DNA of 64,000 bases from a virus (IMGVR_UViG_3300029653_000083:74236-138235), one strand, 5' to 3'; numbered from the stretch's first letter, positions 1-64,000 are shown. The notes: generated by a model from the sequence alone, not told the origin. A program made the numbers and translations.

Positions 1-579
1 GTGAACCATATCATCCATATCACGGTAGATTGTGGTGCTGGTACCATCCACCTTCACGGTCGGAGTCCACGCAATCCGCCTGATTTCATCCCAATACGCG
101 GTGAGATTCTGCACTCGCGTAGCGTCGGACTTGGAGCATGGCGCGTTGAAAGCGCCAACCATATCCCCGCCTTTCAAAGGCGGTAGTTCCTCGAATTTCC
201 ACACGTTCGCCTGCAAGGTGACGTCGGTGCCGACTGGAGTATCCTCCGGCACGCCAATAGCCGAGAGCGGCATGACCAAACCCTGACTGTATACGCCTCG
301 CAGTCTTGCGGTCTTCAACACATGTCCGGTGATTTCGCGTCCTTCGCCGGTAATCGTGTTGGACACTGGCACGGTACGCTGCCCACGTTTCTGCAATTCC
401 GCATACCGTGGGTCGTCGGCGGGCAGCATGGAGTCGATTTCGAAATATGCCACATGGTCGCCGGGCTTTAATCCCATGTCCTTGCCTACTACGACAATCC
501 ATCCGCCAATGCGAGCCTTCTCGATACGGTCTGCGTTCTCGATAGGGTACACTCCCTCAATCTTTTGAACGCTTACCAT
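1..579 (-). CDS. ATP-dependent RNA ligase family protein (DRB0094/Rnl-like), 3' end cut by window edge
   Basis: Manual minus-strand translation from ATG at ~577-579 is stop-free to position 1. It reads MVSVQKIEGVYPIENADRIEKARIGGWIVVVGKD..VAYFEIDSMLP..TVKVDGTS (KxDG nucleotidyltransferase motif I). Absent from ORF track because no stop lies inside the window. Confidence 0.6.
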   Translation of the reverse strand, partial: MVSVQKIEGVYPIENADRIEKARIGGWIVVVGKDMGLKPGDHVAYFEIDSMLPADDPRYAELQKRGQRTVPVSNTITGEGREITGHVLKTARLRGVYSQGLVMPLSAIGVPEDTPVGTDVTLQANVWKFEELPPLKGGDMVGAFNAPCSKSDATRVQNLTAYWDEIRRIAWTPTVKVDGTSTTIYRDMDDMVH

Positions 580-652
580 TTTTCTAACCATCAGGTTTTC
601 CTTTCTAACAGTAAGAGGGGAGAAGATGATATCGGCTCCTCCCCGAAAAATG

Positions 653-1540
653 TCAGTCCTTTTCGGACAGTGGAGTCAACCGCAACGGGAATCGTTCCTC
701 CAGTTCGAGGGCGATAAGAACCCTCTCGTCCACCGGAACATCATGTGAGGCCAGCTTGTCCAGCAAAGTTGACAGGCTGTAAGGGTCTCCCAGATGATAC
801 TGTTTGCCACGATACTGTTCCGGCAATGCCACGGGAGTGCGATGCTCCTTGCTCCACGGCTCGCTACGCAGAACATCCAACGTGAGGGGAGTGTTGGATT
901 CTTCCATCTTGCGACGCGCGTTCCAATACGTTTCGTCGCACTGGTATCGGCATTCCGGAACATCCACCTCATACTTTCCGTCCTTGTAACGGATGACCGT
1001 CACATAGCCGTGAATGTGGGAGTCCTCCTCCCATGGCGTGTAGATGAGCGTCTGATAATCCAATTCGTCGTACATTTGGTCGAGGCTGACGTTCAAGTAG
1101 ACGGATAGAAGCCTGACGGTGCCGAAGGAAGCGTGTTCGAGCGCATGCTGGTCGTGGCTCCAACGGTTGATATCCTCGATAATCTCGTCCACTGGCTTCA
1201 ACTGTTCCGGGTCGAGGTCGCGGATTTCGTCAACGGAATACGAATCGTATTCGTCGCATGCGATTTCCTCGGCAATCTCACGGACGGTCATGCCGCTGGT
1301 TGCGAGAATGGTTTCCAATCCGGACTGCGTGTCATGGCATAGCGGACAACCGCAGTATCGGATATTGCGCAGATTGCGCATCAACTCCGTATAATCCTTG
1401 CCTGTCGCATAATGGGTGCCGTCCGGCATGGCGTATCCGGGCTTCAAATGAGTGCGAAGCCCATCCTTGGTTTCCTGCGGGATGGTGTCGGAAACGTATT
1501 TGGCGTTCTCTCCGATAATCTGCTTTTCACTGGTGTCCAT
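653..1540 (-). CDS. hypothetical protein (295 aa)
   Basis: Long ORF, GC3-rich codon usage, GAAAGG RBS upstream of ATG. Confidence 0.55.
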   Translation of the reverse strand: MDTSEKQIIGENAKYVSDTIPQETKDGLRTHLKPGYAMPDGTHYATGKDYTELMRNLRNIRYCGCPLCHDTQSGLETILATSGMTVREIAEEIACDEYDSYSVDEIRDLDPEQLKPVDEIIEDINRWSHDQHALEHASFGTVRLLSVYLNVSLDQMYDELDYQTLIYTPWEEDSHIHGYVTVIRYKDGKYEVDVPECRYQCDETYWNARRKMEESNTPLTLDVLRSEPWSKEHRTPVALPEQYRGKQYHLGDPYSLSTLLDKLASHDVPVDERVLIALELEERFPLRLTPLSEKD

Positions 1541-1548
1541 AAAACGGT

Positions 1549-1821
1549 TCAGCCTTTCTTCTCGCTGGTTTTCTTGGTGGACGTTTTTCGGGTTTTCGGT
1601 GGTCTGTGGAATTCAAGAACGTTTTCCTCATTCAAGGATTTGCGTTGCAAGGTCATGACGGTTTTATGCGTGCGCATGCAATGCTGGCAGATGACCAATG
1701 TTCGAGCGTATGAGCATCGACCGTGACCGCCTGTTTGGACGACGGAGATGATGTACTTGTAGCCGGTGTCCAAGTCGGTGACTCTTCCGCACAACATGCA
1801 TGTGTATTTGGAACAAATCAC
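1549..1821 (-). CDS. hypothetical Cys-rich small protein (CxxC..CxxC)
   Basis: ORF track; GTG start overlaps stop of upstream gene (GTGA coupling). Confidence 0.4.
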   Translation of the reverse strand: MICSKYTCMLCGRVTDLDTGYKYIISVVQTGGHGRCSYARTLVICQHCMRTHKTVMTLQRKSLNEENVLEFHRPPKTRKTSTKKTSEKKG

Positions 1822-2045
1822 GATTCGTTCTCGCCATCTTTATCGAGTTCATTGCGAAGGATTTCCAAAGCCATGTCGATAGCCTCGTCCCAGCCTTTCC
1901 GCCATCCGATGACAAACGCTTCCGCCGGGGCGACTTTACCAAGCTTCGATTGGAGCAATGAGTGTACGGCCCTTTCTTTCAGTTCGTTTTCGTTCAAACT
2001 TTCTGCTCCTTTCCCTTGTCGGCCATCAGTGCGACGGCCAACCAT
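1818..2045 (-). CDS. hypothetical small protein
   Basis: ORF track; start uncertain, overlaps upstream gene by 20 nt. Confidence 0.3.
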   Translation of the reverse strand: MVGRRTDGRQGKGAESLNENELKERAVHSLLQSKLGKVAPAEAFVIGWRKGWDEAIDMALEILRNELDKDGENES

Positions 2046-2619
2046 GCCGGTAGTGGTGTATTCTGTAATTTCTGTGCTTCCTTCCGGGTTTCAGCCACGC
2101 GAAGGAACGGCTCCTTGTCTTCGGTGAGCATGTCGCCCGCCATTTTGACCGTTTTTTCGAAGTGGATAGAAGCTGTTCGGCCTTCTGGTCTCCGCCCCTC
2201 CACATGACTTGGAATCTAAGAGTTGCCCACAACCATGGATTGTCCCAAGAGTCCTTCGGAATATCGTTAGCCGCGAACAAGTGGAGCAAATGTCGGACAC
2301 GTCGGGTCAGGCTGGCTTTGCTTGCGGAATATTTGCCGCGTTTGGAACCAGAGAGGAACGCTTTCATTCCTGTGTCGAACGCGTCTGGATTGGTGTGTTG
2401 GAGCACGCTCCCGGACAGGATGGTGTCGTTCACGGTTTCGGCGCTGGTCAGATGCCATCCGTGGCAGACGGGGCAATGGTATGCGCGTTTCTCAGTGTGT
2501 TTCGGATTTCCTCGTCCTTTGATGACGGCCAAGGCGAGTTGGGCTTCCTTTTGGTTGGGGTAACGCACTTTGTTTCGGTTGAGAGTGCATTTACCTGCGG
2601 TCTTGTATAAGCTGTGCAT
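2026..2619 (-). CDS. hypothetical protein with N-terminal zinc-ribbon-like motif (HCPVCHGWH)
   Basis: ORF track; AAGAGGAG RBS; preceded by motif 2 and motif 1. Confidence 0.5.
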   Translation of the reverse strand: MHSLYKTAGKCTLNRNKVRYPNQKEAQLALAVIKGRGNPKHTEKRAYHCPVCHGWHLTSAETVNDTILSGSVLQHTNPDAFDTGMKAFLSGSKRGKYSASKASLTRRVRHLLHLFAANDIPKDSWDNPWLWATLRFQVMWRGGDQKAEQLLSTSKKRSKWRATCSPKTRSRSFAWLKPGRKHRNYRIHHYRHGWPSH

Positions 2620-2650
2620 GATGTCCGTCTCCTCTTACTGTTCAGCAAAA

Positions 2651-2685
2651 GGAAGTAGTAATACGGCAGTATTCCAATCCCAATC
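2651..2685 (-). promoter_or_regulatory. conserved element motif 2, copy a
   Basis: GATTGGGATTGGAATACTGCCGTATTACTACTTCC in gene orientation, ~35 nt upstream of CDS 2026..2619; 4 copies in window. Confidence 0.5.
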
Positions 2686-2749
2686 GTGCATGAGTTCGTA
2701 TGGGTCGATGTTTTTTCATGGTGTTCTCCTTTTTTGGAATGGTTTTTTA

Positions 2750-2770
2750 TGTGAACACCCCCAGTATAAC
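2750..2770 (-). promoter_or_regulatory. conserved promoter-proximal element motif 1
   Basis: tgtgaacacccccagtataac; family consensus TTGTGTGAACAATTCCAGTATA (gene orientation TATACTGGAATTGTTCACACAAA). Confidence 0.5.
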
Positions 2771-2778
2771 ATAAACCA

Positions 2779-2803
2779 TTAAAGAGGGCAACTACCCCCT
2801 CTT
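2779..2803 (-). terminator. putative hairpin terminator overlapping stop codon of 2792..3052
   Basis: AGAGGG-loop-CCCTCT stem followed by U-rich tract on minus strand. Confidence 0.3.
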
Positions 2804-3052
2804 CACAACCTTCGCACCATACTTATCAGCCCACTGACGAGCCAACGTCTTCGCCTGTTCCCTACAAGCACGACGACTGAAAGCCGCACTGAACGTATGA
2901 GAACGCTTCATATCCCAAACCTTCCCATTCTCACTATCATGCCGACGATACAATACAACCTTCAAAGCGATGACGGAACCATACTTGTCCCGCACCTTCT
3001 CAATGACCACGACCTTCTTGTTCTTGTGGCTTTTGTCGCTATGCTGGGACAT
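2792..3052 (-). CDS. hypothetical basic small protein
   Basis: ORF track; motif 1 variant upstream. Confidence 0.45.
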   Translation of the reverse strand: MSQHSDKSHKNKKVVVIEKVRDKYGSVIALKVVLYRRHDSENGKVWDMKRSHTFSAAFSRRACREQAKTLARQWADKYGAKVVKRG

Positions 3053-3091
3053 TCCGGCTCCTCCTAAAAAAGAAAAACAGCGAGCACAATA

Positions 3092-3116
3092 TTGTGCCCA
3101 CTGTTCCAGTGTAACA
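3092..3116 (-). promoter_or_regulatory. motif 1 (variant)
   Basis: ttgtgcccactgttccagtgtaaca upstream of CDS 2792..3052. Confidence 0.4.
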
Positions 3117-3291
3117 ATAGAGATTTGGAAAACGCTAAGAACTCAGTAATCCGACTCCAACCTCCGTGCGGCACCAAGCCCATGGTCGGTCAGCCTGATG
3201 TCCTCGTGTCCCAACAGAGTACGCCAATAGTCGGCATACCCGTTATCTATAAGGGACATAGCCGCGTCCTGATTATGTTCGTTAACCTCCG

Positions 3292-3861
3292 CTAAGCGTC
3301 CACGATGGTATGCGTCGCAGAGGAGCCTTTCGGCTTTTTTATCCAATGCATTCGCCTTTCGATATAATACGAGAACATGTACTTCCGACGCTCCCAGACC
3401 GGCGAATAAATCACATACTTGATGGTGTCCGTATCCCGCAGGATGACGCTGATTTCGCCAACACTGTCCCGTTGGATGAACTGCACGATACCTCGAACGG
3501 TTAGAGAACGCCGACTCAATAATATCCGGTCGCCAAGCTGAATTCGCTGCCCAACGAAACAATCATCTAATTCGGTCAGCAGTTCCGCACCGGTCTCGAT
3601 GGACGAGTGGAAACTGTTCAGCGGGTTACGGAGAAAACTTCCAACCTTACAGTTCCAGTCGCGCTGTGCGTCGTGCAAGGTTTGGAAGCCGACTCCGCCA
3701 GATGTTTGCAAACCATTATCCACTGGACAAAAGTGGGAGTATCCCCAACCTTTCGGCAGAAAATATTGCTCGTCGTCCCAAGTGCAGTGGAGTTCAGATT
3801 TAGCCCGATACTTAAATTCGGGAATGCTGTTACAGCATGGGCATGTAAGAAGGTTTCTCAC
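3292..3861 (-). CDS. hypothetical protein with N-terminal CPCC zinc-ribbon (Lar-like restriction-alleviation fold possible)
   Basis: ORF track; GTG start overlapping stop of upstream gene, GAAAGGA RBS; overlapping 3143..3562 ORF judged spurious. Confidence 0.45.
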   Translation of the reverse strand: MRNLLTCPCCNSIPEFKYRAKSELHCTWDDEQYFLPKGWGYSHFCPVDNGLQTSGGVGFQTLHDAQRDWNCKVGSFLRNPLNSFHSSIETGAELLTELDDCFVGQRIQLGDRILLSRRSLTVRGIVQFIQRDSVGEISVILRDTDTIKYVIYSPVWERRKYMFSYYIERRMHWIKKPKGSSATHTIVDA

Positions 3862-4115
3862 CCCAGTCCTTTCTGAGTCCTTAAGAGTTCGTCCAGTTTT
3901 TCCTCGATGCTTTCCAACCTCAAGCGCAACGCCTTCTGGCTTTCGTAGATGGCCGCAACCTCTCCTGAGACTTCGTAGAGGGTTTTGTTGCCATACATGT
4001 CATGCTTCTTGTCGGCCTGTTTCTCAAGCTTCGCTATCTCCCGCTCCCGTTGCGACGGCTTGCGTGATTTCAGATAGTCCCTGCATTCGGGACTGAACAT
4101 GTCCTCGTATCCCAT
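3858..4115 (-). CDS. hypothetical protein
   Basis: ORF track; start abuts stop of exonuclease gene. Confidence 0.5.
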   Translation of the reverse strand: MGYEDMFSPECRDYLKSRKPSQREREIAKLEKQADKKHDMYGNKTLYEVSGEVAAIYESQKALRLRLESIEEKLDELLRTQKGLG

Positions 4116-4700
4116 TTAGCGGCCAAATTCCTCTCTGCGCATGGCTTCATACAGCATGTTTTCCTGAGTCGCGTCGGACAAGGCGCGATGCTCTTCCACG
4201 TCACCGATACCATAGTCGCGGATAAGCACGGCAACCTTATGGCTTGGCTTTTCGGGATGGATTTTCCGGCTCATTTCCAACGTGTCCACGAACCGGTGTG
4301 GAAAGAAGAACATTCCACCGTTCACGGTTTTCATGGCCGCGTCCAAGAAACTTAAATCGAATGACGCGTTATGCGCCATGATGATGGTTCGCGGGCCAAG
4401 CCACTTGTCGAATCGGATGATGGCTTGGCTTACGTCGGGTTGTCCGATGACCATGCTGTCGTTGATTCCGGTGAGCGAGGTGATGTATTCGGGGATTGGC
4501 TGGTGTGGGTCAATCAGTTGCTCGTATCGGTCTACGAGTTTTCCGTCATGGATTTTCACGGCTCCGATTTCGATGAGTTTAGCCCCGTTTTCGGGTTTGA
4601 AGCCGGTGGTTTCGGTATCCAAGACCACGTAATCGTAGAGTGGTGTTTTCATTGGGTCGATTCTTCTGGGGTCTCGACTTTGGTATTTGTCCCAGCTCAT
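4116..4700 (-). CDS. DEDDh 3'-5' exonuclease (DnaQ / Pol III epsilon-like)
   Basis: Exo I VLDTETTG, Exo II HNASFDLSFL, Exo III HRALSDA motifs; AAGGAGAC RBS. Confidence 0.85.
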   Translation of the reverse strand: MSWDKYQSRDPRRIDPMKTPLYDYVVLDTETTGFKPENGAKLIEIGAVKIHDGKLVDRYEQLIDPHQPIPEYITSLTGINDSMVIGQPDVSQAIIRFDKWLGPRTIIMAHNASFDLSFLDAAMKTVNGGMFFFPHRFVDTLEMSRKIHPEKPSHKVAVLIRDYGIGDVEEHRALSDATQENMLYEAMRREEFGR

Positions 4701-4725
4701 GGTGTGGTCTCCTTGGATAAGTGAA

Positions 4726-4749
4726 TGTGTGGACGTTTCTAGTATAACG
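4726..4749 (-). promoter_or_regulatory. motif 1 (variant)
   Basis: tgtgtggacgtttctagtataacg, ~26 nt upstream of exonuclease start. Confidence 0.45.
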
Positions 4750-4750
4750 C

Positions 4751-5020
4751 CTATTTGGTGATGGCCTTGACACGCCCGTCCAGAACTGTTCTTACGACAT
4801 CCTCGAAGTCCGTGCCATCAGGCAATAAGTGGGAGTCTTGGAGGTTTCCGATAATCTCCACCAGTTCCGTATGCCCGTGCGGAGTGCGCTTATAGTCGCG
4901 GGTCGCACCCGCCTTGTATGCGCGACGCAACTGTAACGCCAACTGTTCCCGTGTGAGCGTGATGTAATCGCCTTCCTCGATGGGATACCGTTCTTCCAAT
5001 TCCTCGTTGAGAATGCTCAT
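4751..5020 (-). CDS. hypothetical protein
   Basis: ORF track. Confidence 0.45.
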   Translation of the reverse strand: MSILNEELEERYPIEEGDYITLTREQLALQLRRAYKAGATRDYKRTPHGHTELVEIIGNLQDSHLLPDGTDFEDVVRTVLDGRVKAITK

Positions 5021-5046
5021 TTTTTTTGTTTTTCCTTTCTGTTTTT

Positions 5047-5442
5047 TCAGACGTACATTCCCTCATGCCAGCCGTGTAGCAAACCCCATTCGGATAGTTT
5101 CCGGAACCATTTCTCGCATTCGTCAGCCACCTTGTTGGGATAATCCAACGTCGGGTTCACGTTGAGTAAATACTGGTAGTCGTAGGGTTGGCAGAAGTTC
5201 TCGTCCAACACGTCTATCTGCCAGTCGCTACCGTCCTTGGCAATCTCGACATTCAATGTCATGTCATGGTCGGGGGAGACTGAACAGCAGAGGTACCAAT
5301 ACCCCTCACGGTGGTCAGTGAACCCCAGTCGGCGCATGGTCGAATCTTCGGCGGGACTCATGCTAAGCGCCGCATTGTTCTGATGCTTCGTGTAGGTGAC
5401 GCCTATGGTCAAGAATCGGGGCGTGTTCTGAGTGTCGAACAT
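5047..5442 (-). CDS. hypothetical protein
   Basis: ORF track. Confidence 0.5.
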   Translation of the reverse strand: MFDTQNTPRFLTIGVTYTKHQNNAALSMSPAEDSTMRRLGFTDHREGYWYLCCSVSPDHDMTLNVEIAKDGSDWQIDVLDENFCQPYDYQYLLNVNPTLDYPNKVADECEKWFRKLSEWGLLHGWHEGMYV

Positions 5443-5450
5443 GTTCTCTC

Positions 5451-5822
5451 CTATTCTTCGCTTTCGCGCAGGTCGATTACCGGAATATGTGTATCGGTGG
5501 AATAGTGGACGGAATAAGGGTCGATTGTCCTATGCCGCCAGCTGACGCCACCTTCCACCGGCCAAGCCAGCCAGCCTATGCCGTCCAAATAGTTCAGAAT
5601 GCTGACGTGGACAATCCAACGGCACCATCTTGCAGGGCATATCACGTCGAACATGGGAGTATCCTCGGTTCCCGGTCGGCAGGAATGCCGTTGCCAAGAA
5701 CGCAGATACACGCGATAAAGCGCATAGGAATCATCTGTTGGCAGTTCCTCAGTGTCGAACACCGCGCGAGTTGGGTGGTCATCGAAGAGGATTCGTTTGC
5801 CGAATTTAGTTGCTTGATTCAA
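5451..5822 (-). CDS. hypothetical protein (TTG start)
   Basis: The first 17 codons of the 5451..5873 ORF are just the translation of motif 1 and its leader. AAGGAGG RBS precedes TTG at 5820-5822. Confidence 0.45.
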   Translation of the reverse strand: MNQATKFGKRILFDDHPTRAVFDTEELPTDDSYALYRVYLRSWQRHSCRPGTEDTPMFDVICPARWCRWIVHVSILNYLDGIGWLAWPVEGGVSWRHRTIDPYSVHYSTDTHIPVIDLRESEE

Positions 5823-5857
5823 TGCGTCCTCCTTTTTGGTTTTTGTCTTTGTTTTTG

Positions 5858-5880
5858 TTGTGAACAATCCCACTATAACA
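5858..5880 (-). promoter_or_regulatory. motif 1
   Basis: ttgtgaacaatcccactataaca. Confidence 0.5.
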
Positions 5881-5911
5881 CAAGGGGGGTAGAAAAACGC
5901 AACACGAAAAC

Positions 5912-6367
5912 CTAAGCCAGCGTTCGATTAAAAAAGAACTCTCTCTTCCCACCTCGATACAAACCCACACGCGAGCCAGACAAACGAAAACCAAAACGAC
6001 GGAAGAAACCCTCATACACCGGCAACAGTTCCTCCGGCACCGTCACCAGAGGAAACTGCTCGCACAGCAAACCCAACGCATATTCGACCAGAGCGGAACC
6101 GACTCCTCGATTCCGAAAGCCCTCGTAAACGCATAAAGTGCAAATCTTCCGTTCCGATGAAGTTCTCTTGAGAACGCAAAACCCCGCCAACCCATCATCC
6201 GTGCGGGCTAAAAGAATCGCACGGTCTTTCCCCAAGGAGGGGAGAACCGTGCGGTCGAACCACGTATCAAAGCCGGGATAATACGTTCGGATTATCTCCG
6301 GAATAGGAATAGAAGCCGCAGTTTCAGCATCCCGAACTACGTCAATCCTCAACGAAACTGAACACAT
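5912..6367 (-). CDS. GNAT family N-acetyltransferase
   Basis: Acetyl-CoA binding motif RNRGVGSALV; typical GNAT length. Confidence 0.7.
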   Translation of the reverse strand: MCSVSLRIDVVRDAETAASIPIPEIIRTYYPGFDTWFDRTVLPSLGKDRAILLARTDDGLAGFCVLKRTSSERKICTLCVYEGFRNRGVGSALVEYALGLLCEQFPLVTVPEELLPVYEGFFRRFGFRLSGSRVGLYRGGKREFFFNRTLA

Positions 6368-6587
6368 GAAAATCCGTCACACACTCGACATTGACATGAG
6401 TCGTATCATCCGGCCAAACATATAAAACCGGCATATAGCCGGACAGTTCTCGAACGGCGAGATTGCTAAAACCGTCCAAGTAGAGGGTTCCGGCCATGGG
6501 TTTGCCGTTCCAGTTGAAAATTGCGGGCTTGCCTTCGAGTTCCTTCCAGTTAATTCCGTCTTGGTAGGGGAGTTCTTTTAAGGTCAT
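6342..6587 (-). CDS. hypothetical protein
   Basis: ORF track; AAGGAAAA RBS; degenerate motif 1 at 6601-6627. Confidence 0.45.
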   Translation of the reverse strand: MTLKELPYQDGINWKELEGKPAIFNWNGKPMAGTLYLDGFSNLAVRELSGYMPVLYVWPDDTTHVNVECVTDFHVFSFVED

Positions 6588-6668
6588 TGGTTTTCCTTCT
6601 TTGGTGTGGACTATCTCACTCTAACACAACCGGAGTGGCGTGAAGAAGAAAAATCCCCCTCCCCACAT

Positions 6669-6884
6669 TCAGAATTCCGGCTCCTCGACATTCAGCAACA
6701 CCAGTTTCGGACGGCGGCGCAGAATCCTGCAATCCTCTGCCCACGCGTCCAAAATTTCGCAAGCCAATACGGGTGCTTCCGGAGCCAGAGTAGGCATGGT
6801 GTTCAGAATCGACTGGACGGAGTCTAAGTCTGCGAAGGGAAGTTCTGTCGCATTATTGGCTGCATCCAAAAAATAGTGGGGCAT
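6669..6884 (-). CDS. hypothetical protein
   Basis: Internal ATG at 6882-6884 preceded by GGAAGGAG RBS; longer track ORF has no RBS. Confidence 0.4.
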   Translation of the reverse strand: MPHYFLDAANNATELPFADLDSVQSILNTMPTLAPEAPVLACEILDAWAEDCRILRRRPKLVLLNVEEPEF

Positions 6885-7035
6885 TCGTGCTCCTTCCAAA
6901 AATTGAAAAGAAAAAGCCTGTGGGTAACGATTTTCCACAGGCATTCTTGGCTTATTATTCGATTTCGCGAGGCTTCAGAACTTTGTCTGAAACACCAGCG
7001 CAATCGCGCTCAATAATAGACTTTTTTACCGACTT

Positions 7036-7200
7036 TTATTCGTCGCACAAGTCGGTGTTGCGTCTGCCATATTTGTTTCGTTTCTTGGCTTGCGGATTCC
7101 AAGCGCTACCTGCATCCCATTCGATGTGAGTGGAACGGTTTTCCCTGTGAGTGTTGTTCTTGTTGGCATTGCCGGTGTTAATCCAGTCGTGGTTGCTCAT
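7036..7200 (-). CDS. possible small Asn/His/Lys-rich protein (54 aa)
   Basis: Manual: ATG at 7198-7200 to TAA; below the 60-aa threshold of the ORF track; weak RBS. Confidence 0.2.
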   Translation of the reverse strand: MSNHDWINTGNANKNNTHRENRSTHIEWDAGSAWNPQAKKRNKYGRRNTDLCDE

Positions 7201-7212
7201 TTTTTTCTACTT

Positions 7213-7587
7213 TCAGTAGCAGTCATCGCACCAACCGGTGTCCCCGCACGGATTCTCGTTTTCGTCGGTTAGCAGACAACCGCAACCGATGCAATACATG
7301 TTGTCCGGATTGTCGGACGAAGCGAAAAAACCTTCCCCGACAATGTTACCAGCCAAGTCGGTGATGGTGTAGATTGCCCGAGTATCGGCTTCCGGTGCGG
7401 GATAGCCGGACATGCCTAGAATCCTGTTGTACACGTTCGTCAGTAGAGTGCGAACGTTTCCCGCCTGACGAGTCCCATTCACAATGGGAGCCGTCAAATG
7501 GTCGAAGAATCCTACCGTCGTATCCCAAGAATGCTGACCTTCGTGGATTTCAATTTCCAGCTTTTCCCTACCGTCGGTGAATCGCAT
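7213..7587 (-). CDS. hypothetical Cys-rich C-terminus protein
   Basis: ORF track. Confidence 0.5.
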   Translation of the reverse strand: MRFTDGREKLEIEIHEGQHSWDTTVGFFDHLTAPIVNGTRQAGNVRTLLTNVYNRILGMSGYPAPEADTRAIYTITDLAGNIVGEGFFASSDNPDNMYCIGCGCLLTDENENPCGDTGWCDDCY

Positions 7588-7597
7588 TTTCGTTTTC

Positions 7598-7960
7598 CTA
7601 CAATTCCCTCATGGCCTTGTCTAAATCGGACACAATCGCGTCATACAGTCCGTCAACGTTCAACGATTCCAGCTTGTGCGACGGCAAATCCACGGGAGCG
7701 TATTCCCCGTCGTCGAAAGTCCAATGCTCGACCGAAACCGTGTATACTCCTCCACTCCAACGGTAGGAACGTCTGCCGTTATGTTGCGAGTCTGCCACAA
7801 GATAGTATTCGAACATCTTGCCCATGTATGGGCATTGGAATGCGACTTCGATTCCGTCTCCGAAGATGGCGTGGGTGGCGTGTGCGCCGGTCACGTATGG
7901 GATTTTGACGAGCTTGTCAATGAGTTTCCGGTAGGTGTCTTCGCTGATTTTCGAGTACAT
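7598..7960 (-). CDS. hypothetical protein
   Basis: Internal ATG (MYSKISED) with AAAGGA RBS; motif 1 at 7997-8020. Confidence 0.5.
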   Translation of the reverse strand: MYSKISEDTYRKLIDKLVKIPYVTGAHATHAIFGDGIEVAFQCPYMGKMFEYYLVADSQHNGRRSYRWSGGVYTVSVEHWTFDDGEYAPVDLPSHKLESLNVDGLYDAIVSDLDKAMREL

Positions 7961-7996
7961 TCTTTTTCCTTTTTCTGTATGGGTCAAACCCTTGTT

Positions 7997-8020
7997 TGTG
8001 TGGACGGTTCCAGTATATCA
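7997..8020 (-). promoter_or_regulatory. motif 1
   Basis: tgtgtggacggttccagtatatca. Confidence 0.5.
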
Positions 8021-8156
8021 TACAAATGACGACATCCCCAAAAAACAGCACACGCCCTACTTGACCTCAGCCTTCAATGTTTGTTGGAAGATACTTTGCG
8101 ACGGGGCCAGTCGAAGGACGGCTCCCCTTGACTGACCCGTGAGGTGCCGGATGGTT

Positions 8157-9011
8157 TCAGCCGTGCAACGCGGTGATGATTTCGTCAGCGGCCTTACGGA
8201 CATGCTCGGCGGTGGAACGTACAAGCTTGGGGTCGGCATCGCTCCACCCCGCCACGTAGCGGATGGAATACTCGCCGGTGTCCATTCCCATGTATTTGGC
8301 CACCACGTACGCGACGCTTTCCGCCTCGGTCTCATAGATGCCGCGATGCCGACCGTATTCACCTTCCGGCAACCCCTGATGGAGAAGCATGTGGGCCGTT
8401 TCATGCAGGATGGTCTTGGCGTCCTGCCTCGGGCTGTTCTGCTCGTTGAGCATGATTCGTCTGCTTCCATCCATCGTGGTGTAGCCTTTGACGTCCCTTC
8501 CCATCGACTCATGCCCCACTCGCCAATGTTTGGATTCGAGCCAAGCGGTCATGCGTCCGACGAGTCCGAGCGCGTCTGCGCCTTCAAGCTCGGACGGCTT
8601 CATCTGTTCGATGGGGTCGGTCTCCTTGTCGATGGGGTCGGTCTGGGATACGTCGAACACCGTCAAGATGGGATACCAGACTTTTTGGATAGGGTCGCCG
8701 TTCTCGTCTAACTGTGGGTTGCCGTCTTCGTCCTTGACGGTTCTGGTGCTGAAGCCGAAGATTTTCATGCCGTGTTCGCCTTTGCGCACGACGCGCCCGC
8801 GTGTCTGCCATTGGCGGAATCCGGCGACCAGCGATGAGTTGCCGTTCGATTGCATGAGCATTAGCAGGATGTTGTTCCAGCTATATTGGTGGAAACGTCC
8901 CATGAAATCGAGGTAGCGCTGCCAAGTGCCGGAGTTTCGCAGCTCCTTCACGCCGGTTTCGATGTCCTTGCGCAGTTCTTCGATTCGTTCCCCGTGTTGT
9001 TTGCTTGCCAT
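8157..9011 (-). CDS. ardC: ArdC-like anti-restriction protein (ArdC-N ssDNA-binding domain plus zincin HExxH peptidase domain)
   Basis: N-terminal WQRYLDFMGRFHQYSWNNILL..AGFRQWQTRGRVVRKGE typical of ArdC-N/DUF1738; C-terminal ILHETAHMLLH metallopeptidase motif. Confidence 0.8.
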   Translation of the reverse strand: MASKQHGERIEELRKDIETGVKELRNSGTWQRYLDFMGRFHQYSWNNILLMLMQSNGNSSLVAGFRQWQTRGRVVRKGEHGMKIFGFSTRTVKDEDGNPQLDENGDPIQKVWYPILTVFDVSQTDPIDKETDPIEQMKPSELEGADALGLVGRMTAWLESKHWRVGHESMGRDVKGYTTMDGSRRIMLNEQNSPRQDAKTILHETAHMLLHQGLPEGEYGRHRGIYETEAESVAYVVAKYMGMDTGEYSIRYVAGWSDADPKLVRSTAEHVRKAADEIITALHG

Positions 9012-9054
9012 TTCGTTGTTCCTTTTCGGTCACGTACGGGAGGTGTCAGCGCGG

Positions 9055-9315
9055 TCAGCAGCAGTATTCGTTGACTGCGTTGACGAGTTCAGCCATGCTC
9101 ATGCCGTACACGTCGCTGTGGCGGGGGTAGATGTCTTTTGCGAAGAGTCTGTTTTGCATGATAGTGCGGGCTTCGGGACTTTGAACGAGTTTCACGCTTT
9201 CGGGGAAGGTGCTTGAGAGGGCGTTGTCGTTGATTTGTTTGGCGTATTCGGCTGCTTGTTTTTTGGGCATTTTCTTGACGTTGATTGCGCCGCCGATGTA
9301 GTGGATTGCGTACAT
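9055..9315 (-). CDS. hypothetical protein
   Basis: Internal ATG with AAGGAG RBS; upstream 19 codons of track ORF are motif 1 read-through. Confidence 0.45.
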   Translation of the reverse strand: MYAIHYIGGAINVKKMPKKQAAEYAKQINDNALSSTFPESVKLVQSPEARTIMQNRLFAKDIYPRHSDVYGMSMAELVNAVNEYCC

Positions 9316-9346
9316 GTTATGTGCTCCTTTTTGCCTATCGCTCTTT

Positions 9347-9369
9347 ATGTAAACAATTCCACTATAGCA
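9347..9369 (-). promoter_or_regulatory. motif 1
   Basis: atgtaaacaattccactatagca. Confidence 0.5.
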
Positions 9370-9448
9370 CACTTGAGTGAAACCTCAAAACCCCAAAAAA
9401 ACAAAAGCGGGACACCAAAACAGCATCCCGCCTTCCCTCCGTCAAACC

Positions 9449-10415
9449 TTAATCAGACAAACCGGCACGGGCACGCATCTTGCGTTTAATCTCGCTACCC
9501 TTGGCGAACAGGCGCTCCATACGGGCCACGGTCTGCAACGCCTTCTTATACTCCTCCAATCGAGAAGAGATTTGCCAATTACGAGGTTCCGCCAACGACT
9601 CCTCAATCAGAGAATCGGGAACATCCCACATAAAGGACATAATCCAACGGCGGTTTTCCCCGCCCATGCGACGCCACAAGCGCACGGCACGCTTACCTTT
9701 GACCCATTCCGGATTATTAAACAAGACTTGGATGGCGGATTCGTCGGAGAGGGAGTCCAGCAATGGGTCTATGTCCGTTTCTTCCGCCAACGGTGCTGAT
9801 AGGATGCGGATGGTTTCATCATCGCTTTTCACCCAATGCTCGAAGCAGAGCCTATCGGCCAGCTTGTTTTCCACCATGTAGCGGATAACGTCGTAATCCG
9901 TTTCCTCCCAGTACAGGCTTGCAACGGTATGCTTTGCGGCGAGCTTGCGTAGTTCGGGGTCTTTGTCCTTAGCGAGGCTGGTCGCGGTCTTGTAGTTGAG
10001 TTTTCCCCTTGTATTCCAAATATTCGGCCACTTTGCGGCGAACGTCCCGACTCCGGTCTTTCAACACGGTTTCGCGTAATCCGTCGTATACGTTTCCGTC
10101 CTTGACTTCCATGTTGTATTCCAGTTTGCAGTTGACGTAGTAGTGGCGGAACGGTAGGGGGAGAGGGAATATTCTTCCACTCTGGTAGATGTTCTTAATG
10201 CTTTCCAGCAGGTCGATTCCCTTGTTGGTAAGCTTCCAACGGTCGCGTTCCTTGTTTAGTTCGATTAGGTTGGCTTCCTTGAATTTATCTAAGGGCTTCT
10301 GGTCGATGTATGCGCTCAGTCGTTGTGAATGGGTTTCATTGTCGAAGTCTTCGAAGCAGTAAACGAGGTTGGCAGTCCACTTTTTGGTAAGACTGTTGAT
10401 TGCGTCGTTGTCCAT
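9449..10415 (-). pseudogene. HEAT-repeat protein paralog of 11331..12254, split by a frameshift at a G4A4 homopolymer (~10000-10010)
   Basis: ORFs 9969..10415 and 9449..9877 together align colinearly with the 307-aa protein of 11331..12254. The N-terminal LPLPFRHYY.. and C-terminal DVPDSLIEE..LEEYKKAL segments are shared. A HEAT-like reading (KDKDPELRKLAAKH) continues in another frame across the 91-nt gap. Confidence 0.5.
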
Positions 10416-10437
10416 GGTTTCTCCTTCTCGGCATATC

Positions 10438-10461
10438 TTGTGTGAACAATTCCAGTATAGC
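10438..10461 (-). promoter_or_regulatory. motif 1
   Basis: ttgtgtgaacaattccagtatagc. Confidence 0.55.
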
Positions 10462-10576
10462 CTAAGTTGAGATAAAACACAACACGCAACCAAGCCAAAA
10501 CGAAGACGCAATCCCCGCCCATACGAAAAAAAAGGAATACGCCCACATGATTTTCCTGCGGGCGTATTCCCATGTT

Positions 10577-10885
10577 TTAGTTCAGAAGTCCGGAGCGATA
10601 CAGAATCCTGCGGATATTGATACTGTGGACGAAAGCGGTGTCAGGCTGTCCAACGAAGTCGGCAAGCTGCTCGTCGGAGCACGTCTCGTCAACGGCGGCA
10701 TCCAAAAACACCTCAGTCGGAGAGTCGAACATCCTACAGCCGACGCCAGCATGACCCTCGATGTGCTCAAACAAGGCGAAGTAGGTCATGTTCTCGTCCG
10801 CAACGCGCAACATGACATAGGAGGCATTGCCGTTGTGGAAGATGTTGTAGTCCTCTGCTCCGAATCGTGCGAAATACTCGTTCAT
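10577..10885 (-). CDS. hypothetical protein, paralog family A (with 16250..16591)
   Basis: MNEYFARFGAEDYNIF..FVHSINIRRILYRS matches MNKSTYFTQYGAEDYNIF..FVHNIHIRRLLHHS; GAGAGAAAGAG RBS. Confidence 0.55.
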   Translation of the reverse strand: MNEYFARFGAEDYNIFHNGNASYVMLRVADENMTYFALFEHIEGHAGVGCRMFDSPTEVFLDAAVDETCSDEQLADFVGQPDTAFVHSINIRRILYRSGLLN

Positions 10886-10904
10886 TGTGGCTCTTTCTCT
10901 CATA

Positions 10905-10930
10905 TTTGTGTGAACAATTCCAGTATATCA
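10905..10930 (-). promoter_or_regulatory. motif 1
   Basis: tttgtgtgaacaattccagtatatca. Confidence 0.55.
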
Positions 10931-11022
10931 TATTTAAGAGAAAGCGCAAAAGCGCAAAAAAACAAAAAGCCGTGCAAATACAAAAAGCATTCACACGACT
11001 CGGAAATTTTTACCACTATTAG

Positions 11023-11319
11023 TTAGTCAAAGTCCGACGGTTCACCATTGACGTAGTTCAAAAACTGGTCGAAGGCATATTGCGCGGTATCCTCATAACG
11101 GCATGGCTTCGGCTGTGCGTTCTTTTCCCGCTCTTTCTGCTCTATTAACTGGTCTATTTGGCTTTGCTCATTGCGGTGTTGCCACGCGAGAGGCTCGTTG
11201 CCTTGGGCTAGGTTCTCATACACCGTGTATTCGTGCCCACGATAGCTGTAGACAAGATAGACCATATGTGCGTCATATCCGTGCCCGTAGTATTTCCTAA
11301 TGAATGTCGCTTTTCGCAT
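11023..11319 (-). CDS. hypothetical protein
   Basis: Internal ATG (MRKATFIRKYYGHGY) with GAAAGGGG RBS, 11 nt after stop of upstream gene. Confidence 0.5.
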   Translation of the reverse strand: MRKATFIRKYYGHGYDAHMVYLVYSYRGHEYTVYENLAQGNEPLAWQHRNEQSQIDQLIEQKEREKNAQPKPCRYEDTAQYAFDQFLNYVNGEPSDFD

Positions 11320-11330
11320 TGCTGCCCCTT

Positions 11331-12254
11331 TCAGCCAATCTCGTGCTCGGCACGCTCCCAAATCTTCCGGCGAATCTCACTGTCCTCGGAAAACATGAAG
11401 CCAAGCTCCAACACTTGACGGACGGCTTCTCGGTATTCCTCCAAACGGTCATGCAAGGCCATGTACGCGTCGCTCTTGAACGCCTGATTGATGAACGAGT
11501 CCGGCATGTCGCGCATGACCTTGACCAGTCTGTAACGTCCCACCTCGTCCGCGTTCTCCCAAGCGTTCATGACACGCTCACAAGTGGCCCACTGCGGCTC
11601 GTCGGCCAGCACATGCGCCACATCCTGCGGGTTAAGACGGGCCAACACTTCATCCACCTTGCCGTCTTCGGTCAGGAGAGCCGCCTGAACGCGAATCTGA
11701 CTGTTGGGATTGTCCAGCCAATGTTCGACGCATTCCTTATCGAAGTTATGGTTATAGATAAGGGTTTTGACCACACGCTCGTCCGACTCCTCGAAGAAGA
11801 GGTGAGGGTCTGCGTTCTTTGCCGCCATGAGTCGAATCTGATAATCCTCGTCGTGGGCCAAACCGTTCGACGTTTCCTTGTCGAGCTTGCTGAACTTGTT
11901 GAGCATTGTGGCCGCTTTCTTGCGAATCTCGGCGCTCCTGTCATGTAGGGCCACTTTGGATAGTTCCTTGACGGGTAGTTTCTTTTCGTCGTATACGCGC
12001 CAGTCGAAGTAGTAGTTACGGACTTTCAGGGGTAGTTCGGAGAGTTTGCCGGAGTTGAAATGCTGTCTAATGTTGGCGAGTTCGTCTTCGCCTGTTTGGG
12101 TGAGAGTCCAGTCGCCCGTCTCGTTTTCCTGAATGAGTCCGGCTTTGGCGAGTTTGGTGATGTCGCGGTCGGGGAATACTCGGCGTTCGGGTTCGCGCTC
12201 GAATCGCATGAATTCGTAGATTGCGGTTTCGTTCCAGTTGATGTTGTCGCTCAT
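11331..12254 (-). CDS. HEAT-repeat protein
   Basis: Repeated D.s..IR..AA..L motifs (HDRSAEIRKKAATML, DEDYQIRLMAAKNA, NPNSQIRVQAALL); start MSDNINW with AAGGAG RBS; first 56 codons of track ORF are motif 1 read-through. Confidence 0.6.
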   Translation of the reverse strand: MSDNINWNETAIYEFMRFEREPERRVFPDRDITKLAKAGLIQENETGDWTLTQTGEDELANIRQHFNSGKLSELPLKVRNYYFDWRVYDEKKLPVKELSKVALHDRSAEIRKKAATMLNKFSKLDKETSNGLAHDEDYQIRLMAAKNADPHLFFEESDERVVKTLIYNHNFDKECVEHWLDNPNSQIRVQAALLTEDGKVDEVLARLNPQDVAHVLADEPQWATCERVMNAWENADEVGRYRLVKVMRDMPDSFINQAFKSDAYMALHDRLEEYREAVRQVLELGFMFSEDSEIRRKIWERAEHEIG

Positions 12255-12276
12255 TTCTGCTCCTTTTGGTTTCCTG

Positions 12277-12303
12277 TTTGTGTGAACAGTTCCAGTATAG
12301 TAC
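12277..12303 (-). promoter_or_regulatory. motif 1
   Basis: gtttgtgtgaacagttccagtatagta. Confidence 0.55.
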
Positions 12304-12330
12304 AGAATAGAGAAATGCTCAACCCCGAAC

Positions 12331-12696
12331 CTAATCAACCAAACGCCCGAAACCATCAAACGGAACCAACGAATACACCAACCAGCCAACAAGCGCCAGC
12401 AATGCAAGCGCCGCAATCGCATACACCAGCGTACCTACGAACAAGCCAGCCAAAAACACGTTCATCTGCCGTTTGCGTTGCTCCAGCAGCTCATACCATT
12501 CGCTTTCGCACCGGTCGAATGCGTCAGCATCCATGCCGGTGCCTCCATGGGCTTGAAGCCAATCGCGTACGGTCGGCATGGGAGGCAGCGGGTCGGATAT
12601 GCAAGCGTGCGGTACAAGCGCGGTTTTAAGCCCTTGCCAAACGCCGTTGAAAAAGAACGCGGGAAAACGTGCGGCCTTCACCGTGCTGGGTATCAT
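12331..12696 (-). CDS. hypothetical membrane protein (C-terminal TM)
   Basis: ATG at 12694-12696 overlaps stop of upstream gene (ATGA), AGGTG RBS. Confidence 0.45.
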   Translation of the reverse strand: MIPSTVKAARFPAFFFNGVWQGLKTALVPHACISDPLPPMPTVRDWLQAHGGTGMDADAFDRCESEWYELLEQRKRQMNVFLAGLFVGTLVYAIAALALLALVGWLVYSLVPFDGFGRLVD

Positions 12697-13412
12697 TTTT
12701 TCACCTGCTGCCTTCGTCCGACAATCTTCTTGCCGCCCACGCTCCGCAACCATGCCAAGCCATGACCATAGGAGACCATACCGGCTTCGACGGTTGGATT
12801 CTGCTGGAACATGTAATGCACTTCCGCGAGTCCATTGCCTCCGTTTGTTTGCAGAATACGAATCCCGTAATCCTTTTCGACTGCCTTGACCGCCATGTCC
12901 CGTTCGAGTTCGTCGAACCAGCCGTAGAGCGGGAGCATGGCGAATGCGGTCAATGCGCCTACGGCGATGAACCGCCAACATGTTTTCGCTCCTACCAACA
13001 ATGCGATTGCCGCCACGAGAATTCCAATGACGGCGATTCCCGTCAACAGTTGACGCCATTTGCCGTTGCAGTCGTATTCGACGGGCGCGTACGGGTTGGT
13101 GGGGGTTGGTGTTGGAGGTGCGGTTTTGTTGGTTTTGCGTGTGGCGGGCTTGTAGGCTTTCGGAGCGGTTTTGTTTACTGTTGAAGTAGTTTTCTCGCTC
13201 GTCTTGCTGGCGGTTTCGTCGGTGTTTTCGGTGGACTTGTCCGCTGTTTTCGGTTCGAATTTCAATGGTGGTGCCGGTGGGTTCAACATCTTTCGTTCCG
13301 TCTTCTTCACGATTTCTTGCAGTTCGATGGTGGTGGACGAGTCGGGTTCATCCATCGGTTCCTGACCTAACATCATGAGGTCGTTTTCCAGTGAGATGTT
13401 CCGTTCTTTCAT
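12693..13412 (-). CDS. hypothetical membrane protein with Thr/Pro/Lys-rich linker
   Basis: Start MKERNISL with AAAGGAAG RBS; two predicted TM helices near C-terminus; motif 2 upstream. Confidence 0.5.
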   Translation of the reverse strand: MKERNISLENDLMMLGQEPMDEPDSSTTIELQEIVKKTERKMLNPPAPPLKFEPKTADKSTENTDETASKTSEKTTSTVNKTAPKAYKPATRKTNKTAPPTPTPTNPYAPVEYDCNGKWRQLLTGIAVIGILVAAIALLVGAKTCWRFIAVGALTAFAMLPLYGWFDELERDMAVKAVEKDYGIRILQTNGGNGLAEVHYMFQQNPTVEAGMVSYGHGLAWLRSVGGKKIVGRRQQVKK

Positions 13413-13443
13413 GTAATTCTTCCTTTCTTTTTTGCCAAATATG

Positions 13444-13490
13444 AGAGAAGTAGAAGGAAGGAGTAATACGGCAGTCTTCCAATTCCAATC
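13444..13490 (-). promoter_or_regulatory. conserved element motif 2, copy b
   Basis: GATTGGAATTGGAAGACTGCCGTATTACTCCTTCCTTCTACTTCTC (gene orientation). Confidence 0.5.
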
Positions 13491-13500
13491 TTGGTGTGGG

Positions 13501-13809
13501 TCAGAGGATTCGGGTTCCCTTGCGGGTGACGAGCATGATTCTGTTTTCGTGACGGTTCTCGAAAACGTCCCAATTGCCACTCAGGACAGCCAAGCACACG
13601 TTGCCTTTGATGAGGTTCCAACGTTCGTCGCAGTTGGATACGACGTGCTTCCAGTTGATTGGATTGGGCTTGTGGTGGGAGGTTTCCACGATAGCTTCGT
13701 TCATGGGCTTGTCCGCGTAGGTGTGGTCGTAGGTGTTGTCTCCGGCGACTACGCTGATGGTGCCGTTGTCGTGGAAGATTGGCTGGTAGTAGGTTTTGGT
13801 GTCGTTCAT
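13501..13809 (-). CDS. hypothetical protein
   Basis: Internal ATG (MNDTKTYYQ) with AAGGAG RBS. Confidence 0.5.
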   Translation of the reverse strand: MNDTKTYYQPIFHDNGTISVVAGDNTYDHTYADKPMNEAIVETSHHKPNPINWKHVVSNCDERWNLIKGNVCLAVLSGNWDVFENRHENRIMLVTRKGTRIL

Positions 13810-13835
13810 TTGTTCTCCTTGGTTGGCTCCGCCTG

Positions 13836-13863
13836 TTTTATGTGGACATTTCCAGTATAGCAC
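13836..13863 (-). promoter_or_regulatory. motif 1
   Basis: gttttatgtggacatttccagtatagca. Confidence 0.5.
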
Positions 13864-13937
13864 GTTTGGATAAATATACAAAACAAGACACGTCCACACA
13901 AAAAGCCCCGCCAAAACGACGGGGCCACAAACCAAAA

Positions 13938-14138
13938 CTATCGATTCATGCTCAATCGAATCTTGACCGCGACGACCAGCAACGCGACTATGAGGGCGCA
14001 GACCGACACGACGCCGAACGTGCGGCCAAACGTGAACAGCCAAGTGCCGAACGAGTAGATGCCGAACGCGACTGCGGTGGTCACTCCACAGAACGCGATG
14101 GTGACGAGCGTCATGAGCAGAACATCCTTGATATGCAT
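13938..14138 (-). CDS. small membrane protein (2 TM)
   Basis: Internal ATG (MHIKDVLL) with AAGGAG RBS. Confidence 0.4.
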   Translation of the reverse strand: MHIKDVLLMTLVTIAFCGVTTAVAFGIYSFGTWLFTFGRTFGVVSVCALIVALLVVAVKIRLSMNR

Positions 14139-14174
14139 TTTTCTCCTTTTGGTGACGGGTTTTGCGAACCCTTG

Positions 14175-14200
14175 TTTGTGTGAACAATTCCAGTATACAT
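14175..14200 (-). promoter_or_regulatory. motif 1
   Basis: tttgtgtgaacaattccagtatacat. Confidence 0.55.
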
Positions 14201-14271
14201 CATGGTGGGATACGACACGCCAAACAAAAAGCGCCCCACCCATCCAAGGGAGAGGCGCTAAAACCCGACGG

Positions 14272-14649
14272 TCAGAACTCATACTCGCAATCGGAATCGA
14301 GATACCATTTGTCGCCGTAACCCCAAAGAACACGACGGATGGTCGCAGGGTCGTTCAGCTCCACGAACTTGGACGCCAATTCATCCACCGGCATGGCGGA
14401 AAAAGCCTTATCCACGGAACCGTAGAATCTATCCCATTCCGCCTGTTCGGCGTCGGAATCGACAAGCTCATGGAACCGTTCGGCAAGCTTTTTGTCCGGT
14501 AGGGTGACTTCCGCAAAATTCGTATCCTCTATGTCCAGCCAAGCGTTGAAACACTTGTCGGCCAAGGCTTCGACTGGGATGGTGAGGATGCTGGAATACG
14601 TGCCTTTCCACGCGTTCCTTTTGAAGAAGCTAACGTCTCTTGCCTTCAT
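14272..14649 (-). CDS. hypothetical protein
   Basis: Internal ATG (MKARDVSFF) with AGGAGGAA RBS. Confidence 0.5.
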   Translation of the reverse strand: MKARDVSFFKRNAWKGTYSSILTIPVEALADKCFNAWLDIEDTNFAEVTLPDKKLAERFHELVDSDAEQAEWDRFYGSVDKAFSAMPVDELASKFVELNDPATIRRVLWGYGDKWYLDSDCEYEF

Positions 14650-14662
14650 TTTCCCGTTCCTC

Positions 14663-15157
14663 CTATTCTTCCTCGCCGTCCGTCTGACGGAGCGGGACGA
14701 TACGGTTCCACTGTTCCTCATACTCGTCCTCCGCGTCCTTGGAACCATTGTCCAGCAGTTTGTTCAACGTGGCTCGTCCTACGTCGCTGAGACGGCTGAT
14801 GCTGCGGAGGATGCTCGCCACGTCGTCGGCTTCGTATAATTTGTTGCGATTGTCCAAAAGTTCCTGATACTTCGAGTCGGTGAGGTTCCAGAGATAGTCT
14901 TCCAGTAGTTTCCAGTCTTCTTTTTCGGCAGAGGGTACTGGAATCGGCTTGGTGAGCCGCCAATCTTCGAGAATGTCCGCCCAAGGGTCGGTCTTGACAT
15001 TGTATTCGCCAAGGTCTTCCTCGTGGGTGAGTTTTTCGATTCGCTGTTCTTCGCCATCCTCGTCCAAGTAGTCTATTGTGAGATATTCACTATCCACTGA
15101 CAAGGTGGAGAGTTCGCGTAGTTTGGTGATTTTGAGGTTGGTGATTGTCTTAATCAT
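14663..15157 (-). CDS. hypothetical acidic protein
   Basis: Internal ATG (MIKTITNL) with AAGGAGG RBS. Confidence 0.5.
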   Translation of the reverse strand: MIKTITNLKITKLRELSTLSVDSEYLTIDYLDEDGEEQRIEKLTHEEDLGEYNVKTDPWADILEDWRLTKPIPVPSAEKEDWKLLEDYLWNLTDSKYQELLDNRNKLYEADDVASILRSISRLSDVGRATLNKLLDNGSKDAEDEYEEQWNRIVPLRQTDGEEE

Positions 15158-15185
15158 TTTTGTTCCTCCTTGTTGGAATCTATCT

Positions 15186-15210
15186 TTTGTGTGAACAATC
15201 CCAGTATACC
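15186..15210 (-). promoter_or_regulatory. motif 1
   Basis: tttgtgtgaacaatcccagtatacc. Confidence 0.55.
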
Positions 15211-15269
15211 ATGTTTGGTAGAAAAACAAAAACAGCCCACCTCCCAAATCAGGAAGACGGGCTGAAAAG

Positions 15270-16094
15270 TCAGGCATTCAGCAAAGCATGGGACGAAACA
15301 CCCATTTCAGACAAGCCCAAACCCACATTGTTCGCGTCGCTCACACCACAAACGAACCCAGCCTTGCTACCACGGGCGGTGGCGACGCGAGCTGCTTCCA
15401 GTTCGAGATTGTCGAAATAGTCGTTGACACGCTGGCTCTTGCGGGCCACAAGCTCACGACCGGAGGGAATGTCCAAGCTCTGCTTGCGAAGCTCCTCGAA
15501 ACGTTCGCTTAAACGTTCGTTGAATCCACCGCGATAACCATAGTAGAACTTGGCGCGTGGATAATCACGACGCATGTACTGTTTGCATTCCGTCAGCGTC
15601 GGATAGGATTCATGTCCGTAATGCGTTTCGACGTATTCCTTGTTGTCCTCATAGTACGCTTTGGCGTGCTGGTCAATCATGTCCGCGTAGCTAGTGCGGG
15701 CGTGGACTGAGCAGTACAGGTCGATGCTTTGGAAGAGAATGACTGCGGCGTTCACATCGTCCTCCTCGCCTACGAACATGACGGCACGTTCCTCAATCCT
15801 TCCGCCACACCGGCTTTCGTGAAGGTAGGCGCGGCATTCGTTAGCTTGGGCGATGATGGTCGCAAGGTAGCCTTGCTGATGGTAGATGGTGGTTTTGCTT
15901 ACGTTCACGCCACGTTCGATGATTGGCTTGTTCGTGCGGGTGCGGTCGCGTTTCCAGTCTTCGATACGATATTCGTTGATGAGTTTCTGTGCCCGCTCGA
16001 ACGCCATTTGCGCCTCATTGTCACTGGAAGCTTCGTTTTCGGCTATTGCCATAAGGTTGTTGATACGTTCGATGATGGTGTTGATGTCGCTCAT
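15270..16094 (-). CDS. DUF2786-like domain protein
   Basis: N-terminal INNLMAIAENEASSDNEAQMAFERAQKLINEY resembles DUF2786 helical N-domain; AAGGAG RBS. Confidence 0.55.
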   Translation of the reverse strand: MSDINTIIERINNLMAIAENEASSDNEAQMAFERAQKLINEYRIEDWKRDRTRTNKPIIERGVNVSKTTIYHQQGYLATIIAQANECRAYLHESRCGGRIEERAVMFVGEEDDVNAAVILFQSIDLYCSVHARTSYADMIDQHAKAYYEDNKEYVETHYGHESYPTLTECKQYMRRDYPRAKFYYGYRGGFNERLSERFEELRKQSLDIPSGRELVARKSQRVNDYFDNLELEAARVATARGSKAGFVCGVSDANNVGLGLSEMGVSSHALLNA

Positions 16095-16122
16095 TTTTTA
16101 CTCCTTGTGTTTCAGACTTCTT

Positions 16123-16148
16123 TTTGTGTGAACAATTCCAGTATACCT
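16123..16148 (-). promoter_or_regulatory. motif 1
   Basis: tttgtgtgaacaattccagtatacct. Confidence 0.55.
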
Positions 16149-16249
16149 GAGTATGAACACAACACGCCCAAAAACACGCAAACAACCCTCAGAAAAACAA
16201 AAACGCTCCCCAGTCCAAAAGGCAAGAAGAACGCTATCCGACAAAAACC

Positions 16250-16591
16250 TCAGGCACCAAGCTTGGAATGGTGCAGAAGCCTACGGATATGGATATTGTG
16301 AACGAACCGACTATGACCATTAATCCTCTTGGCGAACTCCCCATCGGAATACTCACCATCCGGAATACCATTCAGAACGTTCTCCGGAATGTCTGGAAGG
16401 GACTCCGGAAGACGCTCAAACATGTAATAGTTGACACCCTCACATCCTTCGACATGCTCGAAAAGCATGAAGTAGGCACCCTCGGGGTCGTCCATGAAAC
16501 GGCTCAGAACATAGGACTTGGACTTGTTAGCGTTGGCGAAGATGTTGTAATCCTCGGCACCATATTGGGTGAAATATGTGGACTTGTTCAT
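16250..16591 (-). CDS. hypothetical protein, paralog family A
   Basis: Paralog of 10577..10885; AAGGAG RBS. Confidence 0.55.
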   Translation of the reverse strand: MNKSTYFTQYGAEDYNIFANANKSKSYVLSRFMDDPEGAYFMLFEHVEGCEGVNYYMFERLPESLPDIPENVLNGIPDGEYSDGEFAKRINGHSRFVHNIHIRRLLHHSKLGA

Positions 16592-16620
16592 TTTTTCTCC
16601 TTATGTCCTTCAACTTACTT

Positions 16621-16645
16621 TTGTGTGAACGATTCCAGTATACCT
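16621..16645 (-). promoter_or_regulatory. motif 1
   Basis: ttgtgtgaacgattccagtatacct. Confidence 0.55.
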
Positions 16646-16689
16646 CAAGAGAGGATAAAACACAAAAAGAGAGACGGGAACCAAAACGA

Positions 16690-16757
16690 AAACTGTTCCT
16701 CATTAACTTTTAAAGCATTATACTTATTATAATTATTATAAAATCAAGGAGACAGCA
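16690..16757 (+). promoter_or_regulatory. AT-rich sigma70-like promoter region for 16758..17915
   Basis: ~70% AT stretch with TATAAT/TATAAA hexamers and AAGGAG RBS in an otherwise 58% GC context. Confidence 0.45.
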
Positions 16758-17915
16758 ATGACCAACCCATTCAAACCAACCGCCGGACGCATACCCCCAA
16801 TTCTTGTTGGACGAGAAGAAATCATCGAAGACTTCGACTACGCCCTAAAAGACGGAGTAGGAAGCCCCGGACGACTGATGTTTCTCACCGGAGCCAGAGG
16901 AGTCGGCAAAACCGTAATGCTGGACACATTGGGAACACACGCTCAAAAACAAGGATGGCAAGTCTACAACGAAAGCGCTGACAGCGGTTTTACACAAAGA
17001 CTCGTGGACTCACTTACCGGCAAAGATACCACCCGCATATCTGCATACGACATGCCCAGTGTCGGACTGACGGGAAACACCGGAAACCTCGAACTGAGTC
17101 TGGGAAGAATCGAACTCGAACGCAAAGAGGAACGTTCCTTGACATTGCGCCAAGCAGTCGGCAAGCGTCTAGACAAAATGAACGAAAACAGGCAAGGAAT
17201 CCTCATCACCTTGGACGAAGTGCAATCCGGTTCCATGGATGAAATCAGAGCAATGTCTACCGCCGTGCAACATCTCATACGAGAGGGACGGAATATAGCT
17301 TTTATTTTCGCAGGACTACCCTCAGCCGTAAACGACGTGCTGTCAGACAACGCCATCACATTCCTCCAACGGGCAGAACGATACCATTTAGGTTCCGTGC
17401 CCACGGAGAAGGTTCTGAAAGCATTCGAGGAATCGTTCAGCGGGGAAAAGAAAGCCGGAATGGAAACCTTGATACGGTTGACCAATGCCACTCATGGTTA
17501 TCCGTTCATGATTCAGCTGGTGGGTTATTGGGCTTGGAGGGTTTCCGAAACCAACGGCCATGTGAATCAAGTGACCGAGGAGGACGCGGTCAAGGGTATC
17601 GAAAAAGCCCAAGCCAAACTAGGGGATATGGTTCACGCCCCAGCATTGCATGGCTTGCCATCCCATGCGGTGAACTATCTGCTTGCCATGTCGGTGGATG
17701 ATACGGTGTCGAATACAGGTGAAATCGCCCGTCGGTTGAACCGTTCGCCACAGTTCGCCAACGTGTATAGAACCAAGCTGATTGAGAACGATTTGATTGA
17801 GCCGGTCGGTTACGGTGAAGTCGCTTTCAAAATGCCGTATTTGCGGGATTACTTGCGTGAGCATGGGGCTTATTTGCAGATGCGGGAGAATATCAGCGAA
17901 CGCTCGGAGAACTAG
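16758..17915 (+). CDS. AAA ATPase with C-terminal winged-helix (ORC/Cdc6-like, ATPase_2 type)
   Basis: Walker A GARGVGKT, Walker B ILITLDEVQ; only plus-strand gene within the minus-strand island; 5' half lower GC. Confidence 0.7.
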   Translation: MTNPFKPTAGRIPPILVGREEIIEDFDYALKDGVGSPGRLMFLTGARGVGKTVMLDTLGTHAQKQGWQVYNESADSGFTQRLVDSLTGKDTTRISAYDMPSVGLTGNTGNLELSLGRIELERKEERSLTLRQAVGKRLDKMNENRQGILITLDEVQSGSMDEIRAMSTAVQHLIREGRNIAFIFAGLPSAVNDVLSDNAITFLQRAERYHLGSVPTEKVLKAFEESFSGEKKAGMETLIRLTNATHGYPFMIQLVGYWAWRVSETNGHVNQVTEEDAVKGIEKAQAKLGDMVHAPALHGLPSHAVNYLLAMSVDDTVSNTGEIARRLNRSPQFANVYRTKLIENDLIEPVGYGEVAFKMPYLRDYLREHGAYLQMRENISERSEN

Positions 17916-17988
17916 GTTTTGTTGTTCTGGGCGGTTTAGCATGGACAAGCTGGAAGAATTCAAGCTTGCCACCATTTGACATTTACCA

Positions 17989-18023
17989 GAAAGCCCCTCA
18001 ACTAAGGGGGCTTTCCTCTTTTG
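17989..18023 (+). terminator. rho-independent terminator
   Basis: GAAAGCCCCT-caactaa-GGGGGCTTTC followed by CTCTTTTG. Confidence 0.55.
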
Positions 18024-19031
18024 CTATCCCTTGTGCGTTTTCTCATACCATTCCACGAATCCCAGCATGGCTTGCTGGAATGATGGTTTGAATTCGCCGT
18101 TTACGGGAATGTTTCTGTTGAGTGGCGTGGTCTTATAGTTTTCCGGTAAGGGTGTGGCGCACCATTCGGGTGGTATCCGGTCGGTGAATGGTTCCTCGCA
18201 ATCGTCGCTGAACATGAGTCCTACGGGCTTGCCGTTGAGGAGGATTGTTGCGTGGGGGCTGATTTGTCCTTTCGCCAACCGGTATTCGCCTTTTGTCGTG
18301 TGTATTGGATAGTGGAAGGTTTCAGGTAGTCCTCCCCGCCGGTATTCGTCGCGTAATAGTCGAATCGGATTATAGTAGCGTTCCAATGCGGGGTATGCCC
18401 ATTCGCATCCGCTCCAACAGTCGCGTACCCTGTCCATTCCGTCCCAGTTTTCTTTCGGATTGGGTTGGATGCTGAGTTTGCGGTATCGGTCGGTTTGGCA
18501 CCAGCGGGTGGGATTGTTCAGGGCATAGTTTGGCGTGGTTTGTTCGGCTAACCGTATGAGAGTGCTGAGGGTGCATGAAGCATAATGTTGCTTGTCGTAT
18601 CGTGCGACAAGCCGATACGGGTCGGCATCATCCTTGTTAAACACAGGCTTCAACACGCGTAAATGTTCCTCCGTTACGGGAATATCAAGGTCGGCTGGTA
18701 AACCCAACACTTCCATCCAACCTCCAAGCCTGTTCGTATCCCACTTGTAATCCTTGCAGTATTGCGCTTGCAACAGCCAAACCATCCAACGGCGCACATT
18801 CCGCATCAGTACGGGATGGGACGCGAATTCGAGAGGACGCCCCAGCATGTCATGATTCACATTATCCGGCGTGGTAATACTGGTTCGATTACCGTACTCG
18901 TCCACTGCCGTCACGACGATATTGTGTCCGGCGTCCACAGCCTTGAACATGTCGCTGATGTTGTCTTCCACGAACGTGGGCGGAATGAGACGCGACTGGA
19001 CTTGACCATTAATCGGCACGGAGAGCATCAT
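18024..19031 (-). CDS. hypothetical protein (335 aa)
   Basis: ORF track. Confidence 0.55.
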   Translation of the reverse strand: MMLSVPINGQVQSRLIPPTFVEDNISDMFKAVDAGHNIVVTAVDEYGNRTSITTPDNVNHDMLGRPLEFASHPVLMRNVRRWMVWLLQAQYCKDYKWDTNRLGGWMEVLGLPADLDIPVTEEHLRVLKPVFNKDDADPYRLVARYDKQHYASCTLSTLIRLAEQTTPNYALNNPTRWCQTDRYRKLSIQPNPKENWDGMDRVRDCWSGCEWAYPALERYYNPIRLLRDEYRRGGLPETFHYPIHTTKGEYRLAKGQISPHATILLNGKPVGLMFSDDCEEPFTDRIPPEWCATPLPENYKTTPLNRNIPVNGEFKPSFQQAMLGFVEWYEKTHKG

Positions 19032-19639
19032 TCACCATCCTCACTATTAGAGGCGAGTCGGGTTCGGAGTTCCCTCAACCGGCCTAACCGTTCCTCCATA
19101 GCCTGAATACGAACGTCAACCGCAGTCAACGTGTCACCATCCGGCTCAGACAACTCATACTTGCCGGACGACAGTCGTTCCAGAAAACTGGTTGGAACAT
19201 CCCATACCAATAATCGGAGTTTGTCGGGACTGAGATTCAACCCCGTGTATAAGCCGGTTTTAGGCCACATGCCATCCACGAGAGCCACATTCGGCATCAT
19301 GCGCGGTGGACGGTCGGGCTGATATTTTTCGACTAGGATTCGACCAGCGAACCAGATAATGTCGCTATCCTGCTTGGAGTACGCGTACAAGTAGTCGTAG
19401 GGGTCGATGGTGACTGTGACACGCTTTTCAGCGTCCACGCCCTTATGCCACCAGAAGTATTTGTCTAAAGCTTCGAACACCAGCCTTTCCACACGCATAT
19501 CGAACGTCCAAGTCTTCAACTTGTCATCAAACGTTCCACCCAACGCGCGGGAGCGACGGGCGAACAACGGATTATATGGAGCCTTAACCTTCAAACGGCC
19601 ATCACTGCGAGTGACCGTAATATCATCAAAACCTGCCAT
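19028..19639 (-). CDS. hypothetical protein (203 aa)
   Basis: ORF track; ATGA overlap with downstream gene. Confidence 0.55.
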   Translation of the reverse strand: MAGFDDITVTRSDGRLKVKAPYNPLFARRSRALGGTFDDKLKTWTFDMRVERLVFEALDKYFWWHKGVDAEKRVTVTIDPYDYLYAYSKQDSDIIWFAGRILVEKYQPDRPPRMMPNVALVDGMWPKTGLYTGLNLSPDKLRLLVWDVPTSFLERLSSGKYELSEPDGDTLTAVDVRIQAMEERLGRLRELRTRLASNSEDGE

Positions 19640-19908
19640 GACAGTTTCCTTTCACTCAAACGGCATACTCTGACCAATGCGCTGATAACCTCTAAAGCCC
19701 CACATGGGCGAAGTCCCGAGGAAGGAAATGCAAGTAAACCCAGTGTAACACCAAGCTGGGAAGAAAAACTAGCCGACAAGCATGCCGAGTGAAATACGAT
19801 ACAATCCAAGCCTCACGAAATCTCATCCAAACGATTGAGGAAGCGGAAGATTCTGCGCCACCGCTTCCAGCAGATTACACCCCTCCACCAATCTGGAAAG
19901 TCCGGAAA

Positions 19909-21138
19909 TCACGGGTGAAAAGCCAGCTTCCGCATTTCACAATGCCTCCGATACCACGCTTTCTCCCGAGCGCACAGTCCACGACGGTGAGTTAGACCCG
20001 ACAGTGTGCTCTCATGGCTCGTCCAAGAATCCTGAACTGTCCGCAATCCCACATGCACGCCATCATATGAGCGGATAAGGTTACGCGCATGCCGTCGGCT
20101 TGCACGCAACGCCTTATGGTGCATGCGGATAAGAATACTGCCGTCATCCTGTACGCTGTATACGCGTTTCAGGAATGTGAGTTGACCGGTGCGACAGTCC
20201 ACTATGCGGGTCTTGCGCTTGTTCAACCGCAATCCCAATTGATTGACATGCCGCTCGTAACCGGCCAGCACACGTTCGGCCTGTTCACGATTCTTGCAGA
20301 AACAGTAGGCATCATCCATATACCGTCCGTAGAATCCTTGCGACATGCACCAGTGGTCAACCTTGTTCAAATACCAGATAGCCATGGTTTGGCTTGTCTG
20401 ATTGCCTAAACCCAAGTGAGGTTCGTCCAATACGAAGATTCTCAATACGGTTAGAATCCGTTCCACATCCTGCTTCTCCCGTCCGGTGCGGGCGATGCTC
20501 CGGTACAGGGTGGAAATCATATCGAACGCTCGTTGGGAGCTGATACTTCCGAAATAGTTGGAACAGTCGAAGATGACAGCATACGGATGCTCCCATTTGC
20601 CCAAAGCCCGCTTATAGTGTAGTTCGAACCGTTTTCGGGCGAACGATGTTCCACGTTTCGGTAGGCTTGCCGCATTATCGTATATCAGTTGGCTTTCCAC
20701 GATGGGGACGAGACTGTTGTCGCATAAGGCGCGTTGCACCACCCGGTCTCGGAAGGATACCGCGCTGATGTGGCGGAGTTTGCCTCGTTCGGAAATGTCG
20801 AATCGGATTGGCGCTCTCTTCTTGTATGTGCCGTCCTCTAATTCTTGGGCGAGTTTCCAACAGTTGACGGCACGCCTATTGTCGAAGTTCAACACTGTGT
20901 TTTTCCATGTGACGCCGCGTTTGCATTTTCTTGCGGCTTGGTAGAGCGCGTCGAATCCGAATGTTTGTTGGAAGTCGATGTAACGGTGGAGCTTCCTGTA
21001 CTTATCATCCGAGCGTTGTTGCAGTCTGCGTTGGCGTCTTCTACGTCTTTGACTCGCATTCACGATTTTAATGCTTCCTTCACTAGGGAAAGAGAAAAGA
21101 ATGGTTGAGGGCAGGTCGTCGGCAACAACCCAAGACAT
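19909..21138 (-). CDS. diversity-generating retroelement (DGR) reverse transcriptase
   Basis: RT motifs RHISAVSFRDRVVQRAL, FDCSNYFGSI, YMDDAY. Motif 4 reads LGNQTSQ (SQ signature of DGR RTs rather than the QGxxxSP of group II/retron RTs). TR lies 195 nt upstream. Alternative GTG start ~21060 possible. Confidence 0.85.
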   Translation of the reverse strand: MSWVVADDLPSTILFSFPSEGSIKIVNASQRRRRRQRRLQQRSDDKYRKLHRYIDFQQTFGFDALYQAARKCKRGVTWKNTVLNFDNRRAVNCWKLAQELEDGTYKKRAPIRFDISERGKLRHISAVSFRDRVVQRALCDNSLVPIVESQLIYDNAASLPKRGTSFARKRFELHYKRALGKWEHPYAVIFDCSNYFGSISSQRAFDMISTLYRSIARTGREKQDVERILTVLRIFVLDEPHLGLGNQTSQTMAIWYLNKVDHWCMSQGFYGRYMDDAYCFCKNREQAERVLAGYERHVNQLGLRLNKRKTRIVDCRTGQLTFLKRVYSVQDDGSILIRMHHKALRASRRHARNLIRSYDGVHVGLRTVQDSWTSHESTLSGLTHRRGLCAREKAWYRRHCEMRKLAFHP

Positions 21139-21332
21139 GCAATGATGTTGGACGCCCAGCTTAAGGGGCGAGTATCCGTCGTTCCCGACAGTCTTAATAT
21201 CTCCCTCAACCTATTTCACACGCAACCCATTTTTCGAGGGGCCGCGCATTCGACCATATCCCCTTCCCCTTCGGGAGGCTTTCACCCATTGGGCTACTGG
21301 CCTATCTGATGTTAGTTTTTGGTAAGAGGAAT

Positions 21333-21486
21333 CGGGGACAACGGAGTAGCGATTGTTGGCATTGTTGTTGTAGCTGGGGTCGCCGTTCGAGTTCACTTGG
21401 AGGAAATTGTTGTTGTTGTTCGGGTTGGGCGAACGCTCCCACCAATTGTTGTTGTTAGCACCAAGAGGAGTGGAACCGGAAACGGT
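21333..21486 (-). repeat. DGR template repeat (TR)
   Basis: 154 bp, intergenic; 128/154 identical to 22131..22284; 25/26 mismatches at TR adenines (coding strand). Confidence 0.85.
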
Positions 21487-21528
21487 GTCACCATAGTTTG
21501 GATATGGCCGATTTTGTTCAATTATATT

Positions 21529-22044
21529 TTAGGCTTGCGCCCGAGTATCCATTATAGTGTTCGTTTTCGACTCGGCGTTTTTAGCTTTCTTCAACTGGTC
21601 TCGCTCATACTTGACGGCTCCGGTGAACACGCCCATCGCCTTGTAGAGGGTTCCCGCATAGTTCACGAATTTCTTCTCCTTGACGACGGGATTGTATCTG
21701 GGGTCGCCTTCCGGATATTTCCTGTAGGCTTCCAAGTCTTTTTCCCGTGGAGGAAACTCCATCCAATCGTCCACAAGACCGGAGAGTGAGTTCAGCATGC
21801 CTTGGGCCTTGCACAACAGTTGCAGTTTCATCTCATGCTCTTCTACAGTGCTTGCATAAATGATGTCGGCACTGTAGGCGGAGGAGTACATTTCGTAGGC
21901 GATATGCATGACATGCACGGTTTCAATGCAGTTACGGCTTTTAGGCCATTTGCGGAACAGATTTCTGGTAGCCAAGAGCACGATTCTGGCCTGATTCGCA
22001 TATTCGCTTTTGGCTTTTGTACGTTTGCTTGCGGGAACCGTCAT
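21529..22044 (-). CDS. putative DGR accessory variability determinant (Avd-like, basic helical protein)
   Basis: Position between VR-containing target and TR/RT; basic, helical composition; AAGGAG RBS. Confidence 0.5.
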   Translation of the reverse strand: MTVPASKRTKAKSEYANQARIVLLATRNLFRKWPKSRNCIETVHVMHIAYEMYSSAYSADIIYASTVEEHEMKLQLLCKAQGMLNSLSGLVDDWMEFPPREKDLEAYRKYPEGDPRYNPVVKEKKFVNYAGTLYKAMGVFTGAVKYERDQLKKAKNAESKTNTIMDTRAQA

Positions 22045-22076
22045 AGGACTCCTTTTGTGTGAGATTTGAGTTTGGA

Positions 22077-22104
22077 GGGGTGGTGGGGATGAACCCCACC
22101 ACCC
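22077..22104 (-). other. GC-rich stem-loop downstream of VR (DGR-associated hairpin)
   Basis: GGGGTGGTGGGG-atgaa-CCCCACCACCC; 11-bp stem, 12 nt after target stop codon. Confidence 0.5.
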
Positions 22105-22116
22105 AAGGATTGGGGA

Positions 22117-23049
22117 TTAGAAGGAGAAAGCGGGGACAACGGAGCAGCGATAGCCGGCACTGAAGCCGTAGCCGGGGTCGCCGTACGACTTCACTAGGAG
22201 GAAATAGTAGTTGCCGTCCGGGTCGGGCGAACGCTCCCACCAACTGAGGCTGTCAGCACCAAGAGGAGTGGAACCGGAAACGGTCTTGTAGATGCCGGAG
22301 AGAATGCTATTACCCGACCAGTTATTTGTCACCTTACCGTGGAAATACTCGTATTGGCTTCCCTCCTGATTCAACGCTTGGAAACCACCAGAGGTCTTCC
22401 AACCATCGTATAAGGTTGGTACGAGTTCACGGTAGGAGACGAGCCATACTTTGTCTGCCGTGGCTGACGCGCTTGAACCGACTGTGCTTCCGTAGGCCAT
22501 GTTGTTGGTTTGTTTCAGCACGGTTGTGACGTTGTTTTGGAAGTCGGTTGGGAATTGGTTCCAGATTTCACCATTGTTCATCTGATTGCGGAGAAGACTG
22601 TCACGCCAGCCGCCATTATTGGTGTGACTATTGTTCATGGCATACGCTTTCGGTAACGCGTTCCAAGCCATGAACGTCAATCCTGCTTTTCGTCCACTTC
22701 CGTCGGCTTTGTCGTCGTGGAGGATGCCGATGAGTCGGAATGGGAGGTTCGAGCCGTCTGATAGGGTGAGCGTGCCTTTGACCCCGTCGGTCAGGTTCTT
22801 TTCCATTGCGGCATAGTATGTGCTTCCTTTGCCTTTCTCGCTTAAATCGTCGGCAATCTGTTTCAATCCCGCCGCGTTATAGCCCGCGTAGCAAACCTTG
22901 TCCACGCCAGTATTGCATTTGGCTGGTTCGGCGGCTATTGCACTACCGGTGAGGAAGCCGCCGCAGACCGCGCTCATGATGGCGAGGGTGGCGAGGAGCC
23001 GCCGAACCATGTGACGGCTCCCGTGTGATTGTGTGGCGTGTTCGCCCAT
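22117..23049 (-). CDS. DGR target: secreted variable protein with C-terminal CLec-like variable region
   Basis: Start MGEHATQ with AAAGGAA RBS 12 nt after adhesin stop; signal peptide MVRRLLATLAIMSAVCGGFLTGSAIAAEP; last 51 codons are the VR; ends GYGFSAGYRCSVVPAFSF. Confidence 0.75.
   Translation of the reverse strand: MGEHATQSHGSRHMVRRLLATLAIMSAVCGGFLTGSAIAAEPAKCNTGVDKVCYAGYNAAGLKQIADDLSEKGKGSTYYAAMEKNLTDGVKGTLTLSDGSNLPFRLIGILHDDKADGSGRKAGLTFMAWNALPKAYAMNNSHTNNGGWRDSLLRNQMNNGEIWNQFPTDFQNNVTTVLKQTNNMAYGSTVGSSASATADKVWLVSYRELVPTLYDGWKTSGGFQALNQEGSQYEYFHGKVTNNWSGNSILSGIYKTVSGSTPLGADSLSWWERSPDPDGNYYFLLVKSYGDPGYGFSAGYRCSVVPAFSF
22131..22284 (-). repeat. DGR variable repeat (VR)
   Basis: See TR; lies inside the 3' end of CDS 22117..23049. 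Confidence 0.85.
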
Positions 23050-23060
23050 TCTTGTTCCTT

Positions 23061-26000
23061 TCACTGTTCTTCCTTCTTTCGTAGGAGGATGATTGCCGCG
23101 ACGAGTCCGCTGATGCTGACGAGCATGAGGAGCGGCAACAGCAATCCCATGCCCGTGTGCGGCATGGTCGCCAACCATGTTTCAGGCAGGACACCCGCAT
23201 CCACATGCTCCTTGGTTGGAGCATCTTGGGTGAGGGTGATGGTCAGCTTGTTGGCTTCATCCGTGTAAGCATCCGAATCAGTGGAGCTTCCATCCGTCGC
23301 AGGAGTCTTGTCTCCCACATCCGGCGTGGTGAAGTCCCGGTGGTTCACTTTGGTGAATTGGATACGGTATTTGTTGCCGTTCGCGTCCAGACGTTCGAAA
23401 ATGTACTTGCCATCCTTGTCGGTCTTGGTGGTTGCCAACTGTTTGCCGTTCTCGTCAGTCAGAATGACCGTCTGACCGGCGAAATGCGTGTTCTCACCTT
23501 CATCTTGAATGCCGTTCTTGTTGGTATCCTCCCAATACAGGCCGCTGATGGAACCGAGTTTCTTCGCGGTGGTGGTTGGTGTGATGATGGTGCCGACTTG
23601 GTCGCAGGAGTCCTCATCGGACGTGCTGAACCAGTGTTGGCGTCCTTCCTCCGTATAGTCGGTGTCGGTGCGGCATGTCGGATTGCCGGTCACGTCATTC
23701 GTGTTCGTATCCAGTTTGGATGCGTTCGGAGGGTCCGGCTTGGTTTTGCCGCTTGCATGTGGCGTGCCTGAGTATGGCGTGTGTTCGGAGGTGAACCATG
23801 CTTGGTTGAGAATGGTCTTCGTATTCTTCTTGACCCACTCGTCTTTCTCAGTTGGAGACCACTTGGTAGTATCCGCAGTTTCACGGTCAACGGTGCCAGT
23901 GAAATGGTAGATGACATAGCCGCCCGACTCAATCGCATACGGCAGATTGTACGTGCGGGTCGTCAACCCCTTCTCCGTGGACTCGCTCAACGGTTCGACC
24001 GGTACGGCGGTCGGGTCGGACGATACGACCATTCCCTTCAAACCGGTGGAACGTGCGCCACCCGTCTTGCCGTCACCATACGGGTCGAAGCCCGCAATCA
24101 TGACCTGCTTGCCGACAATGAGCACGTCACGGTCGCCGCCCGCAACGTCGGATGCGGTAATGCCCGTATCGATTGGCGTGGAAACAATATCCGCGTTGCC
24201 GCTCGTACTGCCGTTGGTCCAATACCTGCCTGTACCGGTCTTACCGTTCGCTAATTGGCCGTCACCATTCCAGCCAGCCGCCCACAAGTGTTGGTTCTTG
24301 TCGATGGCGTAGAAAGTGTTGTATCCGCCACCGATACGGGTGATGTACCTCAGATTAGACACATTGGACTGGCCGATACCGCTATCACCTCCGCCGACGA
24401 GCACTATCACTGTACCCGCGTCAGTCAACCCGTAGGCGTTGCCGAATGAGGCGACAACTTGCGTGAAACCAATAGAGAAAAACTCGTCGCCGTCCACCAC
24501 ACAACCGCCGTAGGACGTCAACGCGACCCACCTGTACGTGCTGGCGCTGACCTGCGTGAACGTTTTACCCGACTGGATTTGCGTCCACGTTGAATACGAG
24601 GTGGAACTGACTTTTCCGACCACCCACAAGGTGCCGTCACTTGCTATCGCCACAGTGAACTGGTTGCCGCACGCCACGTCAACAAACGTCTTATCTTCTG
24701 CGACTAGAGTCCACTGGTCACGATTATCCGTATCACCCGTACCCAATTGGCCTTTACCGTTCCAACCAGTCGTGTACAAGTGGCCGTCCGTGCTGATGGC
24801 GGCGGAATGCTTGCCACCGGCGGCGACTTTCAGCCAACTACCGTTGACGATGGTCGGCTTGTTCACGTTCGTTGGGGTAGCGGTATTCGTCGTGTCAGGC
24901 TTGAAACCTAATTGACCATACTGGTTGTTACCCCACGCATACAACAAGCCCTCGTTCGTCAACACAAACTTATGGTCGCCACTCGTCGCAACCTGCTTCG
25001 CACCACCAGACTCGATAGAAACCGTACCGGCGGTAGCGGAAACATCATGCACGTTGGCGCTCATACGGTCAGAAACGACACTGGAAGTATCAAAACGACT
25101 AGTGCCAGAATTCTGTACTTTGACATCCCAGTTGATGACGCATTTCGTATCGGTGCAACTGGTGCCGGTGACGGTTTTGTCCACGGTGGCTTTCGGGTCT
25201 GGTTTCGCATACCCGTAGTCCACGTTCTTCTGGTCTGCGCCGATGCCTAGGTGGATGTCGTCGGACGTGTCTTTCGCGTTGGACTTGATTTTGTTCGACC
25301 AGCTTCGCGTGTTCGTCACGTTTTCGAGCTTGCCATAGTAGGTTTTGACCTGCGTCTGCACGCCATCACCCGTACTGGTGCCAGTGTTGCGTTTCACCGA
25401 AGTACGGTAGGTGCCGGAGTGGAGCAGGTTGAACTCGTAGTAGCCGTCCTTGTCGGTCTTCACCGTTTTGACGGCCTGCCAGCCGCCGCTTGAATCCTGC
25501 TTGCCGAGGGTGACTTCCACTCCTTCGATACGTTCTTCACTGTCACCGATGAGCGTGTTCTCATCCTTATCCCACCAGACGGTGCCGCTGATGCTACCGG
25601 CCACTACCTTCGCCACGTCAGGCCACGGCTGGTTGCCCGCCGGTTTGTCGGAAGCGTCGGAATAATAGTTACGGCCAAGCCACAGCGTGTACTTGTCGTC
25701 TTTCACATTGTCGGATGGGGTGAGCGTGATGGCGCCGTTCACCGCCGAATAGGACAGTTTATCGTCGGACGCGACGACTGTGCTGGTCAGTCGGATGGCG
25801 ATGATGTTCTTCTTCTCGATGGAGGACAATTCATCCCATGTCTTCCACTCGTAGTCAGCCGGATTATCCGACTTCTTTCCGGTGGTGGTTGAATAGTAGA
25901 CGGTCGTACTGGTCGAATTGTCCATATTGACCGTGACGGGCTGGGTCAGTTCGTAGGAGCCATGATAGTTGCTGTATCCACGCTCATATTCGACCAGCTT

Positions 26001-28439
26001 GTCCTGCACGTACTTCTCATCACCATTCGCAGGAAGCAGTAGCATGCTATCCATGGTGCCGGTATGTCCGCCGCCCTTGCCGTACACGTTGAACTCCCAA
26101 GTAAGCGGGTCACTGATTTCAGCCTTCGTGGTCTTCACACGCATGATGCCATTGTTGGTTTCCGCATTGGAGACAGGGAATGGGACGCTGGGCGTATTGC
26201 TTTTGATGGTTTGGGCTTGCAATGCGCCGTTCTCGTCAACGTCCACGCTCATATTCGCACTGGCGGTCACAGTCCCGGTGGCGAGATTGGATACGATGCC
26301 ACTGAAATGCAGGTCAGGCAAAGTGGCCGACCCCATACGGTCTACTTCCGGCGTGACTTTGCCGGAACGTGGCGTGAACACGAGATTATTCCCGTCCACT
26401 TTCATCTGCCAGAACGAATCATCACAGGTCGGATTGTACAAGCCTTTCGGTTTCGGCACCGTGATGGTCGGCGTCATGCTCGTATTGGACAGGAGAATGG
26501 TGCGCAATTGTTCCGTGACCGTATAATCCACTCGCATGCCGGGAGTCAAATCGACTGCGCTTCCGGACGGGTGATTGGAACTGTTGTTCGCATACACTTG
26601 ATTGCCTTCACCATCGTAGGCTTTTAGACTGATGTCGATACTGGTGGTCGGGTCTACCGGCTTGGCAATCCACACCCAATTGGTGACGCTCGCCTTATCG
26701 TCTTCGGTAAGCCATGCGGTCAGCGTATCCAAAGCTTCCACATTGCCTTTGGACACGTCGGCTATGGCGAGCGTGTTGAACGTGACCTGAACGTTCGGCG
26801 CACCCTTTCCCAAAGTCAAAGTGTCGGGGTTGAACGTCACCCGAATCTTCTTGACGTTCGGAGCGTCTGTGTCGGATGGTTCCCCGTCATGCCAATTGTC
26901 TTTGCTATCATCCCATTGAACTTTGTAGTCGGAAACCGGAGCGCCGTTCTGGGTGACTTCCAAGCTTCCATCCCACCGCATGCGCGTATTATCCCACTCG
27001 TCCTGCATGGTCGGCGTAGTGTTTTTAAGCTTGTCCGCCGTAACGTTCGCCGCATACATTTCCAAAATGGTTTTGACTTGCGTTCCACGGGACACGGTGT
27101 CGCCGGAACCGTCGGAATAGTAATGGTAGATGTCGGCTTTGCCTTCGGCGGCGTCGAACGTCAGATTCTCCTTGTCGAACATGGTCTTGGACGCAGTGTT
27201 AGGACGTTGCAGTCCTTTGCCGAACAGTGGAATCTTGCCAGCTGGAGTCGGCTTGAGCCGTTGGATGATGGCTCGTGACCAGTCATTATTCGCGTACGGG
27301 TAGCCGACGCGGGCACCCGTATCCTTGTTGTAGGTGCTCTTGTCCCGTCCAATGTTCCAGCCGGGTTCTCCACCTTTGCCCATGTTCAACAGTGCGTCGC
27401 CGTTATCGTCTTTGACGCTGAACACGGTTTCGTCGGGAACAAGGTGGACATCGTAATATTTGACGTCTCCTTCTTTCATGTTTTTGAGCGCGTCGGTTCC
27501 GGCGGGAATCCTGTAGCTGATTGTCGCCGCCGCACCGTTCTTGCCACTGGATACGGTCAGATACTGTTCTTTATCACTGTTACGGGTAATCCGCTGACCG
27601 CCTACAGTCCACACGGTGTTCTGCGGGAAGTCGGAAATATCCACTTTGGTAGTCCAATCGATGCTGGTGGACGCGCCCTTCGTGGACGAATAACCCGGAT
27701 AGGTCAACGCGTCGGCACGAATAGTGAAATCGCCGGTCGCGTCGGTGTTCTGACTCCAATAAGTACGATGCTCATACGAGTATTGGCCTTTCACCGGATT
27801 GCCGCCATTGTCAATGACCAAGTCAGCCGCCGGAGCGGATACTACAGTCAGCTCATCCGTACGATACGTGGTTGACGTTCCACCTTCGCGGGCGACGACG
27901 ATTTTCGGAATCTGACCCGGCTTGACCAAGCCTCCCGTGTCTTTTGCTTTCAGATAGAAGGTTTGGGTCATGGTTTCCACGCCACCGGCTGGAACCGTGT
28001 AGGAGCAGGAGCCGTCACTGTTTTTCTTCGCGGTGACGAGTTGTCCCGGCTGGCAGAAGCCACCACCGTCAGCAGTCTGCAAATACGGCGCGTCGTCCAA
28101 GTCGAACTTCACGTTGATGGTACGCTTGCCCGCCGCGTTGAAGTTCAACGTCAATGAATATTCGACCGTATCACCGGATGCGACCACGCCATCGGTAGGG
28201 GAATCATCGCCCGTGGCGAACCCGTTCTTCGAATTCACGAACGTTTGCGAACTCGTGCCATGCCCCGTACCGTCGGCTTTCTTAACGATTTTCGCAGTAG
28301 CATACGCAGGTTTCAACTCGTCCGCATGCGCTTTTGGAGAGGCTACCGGATTGGTCATGCATGTCAGGCCGGATGCCAGTGTGGCGATTGCGGCCAATAA
28401 TGCTACCGGATGTGCCACATGCTTTTTGAGAATACCCAT
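23061..28439 (-). CDS. giant cell-wall-anchored adhesin (RCC1 beta-propeller repeats, CnaB/SdrD-B-like domains, MPHTG sorting signal)
   Basis: Signal peptide; RCC1 repeats (YAWGNNQYGQLG, TTGWNGKGQLGTG); GxxWxDxNxNGxxD CnaB-like motifs twice; C-terminal TMPHTG + hydrophobic + RKKEEQ. Confidence 0.8.
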   Translation of the reverse strand: MGILKKHVAHPVALLAAIATLASGLTCMTNPVASPKAHADELKPAYATAKIVKKADGTGHGTSSQTFVNSKNGFATGDDSPTDGVVASGDTVEYSLTLNFNAAGKRTINVKFDLDDAPYLQTADGGGFCQPGQLVTAKKNSDGSCSYTVPAGGVETMTQTFYLKAKDTGGLVKPGQIPKIVVAREGGTSTTYRTDELTVVSAPAADLVIDNGGNPVKGQYSYEHRTYWSQNTDATGDFTIRADALTYPGYSSTKGASTSIDWTTKVDISDFPQNTVWTVGGQRITRNSDKEQYLTVSSGKNGAAATISYRIPAGTDALKNMKEGDVKYYDVHLVPDETVFSVKDDNGDALLNMGKGGEPGWNIGRDKSTYNKDTGARVGYPYANNDWSRAIIQRLKPTPAGKIPLFGKGLQRPNTASKTMFDKENLTFDAAEGKADIYHYYSDGSGDTVSRGTQVKTILEMYAANVTADKLKNTTPTMQDEWDNTRMRWDGSLEVTQNGAPVSDYKVQWDDSKDNWHDGEPSDTDAPNVKKIRVTFNPDTLTLGKGAPNVQVTFNTLAIADVSKGNVEALDTLTAWLTEDDKASVTNWVWIAKPVDPTTSIDISLKAYDGEGNQVYANNSSNHPSGSAVDLTPGMRVDYTVTEQLRTILLSNTSMTPTITVPKPKGLYNPTCDDSFWQMKVDGNNLVFTPRSGKVTPEVDRMGSATLPDLHFSGIVSNLATGTVTASANMSVDVDENGALQAQTIKSNTPSVPFPVSNAETNNGIMRVKTTKAEISDPLTWEFNVYGKGGGHTGTMDSMLLLPANGDEKYVQDKLVEYERGYSNYHGSYELTQPVTVNMDNSTSTTVYYSTTTGKKSDNPADYEWKTWDELSSIEKKNIIAIRLTSTVVASDDKLSYSAVNGAITLTPSDNVKDDKYTLWLGRNYYSDASDKPAGNQPWPDVAKVVAGSISGTVWWDKDENTLIGDSEERIEGVEVTLGKQDSSGGWQAVKTVKTDKDGYYEFNLLHSGTYRTSVKRNTGTSTGDGVQTQVKTYYGKLENVTNTRSWSNKIKSNAKDTSDDIHLGIGADQKNVDYGYAKPDPKATVDKTVTGTSCTDTKCVINWDVKVQNSGTSRFDTSSVVSDRMSANVHDVSATAGTVSIESGGAKQVATSGDHKFVLTNEGLLYAWGNNQYGQLGFKPDTTNTATPTNVNKPTIVNGSWLKVAAGGKHSAAISTDGHLYTTGWNGKGQLGTGDTDNRDQWTLVAEDKTFVDVACGNQFTVAIASDGTLWVVGKVSSTSYSTWTQIQSGKTFTQVSASTYRWVALTSYGGCVVDGDEFFSIGFTQVVASFGNAYGLTDAGTVIVLVGGGDSGIGQSNVSNLRYITRIGGGYNTFYAIDKNQHLWAAGWNGDGQLANGKTGTGRYWTNGSTSGNADIVSTPIDTGITASDVAGGDRDVLIVGKQVMIAGFDPYGDGKTGGARSTGLKGMVVSSDPTAVPVEPLSESTEKGLTTRTYNLPYAIESGGYVIYHFTGTVDRETADTTKWSPTEKDEWVKKNTKTILNQAWFTSEHTPYSGTPHASGKTKPDPPNASKLDTNTNDVTGNPTCRTDTDYTEEGRQHWFSTSDEDSCDQVGTIITPTTTAKKLGSISGLYWEDTNKNGIQDEGENTHFAGQTVILTDENGKQLATTKTDKDGKYIFERLDANGNKYRIQFTKVNHRDFTTPDVGDKTPATDGSSTDSDAYTDEANKLTITLTQDAPTKEHVDAGVLPETWLATMPHTGMGLLLPLLMLVSISGLVAAIILLRKKEEQ

Positions 28440-29344
28440 TAGTGTTCCTTCTTTGCGTGGTTTTTTCTACGGATGATGAGAATGGTGATGATGATTACCG
28501 CAAGCCAGAAGCCGCCGACGTACAGCATGAGCCATTGGTTCGTGTGGTCTTTCGGCGCGTTTTCGGGTTTGGGCGCGGGGTGTGGCATGCTGGCGCGCGT
28601 GCCGGTCACCAAGAGTCGCTTGTTGTTGATGCCGTATGGCGTGCAGGTCAATAGTGTGGAGAGGTCTTTTCCGGCGACGATTTTCAGTTTAGAAAAGTCG
28701 GATGGGTCTACCACACTAATATCCGTGACCTTGTAAGCGAGCATATGTCCGGCGGTTATCAAATAGAAGACGTCTCCCTTTTTGGCTTCACTGCCGAAGC
28801 CTCGCAGCTTGTCGAACATGAGCTGGTCGGCCAAACCCGTGTGAGCGGATATGACAGTATGCGTGTTCTTGCCACCGACGGGGAGACTGGAACCGTATAA
28901 GTGTCCAGCTCCAGCGGCCAACACATTTTGCGACGTGCCATGCCGGATGGGCAGGTTGATGCCCAAGCGTGGATATTTGATGGTAGCCATGACCCCATCC
29001 TTGGGGGTGGATAGTTGCTTCCGATACGTGTTGTCCGTTTCGGACTTGTTGACGCCCGTCCAAGGGTCTTCCGCCTCACCAAGAATGGGCTGGCCTTCCT
29101 CGTATAGGCGTTGATTGTAGGCTTGCGCGTCCGCATACTCTTGGGCGATTCGTTTCACGTCAGTGTTTTCCACGGCTTGCGCGTGGGAGTCGGTCAACCG
29201 GTTGGATTGGCTGCTGTTCGAAATCATGAGAATGAATGGGATGGTTCCGGACAGGGCGGATAGGATTAGGCAGAGAAGTCCCGCTATGGCTCGATTTCCC
29301 AAGCCTTTCGGTTTCGCCGTATGTTTTCCCAAAACCCCTCCCAT
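28439..29344 (-). CDS. class C (pilus-associated) sortase
   Basis: DPW lid motif, His motif ISAHTG, catalytic TLLTCTPYG, C-terminal TM anchor. Confidence 0.85.
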   Translation of the reverse strand: MGGVLGKHTAKPKGLGNRAIAGLLCLILSALSGTIPFILMISNSSQSNRLTDSHAQAVENTDVKRIAQEYADAQAYNQRLYEEGQPILGEAEDPWTGVNKSETDNTYRKQLSTPKDGVMATIKYPRLGINLPIRHGTSQNVLAAGAGHLYGSSLPVGGKNTHTVISAHTGLADQLMFDKLRGFGSEAKKGDVFYLITAGHMLAYKVTDISVVDPSDFSKLKIVAGKDLSTLLTCTPYGINNKRLLVTGTRASMPHPAPKPENAPKDHTNQWLMLYVGGFWLAVIIITILIIRRKNHAKKEH

Positions 29345-29451
29345 GCGGTTATAAAGAATCTAAAAAGTGGCGTGTCGATATTTGGGTTCCCGACACGCCA
29401 AGCGGAACATTTCATGCTTTTCCAACCGTCAAACGGTCAGAAAAGTTTTCT

Positions 29452-29479
29452 CATACGGCAGTATTCCAATCTCCAATCT
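29452..29479 (-). promoter_or_regulatory. conserved element motif 2, copy c
   Basis: GATTGGAGATTGGAATACTGCCGTATGA (gene orientation), ~115 nt upstream of sortase start, overlapping pilin 3' end. Confidence 0.45.
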
Positions 29480-31209
29480 CACGCCTTGCGACGAAGCAGC
29501 AGGGCGGAAGCGCCAGCCAACAGGACGGTCATCACGCCGAAGATGGACAGCCAGACCGCACCGGTCTTCGGCATGTCAGCGATGTTGCGGGCGTTGATGA
29601 CGGTCACTCCATCGTCACTGGTCTTGGAGGCCAGATGGTTGGCATCATCCTTGAACTTGGTGAGGGACGAAGTGCTGGTGTTATGGTCTTTGGACTGGGC
29701 CACGCCAACGGTCAGAGTGAACTCCGGCAGAATGCTGCCGCCGAACGGACTCTTGGTTTCAGTCACCGTGTAGGCACCGTACAAGCCCTTCAAGGTGATG
29801 ACGCCATTGTTCTTATCGGTGGTGGTGATGTCGGCGCTTGCGGTAGCGGCCTCAGTCGAGTCGGCAACACGATACTCGTTATCACCCACCTTGACGAACT
29901 TGACGATATTGCTCTTGGCATCCTTGATGTTGAACACGGCACCCGCGAGCGGAGCATTGTTCGTATCGGTCTTGGTCAGAGTGAACTTGCCGACGTACAC
30001 GTAGTTGGTGTCGCCCGGAGTCTTCTCATGGTCGGTGACGGTGTTCGGATTATGGGAGTATTCGACCTCGCTCGTGTTGGTGTCAACACCGTCCACGTGG
30101 GCGTTCTTGTTCACGGTCATGTCATAAGTGACAAGCACTTCCGCATCGACCGGGAACGTGGTCTTGGCGGCGATGATGTCGGAAGAACCATCAGCGGTCG
30201 GGGCGAACAGGATATGGAACTTGCCCGCCTCGGTCGTCACCTTGTAATCCTTGCCAGCAGTCAAAGCCTTACCACCGACAGTGACATTCACACTATCCGG
30301 GTTGAAAGTCAGACCATCCGAATACGTATCGTTGAGCGCATAATAATAATGGTCGTAGCCAGTCCAAACAGGCACCGCGCCGCCCATCGTGAAAGAGACC
30401 TTCTTGCCGATGGAGGTCTTGGCTACCGCATAATATTTCTTCCCTGCTTGGCGAGCCCCCTCATCCTCATGGTCCTCACCGATTTTCTCATCCACATCAC
30501 CATTCTCAACAGAGGTGATAGCCTTCCTGACTGCGGCGTCATGCACCTTATAGTCCACGGTGCCCAGCGTGTAGGTCTTGTCGCCGTTCTTCAACGTGGT
30601 CTTGCCGTCGATGCCGGTGCCGTTGAACATGACGATGGACGCCTGACCGGCCGTGGTGGTGTCCACGACCGCATACACGCCCGGACGGACTGATGCGGTC
30701 ATATGCTTGGCGTCGGCGCCCTTGGCGAACGCGGTGCCCTTGTCGCCGGTGACGGCGGCCTCGTTCTTCAACTGGTCGATGAAGTCACGAAGCTTGCCAG
30801 CCCACGGGCTGTTCTCGGAATCAAGGAGATTCTGCACGACCCACACCATCGGATTGGACGCATTATAGTCGTATCCGGCAGTCTGGTCTTTCTTGGACTG
30901 GGTGTCAATATGGGCTTTAGTCAGTGCGTCAGCAATGGCAGAAGCCTTGCCCGCGTCAATCAGGTCAAAGCCGGTAATATTAGTACCATCAGTCTGCGCA
31001 TACGAATAGTAGGCGAGCGGCACAGCCTTCAACGTGCGATTGCTAATATCACCATTAGCAGCGACGGTCAACGTCTGACGAGCAGCCTCACCAAGCTTGG
31101 ATGCGTCAACACGAGTATCAGCCGCCATGGCGGAGCCAACTCCAGCCAAACCCATGGCACCGGCCACAAGCGTGGCGACCGTTGCCTTCAACAGGTTTTT
31201 GGTTTTCAC
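29479..31209 (-). CDS. sortase-dependent pilin / fimbrial subunit (MPKTG sorting signal, E-box)
   Basis: Signal peptide; E-box-like YTVTETKSPFGG; C-terminal ADMPKTG + hydrophobic + RRKA; adjacent class C sortase. Confidence 0.7.
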   Translation of the reverse strand: MKTKNLLKATVATLVAGAMGLAGVGSAMAADTRVDASKLGEAARQTLTVAANGDISNRTLKAVPLAYYSYAQTDGTNITGFDLIDAGKASAIADALTKAHIDTQSKKDQTAGYDYNASNPMVWVVQNLLDSENSPWAGKLRDFIDQLKNEAAVTGDKGTAFAKGADAKHMTASVRPGVYAVVDTTTAGQASIVMFNGTGIDGKTTLKNGDKTYTLGTVDYKVHDAAVRKAITSVENGDVDEKIGEDHEDEGARQAGKKYYAVAKTSIGKKVSFTMGGAVPVWTGYDHYYYALNDTYSDGLTFNPDSVNVTVGGKALTAGKDYKVTTEAGKFHILFAPTADGSSDIIAAKTTFPVDAEVLVTYDMTVNKNAHVDGVDTNTSEVEYSHNPNTVTDHEKTPGDTNYVYVGKFTLTKTDTNNAPLAGAVFNIKDAKSNIVKFVKVGDNEYRVADSTEAATASADITTTDKNNGVITLKGLYGAYTVTETKSPFGGSILPEFTLTVGVAQSKDHNTSTSSLTKFKDDANHLASKTSDDGVTVINARNIADMPKTGAVWLSIFGVMTVLLAGASALLLRRKA

Positions 31210-31388
31210 CTTTGTTTTCCTTTCCTTACTAGACCCGGCGCGCGTTCATTCCTCGAACGGGGTCAATATCGGATTACATTCCTAATATACCGCACGCACC
31301 CTCATTAAAAACCTTGAAAGAATGCTTTCAGCCCTTAAAAATAAGGAGGGCATGGCTTCCCATACCCTCCAACATATCCCTGAACGGG

Positions 31389-32786
31389 TTAGTTTCCGGA
31401 CTGTTCGGAACCTTTCCCACCTAGTGCGGAACCGGCGGCATGACCGGCCACCATACTGTTCAGCAAGGCTTTCAAATCGATGCCCAAGGATTGAGACAAT
31501 CCCTCACTCAACTGGCTCACACTGTTCACCGTGTCGCCCACGAGCTTCGTGCTGTTTCCGTCGCCATACATGGTGATGTGGTCAACCTTGGTGAGCGGTT
31601 CGGCGGCGGCTCGAACCATGTCGGGGAGAATCTGAATGTACTGTTGGGCGAGGATGTACGTGTTGTTCATCGAGTTGTACGCCTCGCCCTGAGCGCGGAT
31701 TGCCTCCGCCTCGCCCACGCCCTTGGCCTGTGCGGCGGAACCTTCAGCCTTGCCTTTGACCTCGGTCGCGTGCGCGTCCGCGTCGGCGGTGGATTGGGTG
31801 GCCTGAGCCTCCTGCTGGCGTAGATACAGTTCCGCATCCGCATGCTTGCGGGTCGTGTACACTTGCGCGTCGGCCTGCTGTTCGGCGGCGTATCTGTCGG
31901 CGTCGGCCTTCTTGCGGATGGTCGCGTTCAGTTTTTGCTCTTCGATTTCGGCGTTCTTCTGTTCGAGGACTGCCTTCTTTTCGGCGGCGGCGATTTCCGC
32001 CTCCTGCTCCTTGACCTTGAGGGTCTTGGACTGTTCGGCGGCGGTGATGCCCTTCACCGCGTCAGCCTCGGCCTGCGCCTTGTCGGAGATGGATTGGAGT
32101 TCGGCTCGTTTCAGGTCGAGCTGGTTCTGACGGACGGCCACATCCTGTTCCGCGTTGATGGACGCGAGCTTCGCATTCCGGCTGATTTCGGCGGCCATTT
32201 CAGCGCCCATGTTGGCGATGACGTTCTGACGGTCGGTGAAGTCTTGAATGTTGAACGTGGTCAATTGAAGGCCAAGCCGTTCCATGTCCACGCGGGCGGA
32301 TTCGGCCACGGTCGCAGCGAACGTGTCCCTGTTCTCCATGAGCTCCTTCAACTCGGTCTTGCCGATGACCTCGCGCAGCTTGCCCAAAAGCACCTGCGTC
32401 ACGTCCTTCTCCATGCGCTCCTTGGACTGGTTCAGATAGTTCTTGGCGGCGTTCTCCAACGCCTTCACCTGTTTACCGTTCTCGTCCACGGTCATGGTCT
32501 CGGATGCTATCTGGAAGTTCGCGACGGCGTTCACGTCGATGAGGATTGCGTCCTTCGTCGGAATCGGCGTGTCGGTTCTCAGGAGCGACTGCACCGCTCC
32601 GAGGGAGAGCTAGTCCACGCGCATGATGAAGGGTATGATGAACGCGCTTCCGCCGGAAACGAAGCGTCGTCCACCCGGCCCGGTGATGACCATGACTCGG
32701 TCGGCGGGGCAGACCTTGTAGCTTGCGGTTGCGAGCAGGATGATGAGTATCGCCACTGCCGCGACGATTATCAATGTTGTTGGCAT
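31389..32786 (-). pseudogene. flotillin / SPFH (band 7) family protein interrupted by in-frame TAG at ~32610-32612
   Basis: N-terminal TM + SPFH start (MPTTLIIVAAVAIL..GGSAFIIPFIMRVD) is in the same frame as ORF 31389..32594 (LSLGAVQSLLRTDTPIPTKDAILIDV..); separated only by one amber codon. Confidence 0.6.
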
Positions 32787-32837
32787 TGACTTTTTCCTTT
32801 CTTTTTTGTGGGAGTACCCACTATGACAGAACTTGTT

Positions 32838-34178
32838 TCAGAACTCGTTTTCGAAACCTGCGGCCATGTCCGCGAATTTGGAGCATTCGCCCATGAACGC
32901 AAGGTTGAACGTTTCGGTAGGCCCGTTGCGATGTTTGGCGAGAATCACGTCGGCTTCGCCCGGACGTTCCTCACGGTCGTAGTATTCGGGACGATGCACG
33001 AGAAACACCATGTCGGCGTCCTGTTCGATGGAACCGGACTCTCGCAGGTCGGACAGTTCCGGCTTCTTGTCGGCACGCTGTTCCGCATTACGGTTCAACT
33101 GGGACAGCACGACCACGGGACATTGCAGTTCCTTGGCGAGCATTTTGCATTGGCGGGAGAAGTTCGACACTTCCTGCTGACGGTTCTCGACGGTTTTACC
33201 GGAGGACATGAGTTGCAGGTAGTCGATGACGATAAGCTTCAACCCGTTGACCTTGCGGCTGAGAGCACGGCATTTCGCACGGATGGTGCTCATGTTGATG
33301 ATGGCGGAATCATCAACCCACAATGGTGCCTTCTCGACCTGATGGCAGAGCGCGTTGAGTTTGTTCCAATCATTCGAGTTCAGATTCTCGGGATGTTGGA
33401 ACGATGCGAGACGGATGCCTGTTTCGGCTGCGAACATGCGTTGCATGAGTTCGTGACCGCCCATTTCCAGACTGAAAATCACAGTCGGCAGACCCTTGTG
33501 CAGTGCGGCGTTACGCGCGAAATCCATGCCGAGAGTACTCTTGCCCATGCCCGGACGTCCCGCGACTATGACCATTTGTCCGGCTTGCAATCCGTGTGTC
33601 AACGCGTCGATGTCACGGAAGCCGGTGGGTGTTCCGAACTCGTTCGGATTCTGTGACATTTCATCCAACTGTTGGAGCATTTCGTCGGACAGACGGTATG
33701 CGGTCTTCAACTCGTCGTCTTCGGAACGACTCGAATCCTCCAACGAGAACGCGGCCTCCAACGACTTGCTGAGCACATCTTCGGCTGACGCGTCGGACAC
33801 GTTGCTCATCTGCTGCAACTGTTGTCCGACCACGTTGATGTGGCGGAGGATGGCCGCGTCACGAATCTGCTTGATGAAATAGTCACTGTTGTTCGACGTG
33901 GGCGCGGAGCCGACAAGCTGGGCGATATAGTCGATACCGCCGACCTGTTCCAACTGTCCGTTGTCCATCATGTGCGAGGACAGCATTTGCGCGTCCACAC
34001 GGTTATTGTCTGCGGCCAGTTCCTTTATATTATGAAAGATGGTCTGGTTGGTCGGCTGGTAGAAGTCCTCTTCGGAAAGTTGGCTGATGACCTTGTCCAA
34101 CGTTTCCGAGTCTTGAAGCATGGCCCCCAACAATACTTGTTCGGCCATATCCTTGTGGATTGGTGTGGGGACGCTCAC
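32838..34178 (-). CDS. dnaB: replicative DNA helicase DnaB
   Basis: Walker A GRPGMGKST, Walker B LIVIDYLQLM, RecA-like C-domain and DnaB N-domain. Confidence 0.9.
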   Translation of the reverse strand: MSVPTPIHKDMAEQVLLGAMLQDSETLDKVISQLSEEDFYQPTNQTIFHNIKELAADNNRVDAQMLSSHMMDNGQLEQVGGIDYIAQLVGSAPTSNNSDYFIKQIRDAAILRHINVVGQQLQQMSNVSDASAEDVLSKSLEAAFSLEDSSRSEDDELKTAYRLSDEMLQQLDEMSQNPNEFGTPTGFRDIDALTHGLQAGQMVIVAGRPGMGKSTLGMDFARNAALHKGLPTVIFSLEMGGHELMQRMFAAETGIRLASFQHPENLNSNDWNKLNALCHQVEKAPLWVDDSAIINMSTIRAKCRALSRKVNGLKLIVIDYLQLMSSGKTVENRQQEVSNFSRQCKMLAKELQCPVVVLSQLNRNAEQRADKKPELSDLRESGSIEQDADMVFLVHRPEYYDREERPGEADVILAKHRNGPTETFNLAFMGECSKFADMAAGFENEF

Positions 34179-34552
34179 TTGTCGCCGTTCTCCTTCTTGC
34201 CGGTGTTGGTCTGATTCTTGTTCAACGTCTCATACAGGCGGTGTTCCGCTTGCCAACGTTTGACACGGGATTTGCTGGGATGGTTGACCCACCGGTATAC
34301 GCAACGTTCTATGCGCTTGTATCCGAGGACTTCCGGCCCGAGATTGTGACTGCGGAATATCTCCGAGGGACGTTCCCCTTGCAGATATCGGAGGGTCACT
34401 TCGTCTTGGAATTGGGTGGTGAAGATTACCCACCATCCGTGCTTGTTTTTCAAGACGTTGACGACTTCCGGTCGTCTTCCCAAGGCCAAAGCCTCGTCTG
34501 CGGTCAGAAGCTTCGCCGGGGATGTGTTCGGTTTTTTCGGTTTTTCGACCAT
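34175..34552 (-). CDS. hypothetical protein (possible HTH)
   Basis: ORF track; 4-nt overlap with dnaB. Confidence 0.5.
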   Translation of the reverse strand: MVEKPKKPNTSPAKLLTADEALALGRRPEVVNVLKNKHGWWVIFTTQFQDEVTLRYLQGERPSEIFRSHNLGPEVLGYKRIERCVYRWVNHPSKSRVKRWQAEHRLYETLNKNQTNTGKKENGDK

Positions 34553-34574
34553 GCTTTGTTTGTCCTTTCCAAGG

Positions 34575-36338
34575 TCAGATTGCGTCCGGGAACTGTTCGT
34601 TCGGAGAGAATTTGAGGAGTTTCACAGTCGCTCCCTCACGCCATTTGTTCCACGCTTTGATGGTGATTCCGACGATGCGTCGGCGGGTTGGACGGTCGCT
34701 GTGCGCTCCACGCTTGTTGATGTCGAACAGCGTGTTGCGGAGTACGAGAATGGGGCTTCCCTCGTCAAGGTTGGCGCCGGTGGCGAGCATGTCGAAGAAC
34801 CGTTCGCACGCCTCACCGTCGATTTCGTTGAACGTCCAGTAGAGGAGCGCGGCCATGCTGATGGACATGAGATGGTTGCTTTTCGTGTAGAACGTGCTGG
34901 CCTGTCGTAGCGTATCCTCCAATTGCGGAGTGCTTTCGATGAATGCCAACAGTTCATTTCGGGTCGGTGACATGTTGTTGACGCATGCGGCTTCCACACC
35001 CAACTGTTCGCTCAGATAGATGGAACGGGCCACGGTGGAAAGCTGTTTGGCGTTGTTACGGCCTTTCAGTTCGAGCACGTTAGCCATGGTGCGGCTCTTG
35101 CCCGCATCCATGGTCTCCTGCGTGTCTTCGGGCAGTCCGCGAATGACCAGAGTGCGGAACGGAACACCGGATTCGACGCATGCGAGGAGCCTGTGCTGGC
35201 CGTCCAACAAGCGTCCCGTGTTGCTGAATTTGATGGCTTCGCCGTTCATTTTCCAAGCCTTCTGCGCCATGGTTCGGGCGAACAGTTCGACCTGTGTGCG
35301 GCTCACGTTGCGGTTGTTGGTGTTCACGCCGAGCATTTCCTTGGCAACGTCCGGAGTGATGGTTTCGACCCGTCCGGTGATGCTATCCCAATCGTATTCG
35401 TCGGTTTCACCGGCATAGGATGGCGTGGCCTTGGGTGCTGGCTCTTCCGGTTTCAAATGGATGAGCAACGTGGTTTTCGGAGCGCCGGAATGACGTCTGA
35501 TTTCGGTTTTCGGTGGTTTCACTTCGACCGTCTCGTACTGTTCGGATTCCTCGACCTGATTCATGGCGAACGCGAACGCTGTCATGGTGAAAGCGAGCAT
35601 GAACCTGTCCACGCTACGTTTCGGAGGGAACTGTCTCATCCCGTCGATGATGCGGGTGGCGTCCGAATGGGTGATGTATGGGCAGTGGTTCACAACCGTG
35701 TCCAGTCCGTCCTCGTATTCCTTATGGGTGAGGAAGACGAATGGTGCGAGGGGAGTACGCGCCTGTGCCATTCCCCTGAAGCATTGGCCGACCTCATTGT
35801 AGATTTCACCAACCTGACGGTAACGTGAAACAGTGTCGATGCCGTACTCGTCCACGGGATTCGTGTACTCGTATTCGTTGCTTTTGAAGATGCGTTCGTT
35901 GTATCGACTGGCTTCGCGTAGTCCGGGGCAACGTCCGAAACCGAGTGTGGTTCCGCTGCTTTTCGTACCGTCAGTCCGTTTCAGATTGTTCTTGCTCAGC
36001 CAGTAGGCTTCCATGTCCGCGATGAATGTTTTCGCCGCGACTTTCTTGTCGAGGTTTCGTCCGGTCATACGGGCGAAGTATTCGCCTTCGACGCCGGTGA
36101 GTACCGGCAGTCCGGTTCCGACGAACAGATTATCAGGCAGTAGGCCGTACCATTCGGGGTTGATTTCATGGTCGCTCATGTAGGAGAGAATCCGTCCTAC
36201 GCTGTCACGGTCGATGAACACGGTTCGCGCGTTGGCGAACGGGTCAACGTCGAGATTCAACGCCTTGCATGTCGGGAGGAGGTCTTTCTGAATCATGGTC
36301 ATGAACCGTGGTTCGGTTTTAATGTCTTTATTAGGCAT
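34575..36338 (-). CDS. ParB/sulfiredoxin-domain protein (587 aa)
   Basis: C-terminal half carries ParB-N-like motif FSNTGRLLDGQHRLLA; N-terminal half unassigned. Confidence 0.55.
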   Translation of the reverse strand: MPNKDIKTEPRFMTMIQKDLLPTCKALNLDVDPFANARTVFIDRDSVGRILSYMSDHEINPEWYGLLPDNLFVGTGLPVLTGVEGEYFARMTGRNLDKKVAAKTFIADMEAYWLSKNNLKRTDGTKSSGTTLGFGRCPGLREASRYNERIFKSNEYEYTNPVDEYGIDTVSRYRQVGEIYNEVGQCFRGMAQARTPLAPFVFLTHKEYEDGLDTVVNHCPYITHSDATRIIDGMRQFPPKRSVDRFMLAFTMTAFAFAMNQVEESEQYETVEVKPPKTEIRRHSGAPKTTLLIHLKPEEPAPKATPSYAGETDEYDWDSITGRVETITPDVAKEMLGVNTNNRNVSRTQVELFARTMAQKAWKMNGEAIKFSNTGRLLDGQHRLLACVESGVPFRTLVIRGLPEDTQETMDAGKSRTMANVLELKGRNNAKQLSTVARSIYLSEQLGVEAACVNNMSPTRNELLAFIESTPQLEDTLRQASTFYTKSNHLMSISMAALLYWTFNEIDGEACERFFDMLATGANLDEGSPILVLRNTLFDINKRGAHSDRPTRRRIVGITIKAWNKWREGATVKLLKFSPNEQFPDAI

Positions 36339-36882
36339 GGTTTCCTTCCTTCAATCGTTTCAGCATCCGGTAGGTTTTGGGAGCGCAACCGGATGGATTG
36401 TGTTCCTCTTTCCGATACTGTTTTTCGAGTTCGCTCCAATGGTCGATGATGGTTTTCCAATCGTCCGACACGTCGCGCATGAGACTCAGATAGGCACGTG
36501 CGACTGGCACCATGTCGAACATTCCGAGTATCCGACGTAGGTCTCCGGGGTCTTTCGGAGTGTCCTCGCAACCATGTTCGCGCGTGCCGTTCACGGTCAT
36601 TGTGATTCCGGTGAGCCGTTGGACGATGGCGAGCGAGCTGAGGCCCACGTCACCGTTGGCGAGCCATGCGGCGAACAGTTCCAACGGAAGTCTGGGACTG
36701 TCCGTCATGCCGTCGGAGGCTGGGTTGAGGTTGGCAACGAGCCTGTTCTTCGGAACGTCCGCGATGATGTCCGGCTGGGTTTCGGAGTCGGGCATCCGAC
36801 CGTAGACGAGATGGTTATTGACGAGTATGGACGGTTGTCGGCCACCATATACGCCGATGGTGCAAACGGTGTCTTCGACCAT
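36331..36882 (-). CDS. hypothetical protein
   Basis: ORF track; 8-nt overlap with downstream gene. Confidence 0.5.
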   Translation of the reverse strand: MVEDTVCTIGVYGGRQPSILVNNHLVYGRMPDSETQPDIIADVPKNRLVANLNPASDGMTDSPRLPLELFAAWLANGDVGLSSLAIVQRLTGITMTVNGTREHGCEDTPKDPGDLRRILGMFDMVPVARAYLSLMRDVSDDWKTIIDHWSELEKQYRKEEHNPSGCAPKTYRMLKRLKEGNHA

Positions 36883-36885
36883 GGT

Positions 36886-37110
36886 TCACGCTTCCATCCA
36901 GTGGATGCTTTCGTTGAGGAAGTCTCTGATTTTGCGGAGGGTTTCTATGTCGTTGACGACGACGCTGGTCGCGGTGTCGCTGTCGGTGATGGTGAACATG
37001 AGTTCCTTGCCGAAGCTGGGGGATTGGAGGATGGTGAGCTTGTTTGTTCCCTCGTTGTCGATGACTTGGAGTGTGGATGTGTTGCCGTTGTCGTATTTGG
37101 TTGCGCTCAT
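36886..37110 (-). CDS. hypothetical protein
   Basis: ORF track. Confidence 0.45.
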   Translation of the reverse strand: MSATKYDNGNTSTLQVIDNEGTNKLTILQSPSFGKELMFTITDSDTATSVVVNDIETLRKIRDFLNESIHWMEA

Positions 37111-37237
37111 TGTTTCTGTGGTCTTTCCCGTTCTTGTGGAATGTTTTGTGTGGGCGAGGTCAGCTTAACACATTAGGTGGGGGTGTGCAACCGTTCGGGG
37201 ATTCGCGGTCGGATGATTTGCGTTCGACCATACCCTT

Positions 37238-37264
37238 TGTTATACTGGAATCGTCCACAAAAAA
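37238..37264 (+). promoter_or_regulatory. motif 1 (plus orientation)
   Basis: tgttatactggaatcgtccacaaaaaa in divergent intergenic region. Confidence 0.5.
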
Positions 37265-37310
37265 AGGGAGCCACACACTCCCAACCACGCCAGAAAAAAA
37301 AGAAGAAACC

Positions 37311-37487
37311 ATGAGCAAACAGACGGAAAACAACATCAACCTGACATTGACACTCATCACAATCGTCAGCGCACTCCTCATGTGGAGACAGGATTACGGC
37401 CACGTGGTAATGGCAATCACCAGCATCACATTTCTACTCAGCTCCACCGCACTGTTCGCTCACTTCATCAAGAAACTCGACGCCTAA
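37311..37487 (+). CDS. small membrane protein (2 TM, 58 aa)
   Basis: Internal ATG (MSKQTENNINLTLTLITIV..) downstream of motif 1. Confidence 0.4.
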   Translation: MSKQTENNINLTLTLITIVSALLMWRQDYGHVVMAITSITFLLSSTALFAHFIKKLDA

Positions 37488-37557
37488 AAAACAAAAAGGA
37501 ATGCCCCAGCCCGAACGGACTGGGGCATAGGCATGTTCGCAAGAACGAAGGAAACCA

Positions 37558-37938
37558 ATGGACGATAAAAACAACACCGAACGAGAGCCGAGAACCGAAG
37601 TGGAACGACTCCTGTTCAAAAACGAACGCATGCAGGACGCGTTACTCAGCCTCAAGGACACCATGAGCAGAATGATTGGCGAAGGCCGACTGCCAAACGA
37701 CGACGAGGTACACCAATGGTTTGAGGGAATCGACCGCAAACTCGAACACGAGGCCGCTGACCGTGAGGTGTTGCTGTTCAACCATGGGGCCATGACCACA
37801 GTGCTCCCGAAGTCCACTGAACGATACCAACCCGACCTTCAAGTCCGATATCAGGAAATTCTCACCACATGCAACAAAGCGTATGCGGACGCCGACTACA
37901 AATATTGGATTGGCCGTTTCCAACAGGCCGGACTCTGA
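37558..37938 (+). CDS. hypothetical protein
   Basis: ORF track. Confidence 0.5.
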   Translation: MDDKNNTEREPRTEVERLLFKNERMQDALLSLKDTMSRMIGEGRLPNDDEVHQWFEGIDRKLEHEAADREVLLFNHGAMTTVLPKSTERYQPDLQVRYQEILTTCNKAYADADYKYWIGRFQQAGL

Positions 37939-37997
37939 CCTGAAAAACGCAATCCGAGCACAGTGGACAACACTGAAAGGAGTATTCGGACAGGACA

Positions 37998-38339
37998 ATG
38001 CCGGAAACCATACAGACATACCATCCAACGTTCGAGAAGGCCAAGAAGCTCTTCAACCTGCGTAAAAGATTGTGGGAGATAGCCGACGGTAAAAGCGACG
38101 GAACAATCTCATATGAGGAGGCGAACCATCTCGCCGTGGACGCGGTGGCGACCGCCAACGGAGGAATGCCACGCGCCACGAGCGGCCCCATGGTACGACT
38201 CTGCAAGCTTTGCACCAACGGTTGGATTCGTGAAGCGGCAAACGAGATGGGCTTGGTTTACCCGGACTTGGACTGCCCGGAACGGTGGGGCAAACATCGA
38301 GACCATAGCCGTAAAAAGGAAAGGAAGGCAACGGTTTGA
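37998..38339 (+). CDS. hypothetical protein, tandem paralog B1
   Basis: Shares C-terminal CTNGWIREAANEMGLVYPDLDCPERW with the next gene (CENGWIREAVRKIPELYPYLDHPDLW). Confidence 0.5.
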   Translation: MPETIQTYHPTFEKAKKLFNLRKRLWEIADGKSDGTISYEEANHLAVDAVATANGGMPRATSGPMVRLCKLCTNGWIREAANEMGLVYPDLDCPERWGKHRDHSRKKERKATV

Positions 38340-38677
38340 GCGGCAACGGATTCGGCAAGGAAGACATAAGCAGAACAGCCATTCCGGCACGCCCATACGC
38401 CAAGGATATGGCTACCATCAACCGTCTGATAGCAAGGTTGCAAACCATTTCGGACGATAAGGCCAAAGGGAAAATCACATTCCAACAGGCGAACAAGAAG
38501 GCTGTGGAAGCAATCCACAAGGCACGGAACACCAAGTCGAAGTCCCTGCAACGCAAGCCATTAGATTATTTAGAACGTATCTGCGAGAACGGTTGGATTC
38601 GGGAAGCTGTGCGAAAGATTCCCGAACTGTACCCGTATCTCGACCATCCAGATTTGTGGCTTCGTAAAGGCGTCTGA
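38336..38677 (+). CDS. hypothetical protein, tandem paralog B2
   Basis: See B1; ATGA overlap. Confidence 0.5.
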   Translation: MSGNGFGKEDISRTAIPARPYAKDMATINRLIARLQTISDDKAKGKITFQQANKKAVEAIHKARNTKSKSLQRKPLDYLERICENGWIREAVRKIPELYPYLDHPDLWLRKGV

Positions 38678-38907
38678 TGTATTCCAAAGAGCAGATATGT
38701 TGCATGGTTTCTCTCATAATATTGTCGGCGTTGAGCTTGGCCGCGCTGGTGCATTACGCTCGACTGTCGATAGGGAGAATGAGTCGGATGCCTGACGAGA
38801 AATCCCGTTCAGACCTGTTCAACTATCGGCTGATGACCGTCGTGTCACTGCTGGTGTTGTCGGTTTCGGTGGGTTCCATCATCGTCTACGGTTCCTCTCT
38901 CAAATAG
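38677..38907 (+). CDS. small membrane protein
   Basis: ORF track; two hydrophobic segments. Confidence 0.4.
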   Translation: MYSKEQICCMVSLIILSALSLAALVHYARLSIGRMSRMPDEKSRSDLFNYRLMTVVSLLVLSVSVGSIIVYGSSLK

Positions 38908-38947
38908 ATTGGAAGACTGCCATATTACTAATTCCTTCTACTTCTCA
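38908..38947 (+). promoter_or_regulatory. conserved element motif 2, copy d
   Basis: GATTGGAAGACTGCCATATTACTAATTCCTTCTACTTCTC ~55 nt upstream of AAA ATPase start. Confidence 0.5.
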
Positions 38948-39003
38948 AACATTGACCATAACGTTTATTGACAAAAATCATTTTCAGAAAGCAGGAAGGT
39001 CAG

Positions 39004-39960
39004 TTGTTAAACAGCACGGAAATGCTTCGACTGGTCAGAGCCGCATGCAACGGAGACCATTTGAAACTGTCCCAGCAAATCGACTTGCTGGCCGACTCGG
39101 TGGAGAAAGCCAAGCCGACCGCCTACACTACGAATCTGCGTCGGCTGGCAGAGTCGGAACGAGAGAAGGGACTGTCCGTCAACACGAATCTGGCACCGGT
39201 TGACGGGTTGACCGAACCGTTGCTCCCACCGGACGGTACTCATAAGCCTGTGTGGGATAAGACCATGCGGGGATTGTTGGACGGACTGGTTGCCGAATAT
39301 GGGAAACTGGATGTCCTGACCGCGCATAATCTCGCTCCCCGTAATCGAATCATGCTCACGGGAGCGCCCGGCACAGGCAAGACCACCTTCGCTTCCATCC
39401 TGTCGGAGAGGCTTGGACTGGACGGGGTCATCCTTCGTGCAGACCGTGTTATCAGCAGTCAGCTCGGTAAGACGTTAACCAATATCGCCTTGGTGTTCGA
39501 CCGGCTCCACATGGAACGCAAGCTCCTGTTCATAGACGAATGCGACATGCTTCTGGCACGACGCGACAACTCCCATGACGTTGCCGAAATGCGTCGGGCA
39601 ACCAATCTCATGTTACAGAAAATAGACCTGCTTCCGGAGGATTGCATTCTCATCTGCGCGACCAACATGGACGGTCTCATCGACCGTGCCGCATGGCGTC
39701 GGTTCGACGTTCGAGTTCGCATGACACTTCCCGACAAGACTACGACAAGGCTTATTATCATGCACCGGCTTAAGGAGTTGAATATCCAAGCCGACGTTCG
39801 ACCATGCGACATCAATGTAGAGAACATAAGTCCAGCCCTTATCGTCCAAACAGTGGACAATCTTGCCCGTAAGACTTTGATTTCCGGTTCGGAAACCATT
39901 CCGGCCGACCTGTTCGTCAATGCTTTCAACTCTCTGAAGATGGAGGTTTCCAACCAGTGA
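39004..39960 (+). CDS. AAA+ ATPase
   Basis: Walker A LTGAPGTGKT, Walker B LLFIDECD, sensor-1 ICATN; TTG start with AGGAAGG RBS. Confidence 0.75.
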   Translation: MLNSTEMLRLVRAACNGDHLKLSQQIDLLADSVEKAKPTAYTTNLRRLAESEREKGLSVNTNLAPVDGLTEPLLPPDGTHKPVWDKTMRGLLDGLVAEYGKLDVLTAHNLAPRNRIMLTGAPGTGKTTFASILSERLGLDGVILRADRVISSQLGKTLTNIALVFDRLHMERKLLFIDECDMLLARRDNSHDVAEMRRATNLMLQKIDLLPEDCILICATNMDGLIDRAAWRRFDVRVRMTLPDKTTTRLIIMHRLKELNIQADVRPCDINVENISPALIVQTVDNLARKTLISGSETIPADLFVNAFNSLKMEVSNQ

Positions 39961-40223
39961 ACCGTGACGGATACAAGTTCGATATCAATGTCCGCAGAAA
40001 CGGTTTCATGTCATATCTGTGGAGTGCTGAAGTGGAAGATGAAGGATTCTTCACTCCCATTGCGAACGGTACTGCCCACACTCTCAACGGCGGCAAGAAA
40101 GCCGCTATGAAACAAGCGAGAAAGTGGGCGCAACACCAGCTCGCCCACCCCAGTGAAAAGGAAAGGTGGGCGGAATGTACGACGATGAGCAACACCAAAA
40201 CCAGACACCGGCGAAGTCACTGA
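39957..40223 (+). CDS. hypothetical protein
   Basis: ORF track; GTGA overlap. Confidence 0.4.
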   Translation: MNRDGYKFDINVRRNGFMSYLWSAEVEDEGFFTPIANGTAHTLNGGKKAAMKQARKWAQHQLAHPSEKERWAECTTMSNTKTRHRRSH

Positions 40224-40474
40224 AACGTTCCGGAAGGCAACCGAAACTATCCGACGTCGTCATGCTCGACCGGGGTTGTCAACTGTGGATTCGTGAAGCC
40301 CGTAAAGGGAACATCACTGACACGTCGAAGACCTTGGAGAAGATTCGGTATCAGCTTCGATTGGAACGTCGTGTGGCCGGACAATCCGGTTCTGGACTTC
40401 GTAGACCTGTGGGTAGGGATAAAAAACCCGATACGGATGGGAACGGTTCAAAGCCGGATAGGAAAGACTTGTAA
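40166..40474 (+). CDS. hypothetical basic protein
   Basis: ORF track; start uncertain. Confidence 0.35.
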   Translation: MGGMYDDEQHQNQTPAKSLKRSGRQPKLSDVVMLDRGCQLWIREARKGNITDTSKTLEKIRYQLRLERRVAGQSGSGLRRPVGRDKKPDTDGNGSKPDRKDL

Positions 40475-40482
40475 CCCATTAG

Positions 40483-40520
40483 GGTGCCGGTGGACGGTGC
40501 TGTCAACCGGCACCTTTTGG
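40483..40520 (+). terminator. rho-independent terminator
   Basis: GGTGCCGGT-13 nt loop-ACCGGCACC followed by TTTTGG. Confidence 0.6.
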
Positions 40521-40598
40521 TATCCGACCTCACAATACTGGGGGTATCATTGTGTTATCGACGGAACCACACGCCCGTCATTTTTATAAGGAGACACA

Positions 40599-41363
40599 AT
40601 GAACGAAGGAACCTATGGGCTGGAGACCCTGAAAGCCGACTATCATACGATACTCGGCTACGATATCGGCTATCTCACCGCGGAATCCTATCCACTGTTC
40701 GCACCCTATCGTGCGAAAACCAAGAACAGTTTCTCCGGTAGAGTACCGAGACTGTTAAGCATAATCATCACCACTCTCATTAACACGCCAAGCCGCGAAT
40801 GGGATGCGGAAACCCGCACGCTCACCATCGGCGACGACTTCTTCTTCCTCGCCAACAAATGCGGTTTGAACAGTGGAGGAGACGGACGCACTACCGTCCG
40901 GAACCAGCTTCTCATGCTCTCGTCAATCCAGTTCACCGGAGCGGACGGAGTCAAAGTCACGCCGGTCGAACACACCGAAATCACCGCCGACAGTCTCACT
41001 ATCGAGCATCGGAAAATCACGTTCACGGAACCGTTCGTAAAAATGATGACAAGGAACGTCCGGCAGATGCCGTTGAAGTGTCTGTACCCCAACGCGGGTA
41101 GCGCCATAGCGATAGACCTGCTCGCATTGGCGGCATTGTATTGTCCGAACGACCATAGGCTCATCATCGAACGGGCAGACCTTCCATCACTGCTTCCAGC
41201 AAGCAGGCAAAGCCTCTCCAAGCAGAATCTTCTAAATAGATTCAAGGAGTTAAACGACAGTCAGAACGAGTGGACGTATCGTATAACGAAATACAGTGTG
41301 ACCATCAGCCCGTTCGGAGTGTACTCATCCGAAGACGCTTTGAGATTACGTCGCAGACAATAG
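40599..41363 (+). CDS. hypothetical protein (254 aa)
   Basis: ORF track; AAGGAG RBS; degenerate motif 1 upstream. Confidence 0.5.
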   Translation: MNEGTYGLETLKADYHTILGYDIGYLTAESYPLFAPYRAKTKNSFSGRVPRLLSIIITTLINTPSREWDAETRTLTIGDDFFFLANKCGLNSGGDGRTTVRNQLLMLSSIQFTGADGVKVTPVEHTEITADSLTIEHRKITFTEPFVKMMTRNVRQMPLKCLYPNAGSAIAIDLLALAALYCPNDHRLIIERADLPSLLPASRQSLSKQNLLNRFKELNDSQNEWTYRITKYSVTISPFGVYSSEDALRLRRRQ

Positions 41364-41373
41364 TCCAAGCATG

Positions 41374-41410
41374 AAAAGAGGGGAGCCGACCGTAAGGCCG
41401 ACTCCCCTCA
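41374..41410 (-). terminator. rho-independent terminator for 41430..42152
   Basis: Minus-strand RNA forms 14-bp stem (2 GU) with UUAC loop followed by UUUUC. Confidence 0.6.
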
Positions 41411-41429
41411 ATGATGTCGGGTTGGAAAC

Positions 41430-42152
41430 TCAGATTTTCAGCTCATCGATAACGGAAAGGTCAACACCGTCACCCCAATTATCGACAATCTTGCTCAGGT
41501 TCTTACGCATTCCGGCAGGAGACTGGTCGTCAACCGGACGTCCGAAATTCTTCTCCGGCGCGACCGCGTTCAGCACGGAGAACAGCAGGTTGGTCATATC
41601 CTTGCCCTGCGCGAACACCAACGTCACCTCTGCGGCAATCATGCCCGGCTCGGCTGTAGCCAACCCTTCCAACGCGGACGCGAACTCAGAGATTCGACGT
41701 TGGTTCTTCGGCTCAGTCAATGCGTCCAGCACTGCTTCCGGAGTGCTCTTCTTCGTATCAGTCAACGCCTTGGCGAGAGAAACCACACGCTCGTCATCCA
41801 ACGATTTGACAAGAGGAATCAGCTTCTTGCCGAACTGTTCCTCGATGTGCGGCATGGTCTTCTCACGCGGTTTGCGATTGGAACGGCCCTTACCCTTCCC
41901 CCTCGGCTTGTCTTCGGTTTCAGTGGACTCAGCGTCCACGTTCACATCCTCACCATCAGCCGGTGCGGACACGTCAGAGACAGGCTCCGAACTCTCCTGA
42001 TTAAGAGAATCGGATTCCGTCTGCGACTCCTCGACAGAAGACTGCTCCGGTTCAGCATAATTGTCGGAACCGTAACCATTGTCCTGCTCCGACTGCTGGT
42101 TGTTGTTGAATCCCCAATTGGTGAAGTCTGGCATCATACCTTCTTTCGTCAT
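41430..42152 (-). CDS. hypothetical acidic protein with disordered N-terminus
   Basis: ORF track. Confidence 0.5.
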   Translation of the reverse strand: MTKEGMMPDFTNWGFNNNQQSEQDNGYGSDNYAEPEQSSVEESQTESDSLNQESSEPVSDVSAPADGEDVNVDAESTETEDKPRGKGKGRSNRKPREKTMPHIEEQFGKKLIPLVKSLDDERVVSLAKALTDTKKSTPEAVLDALTEPKNQRRISEFASALEGLATAEPGMIAAEVTLVFAQGKDMTNLLFSVLNAVAPEKNFGRPVDDQSPAGMRKNLSKIVDNWGDGVDLSVIDELKI

Positions 42153-42199
42153 ATCCAGCGAACACTCCGGTCGTACAGGCTGTTAACAGTCGGAACGAG

Positions 42200-43040
42200 G
42201 TGTTCTGTATTTTCAATTCACGAGTGTAACGCCCGACAGCATCCCTAAACGGGGAAAACGGGAAAAACAATTCCCCGCGCCGCCCGCGCCGGTAGTTCCA
42301 ACAGAAAAGCGGAACCAAAAAGAGTCCCCAACAAATATGAAAAAAGGAACAACACCCGACCATTATCAGAAAAAACATGAAAACCATCCAGTCCACGCCG
42401 GTAGGTCAACATGAATAGCAGACTCAAAAAAAAGAGAAAAACCAAAAATCAAAAAGACTAAAAGAAAGGAAGCACTACCCACCAAAAAATCAGAAAAAGA
42501 AACCAAACACCATCACATCAAAAAAGAATAACCAAGAAAATCAGAAAGAAAAGAAAAACCAAAAGGAAGAAAAGGAGAATATAAGAGCAGCAATCTTAAT
42601 CAAATAGAAGCAACAGAAGAACAGGACAATAAAAGAAGAAACACCTACCCCTAAATCGGGAATACAACGTATGAAAACAACAGAAGCAACGCAACCATCC
42701 ACAAAGGAACAGCACATCAACCCATATGGCATACAAAACAGAAGAACAACAGCACCAAACACCCCAAGAAACAAAAAAAGCCAAGCAACAGCACCACAAG
42801 GCAACAGGTCAAGCACCAGCACCAGCACAAACAACAACCAACAGCCACTACAACAACAAAAACAACAAAAAGGTCAATAGTCTCACTAACAAGGTCAACG
42901 ACAATCAAAACAAGGTAACATCAATACAGGAACAGCCAATGCAATGAAAAAAAGCAACAGCAAAACCAACAAAAAACTAAATATCAAAAAACTATAAATG
43001 CCAGAACTCGGACAAAACCGTAAACGTTCCGATGAAAACA
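42200..43040. other. strand-asymmetric A/C-rich low-complexity non-coding region (candidate oriT / leading-region control region)
   Basis: Plus strand almost devoid of T over ~0.85 kb, poly-A tracts and (A)nC repeats; divergent intergenic position next to T4SS genes. Confidence 0.4.
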
Positions 43041-43047
43041 ACGGAAC

Positions 43048-44262
43048 ATGACCCATCAGGAGGCGGTCTTATTGGAAAAACGAACGATTTCCCTGATAAT
43101 CGGCTCCGGAGGGCTTCTCACAACCATCAAAAAGGCCCTTACGAGAGCTGGAAACATGCGTTGGCAGGTGCCCGCCGCAGACAATATTCAAGCACAGGCC
43201 GACTATCTGGTAAGACATCCGGTGCCCTCCGGGTTCAAGGGAATCATCTTCACTGACAGGGCTGGAAACTGGCTTCCGATAGCCAACGCCGGATACATGG
43301 TCTACTGGTGCAACACCGGTCAGATACCGGTCGGAGCCATAGGCATGAGCGAACAGATGTTACGCATGAGCGTGGCTGATTTCGCACGGACTTATTGGGG
43401 AATCCAGCTTGCGGACAAGCGTCTCGTAGTCGATATCCTCCAAAACAAAGTGAAGGAAACTGCGGTTCTCCTACCCATCACATCCAACACCGGAGGAGTG
43501 GGGAAGACCACGTCCAGCCGACAGTTGGCAGACCGTGCGTCGCAAGCCGGATTGCGTGTTCTGCTCATCGACGGCAACATCAGACAGTCCAGTCAACGTA
43601 GTTTTTTCGACCCGAGACAGGACAAGCCATTGCATACGATAGCCGACTGGCGACCGGGCATGCAGGTGCAGGTCGGAGCCAATCGAGGACGTGACCTTGG
43701 GGTTCCATACGACATCTGTTTCGCACCTCCAGCAGGCGTCGGAGTGGACTGGCAGATATACCGTCAGTACATCCAAGCGGCACGCCGACTGTGGGATTTC
43801 GTCGTGCTCGACCTTGACCGAATCAGCGCGGACGATTTGGATGATAGGGAGAATATCGCCAACGGTTTACTGCTTCCATACATTCAATCGGGAGACCCTT
43901 GTCTGGTTATCATCAAGGCTGGAAGGCAGACGCAGATAGACGCGTTGAATCTGCTGACGGCCTTGGCTGAGCATCATCTTCCGAAGGAACTCATCGGAAT
44001 CAAGGACACCGTTCCGGTCGGACTGCAAGGTTACAGACGACTCGACTATACGAGATACGGAACGTTTCTCGGAACCGAATATCAGACGGTCGAGGCAAGC
44101 AACCATATCGCCAACGGTGATGTCAGATGGGATGACCCCGGTCTTGCTTTTGCTAGGGAGAACATTCTTAACTGGGCTTTGCCCGACCGTGGTTTCAATC
44201 CGGAAAGATTCAATCCGAACGCTAAGAACAGTGAAGGAAAGAAAGGTCGTGGGCGTAAGTGA
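43048..44262 (+). CDS. MinD/ParA/CpaE-superfamily P-loop ATPase with ~140-aa N-terminal domain
   Basis: Deviant Walker A ITSNTGGVGKTT; LLIDGN; architecture like CpaE/TadZ. Confidence 0.55.
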   Translation: MTHQEAVLLEKRTISLIIGSGGLLTTIKKALTRAGNMRWQVPAADNIQAQADYLVRHPVPSGFKGIIFTDRAGNWLPIANAGYMVYWCNTGQIPVGAIGMSEQMLRMSVADFARTYWGIQLADKRLVVDILQNKVKETAVLLPITSNTGGVGKTTSSRQLADRASQAGLRVLLIDGNIRQSSQRSFFDPRQDKPLHTIADWRPGMQVQVGANRGRDLGVPYDICFAPPAGVGVDWQIYRQYIQAARRLWDFVVLDLDRISADDLDDRENIANGLLLPYIQSGDPCLVIIKAGRQTQIDALNLLTALAEHHLPKELIGIKDTVPVGLQGYRRLDYTRYGTFLGTEYQTVEASNHIANGDVRWDDPGLAFARENILNWALPDRGFNPERFNPNAKNSEGKKGRGRK

Positions 44263-45455
44263 CATTCGATGACCGTTTTCTTTTCGACCCGAACGACGAG
44301 AATCTTTGGAAGACCGGAAGCATTGCCGACTGGTATAAAGGCAACGACATGTTCGAGATGGAGCATCCCGGATTGTTCGCGCAGACCCACCCGTGGTTCG
44401 TTGCGAACAAACTGTTCGCGGAGACAATGGTGAAAGCGAACAGCGAACTCGTTTCGAGTATCCTCGGCGCATTGTTCACTTGGAAGACATGCACGGTTGA
44501 CCAACTACGTGCGGGACTTTCCATCAAAGGCGCTCCCGCTTTCGAACGTGACGAACCGAACCTGTATGGTGCGATGAACCGTTTGGGAATCATCAACGTC
44601 GGTTTCAGTCAGGCGGAACGATTGTACGGTCAGACCGTGAATCATGTTTGGCTTTCACCGTCGAACAGTCCACGTCTTATCAACCGTGCGATGAAATTGT
44701 ACGGGATGGAAAAGTGGATGCGTGAGACGATGGCGGTTTCCTATTACGCGGGGAATCGTTTCCATGTTCGGCATAACACTTATGCGGCGCACGCGGGATT
44801 GATGTTGGCACGCGATTCACGCGTGAAATTCTCATCCGGTGATGGTTGGGGAAAATTCCGTAGCGTTGACCCACAGGCTGTTGCCGAGTCGAAGGTCGGC
44901 AAGGCTTGCGCGACCGACGTGGTGACGTTGTGCCGGAACAATGTGTTGGCGGGTATCGAAATCCAAACGTCCAACAGCGAATTGGATAAGAAGATGCAGA
45001 ACTGGGCTAAGATGCTCGCCTATTCTCCGATGAAGCGTCGCGGACTCATCTGCGTATGGTTGCAGATACCGAAGGCAAACGAAGGTTACGAATCGTTCAA
45101 CGCGGTGGTACAACGCACGCAAGGCATGACGGAAATGGTCGTGGGCAATCCTACCGTGTCGCAACGAATGGGAATCGCGGTCTGGGACGAATGGTTCGAG
45201 CATGGGATGCCGACCGACAGGTTCGGTGACTATACGGATATGAGTGGAACACGACGCAACATTTTCTCCGACGAGTGGGCGCAATATACTCCGCAGGTTC
45301 GTGACGTTCGCAAAGTCAGCGAATGGGGTTGGGACGTGACGCGAGACATCATAAAGAAGGATTGGGGTTGGGATGTTTCCGGTTGGACAATGCCGGAAGC
45401 GTACCGTGGCGGTTTCTACGGTTTCATTGGAAAGGATTGCGATGGTCTCCACTGA
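44259..45455 (+). CDS. hypothetical protein (398 aa), T4SS-associated
   Basis: ORF track; GTG start overlapping upstream stop. Confidence 0.5.
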   Translation: MTFDDRFLFDPNDENLWKTGSIADWYKGNDMFEMEHPGLFAQTHPWFVANKLFAETMVKANSELVSSILGALFTWKTCTVDQLRAGLSIKGAPAFERDEPNLYGAMNRLGIINVGFSQAERLYGQTVNHVWLSPSNSPRLINRAMKLYGMEKWMRETMAVSYYAGNRFHVRHNTYAAHAGLMLARDSRVKFSSGDGWGKFRSVDPQAVAESKVGKACATDVVTLCRNNVLAGIEIQTSNSELDKKMQNWAKMLAYSPMKRRGLICVWLQIPKANEGYESFNAVVQRTQGMTEMVVGNPTVSQRMGIAVWDEWFEHGMPTDRFGDYTDMSGTRRNIFSDEWAQYTPQVRDVRKVSEWGWDVTRDIIKKDWGWDVSGWTMPEAYRGGFYGFIGKDCDGLH

Positions 45456-45882
45456 GGAATCATTCCAACAGACGCAGGACGCGTTGGATGTAGCAAGATT
45501 GGAACGTGCGCGGGCTTTGCAACAGGTTCAGACATTATGTGAGACGGGACGTAGACATTTGGTCATTCCGTTTCTGATGGCGAACATGCAACGTGTTCCC
45601 GCATTACGGAAGATACGACTCTGGCAATTGGATTCGATAATGTTCAACACTTCCCGGCGGATTGCGAACAAAACAATCCGCGTCATGCGTGAAACCATCA
45701 ACGATGATTCGAGCGTGAACGACGGTTACGTGACATTGGGTTGGGCTTTGGAGTCGAAGGAGAAAACCGTCCGTATGACTACATGGCTTCTCCAATTGTC
45801 GTTACGTGAGAAGCTTTCCACTTTCCAGAAGCCGGAAGGTTTCCCATACGCGCAGTTGTATCAGCAGAGCACGAATGATTAA
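45442..45882 (+). CDS. hypothetical protein
   Basis: ATG overlapping stop of upstream gene. Confidence 0.4.
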   Translation: MVSTEESFQQTQDALDVARLERARALQQVQTLCETGRRHLVIPFLMANMQRVPALRKIRLWQLDSIMFNTSRRIANKTIRVMRETINDDSSVNDGYVTLGWALESKEKTVRMTTWLLQLSLREKLSTFQKPEGFPYAQLYQQSTND

Positions 45883-45907
45883 ACAAAAAAGGAAAGGAAG
45901 GTAAAAC

Positions 45908-48568
45908 ATGGGTAATCCGAACTGGTATCAGATAACCAGAACGTTGCAACAGTTAGACCCGGACGAGCAACGTTCTAAAGTGGAGAGCATTCCAGCCGAA
46001 CTGGATGGTTGCACCCTTCTCCTCATCAAGAAGGGCGAGGAGCCGGTCAAGGAATATATTTACGGTGACGGCGAGGGAATCGTCAACGCCGGACAGTTGG
46101 CTGGTTTTGACGCGAGACTGGTCGAAGACGACGACGGGCCGGTGTTGCCGGATGGCGTGAACAGTGCGGCGCATCCTCTTGTACCATTTCGCGCCCGGTT
46201 GAACTCGAAAAGCAACATGGAGAAGATGCGGACGAACTATTCCGGCGTTCGTACAAGCATCGAGAAGGTCATGCCGCCGGACAGTTATGTGAGCGTCACG
46301 CTTCGCAATCAGGGATACTTCGAGCAGATTCGCATTCGTAATTGGATTAGCGACGAATACAATGCGGTGGAGGATTCAAGCGAACTCGCTTCGACCAACA
46401 CGATGTGCGCCCGTGTGAGTTTCGGTTGCCGTCAGGCTTCGCGTAACCGACAGCTTGCGCAGAAGATTGGTCAAATCATCTGTCCGCTCATATCCAACAT
46501 GTCCAGTCATGCGAGCCGTCCGAAATTCGGTTTGCTGTTCGTCAGCATGCTGTTGGAAGTGTTGTCCGTGATTTGGAGTGTGTGCGGTCTTGCAAGAGGA
46601 TACGTGATGGATGGCGTGTTCCCATTGTTCCATTCCGCTTGGGGTTTCGGAATCGCGCTTCCACTGCTTGCGGTGACGTTGGTCGTGTTCCTGTTCCTCA
46701 TGCTGTTGTCGTGCATTCCGTTCGTTTACATTCCGCGACCTCAGATTGCCGGTGGCGCGGTGGCTCTCATGCTTTACCTGCTGTTGGGGTTGCTTCCGCT
46801 CCCGACATTCATTCCGATTCTTTTCGTTCCTCTTCTTGTATTCGCGTTCATCCGTTGGAAGAATTGGACGTTGTGGGATGACATTTTCCAAACGCCACGC
46901 AGATATTATGCGATTGCGAACGACCGTGGCGCGAACGAGTCCGATAATCAGACCCGTCTTGGCGTGCGAACTCATAAGGAGCGTGTGTCGGCTTATGGTG
47001 CGCAACGTACCACGTTGATTCTTTCCCCGATTATCGTGAGTTCCGTGTTCACTCCGGTCACTCAGGGAGTGGCGATGAAGCAGGAGTTGCATCCGGTTCC
47101 GGAAGTATTGTCTCATGATGGCATCTTCCTCGGGAAAGACGATACGGGACGTAACTGTTATCTCGACCCGTCGCAATTGTTCGGCGGTATCGCCATCAAC
47201 GGTGAAGCCGGTTCCGGTAAGACAGTTCTCACTCATGGCATCAGCCAGTGGGCAATCAGCGCACGAGAAACCACCAGTCCGAAAATCTGGGGGCGCGACT
47301 CCCGTATCATCCATTTTTGGATGAAGGATGATACCGGCGTCAACGTGTTGGAACGTTATCGCAAACGTCACGGTTTCACCAGTCCGCAGCGAGTCGTCTA
47401 CTTGGCAGACCCGAACAGTGTATGTTTGGACATGCTTGGCATGAAGGACGGGAACAATGCGATGGAGACTGCGGCGAGCGTGGCGAAAACCATGCGCTAC
47501 TCGTTCGATGACGGTGATATTCTGAACGACTCGCAGAACATCATCACCCAAGCGTTGACCATCGGCGTGGCGGTTGACCGTTACGTGCAGGAGGAGCGCA
47601 AGCATAATCCCGAATCCGCGAACAAGGATTGGGAAAGCGAGATTGTGAAACGTTGCCACCAGCTCGAACAATCGTATCCGGGTGCGGAACAGTTGCGAAT
47701 GCAGTTGAGTCCAATCGGATGGGCCGTCGTCGCATTATGCGGTTCCGACGGTCAGGCCGGTTCCGCGAAAGCGTTGGGCCATGTGTGCCGCGCGTTGAGC
47801 ATGGAGTTGAAGAGTGGCTACATGTTCGAGGAGATGACGTATGCGGCTCGTGCGGCCGAACAATTGTATGGCCGTCCGGATGCGGCTGGTCATACGGTTC
47901 GTTCCGACCGTGACATTCTTACGAAGACGAACGCTTCGTTGAACAAGGTGAACCAGTTCCTTCCCATCGAACACATGTTCACCGCACGCCGCGGCAAGGT
48001 GACTTGGACGAACATTCTCGACCATGCTGGCGATTATCACATTGTGCTCGCACCACATAATGGTTATTCGTTGCCGGAACGTATGGATAAGATTCTCGGC
48101 GGCTGGCTCATGTACCGTTTCTGGAATACGGTGTTCGCGCATTGCAAGGATTGGGACAAGGCGGGCAAGTGGACGATGCTCGTGTGCGACGAGTTGAGCC
48201 TGTTGGCTAACGGCAATGATGGCATCATGCCCGCATTGCGCGAGCAGGGCCGTTCGTTCGGTCTTCTTCTCGTGTTCGCCACCCAGTATCCGACCCAGTT
48301 GTCCGACGCGATGTTGGATTCGTTCATCGGCTATTCGACGTTCATCACATACAATACGACGATTCCGCGTATCGCCGATATGACGGCGAAGCGTCTGACG
48401 AACAATGACGGGGAGGATGGTTGGCGTTCAGGTGCGGTCATGAATCTTCCGCGTTATGCGGCGGCTGTTCGCACTCGAACCCAAGAACAGTTGCAGCCGA
48501 CATTCCTTGTCCATGTGAACGATTTCGATAACGGTTATCGCAATGGTGACATGGACGATGATGACTAG
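45908..48568 (+). CDS. type IV coupling protein (VirD4/TraG/TraD family)
   Basis: TM helices; Walker A NGEAGSGKT; Walker B MLVCDELSLL; VFATQYPTQL; AAAGGAAGG RBS. Confidence 0.8.
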   Translation: MGNPNWYQITRTLQQLDPDEQRSKVESIPAELDGCTLLLIKKGEEPVKEYIYGDGEGIVNAGQLAGFDARLVEDDDGPVLPDGVNSAAHPLVPFRARLNSKSNMEKMRTNYSGVRTSIEKVMPPDSYVSVTLRNQGYFEQIRIRNWISDEYNAVEDSSELASTNTMCARVSFGCRQASRNRQLAQKIGQIICPLISNMSSHASRPKFGLLFVSMLLEVLSVIWSVCGLARGYVMDGVFPLFHSAWGFGIALPLLAVTLVVFLFLMLLSCIPFVYIPRPQIAGGAVALMLYLLLGLLPLPTFIPILFVPLLVFAFIRWKNWTLWDDIFQTPRRYYAIANDRGANESDNQTRLGVRTHKERVSAYGAQRTTLILSPIIVSSVFTPVTQGVAMKQELHPVPEVLSHDGIFLGKDDTGRNCYLDPSQLFGGIAINGEAGSGKTVLTHGISQWAISARETTSPKIWGRDSRIIHFWMKDDTGVNVLERYRKRHGFTSPQRVVYLADPNSVCLDMLGMKDGNNAMETAASVAKTMRYSFDDGDILNDSQNIITQALTIGVAVDRYVQEERKHNPESANKDWESEIVKRCHQLEQSYPGAEQLRMQLSPIGWAVVALCGSDGQAGSAKALGHVCRALSMELKSGYMFEEMTYAARAAEQLYGRPDAAGHTVRSDRDILTKTNASLNKVNQFLPIEHMFTARRGKVTWTNILDHAGDYHIVLAPHNGYSLPERMDKILGGWLMYRFWNTVFAHCKDWDKAGKWTMLVCDELSLLANGNDGIMPALREQGRSFGLLLVFATQYPTQLSDAMLDSFIGYSTFITYNTTIPRIADMTAKRLTNNDGEDGWRSGAVMNLPRYAAAVRTRTQEQLQPTFLVHVNDFDNGYRNGDMDDDD

Positions 48569-48597
48569 CTTTTAGCGTTCATCATATTGCTTTTCAA

Positions 48598-48636
48598 AAT
48601 CCGTTCGGAACTTTCAACTTCCGGACGGATTTTTTA
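48598..48636 (+). terminator. rho-independent terminator
   Basis: TCCGTTCGGAA-loop-TTCCGGACGGA followed by TTTTTT. Confidence 0.6.
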
Positions 48637-48734
48637 TACCTAAAAACCTCGCTATGACTGTAAACAACCGCGTAGGTTGATAGGATGAAAAATGCAGGAG
48701 AGTTCCGTTTGGAAAACGAAAGGGAACTCAAAAA

Positions 48735-49079
48735 ATGGGTGGAACCATTACCTTGGCTGGAAGCAGCCTTGAGAGCACCTATCATAAGATGTTCGACACC
48801 ATTTTGAGCAGTAGCGCGGGAACCGTGTTGACCAACATCGGTCTTGCCGCCGCAGTGCTTCTCGCACTCGGCCTTATCGTCGGTGGCATTTGCAAGGCGT
48901 TGGGACGCCAAAACAAGCTCGTGCAGATGTTCTGCCCGAACATCGGACGTATTCTCGTCGTCCTCGCAGTCGGATTCATTCTCGCTGGCCCGACCTTCAC
49001 CATTCCGGCAATTCTTAAGTTGATTGACTGGTTCGTTGACGCGGTTGGCGGCAGTGGAAAGACCTATCTGGGAATCTGA
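48735..49079 (+). CDS. small membrane protein (possible VirB2/TrbC-like)
   Basis: ORF track; two TM segments. Confidence 0.45.
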   Translation: MGGTITLAGSSLESTYHKMFDTILSSSAGTVLTNIGLAAAVLLALGLIVGGICKALGRQNKLVQMFCPNIGRILVVLAVGFILAGPTFTIPAILKLIDWFVDAVGGSGKTYLGI

Positions 49080-49184
49080 CATCCGCAGAAGGAAAACCGG
49101 AGTGGATATGCGAAGAGGACCTTTCCGGTTCTGTTCCCACTCCGGTTTTCTTTTAAGAACCTTACGTACGAAAAGAGTTGAATC

Positions 49185-49607
49185 ATGAGCGATGAGGAAG
49201 ACGAAGGATACAAAGGCCCCTTGCATCCGAGGTTGACAATGGACGACATCACGGAAGTGTCCGGCCCGGAGGAAATCGAACGGAAGAACACGTTCCAGAT
49301 AACCAAGAACACTGAGGCCCGTTCCAAAACCGTGTTCTCCGTTATCGTCGGCGCATTGGCGGGCTTGGCTCTTTGCCTCATATTCGCCCCGTTGCTCGGA
49401 TACATGTTCAGCTCGTTCTTCGTACTGTTGGGCGGAATACTGGCTCCGTTCTTCGCAGTCGGCACCATTAGAGACCGCACCCAACAGACACGGTGGAAGA
49501 GAACCTTGCAGGATATGAAGAGCCGCAAGATTGAAGGGCAGGTCTTCTACCCGAATTCCACTCAGCCGGAAAACATTATCGACCTTCAAGAAATGGAAAT
49601 CCGTTGA
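49185..49607 (+). CDS. membrane protein (2 TM)
   Basis: ORF track. Confidence 0.45.
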   Translation: MSDEEDEGYKGPLHPRLTMDDITEVSGPEEIERKNTFQITKNTEARSKTVFSVIVGALAGLALCLIFAPLLGYMFSSFFVLLGGILAPFFAVGTIRDRTQQTRWKRTLQDMKSRKIEGQVFYPNSTQPENIIDLQEMEIR

Positions 49608-52600
49608 ATACAAAATATCGAGACCCAGTGAAACGGGCGGGTAGAAGGAACCTGCTCGTCATTCTGATGTTGTGCGTGGTCATGACATTGTTCGTCTTGC
49701 CGTCCAGCGTGTTCGCCGCACAGGTCAACGATTCGACCACGACGATAACATGCGCCAACGGCGGGACTGACAGTGCTACATCAGACATCTCTAGTTGTCT
49801 TCCTTCCGGACGTTGGGGAAACTACGTTGGGGAAATCACTTCGCGTACGGAACCGTACAGTGGCAGCGATGTCGCCGGTTGGTTCTCGAACGTCAAGCAG
49901 ACCATCAGCTCGCAGACCCATATCGTCCTTCCCAACATTCTGATGCAGTTGACTCAGGTCTGCTGGTCTTCCGCATTGTCCATCAGCCAGTTCGCCGCTT
50001 CGTTCGAACCGATGAAACAGGCTGGTGCGAACATCGACTCCGCAGTGTCCACCATGGTGACGAGTCTGATGGACGGCGGTATCCCCGCCACCATCGCAGT
50101 GCTCGGCATCGTGGCTTGGGTTGGCGCGGCTGGATTCCAAATCGGCACCGTCAAAGAGGCGAGCAAACGAATCGTCATCATGGTTCTCTGCTTCGCTTCA
50201 ATCACGATGCTTGGAGCTGGAGCGGCCAAAACCGGAAAGAACGCCACAGAACCGGCGACCGGAAGCCCATGGTGGGTCGTGCAGACAATCAACAACACCA
50301 TCAACAAGCTTTCGGTCAACCTCGACCTTGACGGCATGGCAGACAGTGATAAAAACATGATGTCCTACCATCATGCGGCGAACGGTGCGAAAACCAATTG
50401 TCAGGATTACCTGTACTTCATGCATCAGGCGTATGACGAACAGGCGAAGTCCAACGGCAATCAGGATACAAGCAACATCACCAAGGCCATCAACCGTATT
50501 TGGGAGGAGACCTCCCTTCGCTCGTTCGTGACCATGCAGTACGGAAACCCGCAGACCACCGGAACATCCTCGTTCCGTATCGCGGAAAACGCCCGGCAAG
50601 GTTACTGCCACGTGTTGGAGATGAAAGCCAACACGAACACGACCATCCAGAAGGATTTGACCAACAAGGCCATGGCGTTGCACATCAGCGACCAGCGAGC
50701 CAAATGGTTGTTCTCCGTGGACGGTTGGGTAGACCCGCGTAATCCTTACTTCACCGACAAACCGTTGGAAAGGGAGAACGCGACATATCTCAGCCGTGCG
50801 GGCGTGTTCTGGGAAACCTGTGGCACGAAACGCAATCAGGAAATCTACGCGCGAGCCGGATGGGCGACACTCATCAACAACCTCGGTGACACAGGAACCA
50901 AGAACATCAAGAACGGCAGTACGAAAGTACGTGTCAAGATTGACGACTTGGACAATGTGAAACCGACCAACGGTGGCAAAGGCGTGATGGACGCGAAACA
51001 GAACGGCAGTGAAGACGAAACCATCCAACAGACCACTTCGGTCTGCCAGACGATTCTCAAACAGGGTTCCGTAATCTTCTCCCGTTCCACCGATATCAAC
51101 AAGGAGGATGACGGAACATATAAAGACCAGCAGAACGACACCAACTGGGGCGACTCCGCTACGGTCGGATGGCGTTTCGACGTGCCGAACGTTTCCGGAA
51201 CTTGGAGTGAGGCGAATCTTCGTGACGCTCAGGATGATTCCACTGTCACGGGCGGTGCGAAGAAAACCATCGACTACATGTATGGCAACAACAACGTCGA
51301 TACGTTGGGTGCTTGCGGAACACTTATCGGAGGCATCGTCAATCTCGTGGTCTGGGGATTGTTGAGCCTTGTTCTAATACTGACGAAGCTCATGCTGATA
51401 ATGATGGCGTTGTTCCTCGTGGTCACGTTCCTTGTCCAAGCGTTCCCGATTGGCGAGAAGCCGAAGAACGCGTTGAAGAACTGGGCGACGTACACCTGCC
51501 AGTTGAGTATGGTAGGAGCGTTGTACGGTGCGCTCGGTACTCTCGCAACATTCATTTGTGGCCTGACGTTGAAGTTCACCTCTGCCAGCAGTGGTTCGTT
51601 CACCTACCAGTTGATTGCGGGATTGAGTCCGGTGTTGGCTATCGCCGCAATCGGCATGTTCTGTTCGAAAGTGTTGAAGTGGGGTAATCCGTTCAGCATC
51701 AACGCTCTCATGGGAATGGCGGGTGGAACCGCAATGGCTTCCGGTCTTCGCAAGGGAATGCACATGATTGGACAGCACCGTATGATTCGCGCCATGCGTG
51801 GCGGATTCCGTCGTGGCGGCAATGGTGTCGGACGTTTGTCCACGAACGGTACCGGCGCTGGCATGGCCCATAACGGAGCACGTCAAAGCGAGACCGTCCT
51901 AAGCAAGATGAGCCGCGCACAACAGGATTCGTTGAGTCAGGGCGATAGGAATCTGATGAATCGTAACGCCAAGGAGTTCGAGGCGATTCAGACGCGTGGA
52001 CGCGGAAGCAAGAACTGGGCACGAATGGACAAGAGCACAGTGAGAGGAAGTCTTGCCGGTGCGAAACTCCATTTTGAGGATTCCACGGGCAAGTTCAAGG
52101 GACGGTTGAACAAAGCCGTTTCCAAGTTCCATGGCGAGGACAATACGGAGGCGTTCGCCCATAGTATCGCCCAACGTCACCCGGGCATGTCCCTCAACGA
52201 TGTGCAACGCAAAGCACAAAGGATGAACCATCTGAACAATGCCGGACGCAAACTCCAAGGTGCGGCAAGAGTCGCCGGAGCCGGAGCCGCAATGGCCGGT
52301 GCCGGTCTCGCTTTCGCCGCACGAGCCGCGAAGAGCGCACCGTTGCGTAACGTCGTAGCACGTGGCGCGAAGGTCGCCGCGAAAGCCGCTGTCACCGGAG
52401 CTTTGTTCTCCAATCCGATTACCGCACCGTTGGGATTGATTGCCGCTGGAAAGCTGGCCGCCGACCGTAACCTGCATCATGGTATAGCGGTGGGTGCGGG
52501 AGCCGCGATGGATAAAATCCGCGACATCAGGAACGCCGCTCCCGGCAGTATGAGAGAACGCGACCAGTGGCGTCGCGACGTGTTGGGCATGGCTAATGGT

Positions 52601-53611
52601 GACGCTCCGTTGTCGTCTCCGTTCTCCGGCGCCGGTGACGGTGGTTCCGACAATGGTGACAGTCCTATGCCTTCTCCGTCGGCTCCGAATCCGGATGTCC
52701 CAACCCAAACCGGTGGTGTCGGTGGCGCGTCGCCGATTCCGACGGACGCGCAGACTGAGACGATTCCGATTGGCGCTCCGACTGGTCCGATTCCAGCGGA
52801 CGCCCAAGGACAGCATGCTCCGGTGTTGACTGAACAGTCCGCGTTCAATCAGGTTCGTGAGGGAATGATGGCCGACTTCGTGGATAACCAGCACATGTCC
52901 CAAGAGGATGCGGAACAGGCTTTCCAAGAGGCCGTCTCCTCCGGCGAGGTCGATAATTCCGTCCAAGCGTATATGAGCCAGAACAATCAATCTCCTAATG
53001 AGAATGCGACAGCTCAACCCGAAACGAACGCCAACCAGCCGGTGTACAACACTGAGACAGGTGAGATTGTTGGTGAGACCCTACCCTCCGGAACGATGGA
53101 CGCCGCCGTGTCCTCCGCCTCCACTTGGCAGAAGGCAACCGACAATGCGACTCCGATGCCTGAATCGGTGAACAATTCACTGCAACAGGCGTACATGCGC
53201 GAGAATCCGGTGCAACAGTCTCCGGAGGAGCATTTGCGGATGGCTCAGGAGGAATGGACTGCGACGACCGGACTGCCGGGGTCTACGATGCCGTCGGGTG
53301 CCGAACGGGCTATGAACCCGAATGGAATTCAGCCGAGTAGAAAATTCACGGTGGATTCCGGGCAGACGCAACAGCAGGGTTCGGTACAGGCGCAAGCTCC
53401 GCGACAGCAGTCTCAACCGCAGCCACAAGCTCAGGTAAGACAACAGCCGTCGGTTCGAATGCAACCGCCAACCACACCTTCCCCGACCGTCAAACAGCCG
53501 GTGGACGCCAACCCGTCAAACCTGACAGGTTTCCCCTCCGTAGGCAATCTTCGTATGAAGAAACCGCCGACCGGAGGACAGCCGACACCCAAACCGCCGT
53601 TCATGAAGTGA
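49604..53611 (+). CDS. VirB6/TrbL-like polytopic membrane protein with long Ala/Gly- then Pro/Gln-rich C-terminal tail
   Basis: Signal peptide, multiple TM helices mid-protein, ~600-aa low-complexity tail; TTG start overlapping upstream stop. Confidence 0.55.
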   Translation: MNTKYRDPVKRAGRRNLLVILMLCVVMTLFVLPSSVFAAQVNDSTTTITCANGGTDSATSDISSCLPSGRWGNYVGEITSRTEPYSGSDVAGWFSNVKQTISSQTHIVLPNILMQLTQVCWSSALSISQFAASFEPMKQAGANIDSAVSTMVTSLMDGGIPATIAVLGIVAWVGAAGFQIGTVKEASKRIVIMVLCFASITMLGAGAAKTGKNATEPATGSPWWVVQTINNTINKLSVNLDLDGMADSDKNMMSYHHAANGAKTNCQDYLYFMHQAYDEQAKSNGNQDTSNITKAINRIWEETSLRSFVTMQYGNPQTTGTSSFRIAENARQGYCHVLEMKANTNTTIQKDLTNKAMALHISDQRAKWLFSVDGWVDPRNPYFTDKPLERENATYLSRAGVFWETCGTKRNQEIYARAGWATLINNLGDTGTKNIKNGSTKVRVKIDDLDNVKPTNGGKGVMDAKQNGSEDETIQQTTSVCQTILKQGSVIFSRSTDINKEDDGTYKDQQNDTNWGDSATVGWRFDVPNVSGTWSEANLRDAQDDSTVTGGAKKTIDYMYGNNNVDTLGACGTLIGGIVNLVVWGLLSLVLILTKLMLIMMALFLVVTFLVQAFPIGEKPKNALKNWATYTCQLSMVGALYGALGTLATFICGLTLKFTSASSGSFTYQLIAGLSPVLAIAAIGMFCSKVLKWGNPFSINALMGMAGGTAMASGLRKGMHMIGQHRMIRAMRGGFRRGGNGVGRLSTNGTGAGMAHNGARQSETVLSKMSRAQQDSLSQGDRNLMNRNAKEFEAIQTRGRGSKNWARMDKSTVRGSLAGAKLHFEDSTGKFKGRLNKAVSKFHGEDNTEAFAHSIAQRHPGMSLNDVQRKAQRMNHLNNAGRKLQGAARVAGAGAAMAGAGLAFAARAAKSAPLRNVVARGAKVAAKAAVTGALFSNPITAPLGLIAAGKLAADRNLHHGIAVGAGAAMDKIRDIRNAAPGSMRERDQWRRDVLGMANGDAPLSSPFSGAGDGGSDNGDSPMPSPSAPNPDVPTQTGGVGGASPIPTDAQTETIPIGAPTGPIPADAQGQHAPVLTEQSAFNQVREGMMADFVDNQHMSQEDAEQAFQEAVSSGEVDNSVQAYMSQNNQSPNENATAQPETNANQPVYNTETGEIVGETLPSGTMDAAVSSASTWQKATDNATPMPESVNNSLQQAYMRENPVQQSPEEHLRMAQEEWTATTGLPGSTMPSGAERAMNPNGIQPSRKFTVDSGQTQQQGSVQAQAPRQQSQPQPQAQVRQQPSVRMQPPTTPSPTVKQPVDANPSNLTGFPSVGNLRMKKPPTGGQPTPKPPFMK

Positions 53612-53714
53612 CGTCGGTTTGACCATCCGGCGTCGAATGTTTTGAGCATCTTCCACAGCATTCGACGCCGGTTTCCCTTTCGAAAAACCTTCCAACGTCA
53701 AGGAGATTAGAAAA

Positions 53715-54068
53715 ATGGAAGAGGTAGGAAACCAAGCCGCTGACACTGCGGGACGAACGTTGGGTGACGTGCTCACTGTGTTCTTCTCTTGGGTGTTCAC
53801 GCCGACGGGCGCAATCCTCACTTTGTTGATGATTATTATTTGCGCCGGTAGTGTCGTGTTCGCCATCTTGCAGAAAAGCACCCGCGCGTTGATGACCGCG
53901 TTGACCATCTGCGCGTTCCTGTTGTTCGTGTGGATTATCACCGGTGTCTTGGAGGTCATGGGTTTGCCCGTGCGTGAATGGATGAAGGATATCGCGGCCC
54001 AGATGCCTGATATCGGTTCACTGTTCATGGAGTTCCTTCGCAAACTGGTGTTCACTGCTACCGAGTAA
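53715..54068 (+). CDS. small membrane protein
   Basis: ORF track; AAGGAG RBS. Confidence 0.45.
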   Translation: MEEVGNQAADTAGRTLGDVLTVFFSWVFTPTGAILTLLMIIICAGSVVFAILQKSTRALMTALTICAFLLFVWIITGVLEVMGLPVREWMKDIAAQMPDIGSLFMEFLRKLVFTATE

Positions 54069-54076
54069 AAACGAAA

Positions 54077-54119
54077 GAAAGCCGTATCCGTTTCATCGCG
54101 GACGCGGCTTTCTGTTTTT
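54077..54119 (+). terminator. rho-independent terminator
   Basis: GAAAGCCG-loop-CGGCTTTC then TGTTTTT. Confidence 0.6.
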
Positions 54120-54287
54120 CTGTTCCGCCTGTAAACCTGTACGCCGTTCCATTGTTTTACTGGAATGTTTCTCCGAACGGTTTTCCAGTTCGGCGTGCCG
54201 ACTTTTCGCCGTTGTTATCATCGAAACAAAAAACATACCCCCACCATGATTCCGTCCACACCGGAAGCAGAAAAAGGAAACCAGAAC

Positions 54288-54950
54288 ATGAGAGTCAAAA
54301 ACCATACGGTCATCATCACCGTCGCAATCATCAAAGGCGGTTCAGGAAAAACAACCACATCAATGGCATTGGCCGAACTATTGCACAAACGCGGGGAACA
54401 AGTCACAGTCTTGGACTCCGACAACACGGGCGGCGCGACCATGTGGGAAATGTACGTCGAACAGGAAAACCGCAGACGCAGACAGGACAATCCGGACGCG
54501 AAACCATACACGCTCGGCTTCCCCGTCGTGCAAACCAACGAAGCCGTATTGAACAATCCGGAACTCATCCGCGAAAAATATTCAGGCTGGGTCATCATCG
54601 ACACCCCACCGTCCGACGCGGGAGTGGTACAGGCGGCGATAAACGCGGGCGACGTGGTGATAATCCCATGCCAGCCATCCGTATCCGATTTGACCCACGC
54701 GGGACGCACATACGCGGCGGCACGCAACGGCATCGTCCTGTTGACACGCGTGAAGCCGAGAACGAAACTCGCCCGGAACAGCATCAGCGAACTGGATGAG
54801 GAAGGCATCGCACGGTTCGAAACCGTCATCACGGAACGTGAAGCCGTCAAGAACATGTACGGCACAACCGAAATCGACAACAAGGAATATTCCAGCGTCG
54901 TGCAGGAACTCATCGACTATCTGTCTGAAATCAATCTGGTGGAAGAATAA
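54288..54950 (+). CDS. parA: ParA family partition ATPase
   Basis: Deviant Walker A AIIKGGSGKTTT; internal ATG with AAAGGAAA RBS. Confidence 0.8.
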   Translation: MRVKNHTVIITVAIIKGGSGKTTTSMALAELLHKRGEQVTVLDSDNTGGATMWEMYVEQENRRRRQDNPDAKPYTLGFPVVQTNEAVLNNPELIREKYSGWVIIDTPPSDAGVVQAAINAGDVVIIPCQPSVSDLTHAGRTYAAARNGIVLLTRVKPRTKLARNSISELDEEGIARFETVITEREAVKNMYGTTEIDNKEYSSVVQELIDYLSEINLVEE

Positions 54951-54980
54951 AAACAGGAGCAGGGGAGTAAGTAGGCAATC

Positions 54981-55436
54981 ATGGTCAAGAACATCAAACG
55001 CAACGCTTTCGCAACAGGAATGCAGGACAAGCGTGACATGCGCCCATTGGAATCACCGGAAAACATTAGCGAACCGAACACGGAGCAGGAACCGACACAG
55101 GCCGTTCCTGAAACGCGGGAACCGTCAGACCAGTCAGTCCAAACGTCCGCCGACATGCACGCCCAAACGCTCACGGAGGAAGAAGCCGACCGTCGGGCAC
55201 GGCTCATCACCGACATAACCCATCCTGAAACACCGGCACCATCCGAAACGCATCAGCCGCCGAAAGAGAAAAGAATCGGCAGCAACGTCACCGTCGAGAA
55301 CTGGCGGGCATGGAAATTGAAAAGCATCGAATACGGGACGAAACAGGCTGTATTGTTGAATGCCGCGATGGACTACTGCTTCCAGCAGGGACACTTCGAC
55401 CAGACGCTCATCGACAAGTACGAGCAGAAGGAATAG
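54981..55436 (+). CDS. putative partition adaptor / centromere-binding protein
   Basis: Immediately downstream of parA; disordered acidic N-half, conserved C-terminal domain. Confidence 0.35.
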   Translation: MVKNIKRNAFATGMQDKRDMRPLESPENISEPNTEQEPTQAVPETREPSDQSVQTSADMHAQTLTEEEADRRARLITDITHPETPAPSETHQPPKEKRIGSNVTVENWRAWKLKSIEYGTKQAVLLNAAMDYCFQQGHFDQTLIDKYEQKE

Positions 55437-55544
55437 GTTCCGGTATACTAATATTCGGATGAACAAAAAGACTTCACCGAAGTCTTCCAGATGGGGCGAC
55501 ACTCACAACAGAGCGGACGCCCCATTGGTTTCTCTAAAACACAG

Positions 55545-56414
55545 TTAGGATACGAACGGGTTCATCGGCTCTTCATCGTCTGCCACGCCCGCGTCCGTGT
55601 CGGCATCATCGTTAGCCGACTGGATGGAAGGGAGACTGGGACGGACTATGACACCGGTTTCCGTGACTTCGACTTTCAATTCCGGCCATGCGAGCTGAAT
55701 CTTCTCCAACGCTCTCTTGAACTTGCGTCTGAATTCACGCATCGGATACCCGTCATACTTGAACTGCATCAACAGGGCTTCCCATGTCACGCGCGTCTCA
55801 TGGCGCATGGCATGGGCACGGAACGCGAGCCACTGGTATACGTCCAACGCGAGGGCATCGTTGCGAAGCTGGCGAACGATGGATGGGTTGAGAGGAACGC
55901 AGTTCTCCGTCAGCAGTGCCCACATCTCGGGGGAGAACTTTATGTAAGACTTCTTCGCCCCGTCATCGTCGTAGTTGAGTGACACTATGTTGGCAACGAA
56001 GAAAGAGTGGGCTGTGAATCCGCCAGTGGACCAGTTTTCAAGGACGATGGAGGTTGTCGCTAGATTCCTGACCATGTTCATTACCGTCTCCTTGCTGGAC
56101 CCTGAATAGTGGATTCCAGTGCTCTTGCAGAATGAACGATAGGTGTCGTCCAAGTAGACGGTATGATTCTCTGCATCCACACAGTCGCTACTGTTCTTGA
56201 TGAGAGAACGGATGTGGATGAGGAACATTCTGGGGGCTGCTCCGTATGCCCATTCTCCGGTGGAGGCCGAGACTGTGATTGACGAGTTTCCGTTAATTTT
56301 TCTCATGGACTGAGATTCCGGTTTCGACTGCGGCAGGAAACTCAGCTTAGACATAACCGACGGCGTGTAGTTGTATGTATTCGACTTGTAGAGGTCTTTG
56401 CTATGATTGGTCAT
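55545..56414 (-). CDS. plasmid replication initiator (Rep, iteron-type)
   Basis: wHTH-like ALDVYQWLAFRAHAMR..W..L..QF; iterons directly upstream. Confidence 0.65.
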   Translation of the reverse strand: MTNHSKDLYKSNTYNYTPSVMSKLSFLPQSKPESQSMRKINGNSSITVSASTGEWAYGAAPRMFLIHIRSLIKNSSDCVDAENHTVYLDDTYRSFCKSTGIHYSGSSKETVMNMVRNLATTSIVLENWSTGGFTAHSFFVANIVSLNYDDDGAKKSYIKFSPEMWALLTENCVPLNPSIVRQLRNDALALDVYQWLAFRAHAMRHETRVTWEALLMQFKYDGYPMREFRRKFKRALEKIQLAWPELKVEVTETGVIVRPSLPSIQSANDDADTDAGVADDEEPMNPFVS

Positions 56415-56656
56415 GTGACCACGACTCCTTCAGTGTTAGGTGGTTGCCATTCCCCGGCTGGTTCCAACAGTGCGGGGATTTTCTTTTCTCAGAACAGTAT
56501 ACGTCACTACCTACCCCTTATAGATTCTTTTCTACCCTCCGTCTTTTTGTAGCTTCGAACTGCTTGCGAAAAAGGTCGAACGGGGCATGAGGAAGTGCCA
56601 CAGAACGTGAGAAAGCGGAACCAAAAGTTGGAACTTCTGACACACATAGACAAAAA

Positions 56657-56741
56657 AGTGGGCACTTTCGACACGGAAAGTGGGCACTTTCGACACGGAA
56701 AGTGGGCACTTTCGACACGGAAAGTGGGCACTTTCGACACG
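56657..56741. repeat. iterons: 3.8 tandem copies of 22-bp AGTGGGCACTTTCGACACGGAA
   Basis: Perfect direct repeats read directly; ~240 bp upstream of rep start. Confidence 0.85.
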
Positions 56742-56779
56742 CTTTCAACCCGAAACGCCTACTCCCATAAGGGATTTCG

Positions 56780-56930
56780 ACACCTGCAAAAGGTATACAA
56801 AAGATTACAAAAGATATTAATATCCCTTGTATTCCCTTCTTTTTCAAAAAACAAGTTTTTCAAAAAGAAGCAAAAAATCAAAAAATTAGAATAAAACCAT
56901 TTTTTGATTCTACGTTCAGACAGGGTGAAC
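56780..56930. other. AT-rich region (candidate DNA unwinding element of oriV)
   Basis: ~75% AT, adjacent to iterons. Confidence 0.45.
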
Positions 56931-57167
56931 CCTGAGCAACGATTATCCTCAATGCTGTTTTTCGTTTCAACAACGTTGACGTTTAGACAGGTCTGAATGT
57001 TTTCGAGGGAAGAGAGAAAAAGAAAAGTTCCGGAAAAAGAAAAACAGAGAAGCCGACACCGCCGGTGGATGCATGTAGAAAACCCCGAAGCCGATATAGG
57101 AAACCTCGGACGGAAGGTAGACTTGAAGACAGTGCATGACAAGCGGAAATGAATTCGGAGCGGAACT

Positions 57168-58448
57168 GTGTTCGGAAGCAAGAAAGACAAGAACGGCAAA
57201 CAGCCGATGGGCCAGCAGAAGGCGAAGCAGAACCCGAACAATGAGACCGACCTGTTCGCTGATGAAAAAGAACGCAAGGACGAGATAGAACTCACCGCGT
57301 GGAAGAAGGCGTTGAAGAACACACAGAAGTGGAAGGTTCTCATCATCCTGTTCATCTGCACCGGTCTGGTCGCCCCGATGATTTCCGTCCGCGCAATCAA
57401 CACGTTGAACGAAATGGGTTCCTACCTGACGGAGAAGTACAAGGAAATCAGCGGCGACAAGCCCGGCAAGCAGGTCGCATTGCAAGCCGTGTACAGTTGG
57501 CTGGATGATGACAAGGGCGCTTTCCAATATGGGTATGCGAATTTGTGGTGGAATGGTGCCACTGAAGTCAGCACTTCCACGTCGGATGATTCCGATGGTG
57601 CCACGACTCAGTATTGGAGCCATCAGATGTCCCTCACCGATAAGTCGGATGGAAGCACGAGGGATATCACCCAGCTTGTCGCCGTCACCGATGGTGTGGC
57701 TACTGCGGTGGGAACGCCGACCGTGCTTCCCAAGACCGTCACTTCGAACAGCAATACGGACACGTACCGTCCCGACGGTTACATTCAGCTTGACCAGAAC
57801 ACAAGCCTGACGAACGTGGTCAGCGCTTGGTCTAAAGCGTACATCGGCAAAGACGCCAACGCTTTGACGGTACTTGTCGGAGACCCGAACAGCGACCACA
57901 TGTACCAGCCAGCAAGCTTGGGTTCGTATCTGAACTCGTCCCTCGACTGGCTTGTGCAATGCACCAAGGACGGCAAGACCGTTGACAAGCAGAACAAGTC
58001 CGACAATCCCGAATGGGCGGCGGCGAGCGTCAGCATCTCGTTCAAACCCTACGAGAAGAAGGTTGACGCAAGCACCGCCAACGACCCGAACGCGGACACT
58101 GGTTCAACGAGCAACGTGGAGACGAGCGTCACCGTCCTCATCCATAATCCGACCCGTGGTAGCGCGAAAATCGTTGACTGGGGTGCCGAAGGCAGTCTGA
58201 CCACGTTGAAGGCGTTCAGCAATGCCATCGACCGTTCGCTGATTGGCTCTTCCAGCAGTGATGACGATGATGATTCTTCCGATTCCAGTTCATCGGATTC
58301 CGATAGCGGTTCCGGTGATGACGGTTCCGACAATGACGATTCCGACTCCTCCGATTCGGATTCGTCCGACAACAACGGCAGTAGTTCATCCCAGAATTCC
58401 GATGACGGTTCCGTAACCGGCGACCCCAATGAGGGGCCGAACGACTAA
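57168..58448 (+). CDS. bitopic membrane protein with Ser/Asp-repeat C-terminal tail (possible TcpC/VirB8-like)
   Basis: Single N-terminal TM; ~300-aa extracellular domain; C-terminal SSDDDDDSSDSSSSDSDSGSGDD repeats. Confidence 0.45.
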   Translation: MFGSKKDKNGKQPMGQQKAKQNPNNETDLFADEKERKDEIELTAWKKALKNTQKWKVLIILFICTGLVAPMISVRAINTLNEMGSYLTEKYKEISGDKPGKQVALQAVYSWLDDDKGAFQYGYANLWWNGATEVSTSTSDDSDGATTQYWSHQMSLTDKSDGSTRDITQLVAVTDGVATAVGTPTVLPKTVTSNSNTDTYRPDGYIQLDQNTSLTNVVSAWSKAYIGKDANALTVLVGDPNSDHMYQPASLGSYLNSSLDWLVQCTKDGKTVDKQNKSDNPEWAAASVSISFKPYEKKVDASTANDPNADTGSTSNVETSVTVLIHNPTRGSAKIVDWGAEGSLTTLKAFSNAIDRSLIGSSSSDDDDDSSDSSSSDSDSGSGDDGSDNDDSDSSDSDSSDNNGSSSSQNSDDGSVTGDPNEGPND

Positions 58449-58623
58449 TCCGAAAGGAAAACTAAATTGACAGGACATAACAAGCCCAGTGAGGGTGACA
58501 AGTTCGCTGAGTTCATCAACAGCAATGGCCCGTTGACCGGTGCGATTATCGCCATCGCGTTCATCGTGTGTCTCGTCATCAGCATCATCTTGAACCTGTG
58601 ATGAGATTTTTTGGAGGTTTCCT

Positions 58624-59649
58624 GTGGCTAAGAAGAAAGGCGGAATGTCCGCCGGTTCCCTGCTTGGCGGCATTCTGGTCGTGTTGACGGCCATGGTGCT
58701 CATCGTGAATCTTGGATTGTGGACTCCCATGTCGAAGATTTTCGGATTGCCGGAAATCAACAGTCTATCCCAGTTGATGCCGGGTGAGGATTCCAAGGTG
58801 AAGCCGGATGTGAAATTAGGGTTGAAGGAGCCTTCCTTGAAGTCGTCCGGCTCCAATTCGCAAACCAATACTCCAGAAGCCGCAGAAACGCCCTCAGAAA
58901 CGACGCAGACACAAAATGGGGACAATTCCTCAAGTCAAGCACAAAAAGCCTCCACAAGCGTTCCTGAAGGTGCTTTAAGCCCTATCAGCACGAAACAGGC
59001 GCTTGACAAACTCGCTGACATCGAAACCGCAACCCCGCACACCAAAGGATACAATCGCAAAACCGACTTCGGCACATGGCAGAACAGCAACCAGCTCTGC
59101 GGATACGGCACCACCCGCGACTACATCCTCAAACGCGACATGACCGACGTGACCATGGACAAGAACTGCAAGGTGCTCACCGGCACCCTCCAAGACCCAT
59201 ATACAGGCAATGCCATCAAATTCCAGCGCGACACCTACGAGACCGTCAACGGCAAACAGAAGAAAACAGGCGGAGACAGCATGGCCGTCCAAATCGACCA
59301 TGTGGTGGCTGTCAACGACGCTTGGGCCAGCGGACTGTGGAAGGACTCGCGCAAGGGCGACCGCATCACCTATGCGAACGACCCGGAAGTGCTCGTCGCG
59401 TCCGAAGGAGAAGCGAACAACATCAAACAGCAGGGCGTGAACCTTGTTAAGGACGAGGCGTTGAACGGTTCCTCGACCAGGTGGAAGGACGCAACGCCCA
59501 GCATTTGGCTCCCGTCCAACAAGACGTACCAATGCTCGTATATGGCTAAACGCGTGTACATCAAAGACAAGTACAAACTGTCCATGAGCAGTTGGGAAAA
59601 AGCCGAAACGAAGTCGTTCCTCACGCAATGCGTGGCCGACGGGAACTGA
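58624..59649 (+). CDS. membrane-anchored secreted nuclease (DUF1524 / HNH-like)
   Basis: N-terminal TM; Ser/Thr linker; QIDHVVAVNDAWASGLW....NDPEVLVASEGEANNIKQ matches DUF1524. Confidence 0.55.
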   Translation: MAKKKGGMSAGSLLGGILVVLTAMVLIVNLGLWTPMSKIFGLPEINSLSQLMPGEDSKVKPDVKLGLKEPSLKSSGSNSQTNTPEAAETPSETTQTQNGDNSSSQAQKASTSVPEGALSPISTKQALDKLADIETATPHTKGYNRKTDFGTWQNSNQLCGYGTTRDYILKRDMTDVTMDKNCKVLTGTLQDPYTGNAIKFQRDTYETVNGKQKKTGGDSMAVQIDHVVAVNDAWASGLWKDSRKGDRITYANDPEVLVASEGEANNIKQQGVNLVKDEALNGSSTRWKDATPSIWLPSNKTYQCSYMAKRVYIKDKYKLSMSSWEKAETKSFLTQCVADGN

Positions 59650-59667
59650 TAGCCGGTTTCTCCATGA

Positions 59668-59729
59668 GACCCGTCGCCTGTAATCTATGGTTATAGAGAT
59701 TCCATATGAGGGCGGCGGGTCGTCTTTTT
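59668..59729 (+). terminator. putative terminator (long loop)
   Basis: GACCCGTCGCC..32 nt..GGCGGCGGGTC then TCTTTTTG. Confidence 0.35.
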
Positions 59730-59937
59730 GCGCGAGAGATAAGGGTTCATCTAGAAGAGAAAAACACCCGTTAAACCCCTTGTTGGGAAAATTTTTCCTG
59801 TTTTTCCGGTTTTTCACCAGATGAATGTTCGAGGTCGTTTACTGTAACAGTTGAGACCGGGTTTTCGTGGTATATCTTCCACCATCTGGTTTCTTTCCCG
59901 GTCTCTGTGGAACGCTCCTCACGGGGAGTGTGTTTCG

Positions 59938-59982
59938 GGTTCCGCCACCCGTGTGTGGATTCTTTTTTTGGGTGGCGGAACC
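59938..59982. other. 13-bp perfect inverted repeat with 19-nt loop
   Basis: GGTTCCGCCACCC / GGGTGGCGGAACC then ATTTTCTTTTC. Confidence 0.5.
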
Positions 59983-60027
59983 ATTTTCTTTTCTAATCGA
60001 CATTGTGGCGATTTGAGAAGAGAATGA

Positions 60028-60053
60028 TGTTATACTAGAAGCGTTCACACAAT
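60028..60053 (+). promoter_or_regulatory. motif 1
   Basis: tgttatactagaagcgttcacacaat. Confidence 0.5.
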
Positions 60054-60082
60054 AACAGAAAAAGCCAGCCAAGGAGAAAAAC

Positions 60083-60454
60083 ATGAGCAACTACTTCAAC
60101 AGCATCGAACATCAAATCAACCTCATGCTCGACAGGGAACAAGACCTCCAAGACGAACAGGAACAGCGCCTACGGGATATTCACGACGGCATCGGAGACT
60201 ACGTGCTGTTGCCCGAAGGCGACCCGTGGAACATCGATGACTACGAGCAAGACCCACAGCCCACCAACGTCAACAACACTTGCAGTCACGGACTCTATGT
60301 TGACGAAGGTGTGAAATCTGGAACCATGTATCATCTCAACCCTGACCTCGGACTGTGGGCGGCTTGTGACGACTACGAGGACATAGAAAAAATGGTCAGG
60401 GAAGGCAAAACGCTCACCCAGCCCATCGACGATTACGATTCGAAGCTCGCCTGA
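60083..60454 (+). CDS. hypothetical acidic protein
   Basis: ORF track; AAGGAG RBS. Confidence 0.5.
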   Translation: MSNYFNSIEHQINLMLDREQDLQDEQEQRLRDIHDGIGDYVLLPEGDPWNIDDYEQDPQPTNVNNTCSHGLYVDEGVKSGTMYHLNPDLGLWAACDDYEDIEKMVREGKTLTQPIDDYDSKLA

Positions 60455-60497
60455 GAAAGAATTTTTCCTGCAACCTTCCTTGTTTGCGAAAAACTAC

Positions 60498-60523
60498 GTT
60501 ATAGTGGAACCAGTCACAAACAA
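60498..60523 (+). promoter_or_regulatory. motif 1
   Basis: cgttatagtggaaccagtcacaaaca. Confidence 0.5.
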
Positions 60524-60536
60524 GAAAGGTTCCTTT

Positions 60537-60869
60537 TTGAACACCGAAACGGACATCACGGACAGTCAAACCCAAGAACGTTCCCGTCCGCGCAAAGACC
60601 TTGACACCGTAGGAGGGTTCCTTGACTCCTGCAAGGACGAGACGCCAATCCTGCTTTACTTCAACACAAACGACGGAATACAAAGAATCCCCCACATCCT
60701 AGGAGACCCGCCCACCGTCGGACAACTCCGACTCAACAAATATCTGCGGCCACTGAAAATCCAACGAAGAGTCCGCTACCAGATTGCCGGAACCAGCGAC
60801 ACCGGCTGGGTCATCCGGGTCGATGAACGATTCAAGAAAAAGAAATACGTCAAAGCGTCGAAAGCCTGA
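60537..60869 (+). CDS. hypothetical basic protein (TTG start)
   Basis: Track ORF start lies upstream of motif 1; TTG after AAAGG RBS chosen. Confidence 0.4.
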   Translation: MNTETDITDSQTQERSRPRKDLDTVGGFLDSCKDETPILLYFNTNDGIQRIPHILGDPPTVGQLRLNKYLRPLKIQRRVRYQIAGTSDTGWVIRVDERFKKKKYVKASKA

Positions 60870-60873
60870 ATAC

Positions 60874-61623
60874 TTGGAATATCAGAACAACACCGTGAAC
60901 AAAAACTGCCTATACTCCAACGGAGACCGGGAAGCAGTCTTGCAGACCATCTTCCGTAGGGGAGTCCTCCCACAGGTCGTGGTGTACGCGCTCGGACTAC
61001 TGGTGGCGGTATGGCTTCTCGCATATTCGAACTCCCTGACGGGAGGATGGAAAATCATCTTCCTGTTCCTGTCCATCCTGAACTTCGTGTCCGGAATCCG
61101 AGGACTCGTCAAGGTAAGCGCCAGCTGGACAACGCTCCGTGACTGCGCGTATCCGAACATCGACGCGAACGCGGCTGAAACATGGGATTTGGCAGTATGG
61201 CTCGCCAACAGTCCGCAATTCGGAGGAACCCCAATCCGGGATATGCGACAGCAGGAACTACGTGAGGCATTGGATGAGTACGGGCCACTGTTCCAAGCGA
61301 ACAATCCCGAAGACGTGACCATCCAACTGAACCGGTTGGAACGGCTCATGCACGAAGTGGATTGGACAGGCCAATACGTTCATGCTCTCCTTCTATTCCG
61401 ACAGTTGAAAGACTCGCATCTCAAATATTGGAGCCAACTGGACGGAGCCTACCGTCAAACGTTAATAAAACTGACGTCAGGCATGCGTTTGGAAAACCTA
61501 CGCGAAGACGTGCAACTCTCCCCACACCGCATGGTCATCTTGGACGGATTGCAGATTAACTGCGGACTGCACGGTACCGCAGGAAAGTACACCGTCGGCT
61601 ATGAGGACGGCGGTGTACTGTGA
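60874..61623 (+). CDS. hypothetical membrane protein
   Basis: Start uncertain (TTG 60874 or GTG 60895). Confidence 0.4.
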   Translation: MEYQNNTVNKNCLYSNGDREAVLQTIFRRGVLPQVVVYALGLLVAVWLLAYSNSLTGGWKIIFLFLSILNFVSGIRGLVKVSASWTTLRDCAYPNIDANAAETWDLAVWLANSPQFGGTPIRDMRQQELREALDEYGPLFQANNPEDVTIQLNRLERLMHEVDWTGQYVHALLLFRQLKDSHLKYWSQLDGAYRQTLIKLTSGMRLENLREDVQLSPHRMVILDGLQINCGLHGTAGKYTVGYEDGGVL

Positions 61624-61937
61624 ACTATCAGATGCTACGGGACGCTCGTAGTGGACGAATCCACATGTTCTCCGACAATTGCTGGATGCTCCGGGACTGG
61701 GTGGCGAAAAACATCGGGCTGGAAGAGAACGGCGTAGCACTCATACGCAGACTCGACCTGTTGGAAATGGAAAAATACTCCACCAAAATGATGGACAATC
61801 CCGAATCGTCCAGCGAGGAATACTGGCAAGCGAAAACCATGCATGACGGCGTGGTCAGAACCTTCAAAGAACTATCGCCGGTGGCGCTACTCGAATACTG
61901 GGACTGTCTGAACGACACTCCCGTCAACATCCTCTGA
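61620..61937 (+). CDS. hypothetical protein
   Basis: GTGA overlap with upstream. Confidence 0.45.
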   Translation: MNYQMLRDARSGRIHMFSDNCWMLRDWVAKNIGLEENGVALIRRLDLLEMEKYSTKMMDNPESSSEEYWQAKTMHDGVVRTFKELSPVALLEYWDCLNDTPVNIL

Positions 61938-61974
61938 GCTTAGAAAAACCCCAAAACCTCTGAAAGGAGCAGCA

Positions 61975-62418
61975 TTGGACGAAGAATCCTCCACCCAACG
62001 TTTCCGTGTCCTCATGGCCGGTATCAGCGAAGGTGAGACCAGAATCCTCTACAACATCGAAAATGGAAGGTTGACCGCCGACATTCTCAAAAGCAACATC
62101 GGCAGACGACTGCTGGATGCCGGACTCATCCGACGTAACGGGCAATCAGCCCCGTCCCTCACCAAGGATGGCATGCGCCTCGTATCCACGCTCGCCCAAG
62201 GCGAGGCAGACCGTCCAATCCGACTATACGAGCGCAACAGCGAAACGCTGCTCCGCCAAGCCGGACAGGGAACGGCCAACGCATACAAGACCGGTTTCGA
62301 AAACGCCGCCGTCGAACTGTTGACCGACCGGCTTGTCCGACTTGACATCGCCTCCGGAACCCTCACCCTGCTTCCTGCGGGAACGGAACTCCTGTCCAAG
62401 CTCGACAAGGCGGCTTGA
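61975..62418 (+). CDS. hypothetical protein
   Basis: AAAGGAG RBS. Confidence 0.5.
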   Translation: MDEESSTQRFRVLMAGISEGETRILYNIENGRLTADILKSNIGRRLLDAGLIRRNGQSAPSLTKDGMRLVSTLAQGEADRPIRLYERNSETLLRQAGQGTANAYKTGFENAAVELLTDRLVRLDIASGTLTLLPAGTELLSKLDKAA

Positions 62419-62419
62419 C

Positions 62420-62623
62420 ATGCTGGGCTGGCTGACTCAACAGAACGTGCTTGTGGCGATTGCTATTGGAGCCATCATCCTACTGCTCATGTTCCTCATC
62501 CCCGCCGTCGAGGAACTGGTCGGCACGTATACTCCGTTGGGAGAATTCTGCGAAAGGCCGAACATGAGATGGGCTGTGGTCATCCTGACCATCGTAGCGG
62601 TTCTCACGGTAGTGGTCATCTGA
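62420..62623 (+). CDS. small membrane protein (68 aa, 2 TM)
   Basis: ATG directly after stop of upstream gene. Confidence 0.4.
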   Translation: MLGWLTQQNVLVAIAIGAIILLLMFLIPAVEELVGTYTPLGEFCERPNMRWAVVILTIVAVLTVVVI

Positions 62624-62638
62624 CTTTTTCCCTTGACG

Positions 62639-62666
62639 GGGACGGCTTGATGCCGTCCCTTTTTTG
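62639..62666 (+). terminator. rho-independent terminator
   Basis: GGGACGGC-ttgat-GCCGTCCC followed by TTTTTTG. Confidence 0.75.
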
Positions 62667-62738
62667 TTTCCCGCATCAAGTATGGGACAGTGTTCCAGCC
62701 GACTAATCTAGGAAAGGAAAGACTCGAAAGGTGGAAAC

Positions 62739-63023
62739 GTGAAAGGCTTCCTAAAGAACCTATTGGCTTTGACCGGGCTGGCGTCCATCATCACCATGCT
62801 CGGCTCCCTCGCATATGTGGATAAGAAACTACATGATGTGGGCAACGAATACAAGTACGGCCCCGCACGGCATCTGGAGTATTTGAGCGCGCTGTTGCAC
62901 TCCTTCAACCGTTCTATAGATGTTATTGCCGCCGACACGCATCGGAAGGTGTGCGATGAGGAGAATCGGAAGTATGACCGTTTGGAGGATGAGCGGGAGA
63001 GGGCTTGGAGCGCGGCCCGCTGA
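62739..63023 (+). CDS. hypothetical secreted/membrane protein
   Basis: GTG start, signal-like N-terminus. Confidence 0.4.
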   Translation: MKGFLKNLLALTGLASIITMLGSLAYVDKKLHDVGNEYKYGPARHLEYLSALLHSFNRSIDVIAADTHRKVCDEENRKYDRLEDERERAWSAAR

Positions 63024-63050
63024 GTATTTGGTTTTCTTTGCGTCTGTCTA

Positions 63051-63077
63051 TGTTATAGTGGAACTGTTCACATAAAA
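63051..63077 (+). promoter_or_regulatory. motif 1
   Basis: tgttatagtggaactgttcacataaaa. Confidence 0.5.
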
Positions 63078-63095
63078 CAGATTCGAAGGAAGACT

Positions 63096-63353
63096 ATGAA
63101 CCAAAAAGTCCTCATCACTCTCAACAACGGAGCGAAACGTATCGTATACCGTGACGACCTCTGCCACGAGCTGGCCGACCTGCTCCGGCTCTACCTGCAC
63201 GCCGACGCGTTGCCGGGAACAGGGGAACGTTGGGAACTGTTGAGGACGCTTGCATCCACTCTCATTGGTCGCGCTATCGAAAAAGGGCTTTTTGAGGACT
63301 GCGCCCGCGTGAACGTGTATCCGGTTTCTTTCCAAATGGTTCGGCCTGATTGA
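63096..63353 (+). CDS. hypothetical protein
   Basis: GAAGGAAG RBS. Confidence 0.5.
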   Translation: MNQKVLITLNNGAKRIVYRDDLCHELADLLRLYLHADALPGTGERWELLRTLASTLIGRAIEKGLFEDCARVNVYPVSFQMVRPD

Positions 63354-63368
63354 CATATTCAACAAACT

Positions 63369-63396
63369 GAGTTACAGTGGAACTGTTCACACATAT
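63369..63396 (+). promoter_or_regulatory. motif 1
   Basis: gagttacagtggaactgttcacacatat. Confidence 0.5.
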
Positions 63397-63417
63397 AGAC
63401 CCAAAGGAGAAAACCAA

Positions 63418-63681
63418 ATGACCGTCAACGAACTCATCGAACAATTAAAGAACCTACCCAAGGAAGTACGCGAACGCCCCATCATGGACGGCAATCCGAA
63501 CAATGAATACTGGTTGGCCGACCTCCGCGCGATTTCAGTCGCCAAGGTCGTTGTATCCGGCGATGGCGCTTGTAACATGTACGACCCGGTACTTTCCGAC
63601 GAGGAAAACATCGAAGAACTGGAAGACAGATACGACATGTCAATGCATGTCGAACATCGGGCATTGGCATTCTTCAATTGA
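63418..63681 (+). CDS. hypothetical acidic protein
   Basis: AAAGGAG RBS. Confidence 0.5.
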   Translation: MTVNELIEQLKNLPKEVRERPIMDGNPNNEYWLADLRAISVAKVVVSGDGACNMYDPVLSDEENIEELEDRYDMSMHVEHRALAFFN

Positions 63682-63697
63682 GATAGGGGTCGTACAA

Positions 63698-64000
63698 ATG
63701 GACGCGAACACTCCCATTAACATTCCCATCCGTCTTGAACAGTGGATACATGACAACTACATGGAAGTCGAAACCATTATCATCGATGCCCGGACAATCC
63801 TAGACGCAACCGATTTCGATAATCTTCCCGAATGGGAGGATTGGGATACGGACTTCATCGCGGAGGACGCTCAAAGAATTGGGCTGCTGAAAATGTGGTC
63901 TGGGCCATTCACCGTCGAACTATTCAACTGTGACGAGTATCCCGACTATCTCGAATGGCGCAAAACTCATAAGACCGTCGAAGGTGCCGCAGAACACATT
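63698..64000 (+). CDS. hypothetical protein, 3' end cut by window edge
   Basis: ATG at 63698, stop-free to window end. Confidence 0.4.
   Translation, partial: MDANTPINIPIRLEQWIHDNYMEVETIIIDARTILDATDFDNLPEWEDWDTDFIAEDAQRIGLLKMWSGPFTVELFNCDEYPDYLEWRKTHKTVEGAAEHI

What the first reader, a model, noticed from the sequence alone, without database searches (positions are those of the whole stretch)
54288..56930. Iteron-type theta replicon: parA, adaptor, divergent rep, 3.8 copies of a 22-bp iteron and an AT-rich DUE
AGTGGGCACTTTCGACACGGAA is repeated head-to-tail 3.8 times at 56657-56741, ~240 bp upstream of a Rep-like gene (LDVYQWL wHTH). A ~150-bp 75% AT tract (56780-56930) follows. This indicates the window is from an autonomously replicating plasmid rather than an integrative element. 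No integrase, recombinase or tRNA was seen.
Basis: partly seen in the sequence, partly recalled or inferred. Interest (0 to 1): 0.5.

Follow-up and report, generated by a model that had tools for sequence, protein, structure and literature searches.

The report
Secondary Rep–iteron module of Bifidobacterium megaplasmid
The repeats are real binding-site repeats for a plasmid replication-type protein, but they are probably an auxiliary second Rep–repeat module of a common ~220-kb Bifidobacterium adolescentis gut megaplasmid, whose main origin probably lies about 100 kb away.

Summary
A perfect 22-bp × 4.0 array lies at 56655-56741, 240 bp upstream of a 289-aa RepA_C-family gene, beside the most AT-rich 150 bp of the window and next to parA and a small adaptor gene.

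The window does come from a plasmid, a ~214-239 kb B. adolescentis megaplasmid syntenic with pMP7017. But this Rep belongs to the pMP7017 RepA type (34% identity, same iteron core, same upstream layout). The proven initiator there is RepB.

Plasmids carrying a Rep 98% identical to the window's, with the same iteron, also carry a RepB-type gene ~105 kb away. That gene has at least 12 downstream iterons, a perfect DnaA box and an AT-rich stretch.

The module is not decaying. Rep dN/dS is about 0.17. Every relative keeps a 22-bp-period array. The AT tract is nearly invariant.

The Rep N-terminal half, its promoter and the iterons form an ~800-bp ancient-allele cassette (dS 0.8-0.9) inside a near-identical backbone (dS 0.02-0.13).

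Verdict: a functional auxiliary Rep–iteron module and a new member of a known kind. Origin activity is unproven.

The parts
54120..54287 (+). Conserved parA upstream region with repeated TTCGCCG-like boxes. Candidate par operator or centromere (inferred only).
   Evidence: The alignment with relatives shows blocks such as GGTTTT..GTTCGGCGTGCCGAC..GTTCGCCGTTGTTATCATC conserved. No strong repeat was found.
54288..54950 (+). parA: a small Walker-type partition ATPase (220 aa) with no N-terminal HTH, i.e. type Ib-like.
   Evidence: Pfam AAA_31, CbiA and MipZ; NCBIfam ParA_partition E 7.6e-31, below its cut-off. It is 58% identical to the pMP7017 'ParA family protein' at the syntenic place.
54981..55436 (+). 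151-aa partner of ParA ('adaptor'). It has an invariant 27-aa N-terminal peptide, a variable P/Q-rich linker and an invariant ~55-aa C-terminal strand-helix-helix (RHH-like) domain.
   Evidence: Alignment A3. The AF2 model has low confidence, with helices at 105-118 and 121-135. No Pfam, NCBIfam or PDB sequence match. It is 31% identical to the 118-aa ORF next to pMP7017 parA.
55465..55525 (.). Two hairpins between the convergent par operon and rep. Likely terminators.
   Evidence: Inverted repeats at 55468-55475/55479-55486 and 55491-55498/55518-55525.
55545..56414 (-). rep: a 289-aa RepA_C-family protein with a tandem winged-helix fold, of the pMP7017 RepA type.
   Evidence: PF04796 E 8.7e-10, above the gathering score. 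AF2 pLDDT 76; Foldseek hits RctB domains 2-3 (E 4e-8), 8ac8, RepE54 and 2z9o. 34% identical to pMP7017 RepA. dN/dS 0.16-0.19. Identical to WP_217730354.1.
55945..56745 (-). Hypervariable allele cassette: Rep codons ~1-160, the promoter/5'UTR and the iteron array.
   Evidence: This stretch is 61-83% identical at the nucleotide level to relatives, against 96-100% in the flanks. dS is 0.80-0.90 here, against 0.02-0.13 in ParA, p151, p426 and the Rep C-terminal half.
56451..56478 (-). Conserved 5'UTR hairpin (TCCCCG...CGGGGA) followed by GGCAAC and the RBS AAGGAG.
   Evidence: It is conserved in all five lineages and has a counterpart (TACCCG..CGGGTA, GGCAAT) upstream of pMP7017 repA.
56496..56501 (-). 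Putative -10 hexamer of the rep promoter (TATACT on the rep strand), 82-87 nt upstream of the ATG.
   Evidence: Read from the sequence. It is conserved in L012. The position agrees with the mapped 71-nt leader of pMP7017 repA. Inference only.
56626..56647 (-). Fifth, degenerate iteron. On the rep strand it reads GTGTCAGAAGTTCCAACT, which is the iteron variant used by related plasmids.
   Evidence: compare.
56655..56741 (-). Iteron array: 4.0 perfect head-to-tail copies of 22 bp (rep strand CGTGTCGAAAGTGCCCACTTTC).
   Evidence: Contigs with the same or a 98-99% identical Rep have 2-6 copies. All relatives have arrays of period 22.
56774..56784 (-). Isolated half-iteron (GGTGTCGAAAT), conserved in relatives.
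56787..56911 (.). AT-rich tract (77.6% AT). It contains three ~10-bp ACAAAAGAT repeats (56787-56817) and a 35-bp palindrome (56836-56870). DUE-like, and nearly invariant across lineages.
   Evidence: It is 99% identical in L012, where the adjoining cassette is 61-83% identical.
56943..56951 (+). DnaA-box-like TTATCCTCA (1 mismatch). Its core, ATCCTCAATGC, is conserved in relatives. Significance uncertain.
   Evidence: (16 such one-mismatch sites in the window).

Best explanation
The 22-bp array is the binding-site array (iterons) of the RepA_C-family tandem winged-helix protein encoded 240 bp away. Array, promoter, rep and the adjoining conserved AT-rich tract form a self-contained 1.7-kb 'RepA-type' module, the counterpart of the repA module of the Bifidobacterium megaplasmid pMP7017. 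In the window it is inserted between a type-Ib-like parA/small-adaptor operon and the next backbone gene of a ~214-239 kb B. adolescentis megaplasmid.

Proposed mechanism:
- Rep binds the phased repeats cooperatively and controls its own expression.
- The conserved C-terminal domain reads the conserved GTGTCRAAA half of each repeat.
- The variable N-terminal domain reads the variable half, so each Rep allele travels with its own iteron variant.

The plasmid's indispensable origin is most likely not this module. It is most likely a second, RepB-type iteron origin about 100 kb away, outside the window. The window's module is therefore an auxiliary Rep–iteron system kept by selection. It is at most a conditional or secondary origin and a specificity (incompatibility) determinant.

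What is shown and what is inferred:
- Shown here: anatomy, family, fold, conservation pattern, co-occurrence of the two rep types, and relocation of the module.
- Taken from the pMP7017 experiments on the homologous module: Rep–repeat binding, repression, dispensability.
- Inferred: the domain/half-site assignment and the auxiliary role.
For: 1. Array, Rep family and fold.

2. Same kind as pMP7017 RepA:
- The best PLSDB hits are pMP7017-family RepA proteins. Identity is 34% at 156 bits to RepA, against 27% at 79 bits to RepB.
- The repeat core is shared (GTGTCGAAAG here; GGTGTCAAAATTCTA in pMP7017).
- The order of elements is shared: three TTGTAA/TTGTAT short repeats, a palindrome, the repeats, then a 5'UTR hairpin + GGCAA + ATGACCAA (PMC8313286).

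3. pMP7017 experiments (PMC8313286):
- RepA binds its eight repeats cooperatively (Hill coefficient 6.3, Kd ~122 nM).
- The repA promoter is repressed 3.7-fold when the plasmid is present.
- The repA fragment does not replicate, and a repA knock-out is viable.
- RepB with its downstream iterons is the minimal replicon.

4. Two rep types on one molecule:
- IMG/VR contig 3300045988_174446 has a Rep 98% identical to the window's, with the identical iteron (L046), and a RepB-type gene (L075) ~105 kb away.
- The same holds on contigs 178845, 172457 and 179945 and on Logan ERR8477316_59.

5. The RepB-type locus has at least 12 dispersed 20-mers (CGTGGCCTTTCGGACACCTT, both orientations), a perfect TTATCCACA DnaA box and an AT-rich stretch downstream of the gene, as in the proven pMP7017 oriV.

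6. The module is functional, not a relic:
- dN/dS is 0.16-0.19.
- All 20 related loci examined (Rep 59-99% identical) have 2-7 copies at period 22.
- The AT tract is nearly invariant.

7. Allele cassette: window 55945-56745 is 61-83% identical to relatives with dS 0.8-0.9, while the flanks are 96-100% identical with dS 0.02-0.13.
- In L012 only the N-terminal 160 aa and the second half of the iteron differ. The C-terminal half and the first half of the iteron are unchanged.

8. The module is relocatable. The window is collinear with pMP7017 on both sides, but pMP7017 has only a 92-bp gap where the window has rep + iterons, and its repA lies ~56 kb away.

9. The two systems share no iterons.
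Against: - Identity to pMP7017 RepA is only 34%, so the negative replication result may not transfer. That result was one fragment in one plasmid-free host.
- A nearly invariant AT-rich, DUE-like tract that travels with rep is hard to explain by autoregulation alone. It points to origin-type DNA opening.
- In the window the array lies ~170-255 bp upstream of the putative transcription start rather than over the promoter as in pMP7017, so simple promoter occlusion is not evident.
- A RepB-type gene was shown on a contig with a 98%-identical Rep allele, not on the window's own molecule.
- GC skew in the window is weak and settles nothing.
Confidence: 0.55

Rival explanations
1. One reading: this module is a fully competent iteron-type theta origin, the main origin or one of two co-equal ones. 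Rep monomers bind the four iterons, open the adjoining AT-rich tract and load a helicase, possibly the plasmid's own DnaB.
For: - Complete iteron-origin anatomy: a tandem winged-helix Rep, phased perfect repeats and the most AT-rich 150 bp of the window.
- The AT tract is nearly invariant across lineages, while rep is under purifying selection.
- The module moves as a unit that includes the AT tract.
- The wider RepA_C family supplies the annotated Rep of many plasmids of 11-110 kb.
- The plasmid encodes its own DnaB, which could explain why the pMP7017 repA fragment failed when tested alone.
Against: - The orthologous pMP7017 module failed to replicate and is dispensable.
- A complete RepB-type origin with a perfect DnaA box coexists on the same plasmids and is far more conserved: 93-100% identical where this Rep is 83-84%.
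- There is no significant DnaA box here.
- Cumulative GC skew shows a broad maximum, not a minimum, near 58 kb. This evidence is weak.
Confidence: 0.25
2. A Rep-derived DNA-binding system with no origin activity. Rep bound to the array acts only as an autoregulated regulator, or as a pairing (handcuffing), incompatibility or exclusion determinant, possibly linked to the neighbouring partition operon.
For: - pMP7017 RepA binds its repeats, represses its promoter and is not needed for replication.
- The ancient-allele cassette in an almost identical backbone looks like a specificity determinant under frequency-dependent selection or repeated allele exchange.
- The module sits inside the par region.
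Against: - The conserved AT tract with its palindrome and short repeats has no obvious role in a pure regulator.
- No second set of these iterons was found near the RepB-type origin, in the rest of the window or in 275 kb of RepB-type loci, so there is no visible target other than itself.
- Average dN/dS of ~0.15 in the variable half shows no positive selection.
Confidence: 0.13
3. The 22-bp array is the centromere (parS-like site) of the adjacent ParA/151-aa system rather than a Rep site.
For: Type Ib partition loci use arrays of direct repeats close to the operon, and the array is only 1.2 kb from the par genes.
Against: - The DNA-binding C-terminal domain of the 151-aa protein is invariant in relatives whose repeats differ. 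The repeats instead change together with the Rep N-terminal half.
- In pMP7017 the homologous repeats lie at repA, ~56 kb from the homologous parA, and are bound by RepA in EMSA.
Confidence: 0.04
4. A decaying remnant of a former replicon left by an old cointegration, with no present function.
For: The authors of the pMP7017 study raised this possibility for repA.
Against: - The ORF is intact in all relatives, dN/dS is 0.16-0.19, and the identical protein is seen on 600 contigs.
- Arrays are perfect and retained everywhere.
- The AT tract is nearly invariant.
Confidence: 0.03

Closest known systems
repA module of Bifidobacterium breve megaplasmid pMP7017 (KM406416, repA 97215..96166; Dineen et al. 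2021, PMC8313286)
   Same: - It is the closest characterised Rep: 34% identity over 275 aa, E 6e-50, with the RepA_C domain at the N-terminus.
- The repeats lie upstream of rep and share the GTGTC(A/G)AAA core.
- It has an AT-rich region with three TTGTAA/TTGTAT short repeats, a palindrome, and a homologous 5'UTR hairpin and start.
- It coexists with a RepB-type replicon on a ~200-kb Bifidobacterium megaplasmid with the same backbone synteny.
   Different: - Here there are perfect head-to-tail 22-mers (4 copies, 2-7 in relatives). pMP7017 has eight 15-bp cores in two groups at ~21-bp spacing that overlap the promoter.
- The Rep is 289 aa rather than 364 aa; the C-terminal extension is missing.
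- The module sits between the par operon and the p426 homologue, and ~100 kb from repB. In pMP7017 it is next to FtsK-like genes, 23 kb from repB.
- The host is B. adolescentis.
- Rep is the most variable gene of its neighbourhood here, whereas pMP7017-family RepA proteins are 90-97% conserved.
RepB–iteron origin of pMP7017 (minimal replicon 118220..120584)
   Same: - RepB belongs to the same Pfam family (RepA_C).
- The window's plasmid family has a 56-57% identical RepB-type gene with at least 12 downstream 20-mers sharing the TGG(C/A)C..TC core, plus DnaA boxes and an AT-rich stretch.
   Different: This is not the module in the window. The window Rep is only 27% identical to RepB, its repeats are upstream and tandem rather than downstream and dispersed, and the two iteron sets do not cross-occur.
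Classical iteron plasmids: F RepE, R6K pi, pPS10 RepA, RK2 TrfA
   Same: - The predicted tandem winged-helix fold matches RepE54, the RepE dimer and a Rep-DUE complex in the PDB.
- The repeats are ~22-bp direct repeats in helical phase.
- An AT-rich tract adjoins them.
- parA/parB-type genes are nearby.
   Different: - There is no sequence-level match to Rep_3 (PF01051) or to any PDB chain.
- There is no significant DnaA box.
- Autonomous replication is unproven, and was negative for the closest relative.
- There is no clear inverted-repeat operator at the promoter.
Vibrio cholerae chromosome-2 initiator RctB (domains 2-3; PDB 5tbf, 5ubf)
   Same: It is the best structural match of the AF2 model: E 3.6e-8, TM 0.53-0.58 over ~280 residues.
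   Different: Sequence identity is 14-15%. RctB has further domains and uses 12-mers, 39-mers and crtS. Nothing of that kind was seen here. The match reflects the shared tandem winged-helix core.
Multi-replicon plasmids (for example IncF with FIA, FIB and FII replicons; from general knowledge)
   Same: There is more than one Rep–origin module on one large low-copy plasmid. One module is dispensable and free to diverge in specificity.
   Different: The Rep families are unrelated. Whether the second module fires at all is unknown here.

Membership tests
Pfam RepA_C (PF04796), plasmid-encoded RepA | The HMM score is above the curated gathering threshold. | tested here: met
   39.6 bits against a cut-off of 26, E 8.7e-10, residues 57-203. 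All homologues found also carry PF04796.
Pfam Rep_3 (PF01051), classical iteron initiators | The protein matches the HMM. | tested here: not met
   Rep_3 is not listed among matches up to E 0.1. phmmer against PDB sequences finds nothing. The similarity is at fold level only.
Iteron-type theta replicon | The initiator has a tandem winged-helix (WH1-WH2) fold. | tested here: met
   AF2 model with pLDDT 76 and pTM 0.69. Foldseek top hits are RctB domains 2-3, 8ac8, RepE54, 2z9o and WH1 6h24. This rests on a prediction, not a solved structure.
Iteron-type theta replicon | Several direct repeats of ~17-22 bp lie in helical phase next to rep. | tested here: met
   4.0 perfect 22-bp copies, plus a degenerate copy and a half copy. 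Period 22 is conserved in all relatives.
Iteron-type theta replicon | An AT-rich unwinding element adjoins the iterons. | tested here: inconclusive
   Composition and position fit: 77.6% AT at 56787-56911, the most AT-rich stretch of the window, nearly invariant in relatives. Unwinding itself cannot be tested here.
Iteron-type theta replicon | DnaA box(es) lie in the origin. | tested here: inconclusive
   Only TTATCCTCA (1 mismatch) at 56943, and 16 such sites occur in the window by the same criterion. Its core is conserved in relatives. The RepB-type locus, by contrast, has a perfect TTATCCACA.
Iteron-type theta replicon | Rep binds the repeats specifically. | not testable with these tools
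   Shown by EMSA for pMP7017 RepA and its repeats. Here it is supported only by the joint variation of Rep alleles and repeat variants.
Iteron-type theta replicon | The rep + repeats fragment replicates autonomously. | not testable with these tools
   Not testable here. The corresponding 1829-bp fragment of pMP7017 gave no transformants in B. breve, and repA could be disrupted.
pMP7017 RepA-type module | The Rep is closer to RepA than to RepB, and the repeat core and upstream layout are shared. | tested here: met
   156 vs 79 bits. The GTGTCRAAA core, TTGTAA repeats, palindrome and 5'UTR hairpin are shared.
pMP7017 RepA-type module | It coexists with a RepB-type replicon on the same plasmid. 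| tested here: met
   Both are on the same contig for a 98%-identical Rep allele and for four further alleles. This was not shown for the window's own molecule, because the RepB-type locus lies outside the 64 kb.
pMP7017 RepA-type module | It occupies the same position in the plasmid backbone. | tested here: not met
   The backbone is collinear, but rep + iterons occupy a site that is a 92-bp gap in pMP7017, and pMP7017 repA lies ~56 kb away.
Type Ib partition locus (small ParA plus small centromere-binding protein) | A small Walker-type ParA without an N-terminal DNA-binding domain. | tested here: met
   220 aa with the P-loop at residues 9-20. Matches CbiA, AAA_31 and MipZ, and ParA_partition at E 7.6e-31, below NCBIfam's cut-off.
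Type Ib partition locus (small ParA plus small centromere-binding protein) | A ribbon-helix-helix centromere-binding partner encoded downstream. | tested here: inconclusive
   The conservation pattern (N-terminal peptide, linker, strand-helix-helix) fits. The AF2 model has low confidence (pLDDT 54) and no family or PDB match exists.
Type Ib partition locus (small ParA plus small centromere-binding protein) | Centromere repeats next to the operon. | tested here: inconclusive
   There is a conserved parA upstream region with short CGCCG-type boxes but no clear repeat family.

The most novel reading that the evidence does not exclude
The Rep N-terminal domain and its iterons form an ancient, exchangeable specificity cassette. 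Alleles are ~40 times more diverged at silent sites than the flanking backbone. The cassette is kept, alongside an invariant AT-rich tract, in the partition region roughly opposite the main RepB-type origin of one of the most prevalent plasmids of the human gut. This could be a second Rep–iteron system that is maintained for plasmid-versus-plasmid recognition rather than for housekeeping replication. Possible roles are incompatibility escape or exclusion among co-circulating megaplasmids, a conditional origin used on entry into a new host, or coupling of replication completion to segregation.
Probability: 0.15. Interest if true: 0.65.

Novelty: new member of a known kind. Interest (0 to 1): 0.35.

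Why it matters
- Anyone wanting to build vectors from, cure, or type these very common B. adolescentis megaplasmids should not assume this textbook-looking module is the origin. The exact Rep is found in 910 database blocks.
- The RepB-type locus is the safer choice of origin.
- The module is a natural system for asking why large plasmids keep a second Rep–iteron pair.
- The allele cassettes give ready-made swaps for mapping which Rep domain reads which iteron half.
- The 22-bp array also breaks short-read assemblies, and its copy number in them (2-6) is unreliable.

Tried and rejected
- **PLSDB, near-DNA search** of 54000-57200: no match, so this plasmid lineage is absent from PLSDB.
- **PDB sequence searches** with Rep and with the 151-aa protein: nothing useful.
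- **Rfam** on 54000-57400: only a sub-threshold chance hit.
- **Look-ups of DnaB, p426 and P0123**: no record shared between the list for P0123 (RepB-type) and the lists for the window's own proteins (Rep, DnaB, p426). The link came from IMG/VR instead.
- **GTDB species representatives**: no relative of this Rep.
- **pMP7017 RepB iteron core** (TGGMCTATCRSTG) is absent from the RepB-type loci of this family. Their own 20-mer was found with a repeat search.
- **GC skew**: the window's cumulative curve has a weak maximum near 58 kb. My plain cumulative curve for pMP7017 puts its minimum at 119 kb (repB) but its maximum nearer 60 kb than the published 37.4 kb. I judged this too noisy to use.
- **Fold search of the 151-aa model** was not run, because the model's confidence is too low.
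- **Centromere reading of the array** and **remnant reading** were both rejected (see rivals).
- **Literature**: no paper on a B. adolescentis megaplasmid family was found in the held library.


Full report
**1. The observation**

Tandem Repeats Finder reports one outstanding array in the window: 56655-56741, period 22, 4.0 copies, 100% matches, score 174. It occurs nowhere else in the 64 kb, and none of 100 dinucleotide-preserving shuffles gave any match. The array is real and is not a dispersed element.

It ends 240 bp from the start codon of a minus-strand ORF, 55545-56414 (289 aa). The stretch 56780-56930 is 72% AT and 56787-56911 is 78% AT. The most AT-rich 150 bp of the whole window starts at 56767.

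Closer reading adds four features:
- a degenerate fifth repeat at 56626-56647
- a half repeat at 56774-56784
- three ~10-bp ACAAAAGAT repeats at 56787-56817
- a 35-bp palindrome at 56836-56870

No tRNA was found. No integrase domain was found in about 36 ORFs scanned.

**2. The proteins**

- **Rep.** It matches Pfam RepA_C above the gathering score (39.6 vs 26 bits) and does not match Rep_3. An AlphaFold2 model built on 36 homologues (pLDDT 76) finds solved iteron-type initiators as its best matches. These are RctB domains 2-3 (E 4e-8, TM 0.53-0.58), a Rep-DUE complex (8ac8), RepE54, the RepE dimer and a WH1 domain. The 'wHTH Rep' reading holds at fold level.
- **ParA (54288-54950).** It is a small Walker-type partition ATPase.
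- **The 151-aa ORF.** It has no family match. Its homologues share an invariant 27-residue N-terminal peptide, a variable P/Q-rich linker and an invariant C-terminal strand-helix-helix segment. That is the layout of a small centromere-binding partner of a type Ib ParA. The structure model is too weak to confirm a ribbon-helix-helix fold.

**3. Where the window comes from**

The Rep sequence is identical to RefSeq WP_217730354.1, 'replication protein RepA [Bifidobacterium adolescentis]'. It is seen on 600 contigs, the longest 239 kb. It is indexed in 910 blocks of the assembly collection, with many contigs of 214-224 kb whose start points differ. Two such contigs (221.7 and 222.1 kb) begin or end inside the iteron array. 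That is what a circular ~220-kb molecule broken at its one unresolvable repeat would give.

Contigs with the same or a 98-99% identical Rep carry 2, 3, 5 or 6 copies of the 22-mer. These are mostly short-read assemblies, so the numbers are not reliable.

Window 37.5-60.9 kb is collinear, gene for gene and inverted, with 55.8-34.8 kb of the B. breve megaplasmid pMP7017. Protein identities are ParA 58%, the 886-aa ATPase 59%, p426 52%, the DUF1524/GmrSD_C protein 51% and DnaB 54%.

The claim that the window is from a plasmid, not an integrative element, is well supported.

**4. Which Rep this is**

pMP7017 encodes two RepA_C proteins. The window Rep is closer to RepA (34% identity, 156 bits, E 6e-50) than to RepB (27%, 79 bits). 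The best PLSDB hits are all pMP7017-family RepA proteins.

The similarity extends to the non-coding layout. Upstream of pMP7017 repA lie, in order:
- three TTGTAA/TTGTAT short repeats
- a palindrome
- eight GGTGTCAAAATTCTA repeats
- a leader with a TACCCG..CGGGTA hairpin followed by GGCAAT and ATGACCAA (PMC8313286)

The window has the same order: CTTTTGTA repeats, the AT tract with its palindrome, CGTGTCGAAAGTGCCCACTTTC repeats (same GTGTCRAAA core), then TCCCCG..CGGGGA, GGCAAC and ATGACCAA.

**5. What is known about that kind of module**

Dineen et al. 2021 (PMC8313286) reported the following for pMP7017:
- An 1829-bp fragment with repA and its upstream repeat region gave no transformants in B. 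breve.
- repA could be disrupted in the plasmid.
- RepA binds the repeat/promoter probe with strong cooperativity (Hill coefficient 6.3, Kd ~122 nM).
- The repA promoter is 3.7-fold less active when the plasmid is present.
- repB with its 17 downstream 20-mers and an AT-rich region is the minimal replicon, and repB could not be disrupted.

At 34% identity this is a strong lead for the window's module, not a proof.

**6. A second replicon on the same plasmids**

The window holds only one RepA_C gene. RepB-type proteins 56-57% identical to pMP7017 RepB exist in a large cluster. One member, P0123, 'plasmid encoded RepA protein [B. adolescentis]', is on 932 contigs, many of 200-226 kb.

Both types were found on one contig in five cases:

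| Contig | RepA-type (identity to window Rep) | RepB-type | Separation |
|---|---|---|---|
| Logan ERR8477316_59 (126.7 kb) | 59% | present | ~97 kb |
| IMG/VR 3300045988_174446 (190.9 kb) | 98%, identical iteron | 99% of P0123 | ~105 kb |
| IMG/VR 3300045988_178845 | 83% | 100% of P0123 | ~94 kb |
| IMG/VR 3300045988_172457 | 83% | 100% of P0123 | ~112 kb |
| IMG/VR 3300045988_179945 | 84% | 93% of P0123 | ~85 kb |

Downstream of the RepB-type gene lie at least 12 irregularly spaced 20-mers (CGTGGCCTTTCGGACACCTT, both orientations). There is also a perfect DnaA box TTATCCACA, a second box with one mismatch, and an AT-rich stretch. This is the anatomy of the proven pMP7017 origin; my scan recovered 17 cores in pMP7017 itself.

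The two loci share no repeats. The two rep loci lie 85-112 kb apart, roughly opposite each other on a ~220-kb circle. In pMP7017 they are 23 kb apart.

**7. The module is kept by selection and is a hot spot of old variation**

Every related locus examined (20 loci, Rep 59-99% identical) has an array of period exactly 22, with 2-7 copies, at the same place. Each Rep allele class has its own repeat variant:

| Rep identity to window | Repeat variant (core) |
|---|---|
| 98-100% | ..GTGCCCAC.. |
| 88% | ..GTTCCAAC.. |
| 84% | ..GTGCCAAC.. |
| 81% | GTGGCAGAAGTTCCAAC |
| 67% | CCGTTCCACTTTCACCAAC |

Rep is under purifying selection, with dN/dS 0.16-0.19.

In plasmids whose ParA, 151-aa protein and p426 are 97-100% identical to the window's, Rep is only 83-88% identical. 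The nucleotide profile localises the divergence to window 55945-56745, which covers Rep codons ~1-160, the promoter and the iterons. That stretch is 61-83% identical, against 96-100% on both sides.

Silent-site divergence (dS) is 0.80-0.90 in the Rep N-terminal half. It is 0.02-0.04 in parA, 0.04-0.08 in the 151-aa gene, 0.10-0.13 in p426 and 0.024 in the Rep C-terminal half of L012.

The AT-rich tract next to the array is nearly invariant even between lineages with 59% identical Reps.

These are old alleles exchanged into a young backbone, not decay. In L012 only the N-terminal half of Rep and the second half of the repeat differ from the window. This suggests that the N-terminal winged helix reads the variable half-site and the conserved C-terminal one reads GTGTCGAAA. 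This is an inference by analogy with RepE and pi.

**8. The module is relocatable**

Where the window has 1.7 kb of rep + array + AT tract (about 55437-57167), pMP7017 has only 92 bp between the homologues of the 151-aa gene and p426. Its own repA module sits ~56 kb away, next to FtsK-like genes. Rep, repeats and AT tract therefore move together as a unit, as a basic replicon cassette would.

**9. Weighing**

Solid points:
- The repeats are the array of a Rep of the iteron class.
- The module is the RepA-type module of a two-rep Bifidobacterium megaplasmid.
- It is functional in the sense of being selected.

Whether it fires as an origin is open.

| Against an essential origin | For some origin-type activity |
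|---|---|
| The pMP7017 experiments | The invariant DUE-like tract that travels with rep |
| A complete and much more conserved RepB-type origin with DnaA boxes on the same plasmids | The full iteron-origin anatomy |
| No significant DnaA box here | A plasmid-borne DnaB that could be a missing trans factor in the pMP7017 test |

GC skew in the window settles nothing.

I put 0.55 on 'auxiliary Rep–iteron module, main origin elsewhere'. I put 0.25 on 'competent origin', 0.13 on 'no origin activity, specificity or regulatory role only', 0.04 on 'centromere' and 0.03 on 'remnant'.

**10. Novelty**

The protein is already annotated as RepA in RefSeq, and the module type was described for pMP7017. 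I found no paper in the held library on the B. adolescentis megaplasmid lineage.

New here are the different position, the perfect 22-bp arrays, and the ancient-allele cassette limited to the Rep N-terminal half plus iterons. This makes it a new member of a known kind, of moderate interest.

Noticed in passing
window ~56873-56897 (compare L008 358-1240 and L092 190-1201): Two metagenome contigs from different samples carry a ~0.9-1.0 kb low-GC insert at the same point at the distal edge of the AT-rich tract. The cargos differ (a VanZ-like gene in L008, other small ORFs in L092). Both inserts are bounded by the motif GGTACGAAAAAAGCAGTCAAT, and L092 has a 24-bp duplication of the target. This is either a site-specific insertion hot spot or an assembly chimera.
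   Followed up: partly
L096 1-1290 (window equivalent just left of 56958): One 223.7-kb contig has a transposon with a Mu/rve-type transposase and repeated GTGGCCTTGA..CGCAATAA end repeats. It is inserted between the AT tract and p426.
   Followed up: no
window 42000-43000: This is the second most AT-rich region of the window (GC 0.415, AT skew +0.54). It is packed with short A-rich tandem repeats (42247-42871) and lies just upstream of a second, 404-aa ParA-like ATPase (43048-44262), which is 57% identical to the pMP7017 'CobQ' gene.
   Followed up: no
window ~37000; 32838-34178 (-): Gene orientation switches at ~37 kb: minus-strand genes to the left, plus-strand genes to the right. A plasmid-borne DnaB helicase (DnaB_C E 3e-97) lies close to the switch. 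Next to it is a flotillin/SPFH gene (31389-32594).
   Followed up: partly
window 40599-41363 (+): This 254-aa ORF has no Pfam match but shows weak similarity to Rep residues 58-120 (tblastn E 1.5e-4). It is 38% identical to a pMP7017 hypothetical protein. It may be a distant winged-helix relative.
   Followed up: no
window 19909-21138 (-); 8157-9011 (-); 22117-31209 (-): Cargo genes:
- a reverse transcriptase (RVT_1)
- an ArdC-N/IrrE-type anti-restriction protein
- a sortase-dependent pilus cluster: a 1792-aa RCC1/SdrD-repeat adhesin, a class C sortase and a backbone pilin
   Followed up: no
IMG/VR loci L045-L075: Contigs of this megaplasmid family (up to 217 kb) are filed in IMG/VR as viral contigs.
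   Followed up: no
L020-L034 (RepB-type loci): The RepB-type gene overlaps an upstream HI1420-type antitoxin-like ORF. It is followed by small SecE- and SecG-like genes, as in pMP7017. In L025 a CRISPR Cas2 gene lies ~5 kb away.
   Followed up: no
L009 1-60 and L010 1-20: Metagenome contigs of 221.7 and 222.1 kb start or end inside the 22-bp array. Array copy number in assemblies ranges from 2 to 6 for the same or a 98-99% identical Rep. The array limits short-read assembly.
   Followed up: partly
window 56594-56604 vs 56626-56637: GAAGTGCCACA and the reverse complement of AGTTGGAACTTC form an imperfect inverted pair of iteron-like half-sites between the array and the putative promoter. This may be an operator.
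   Followed up: no
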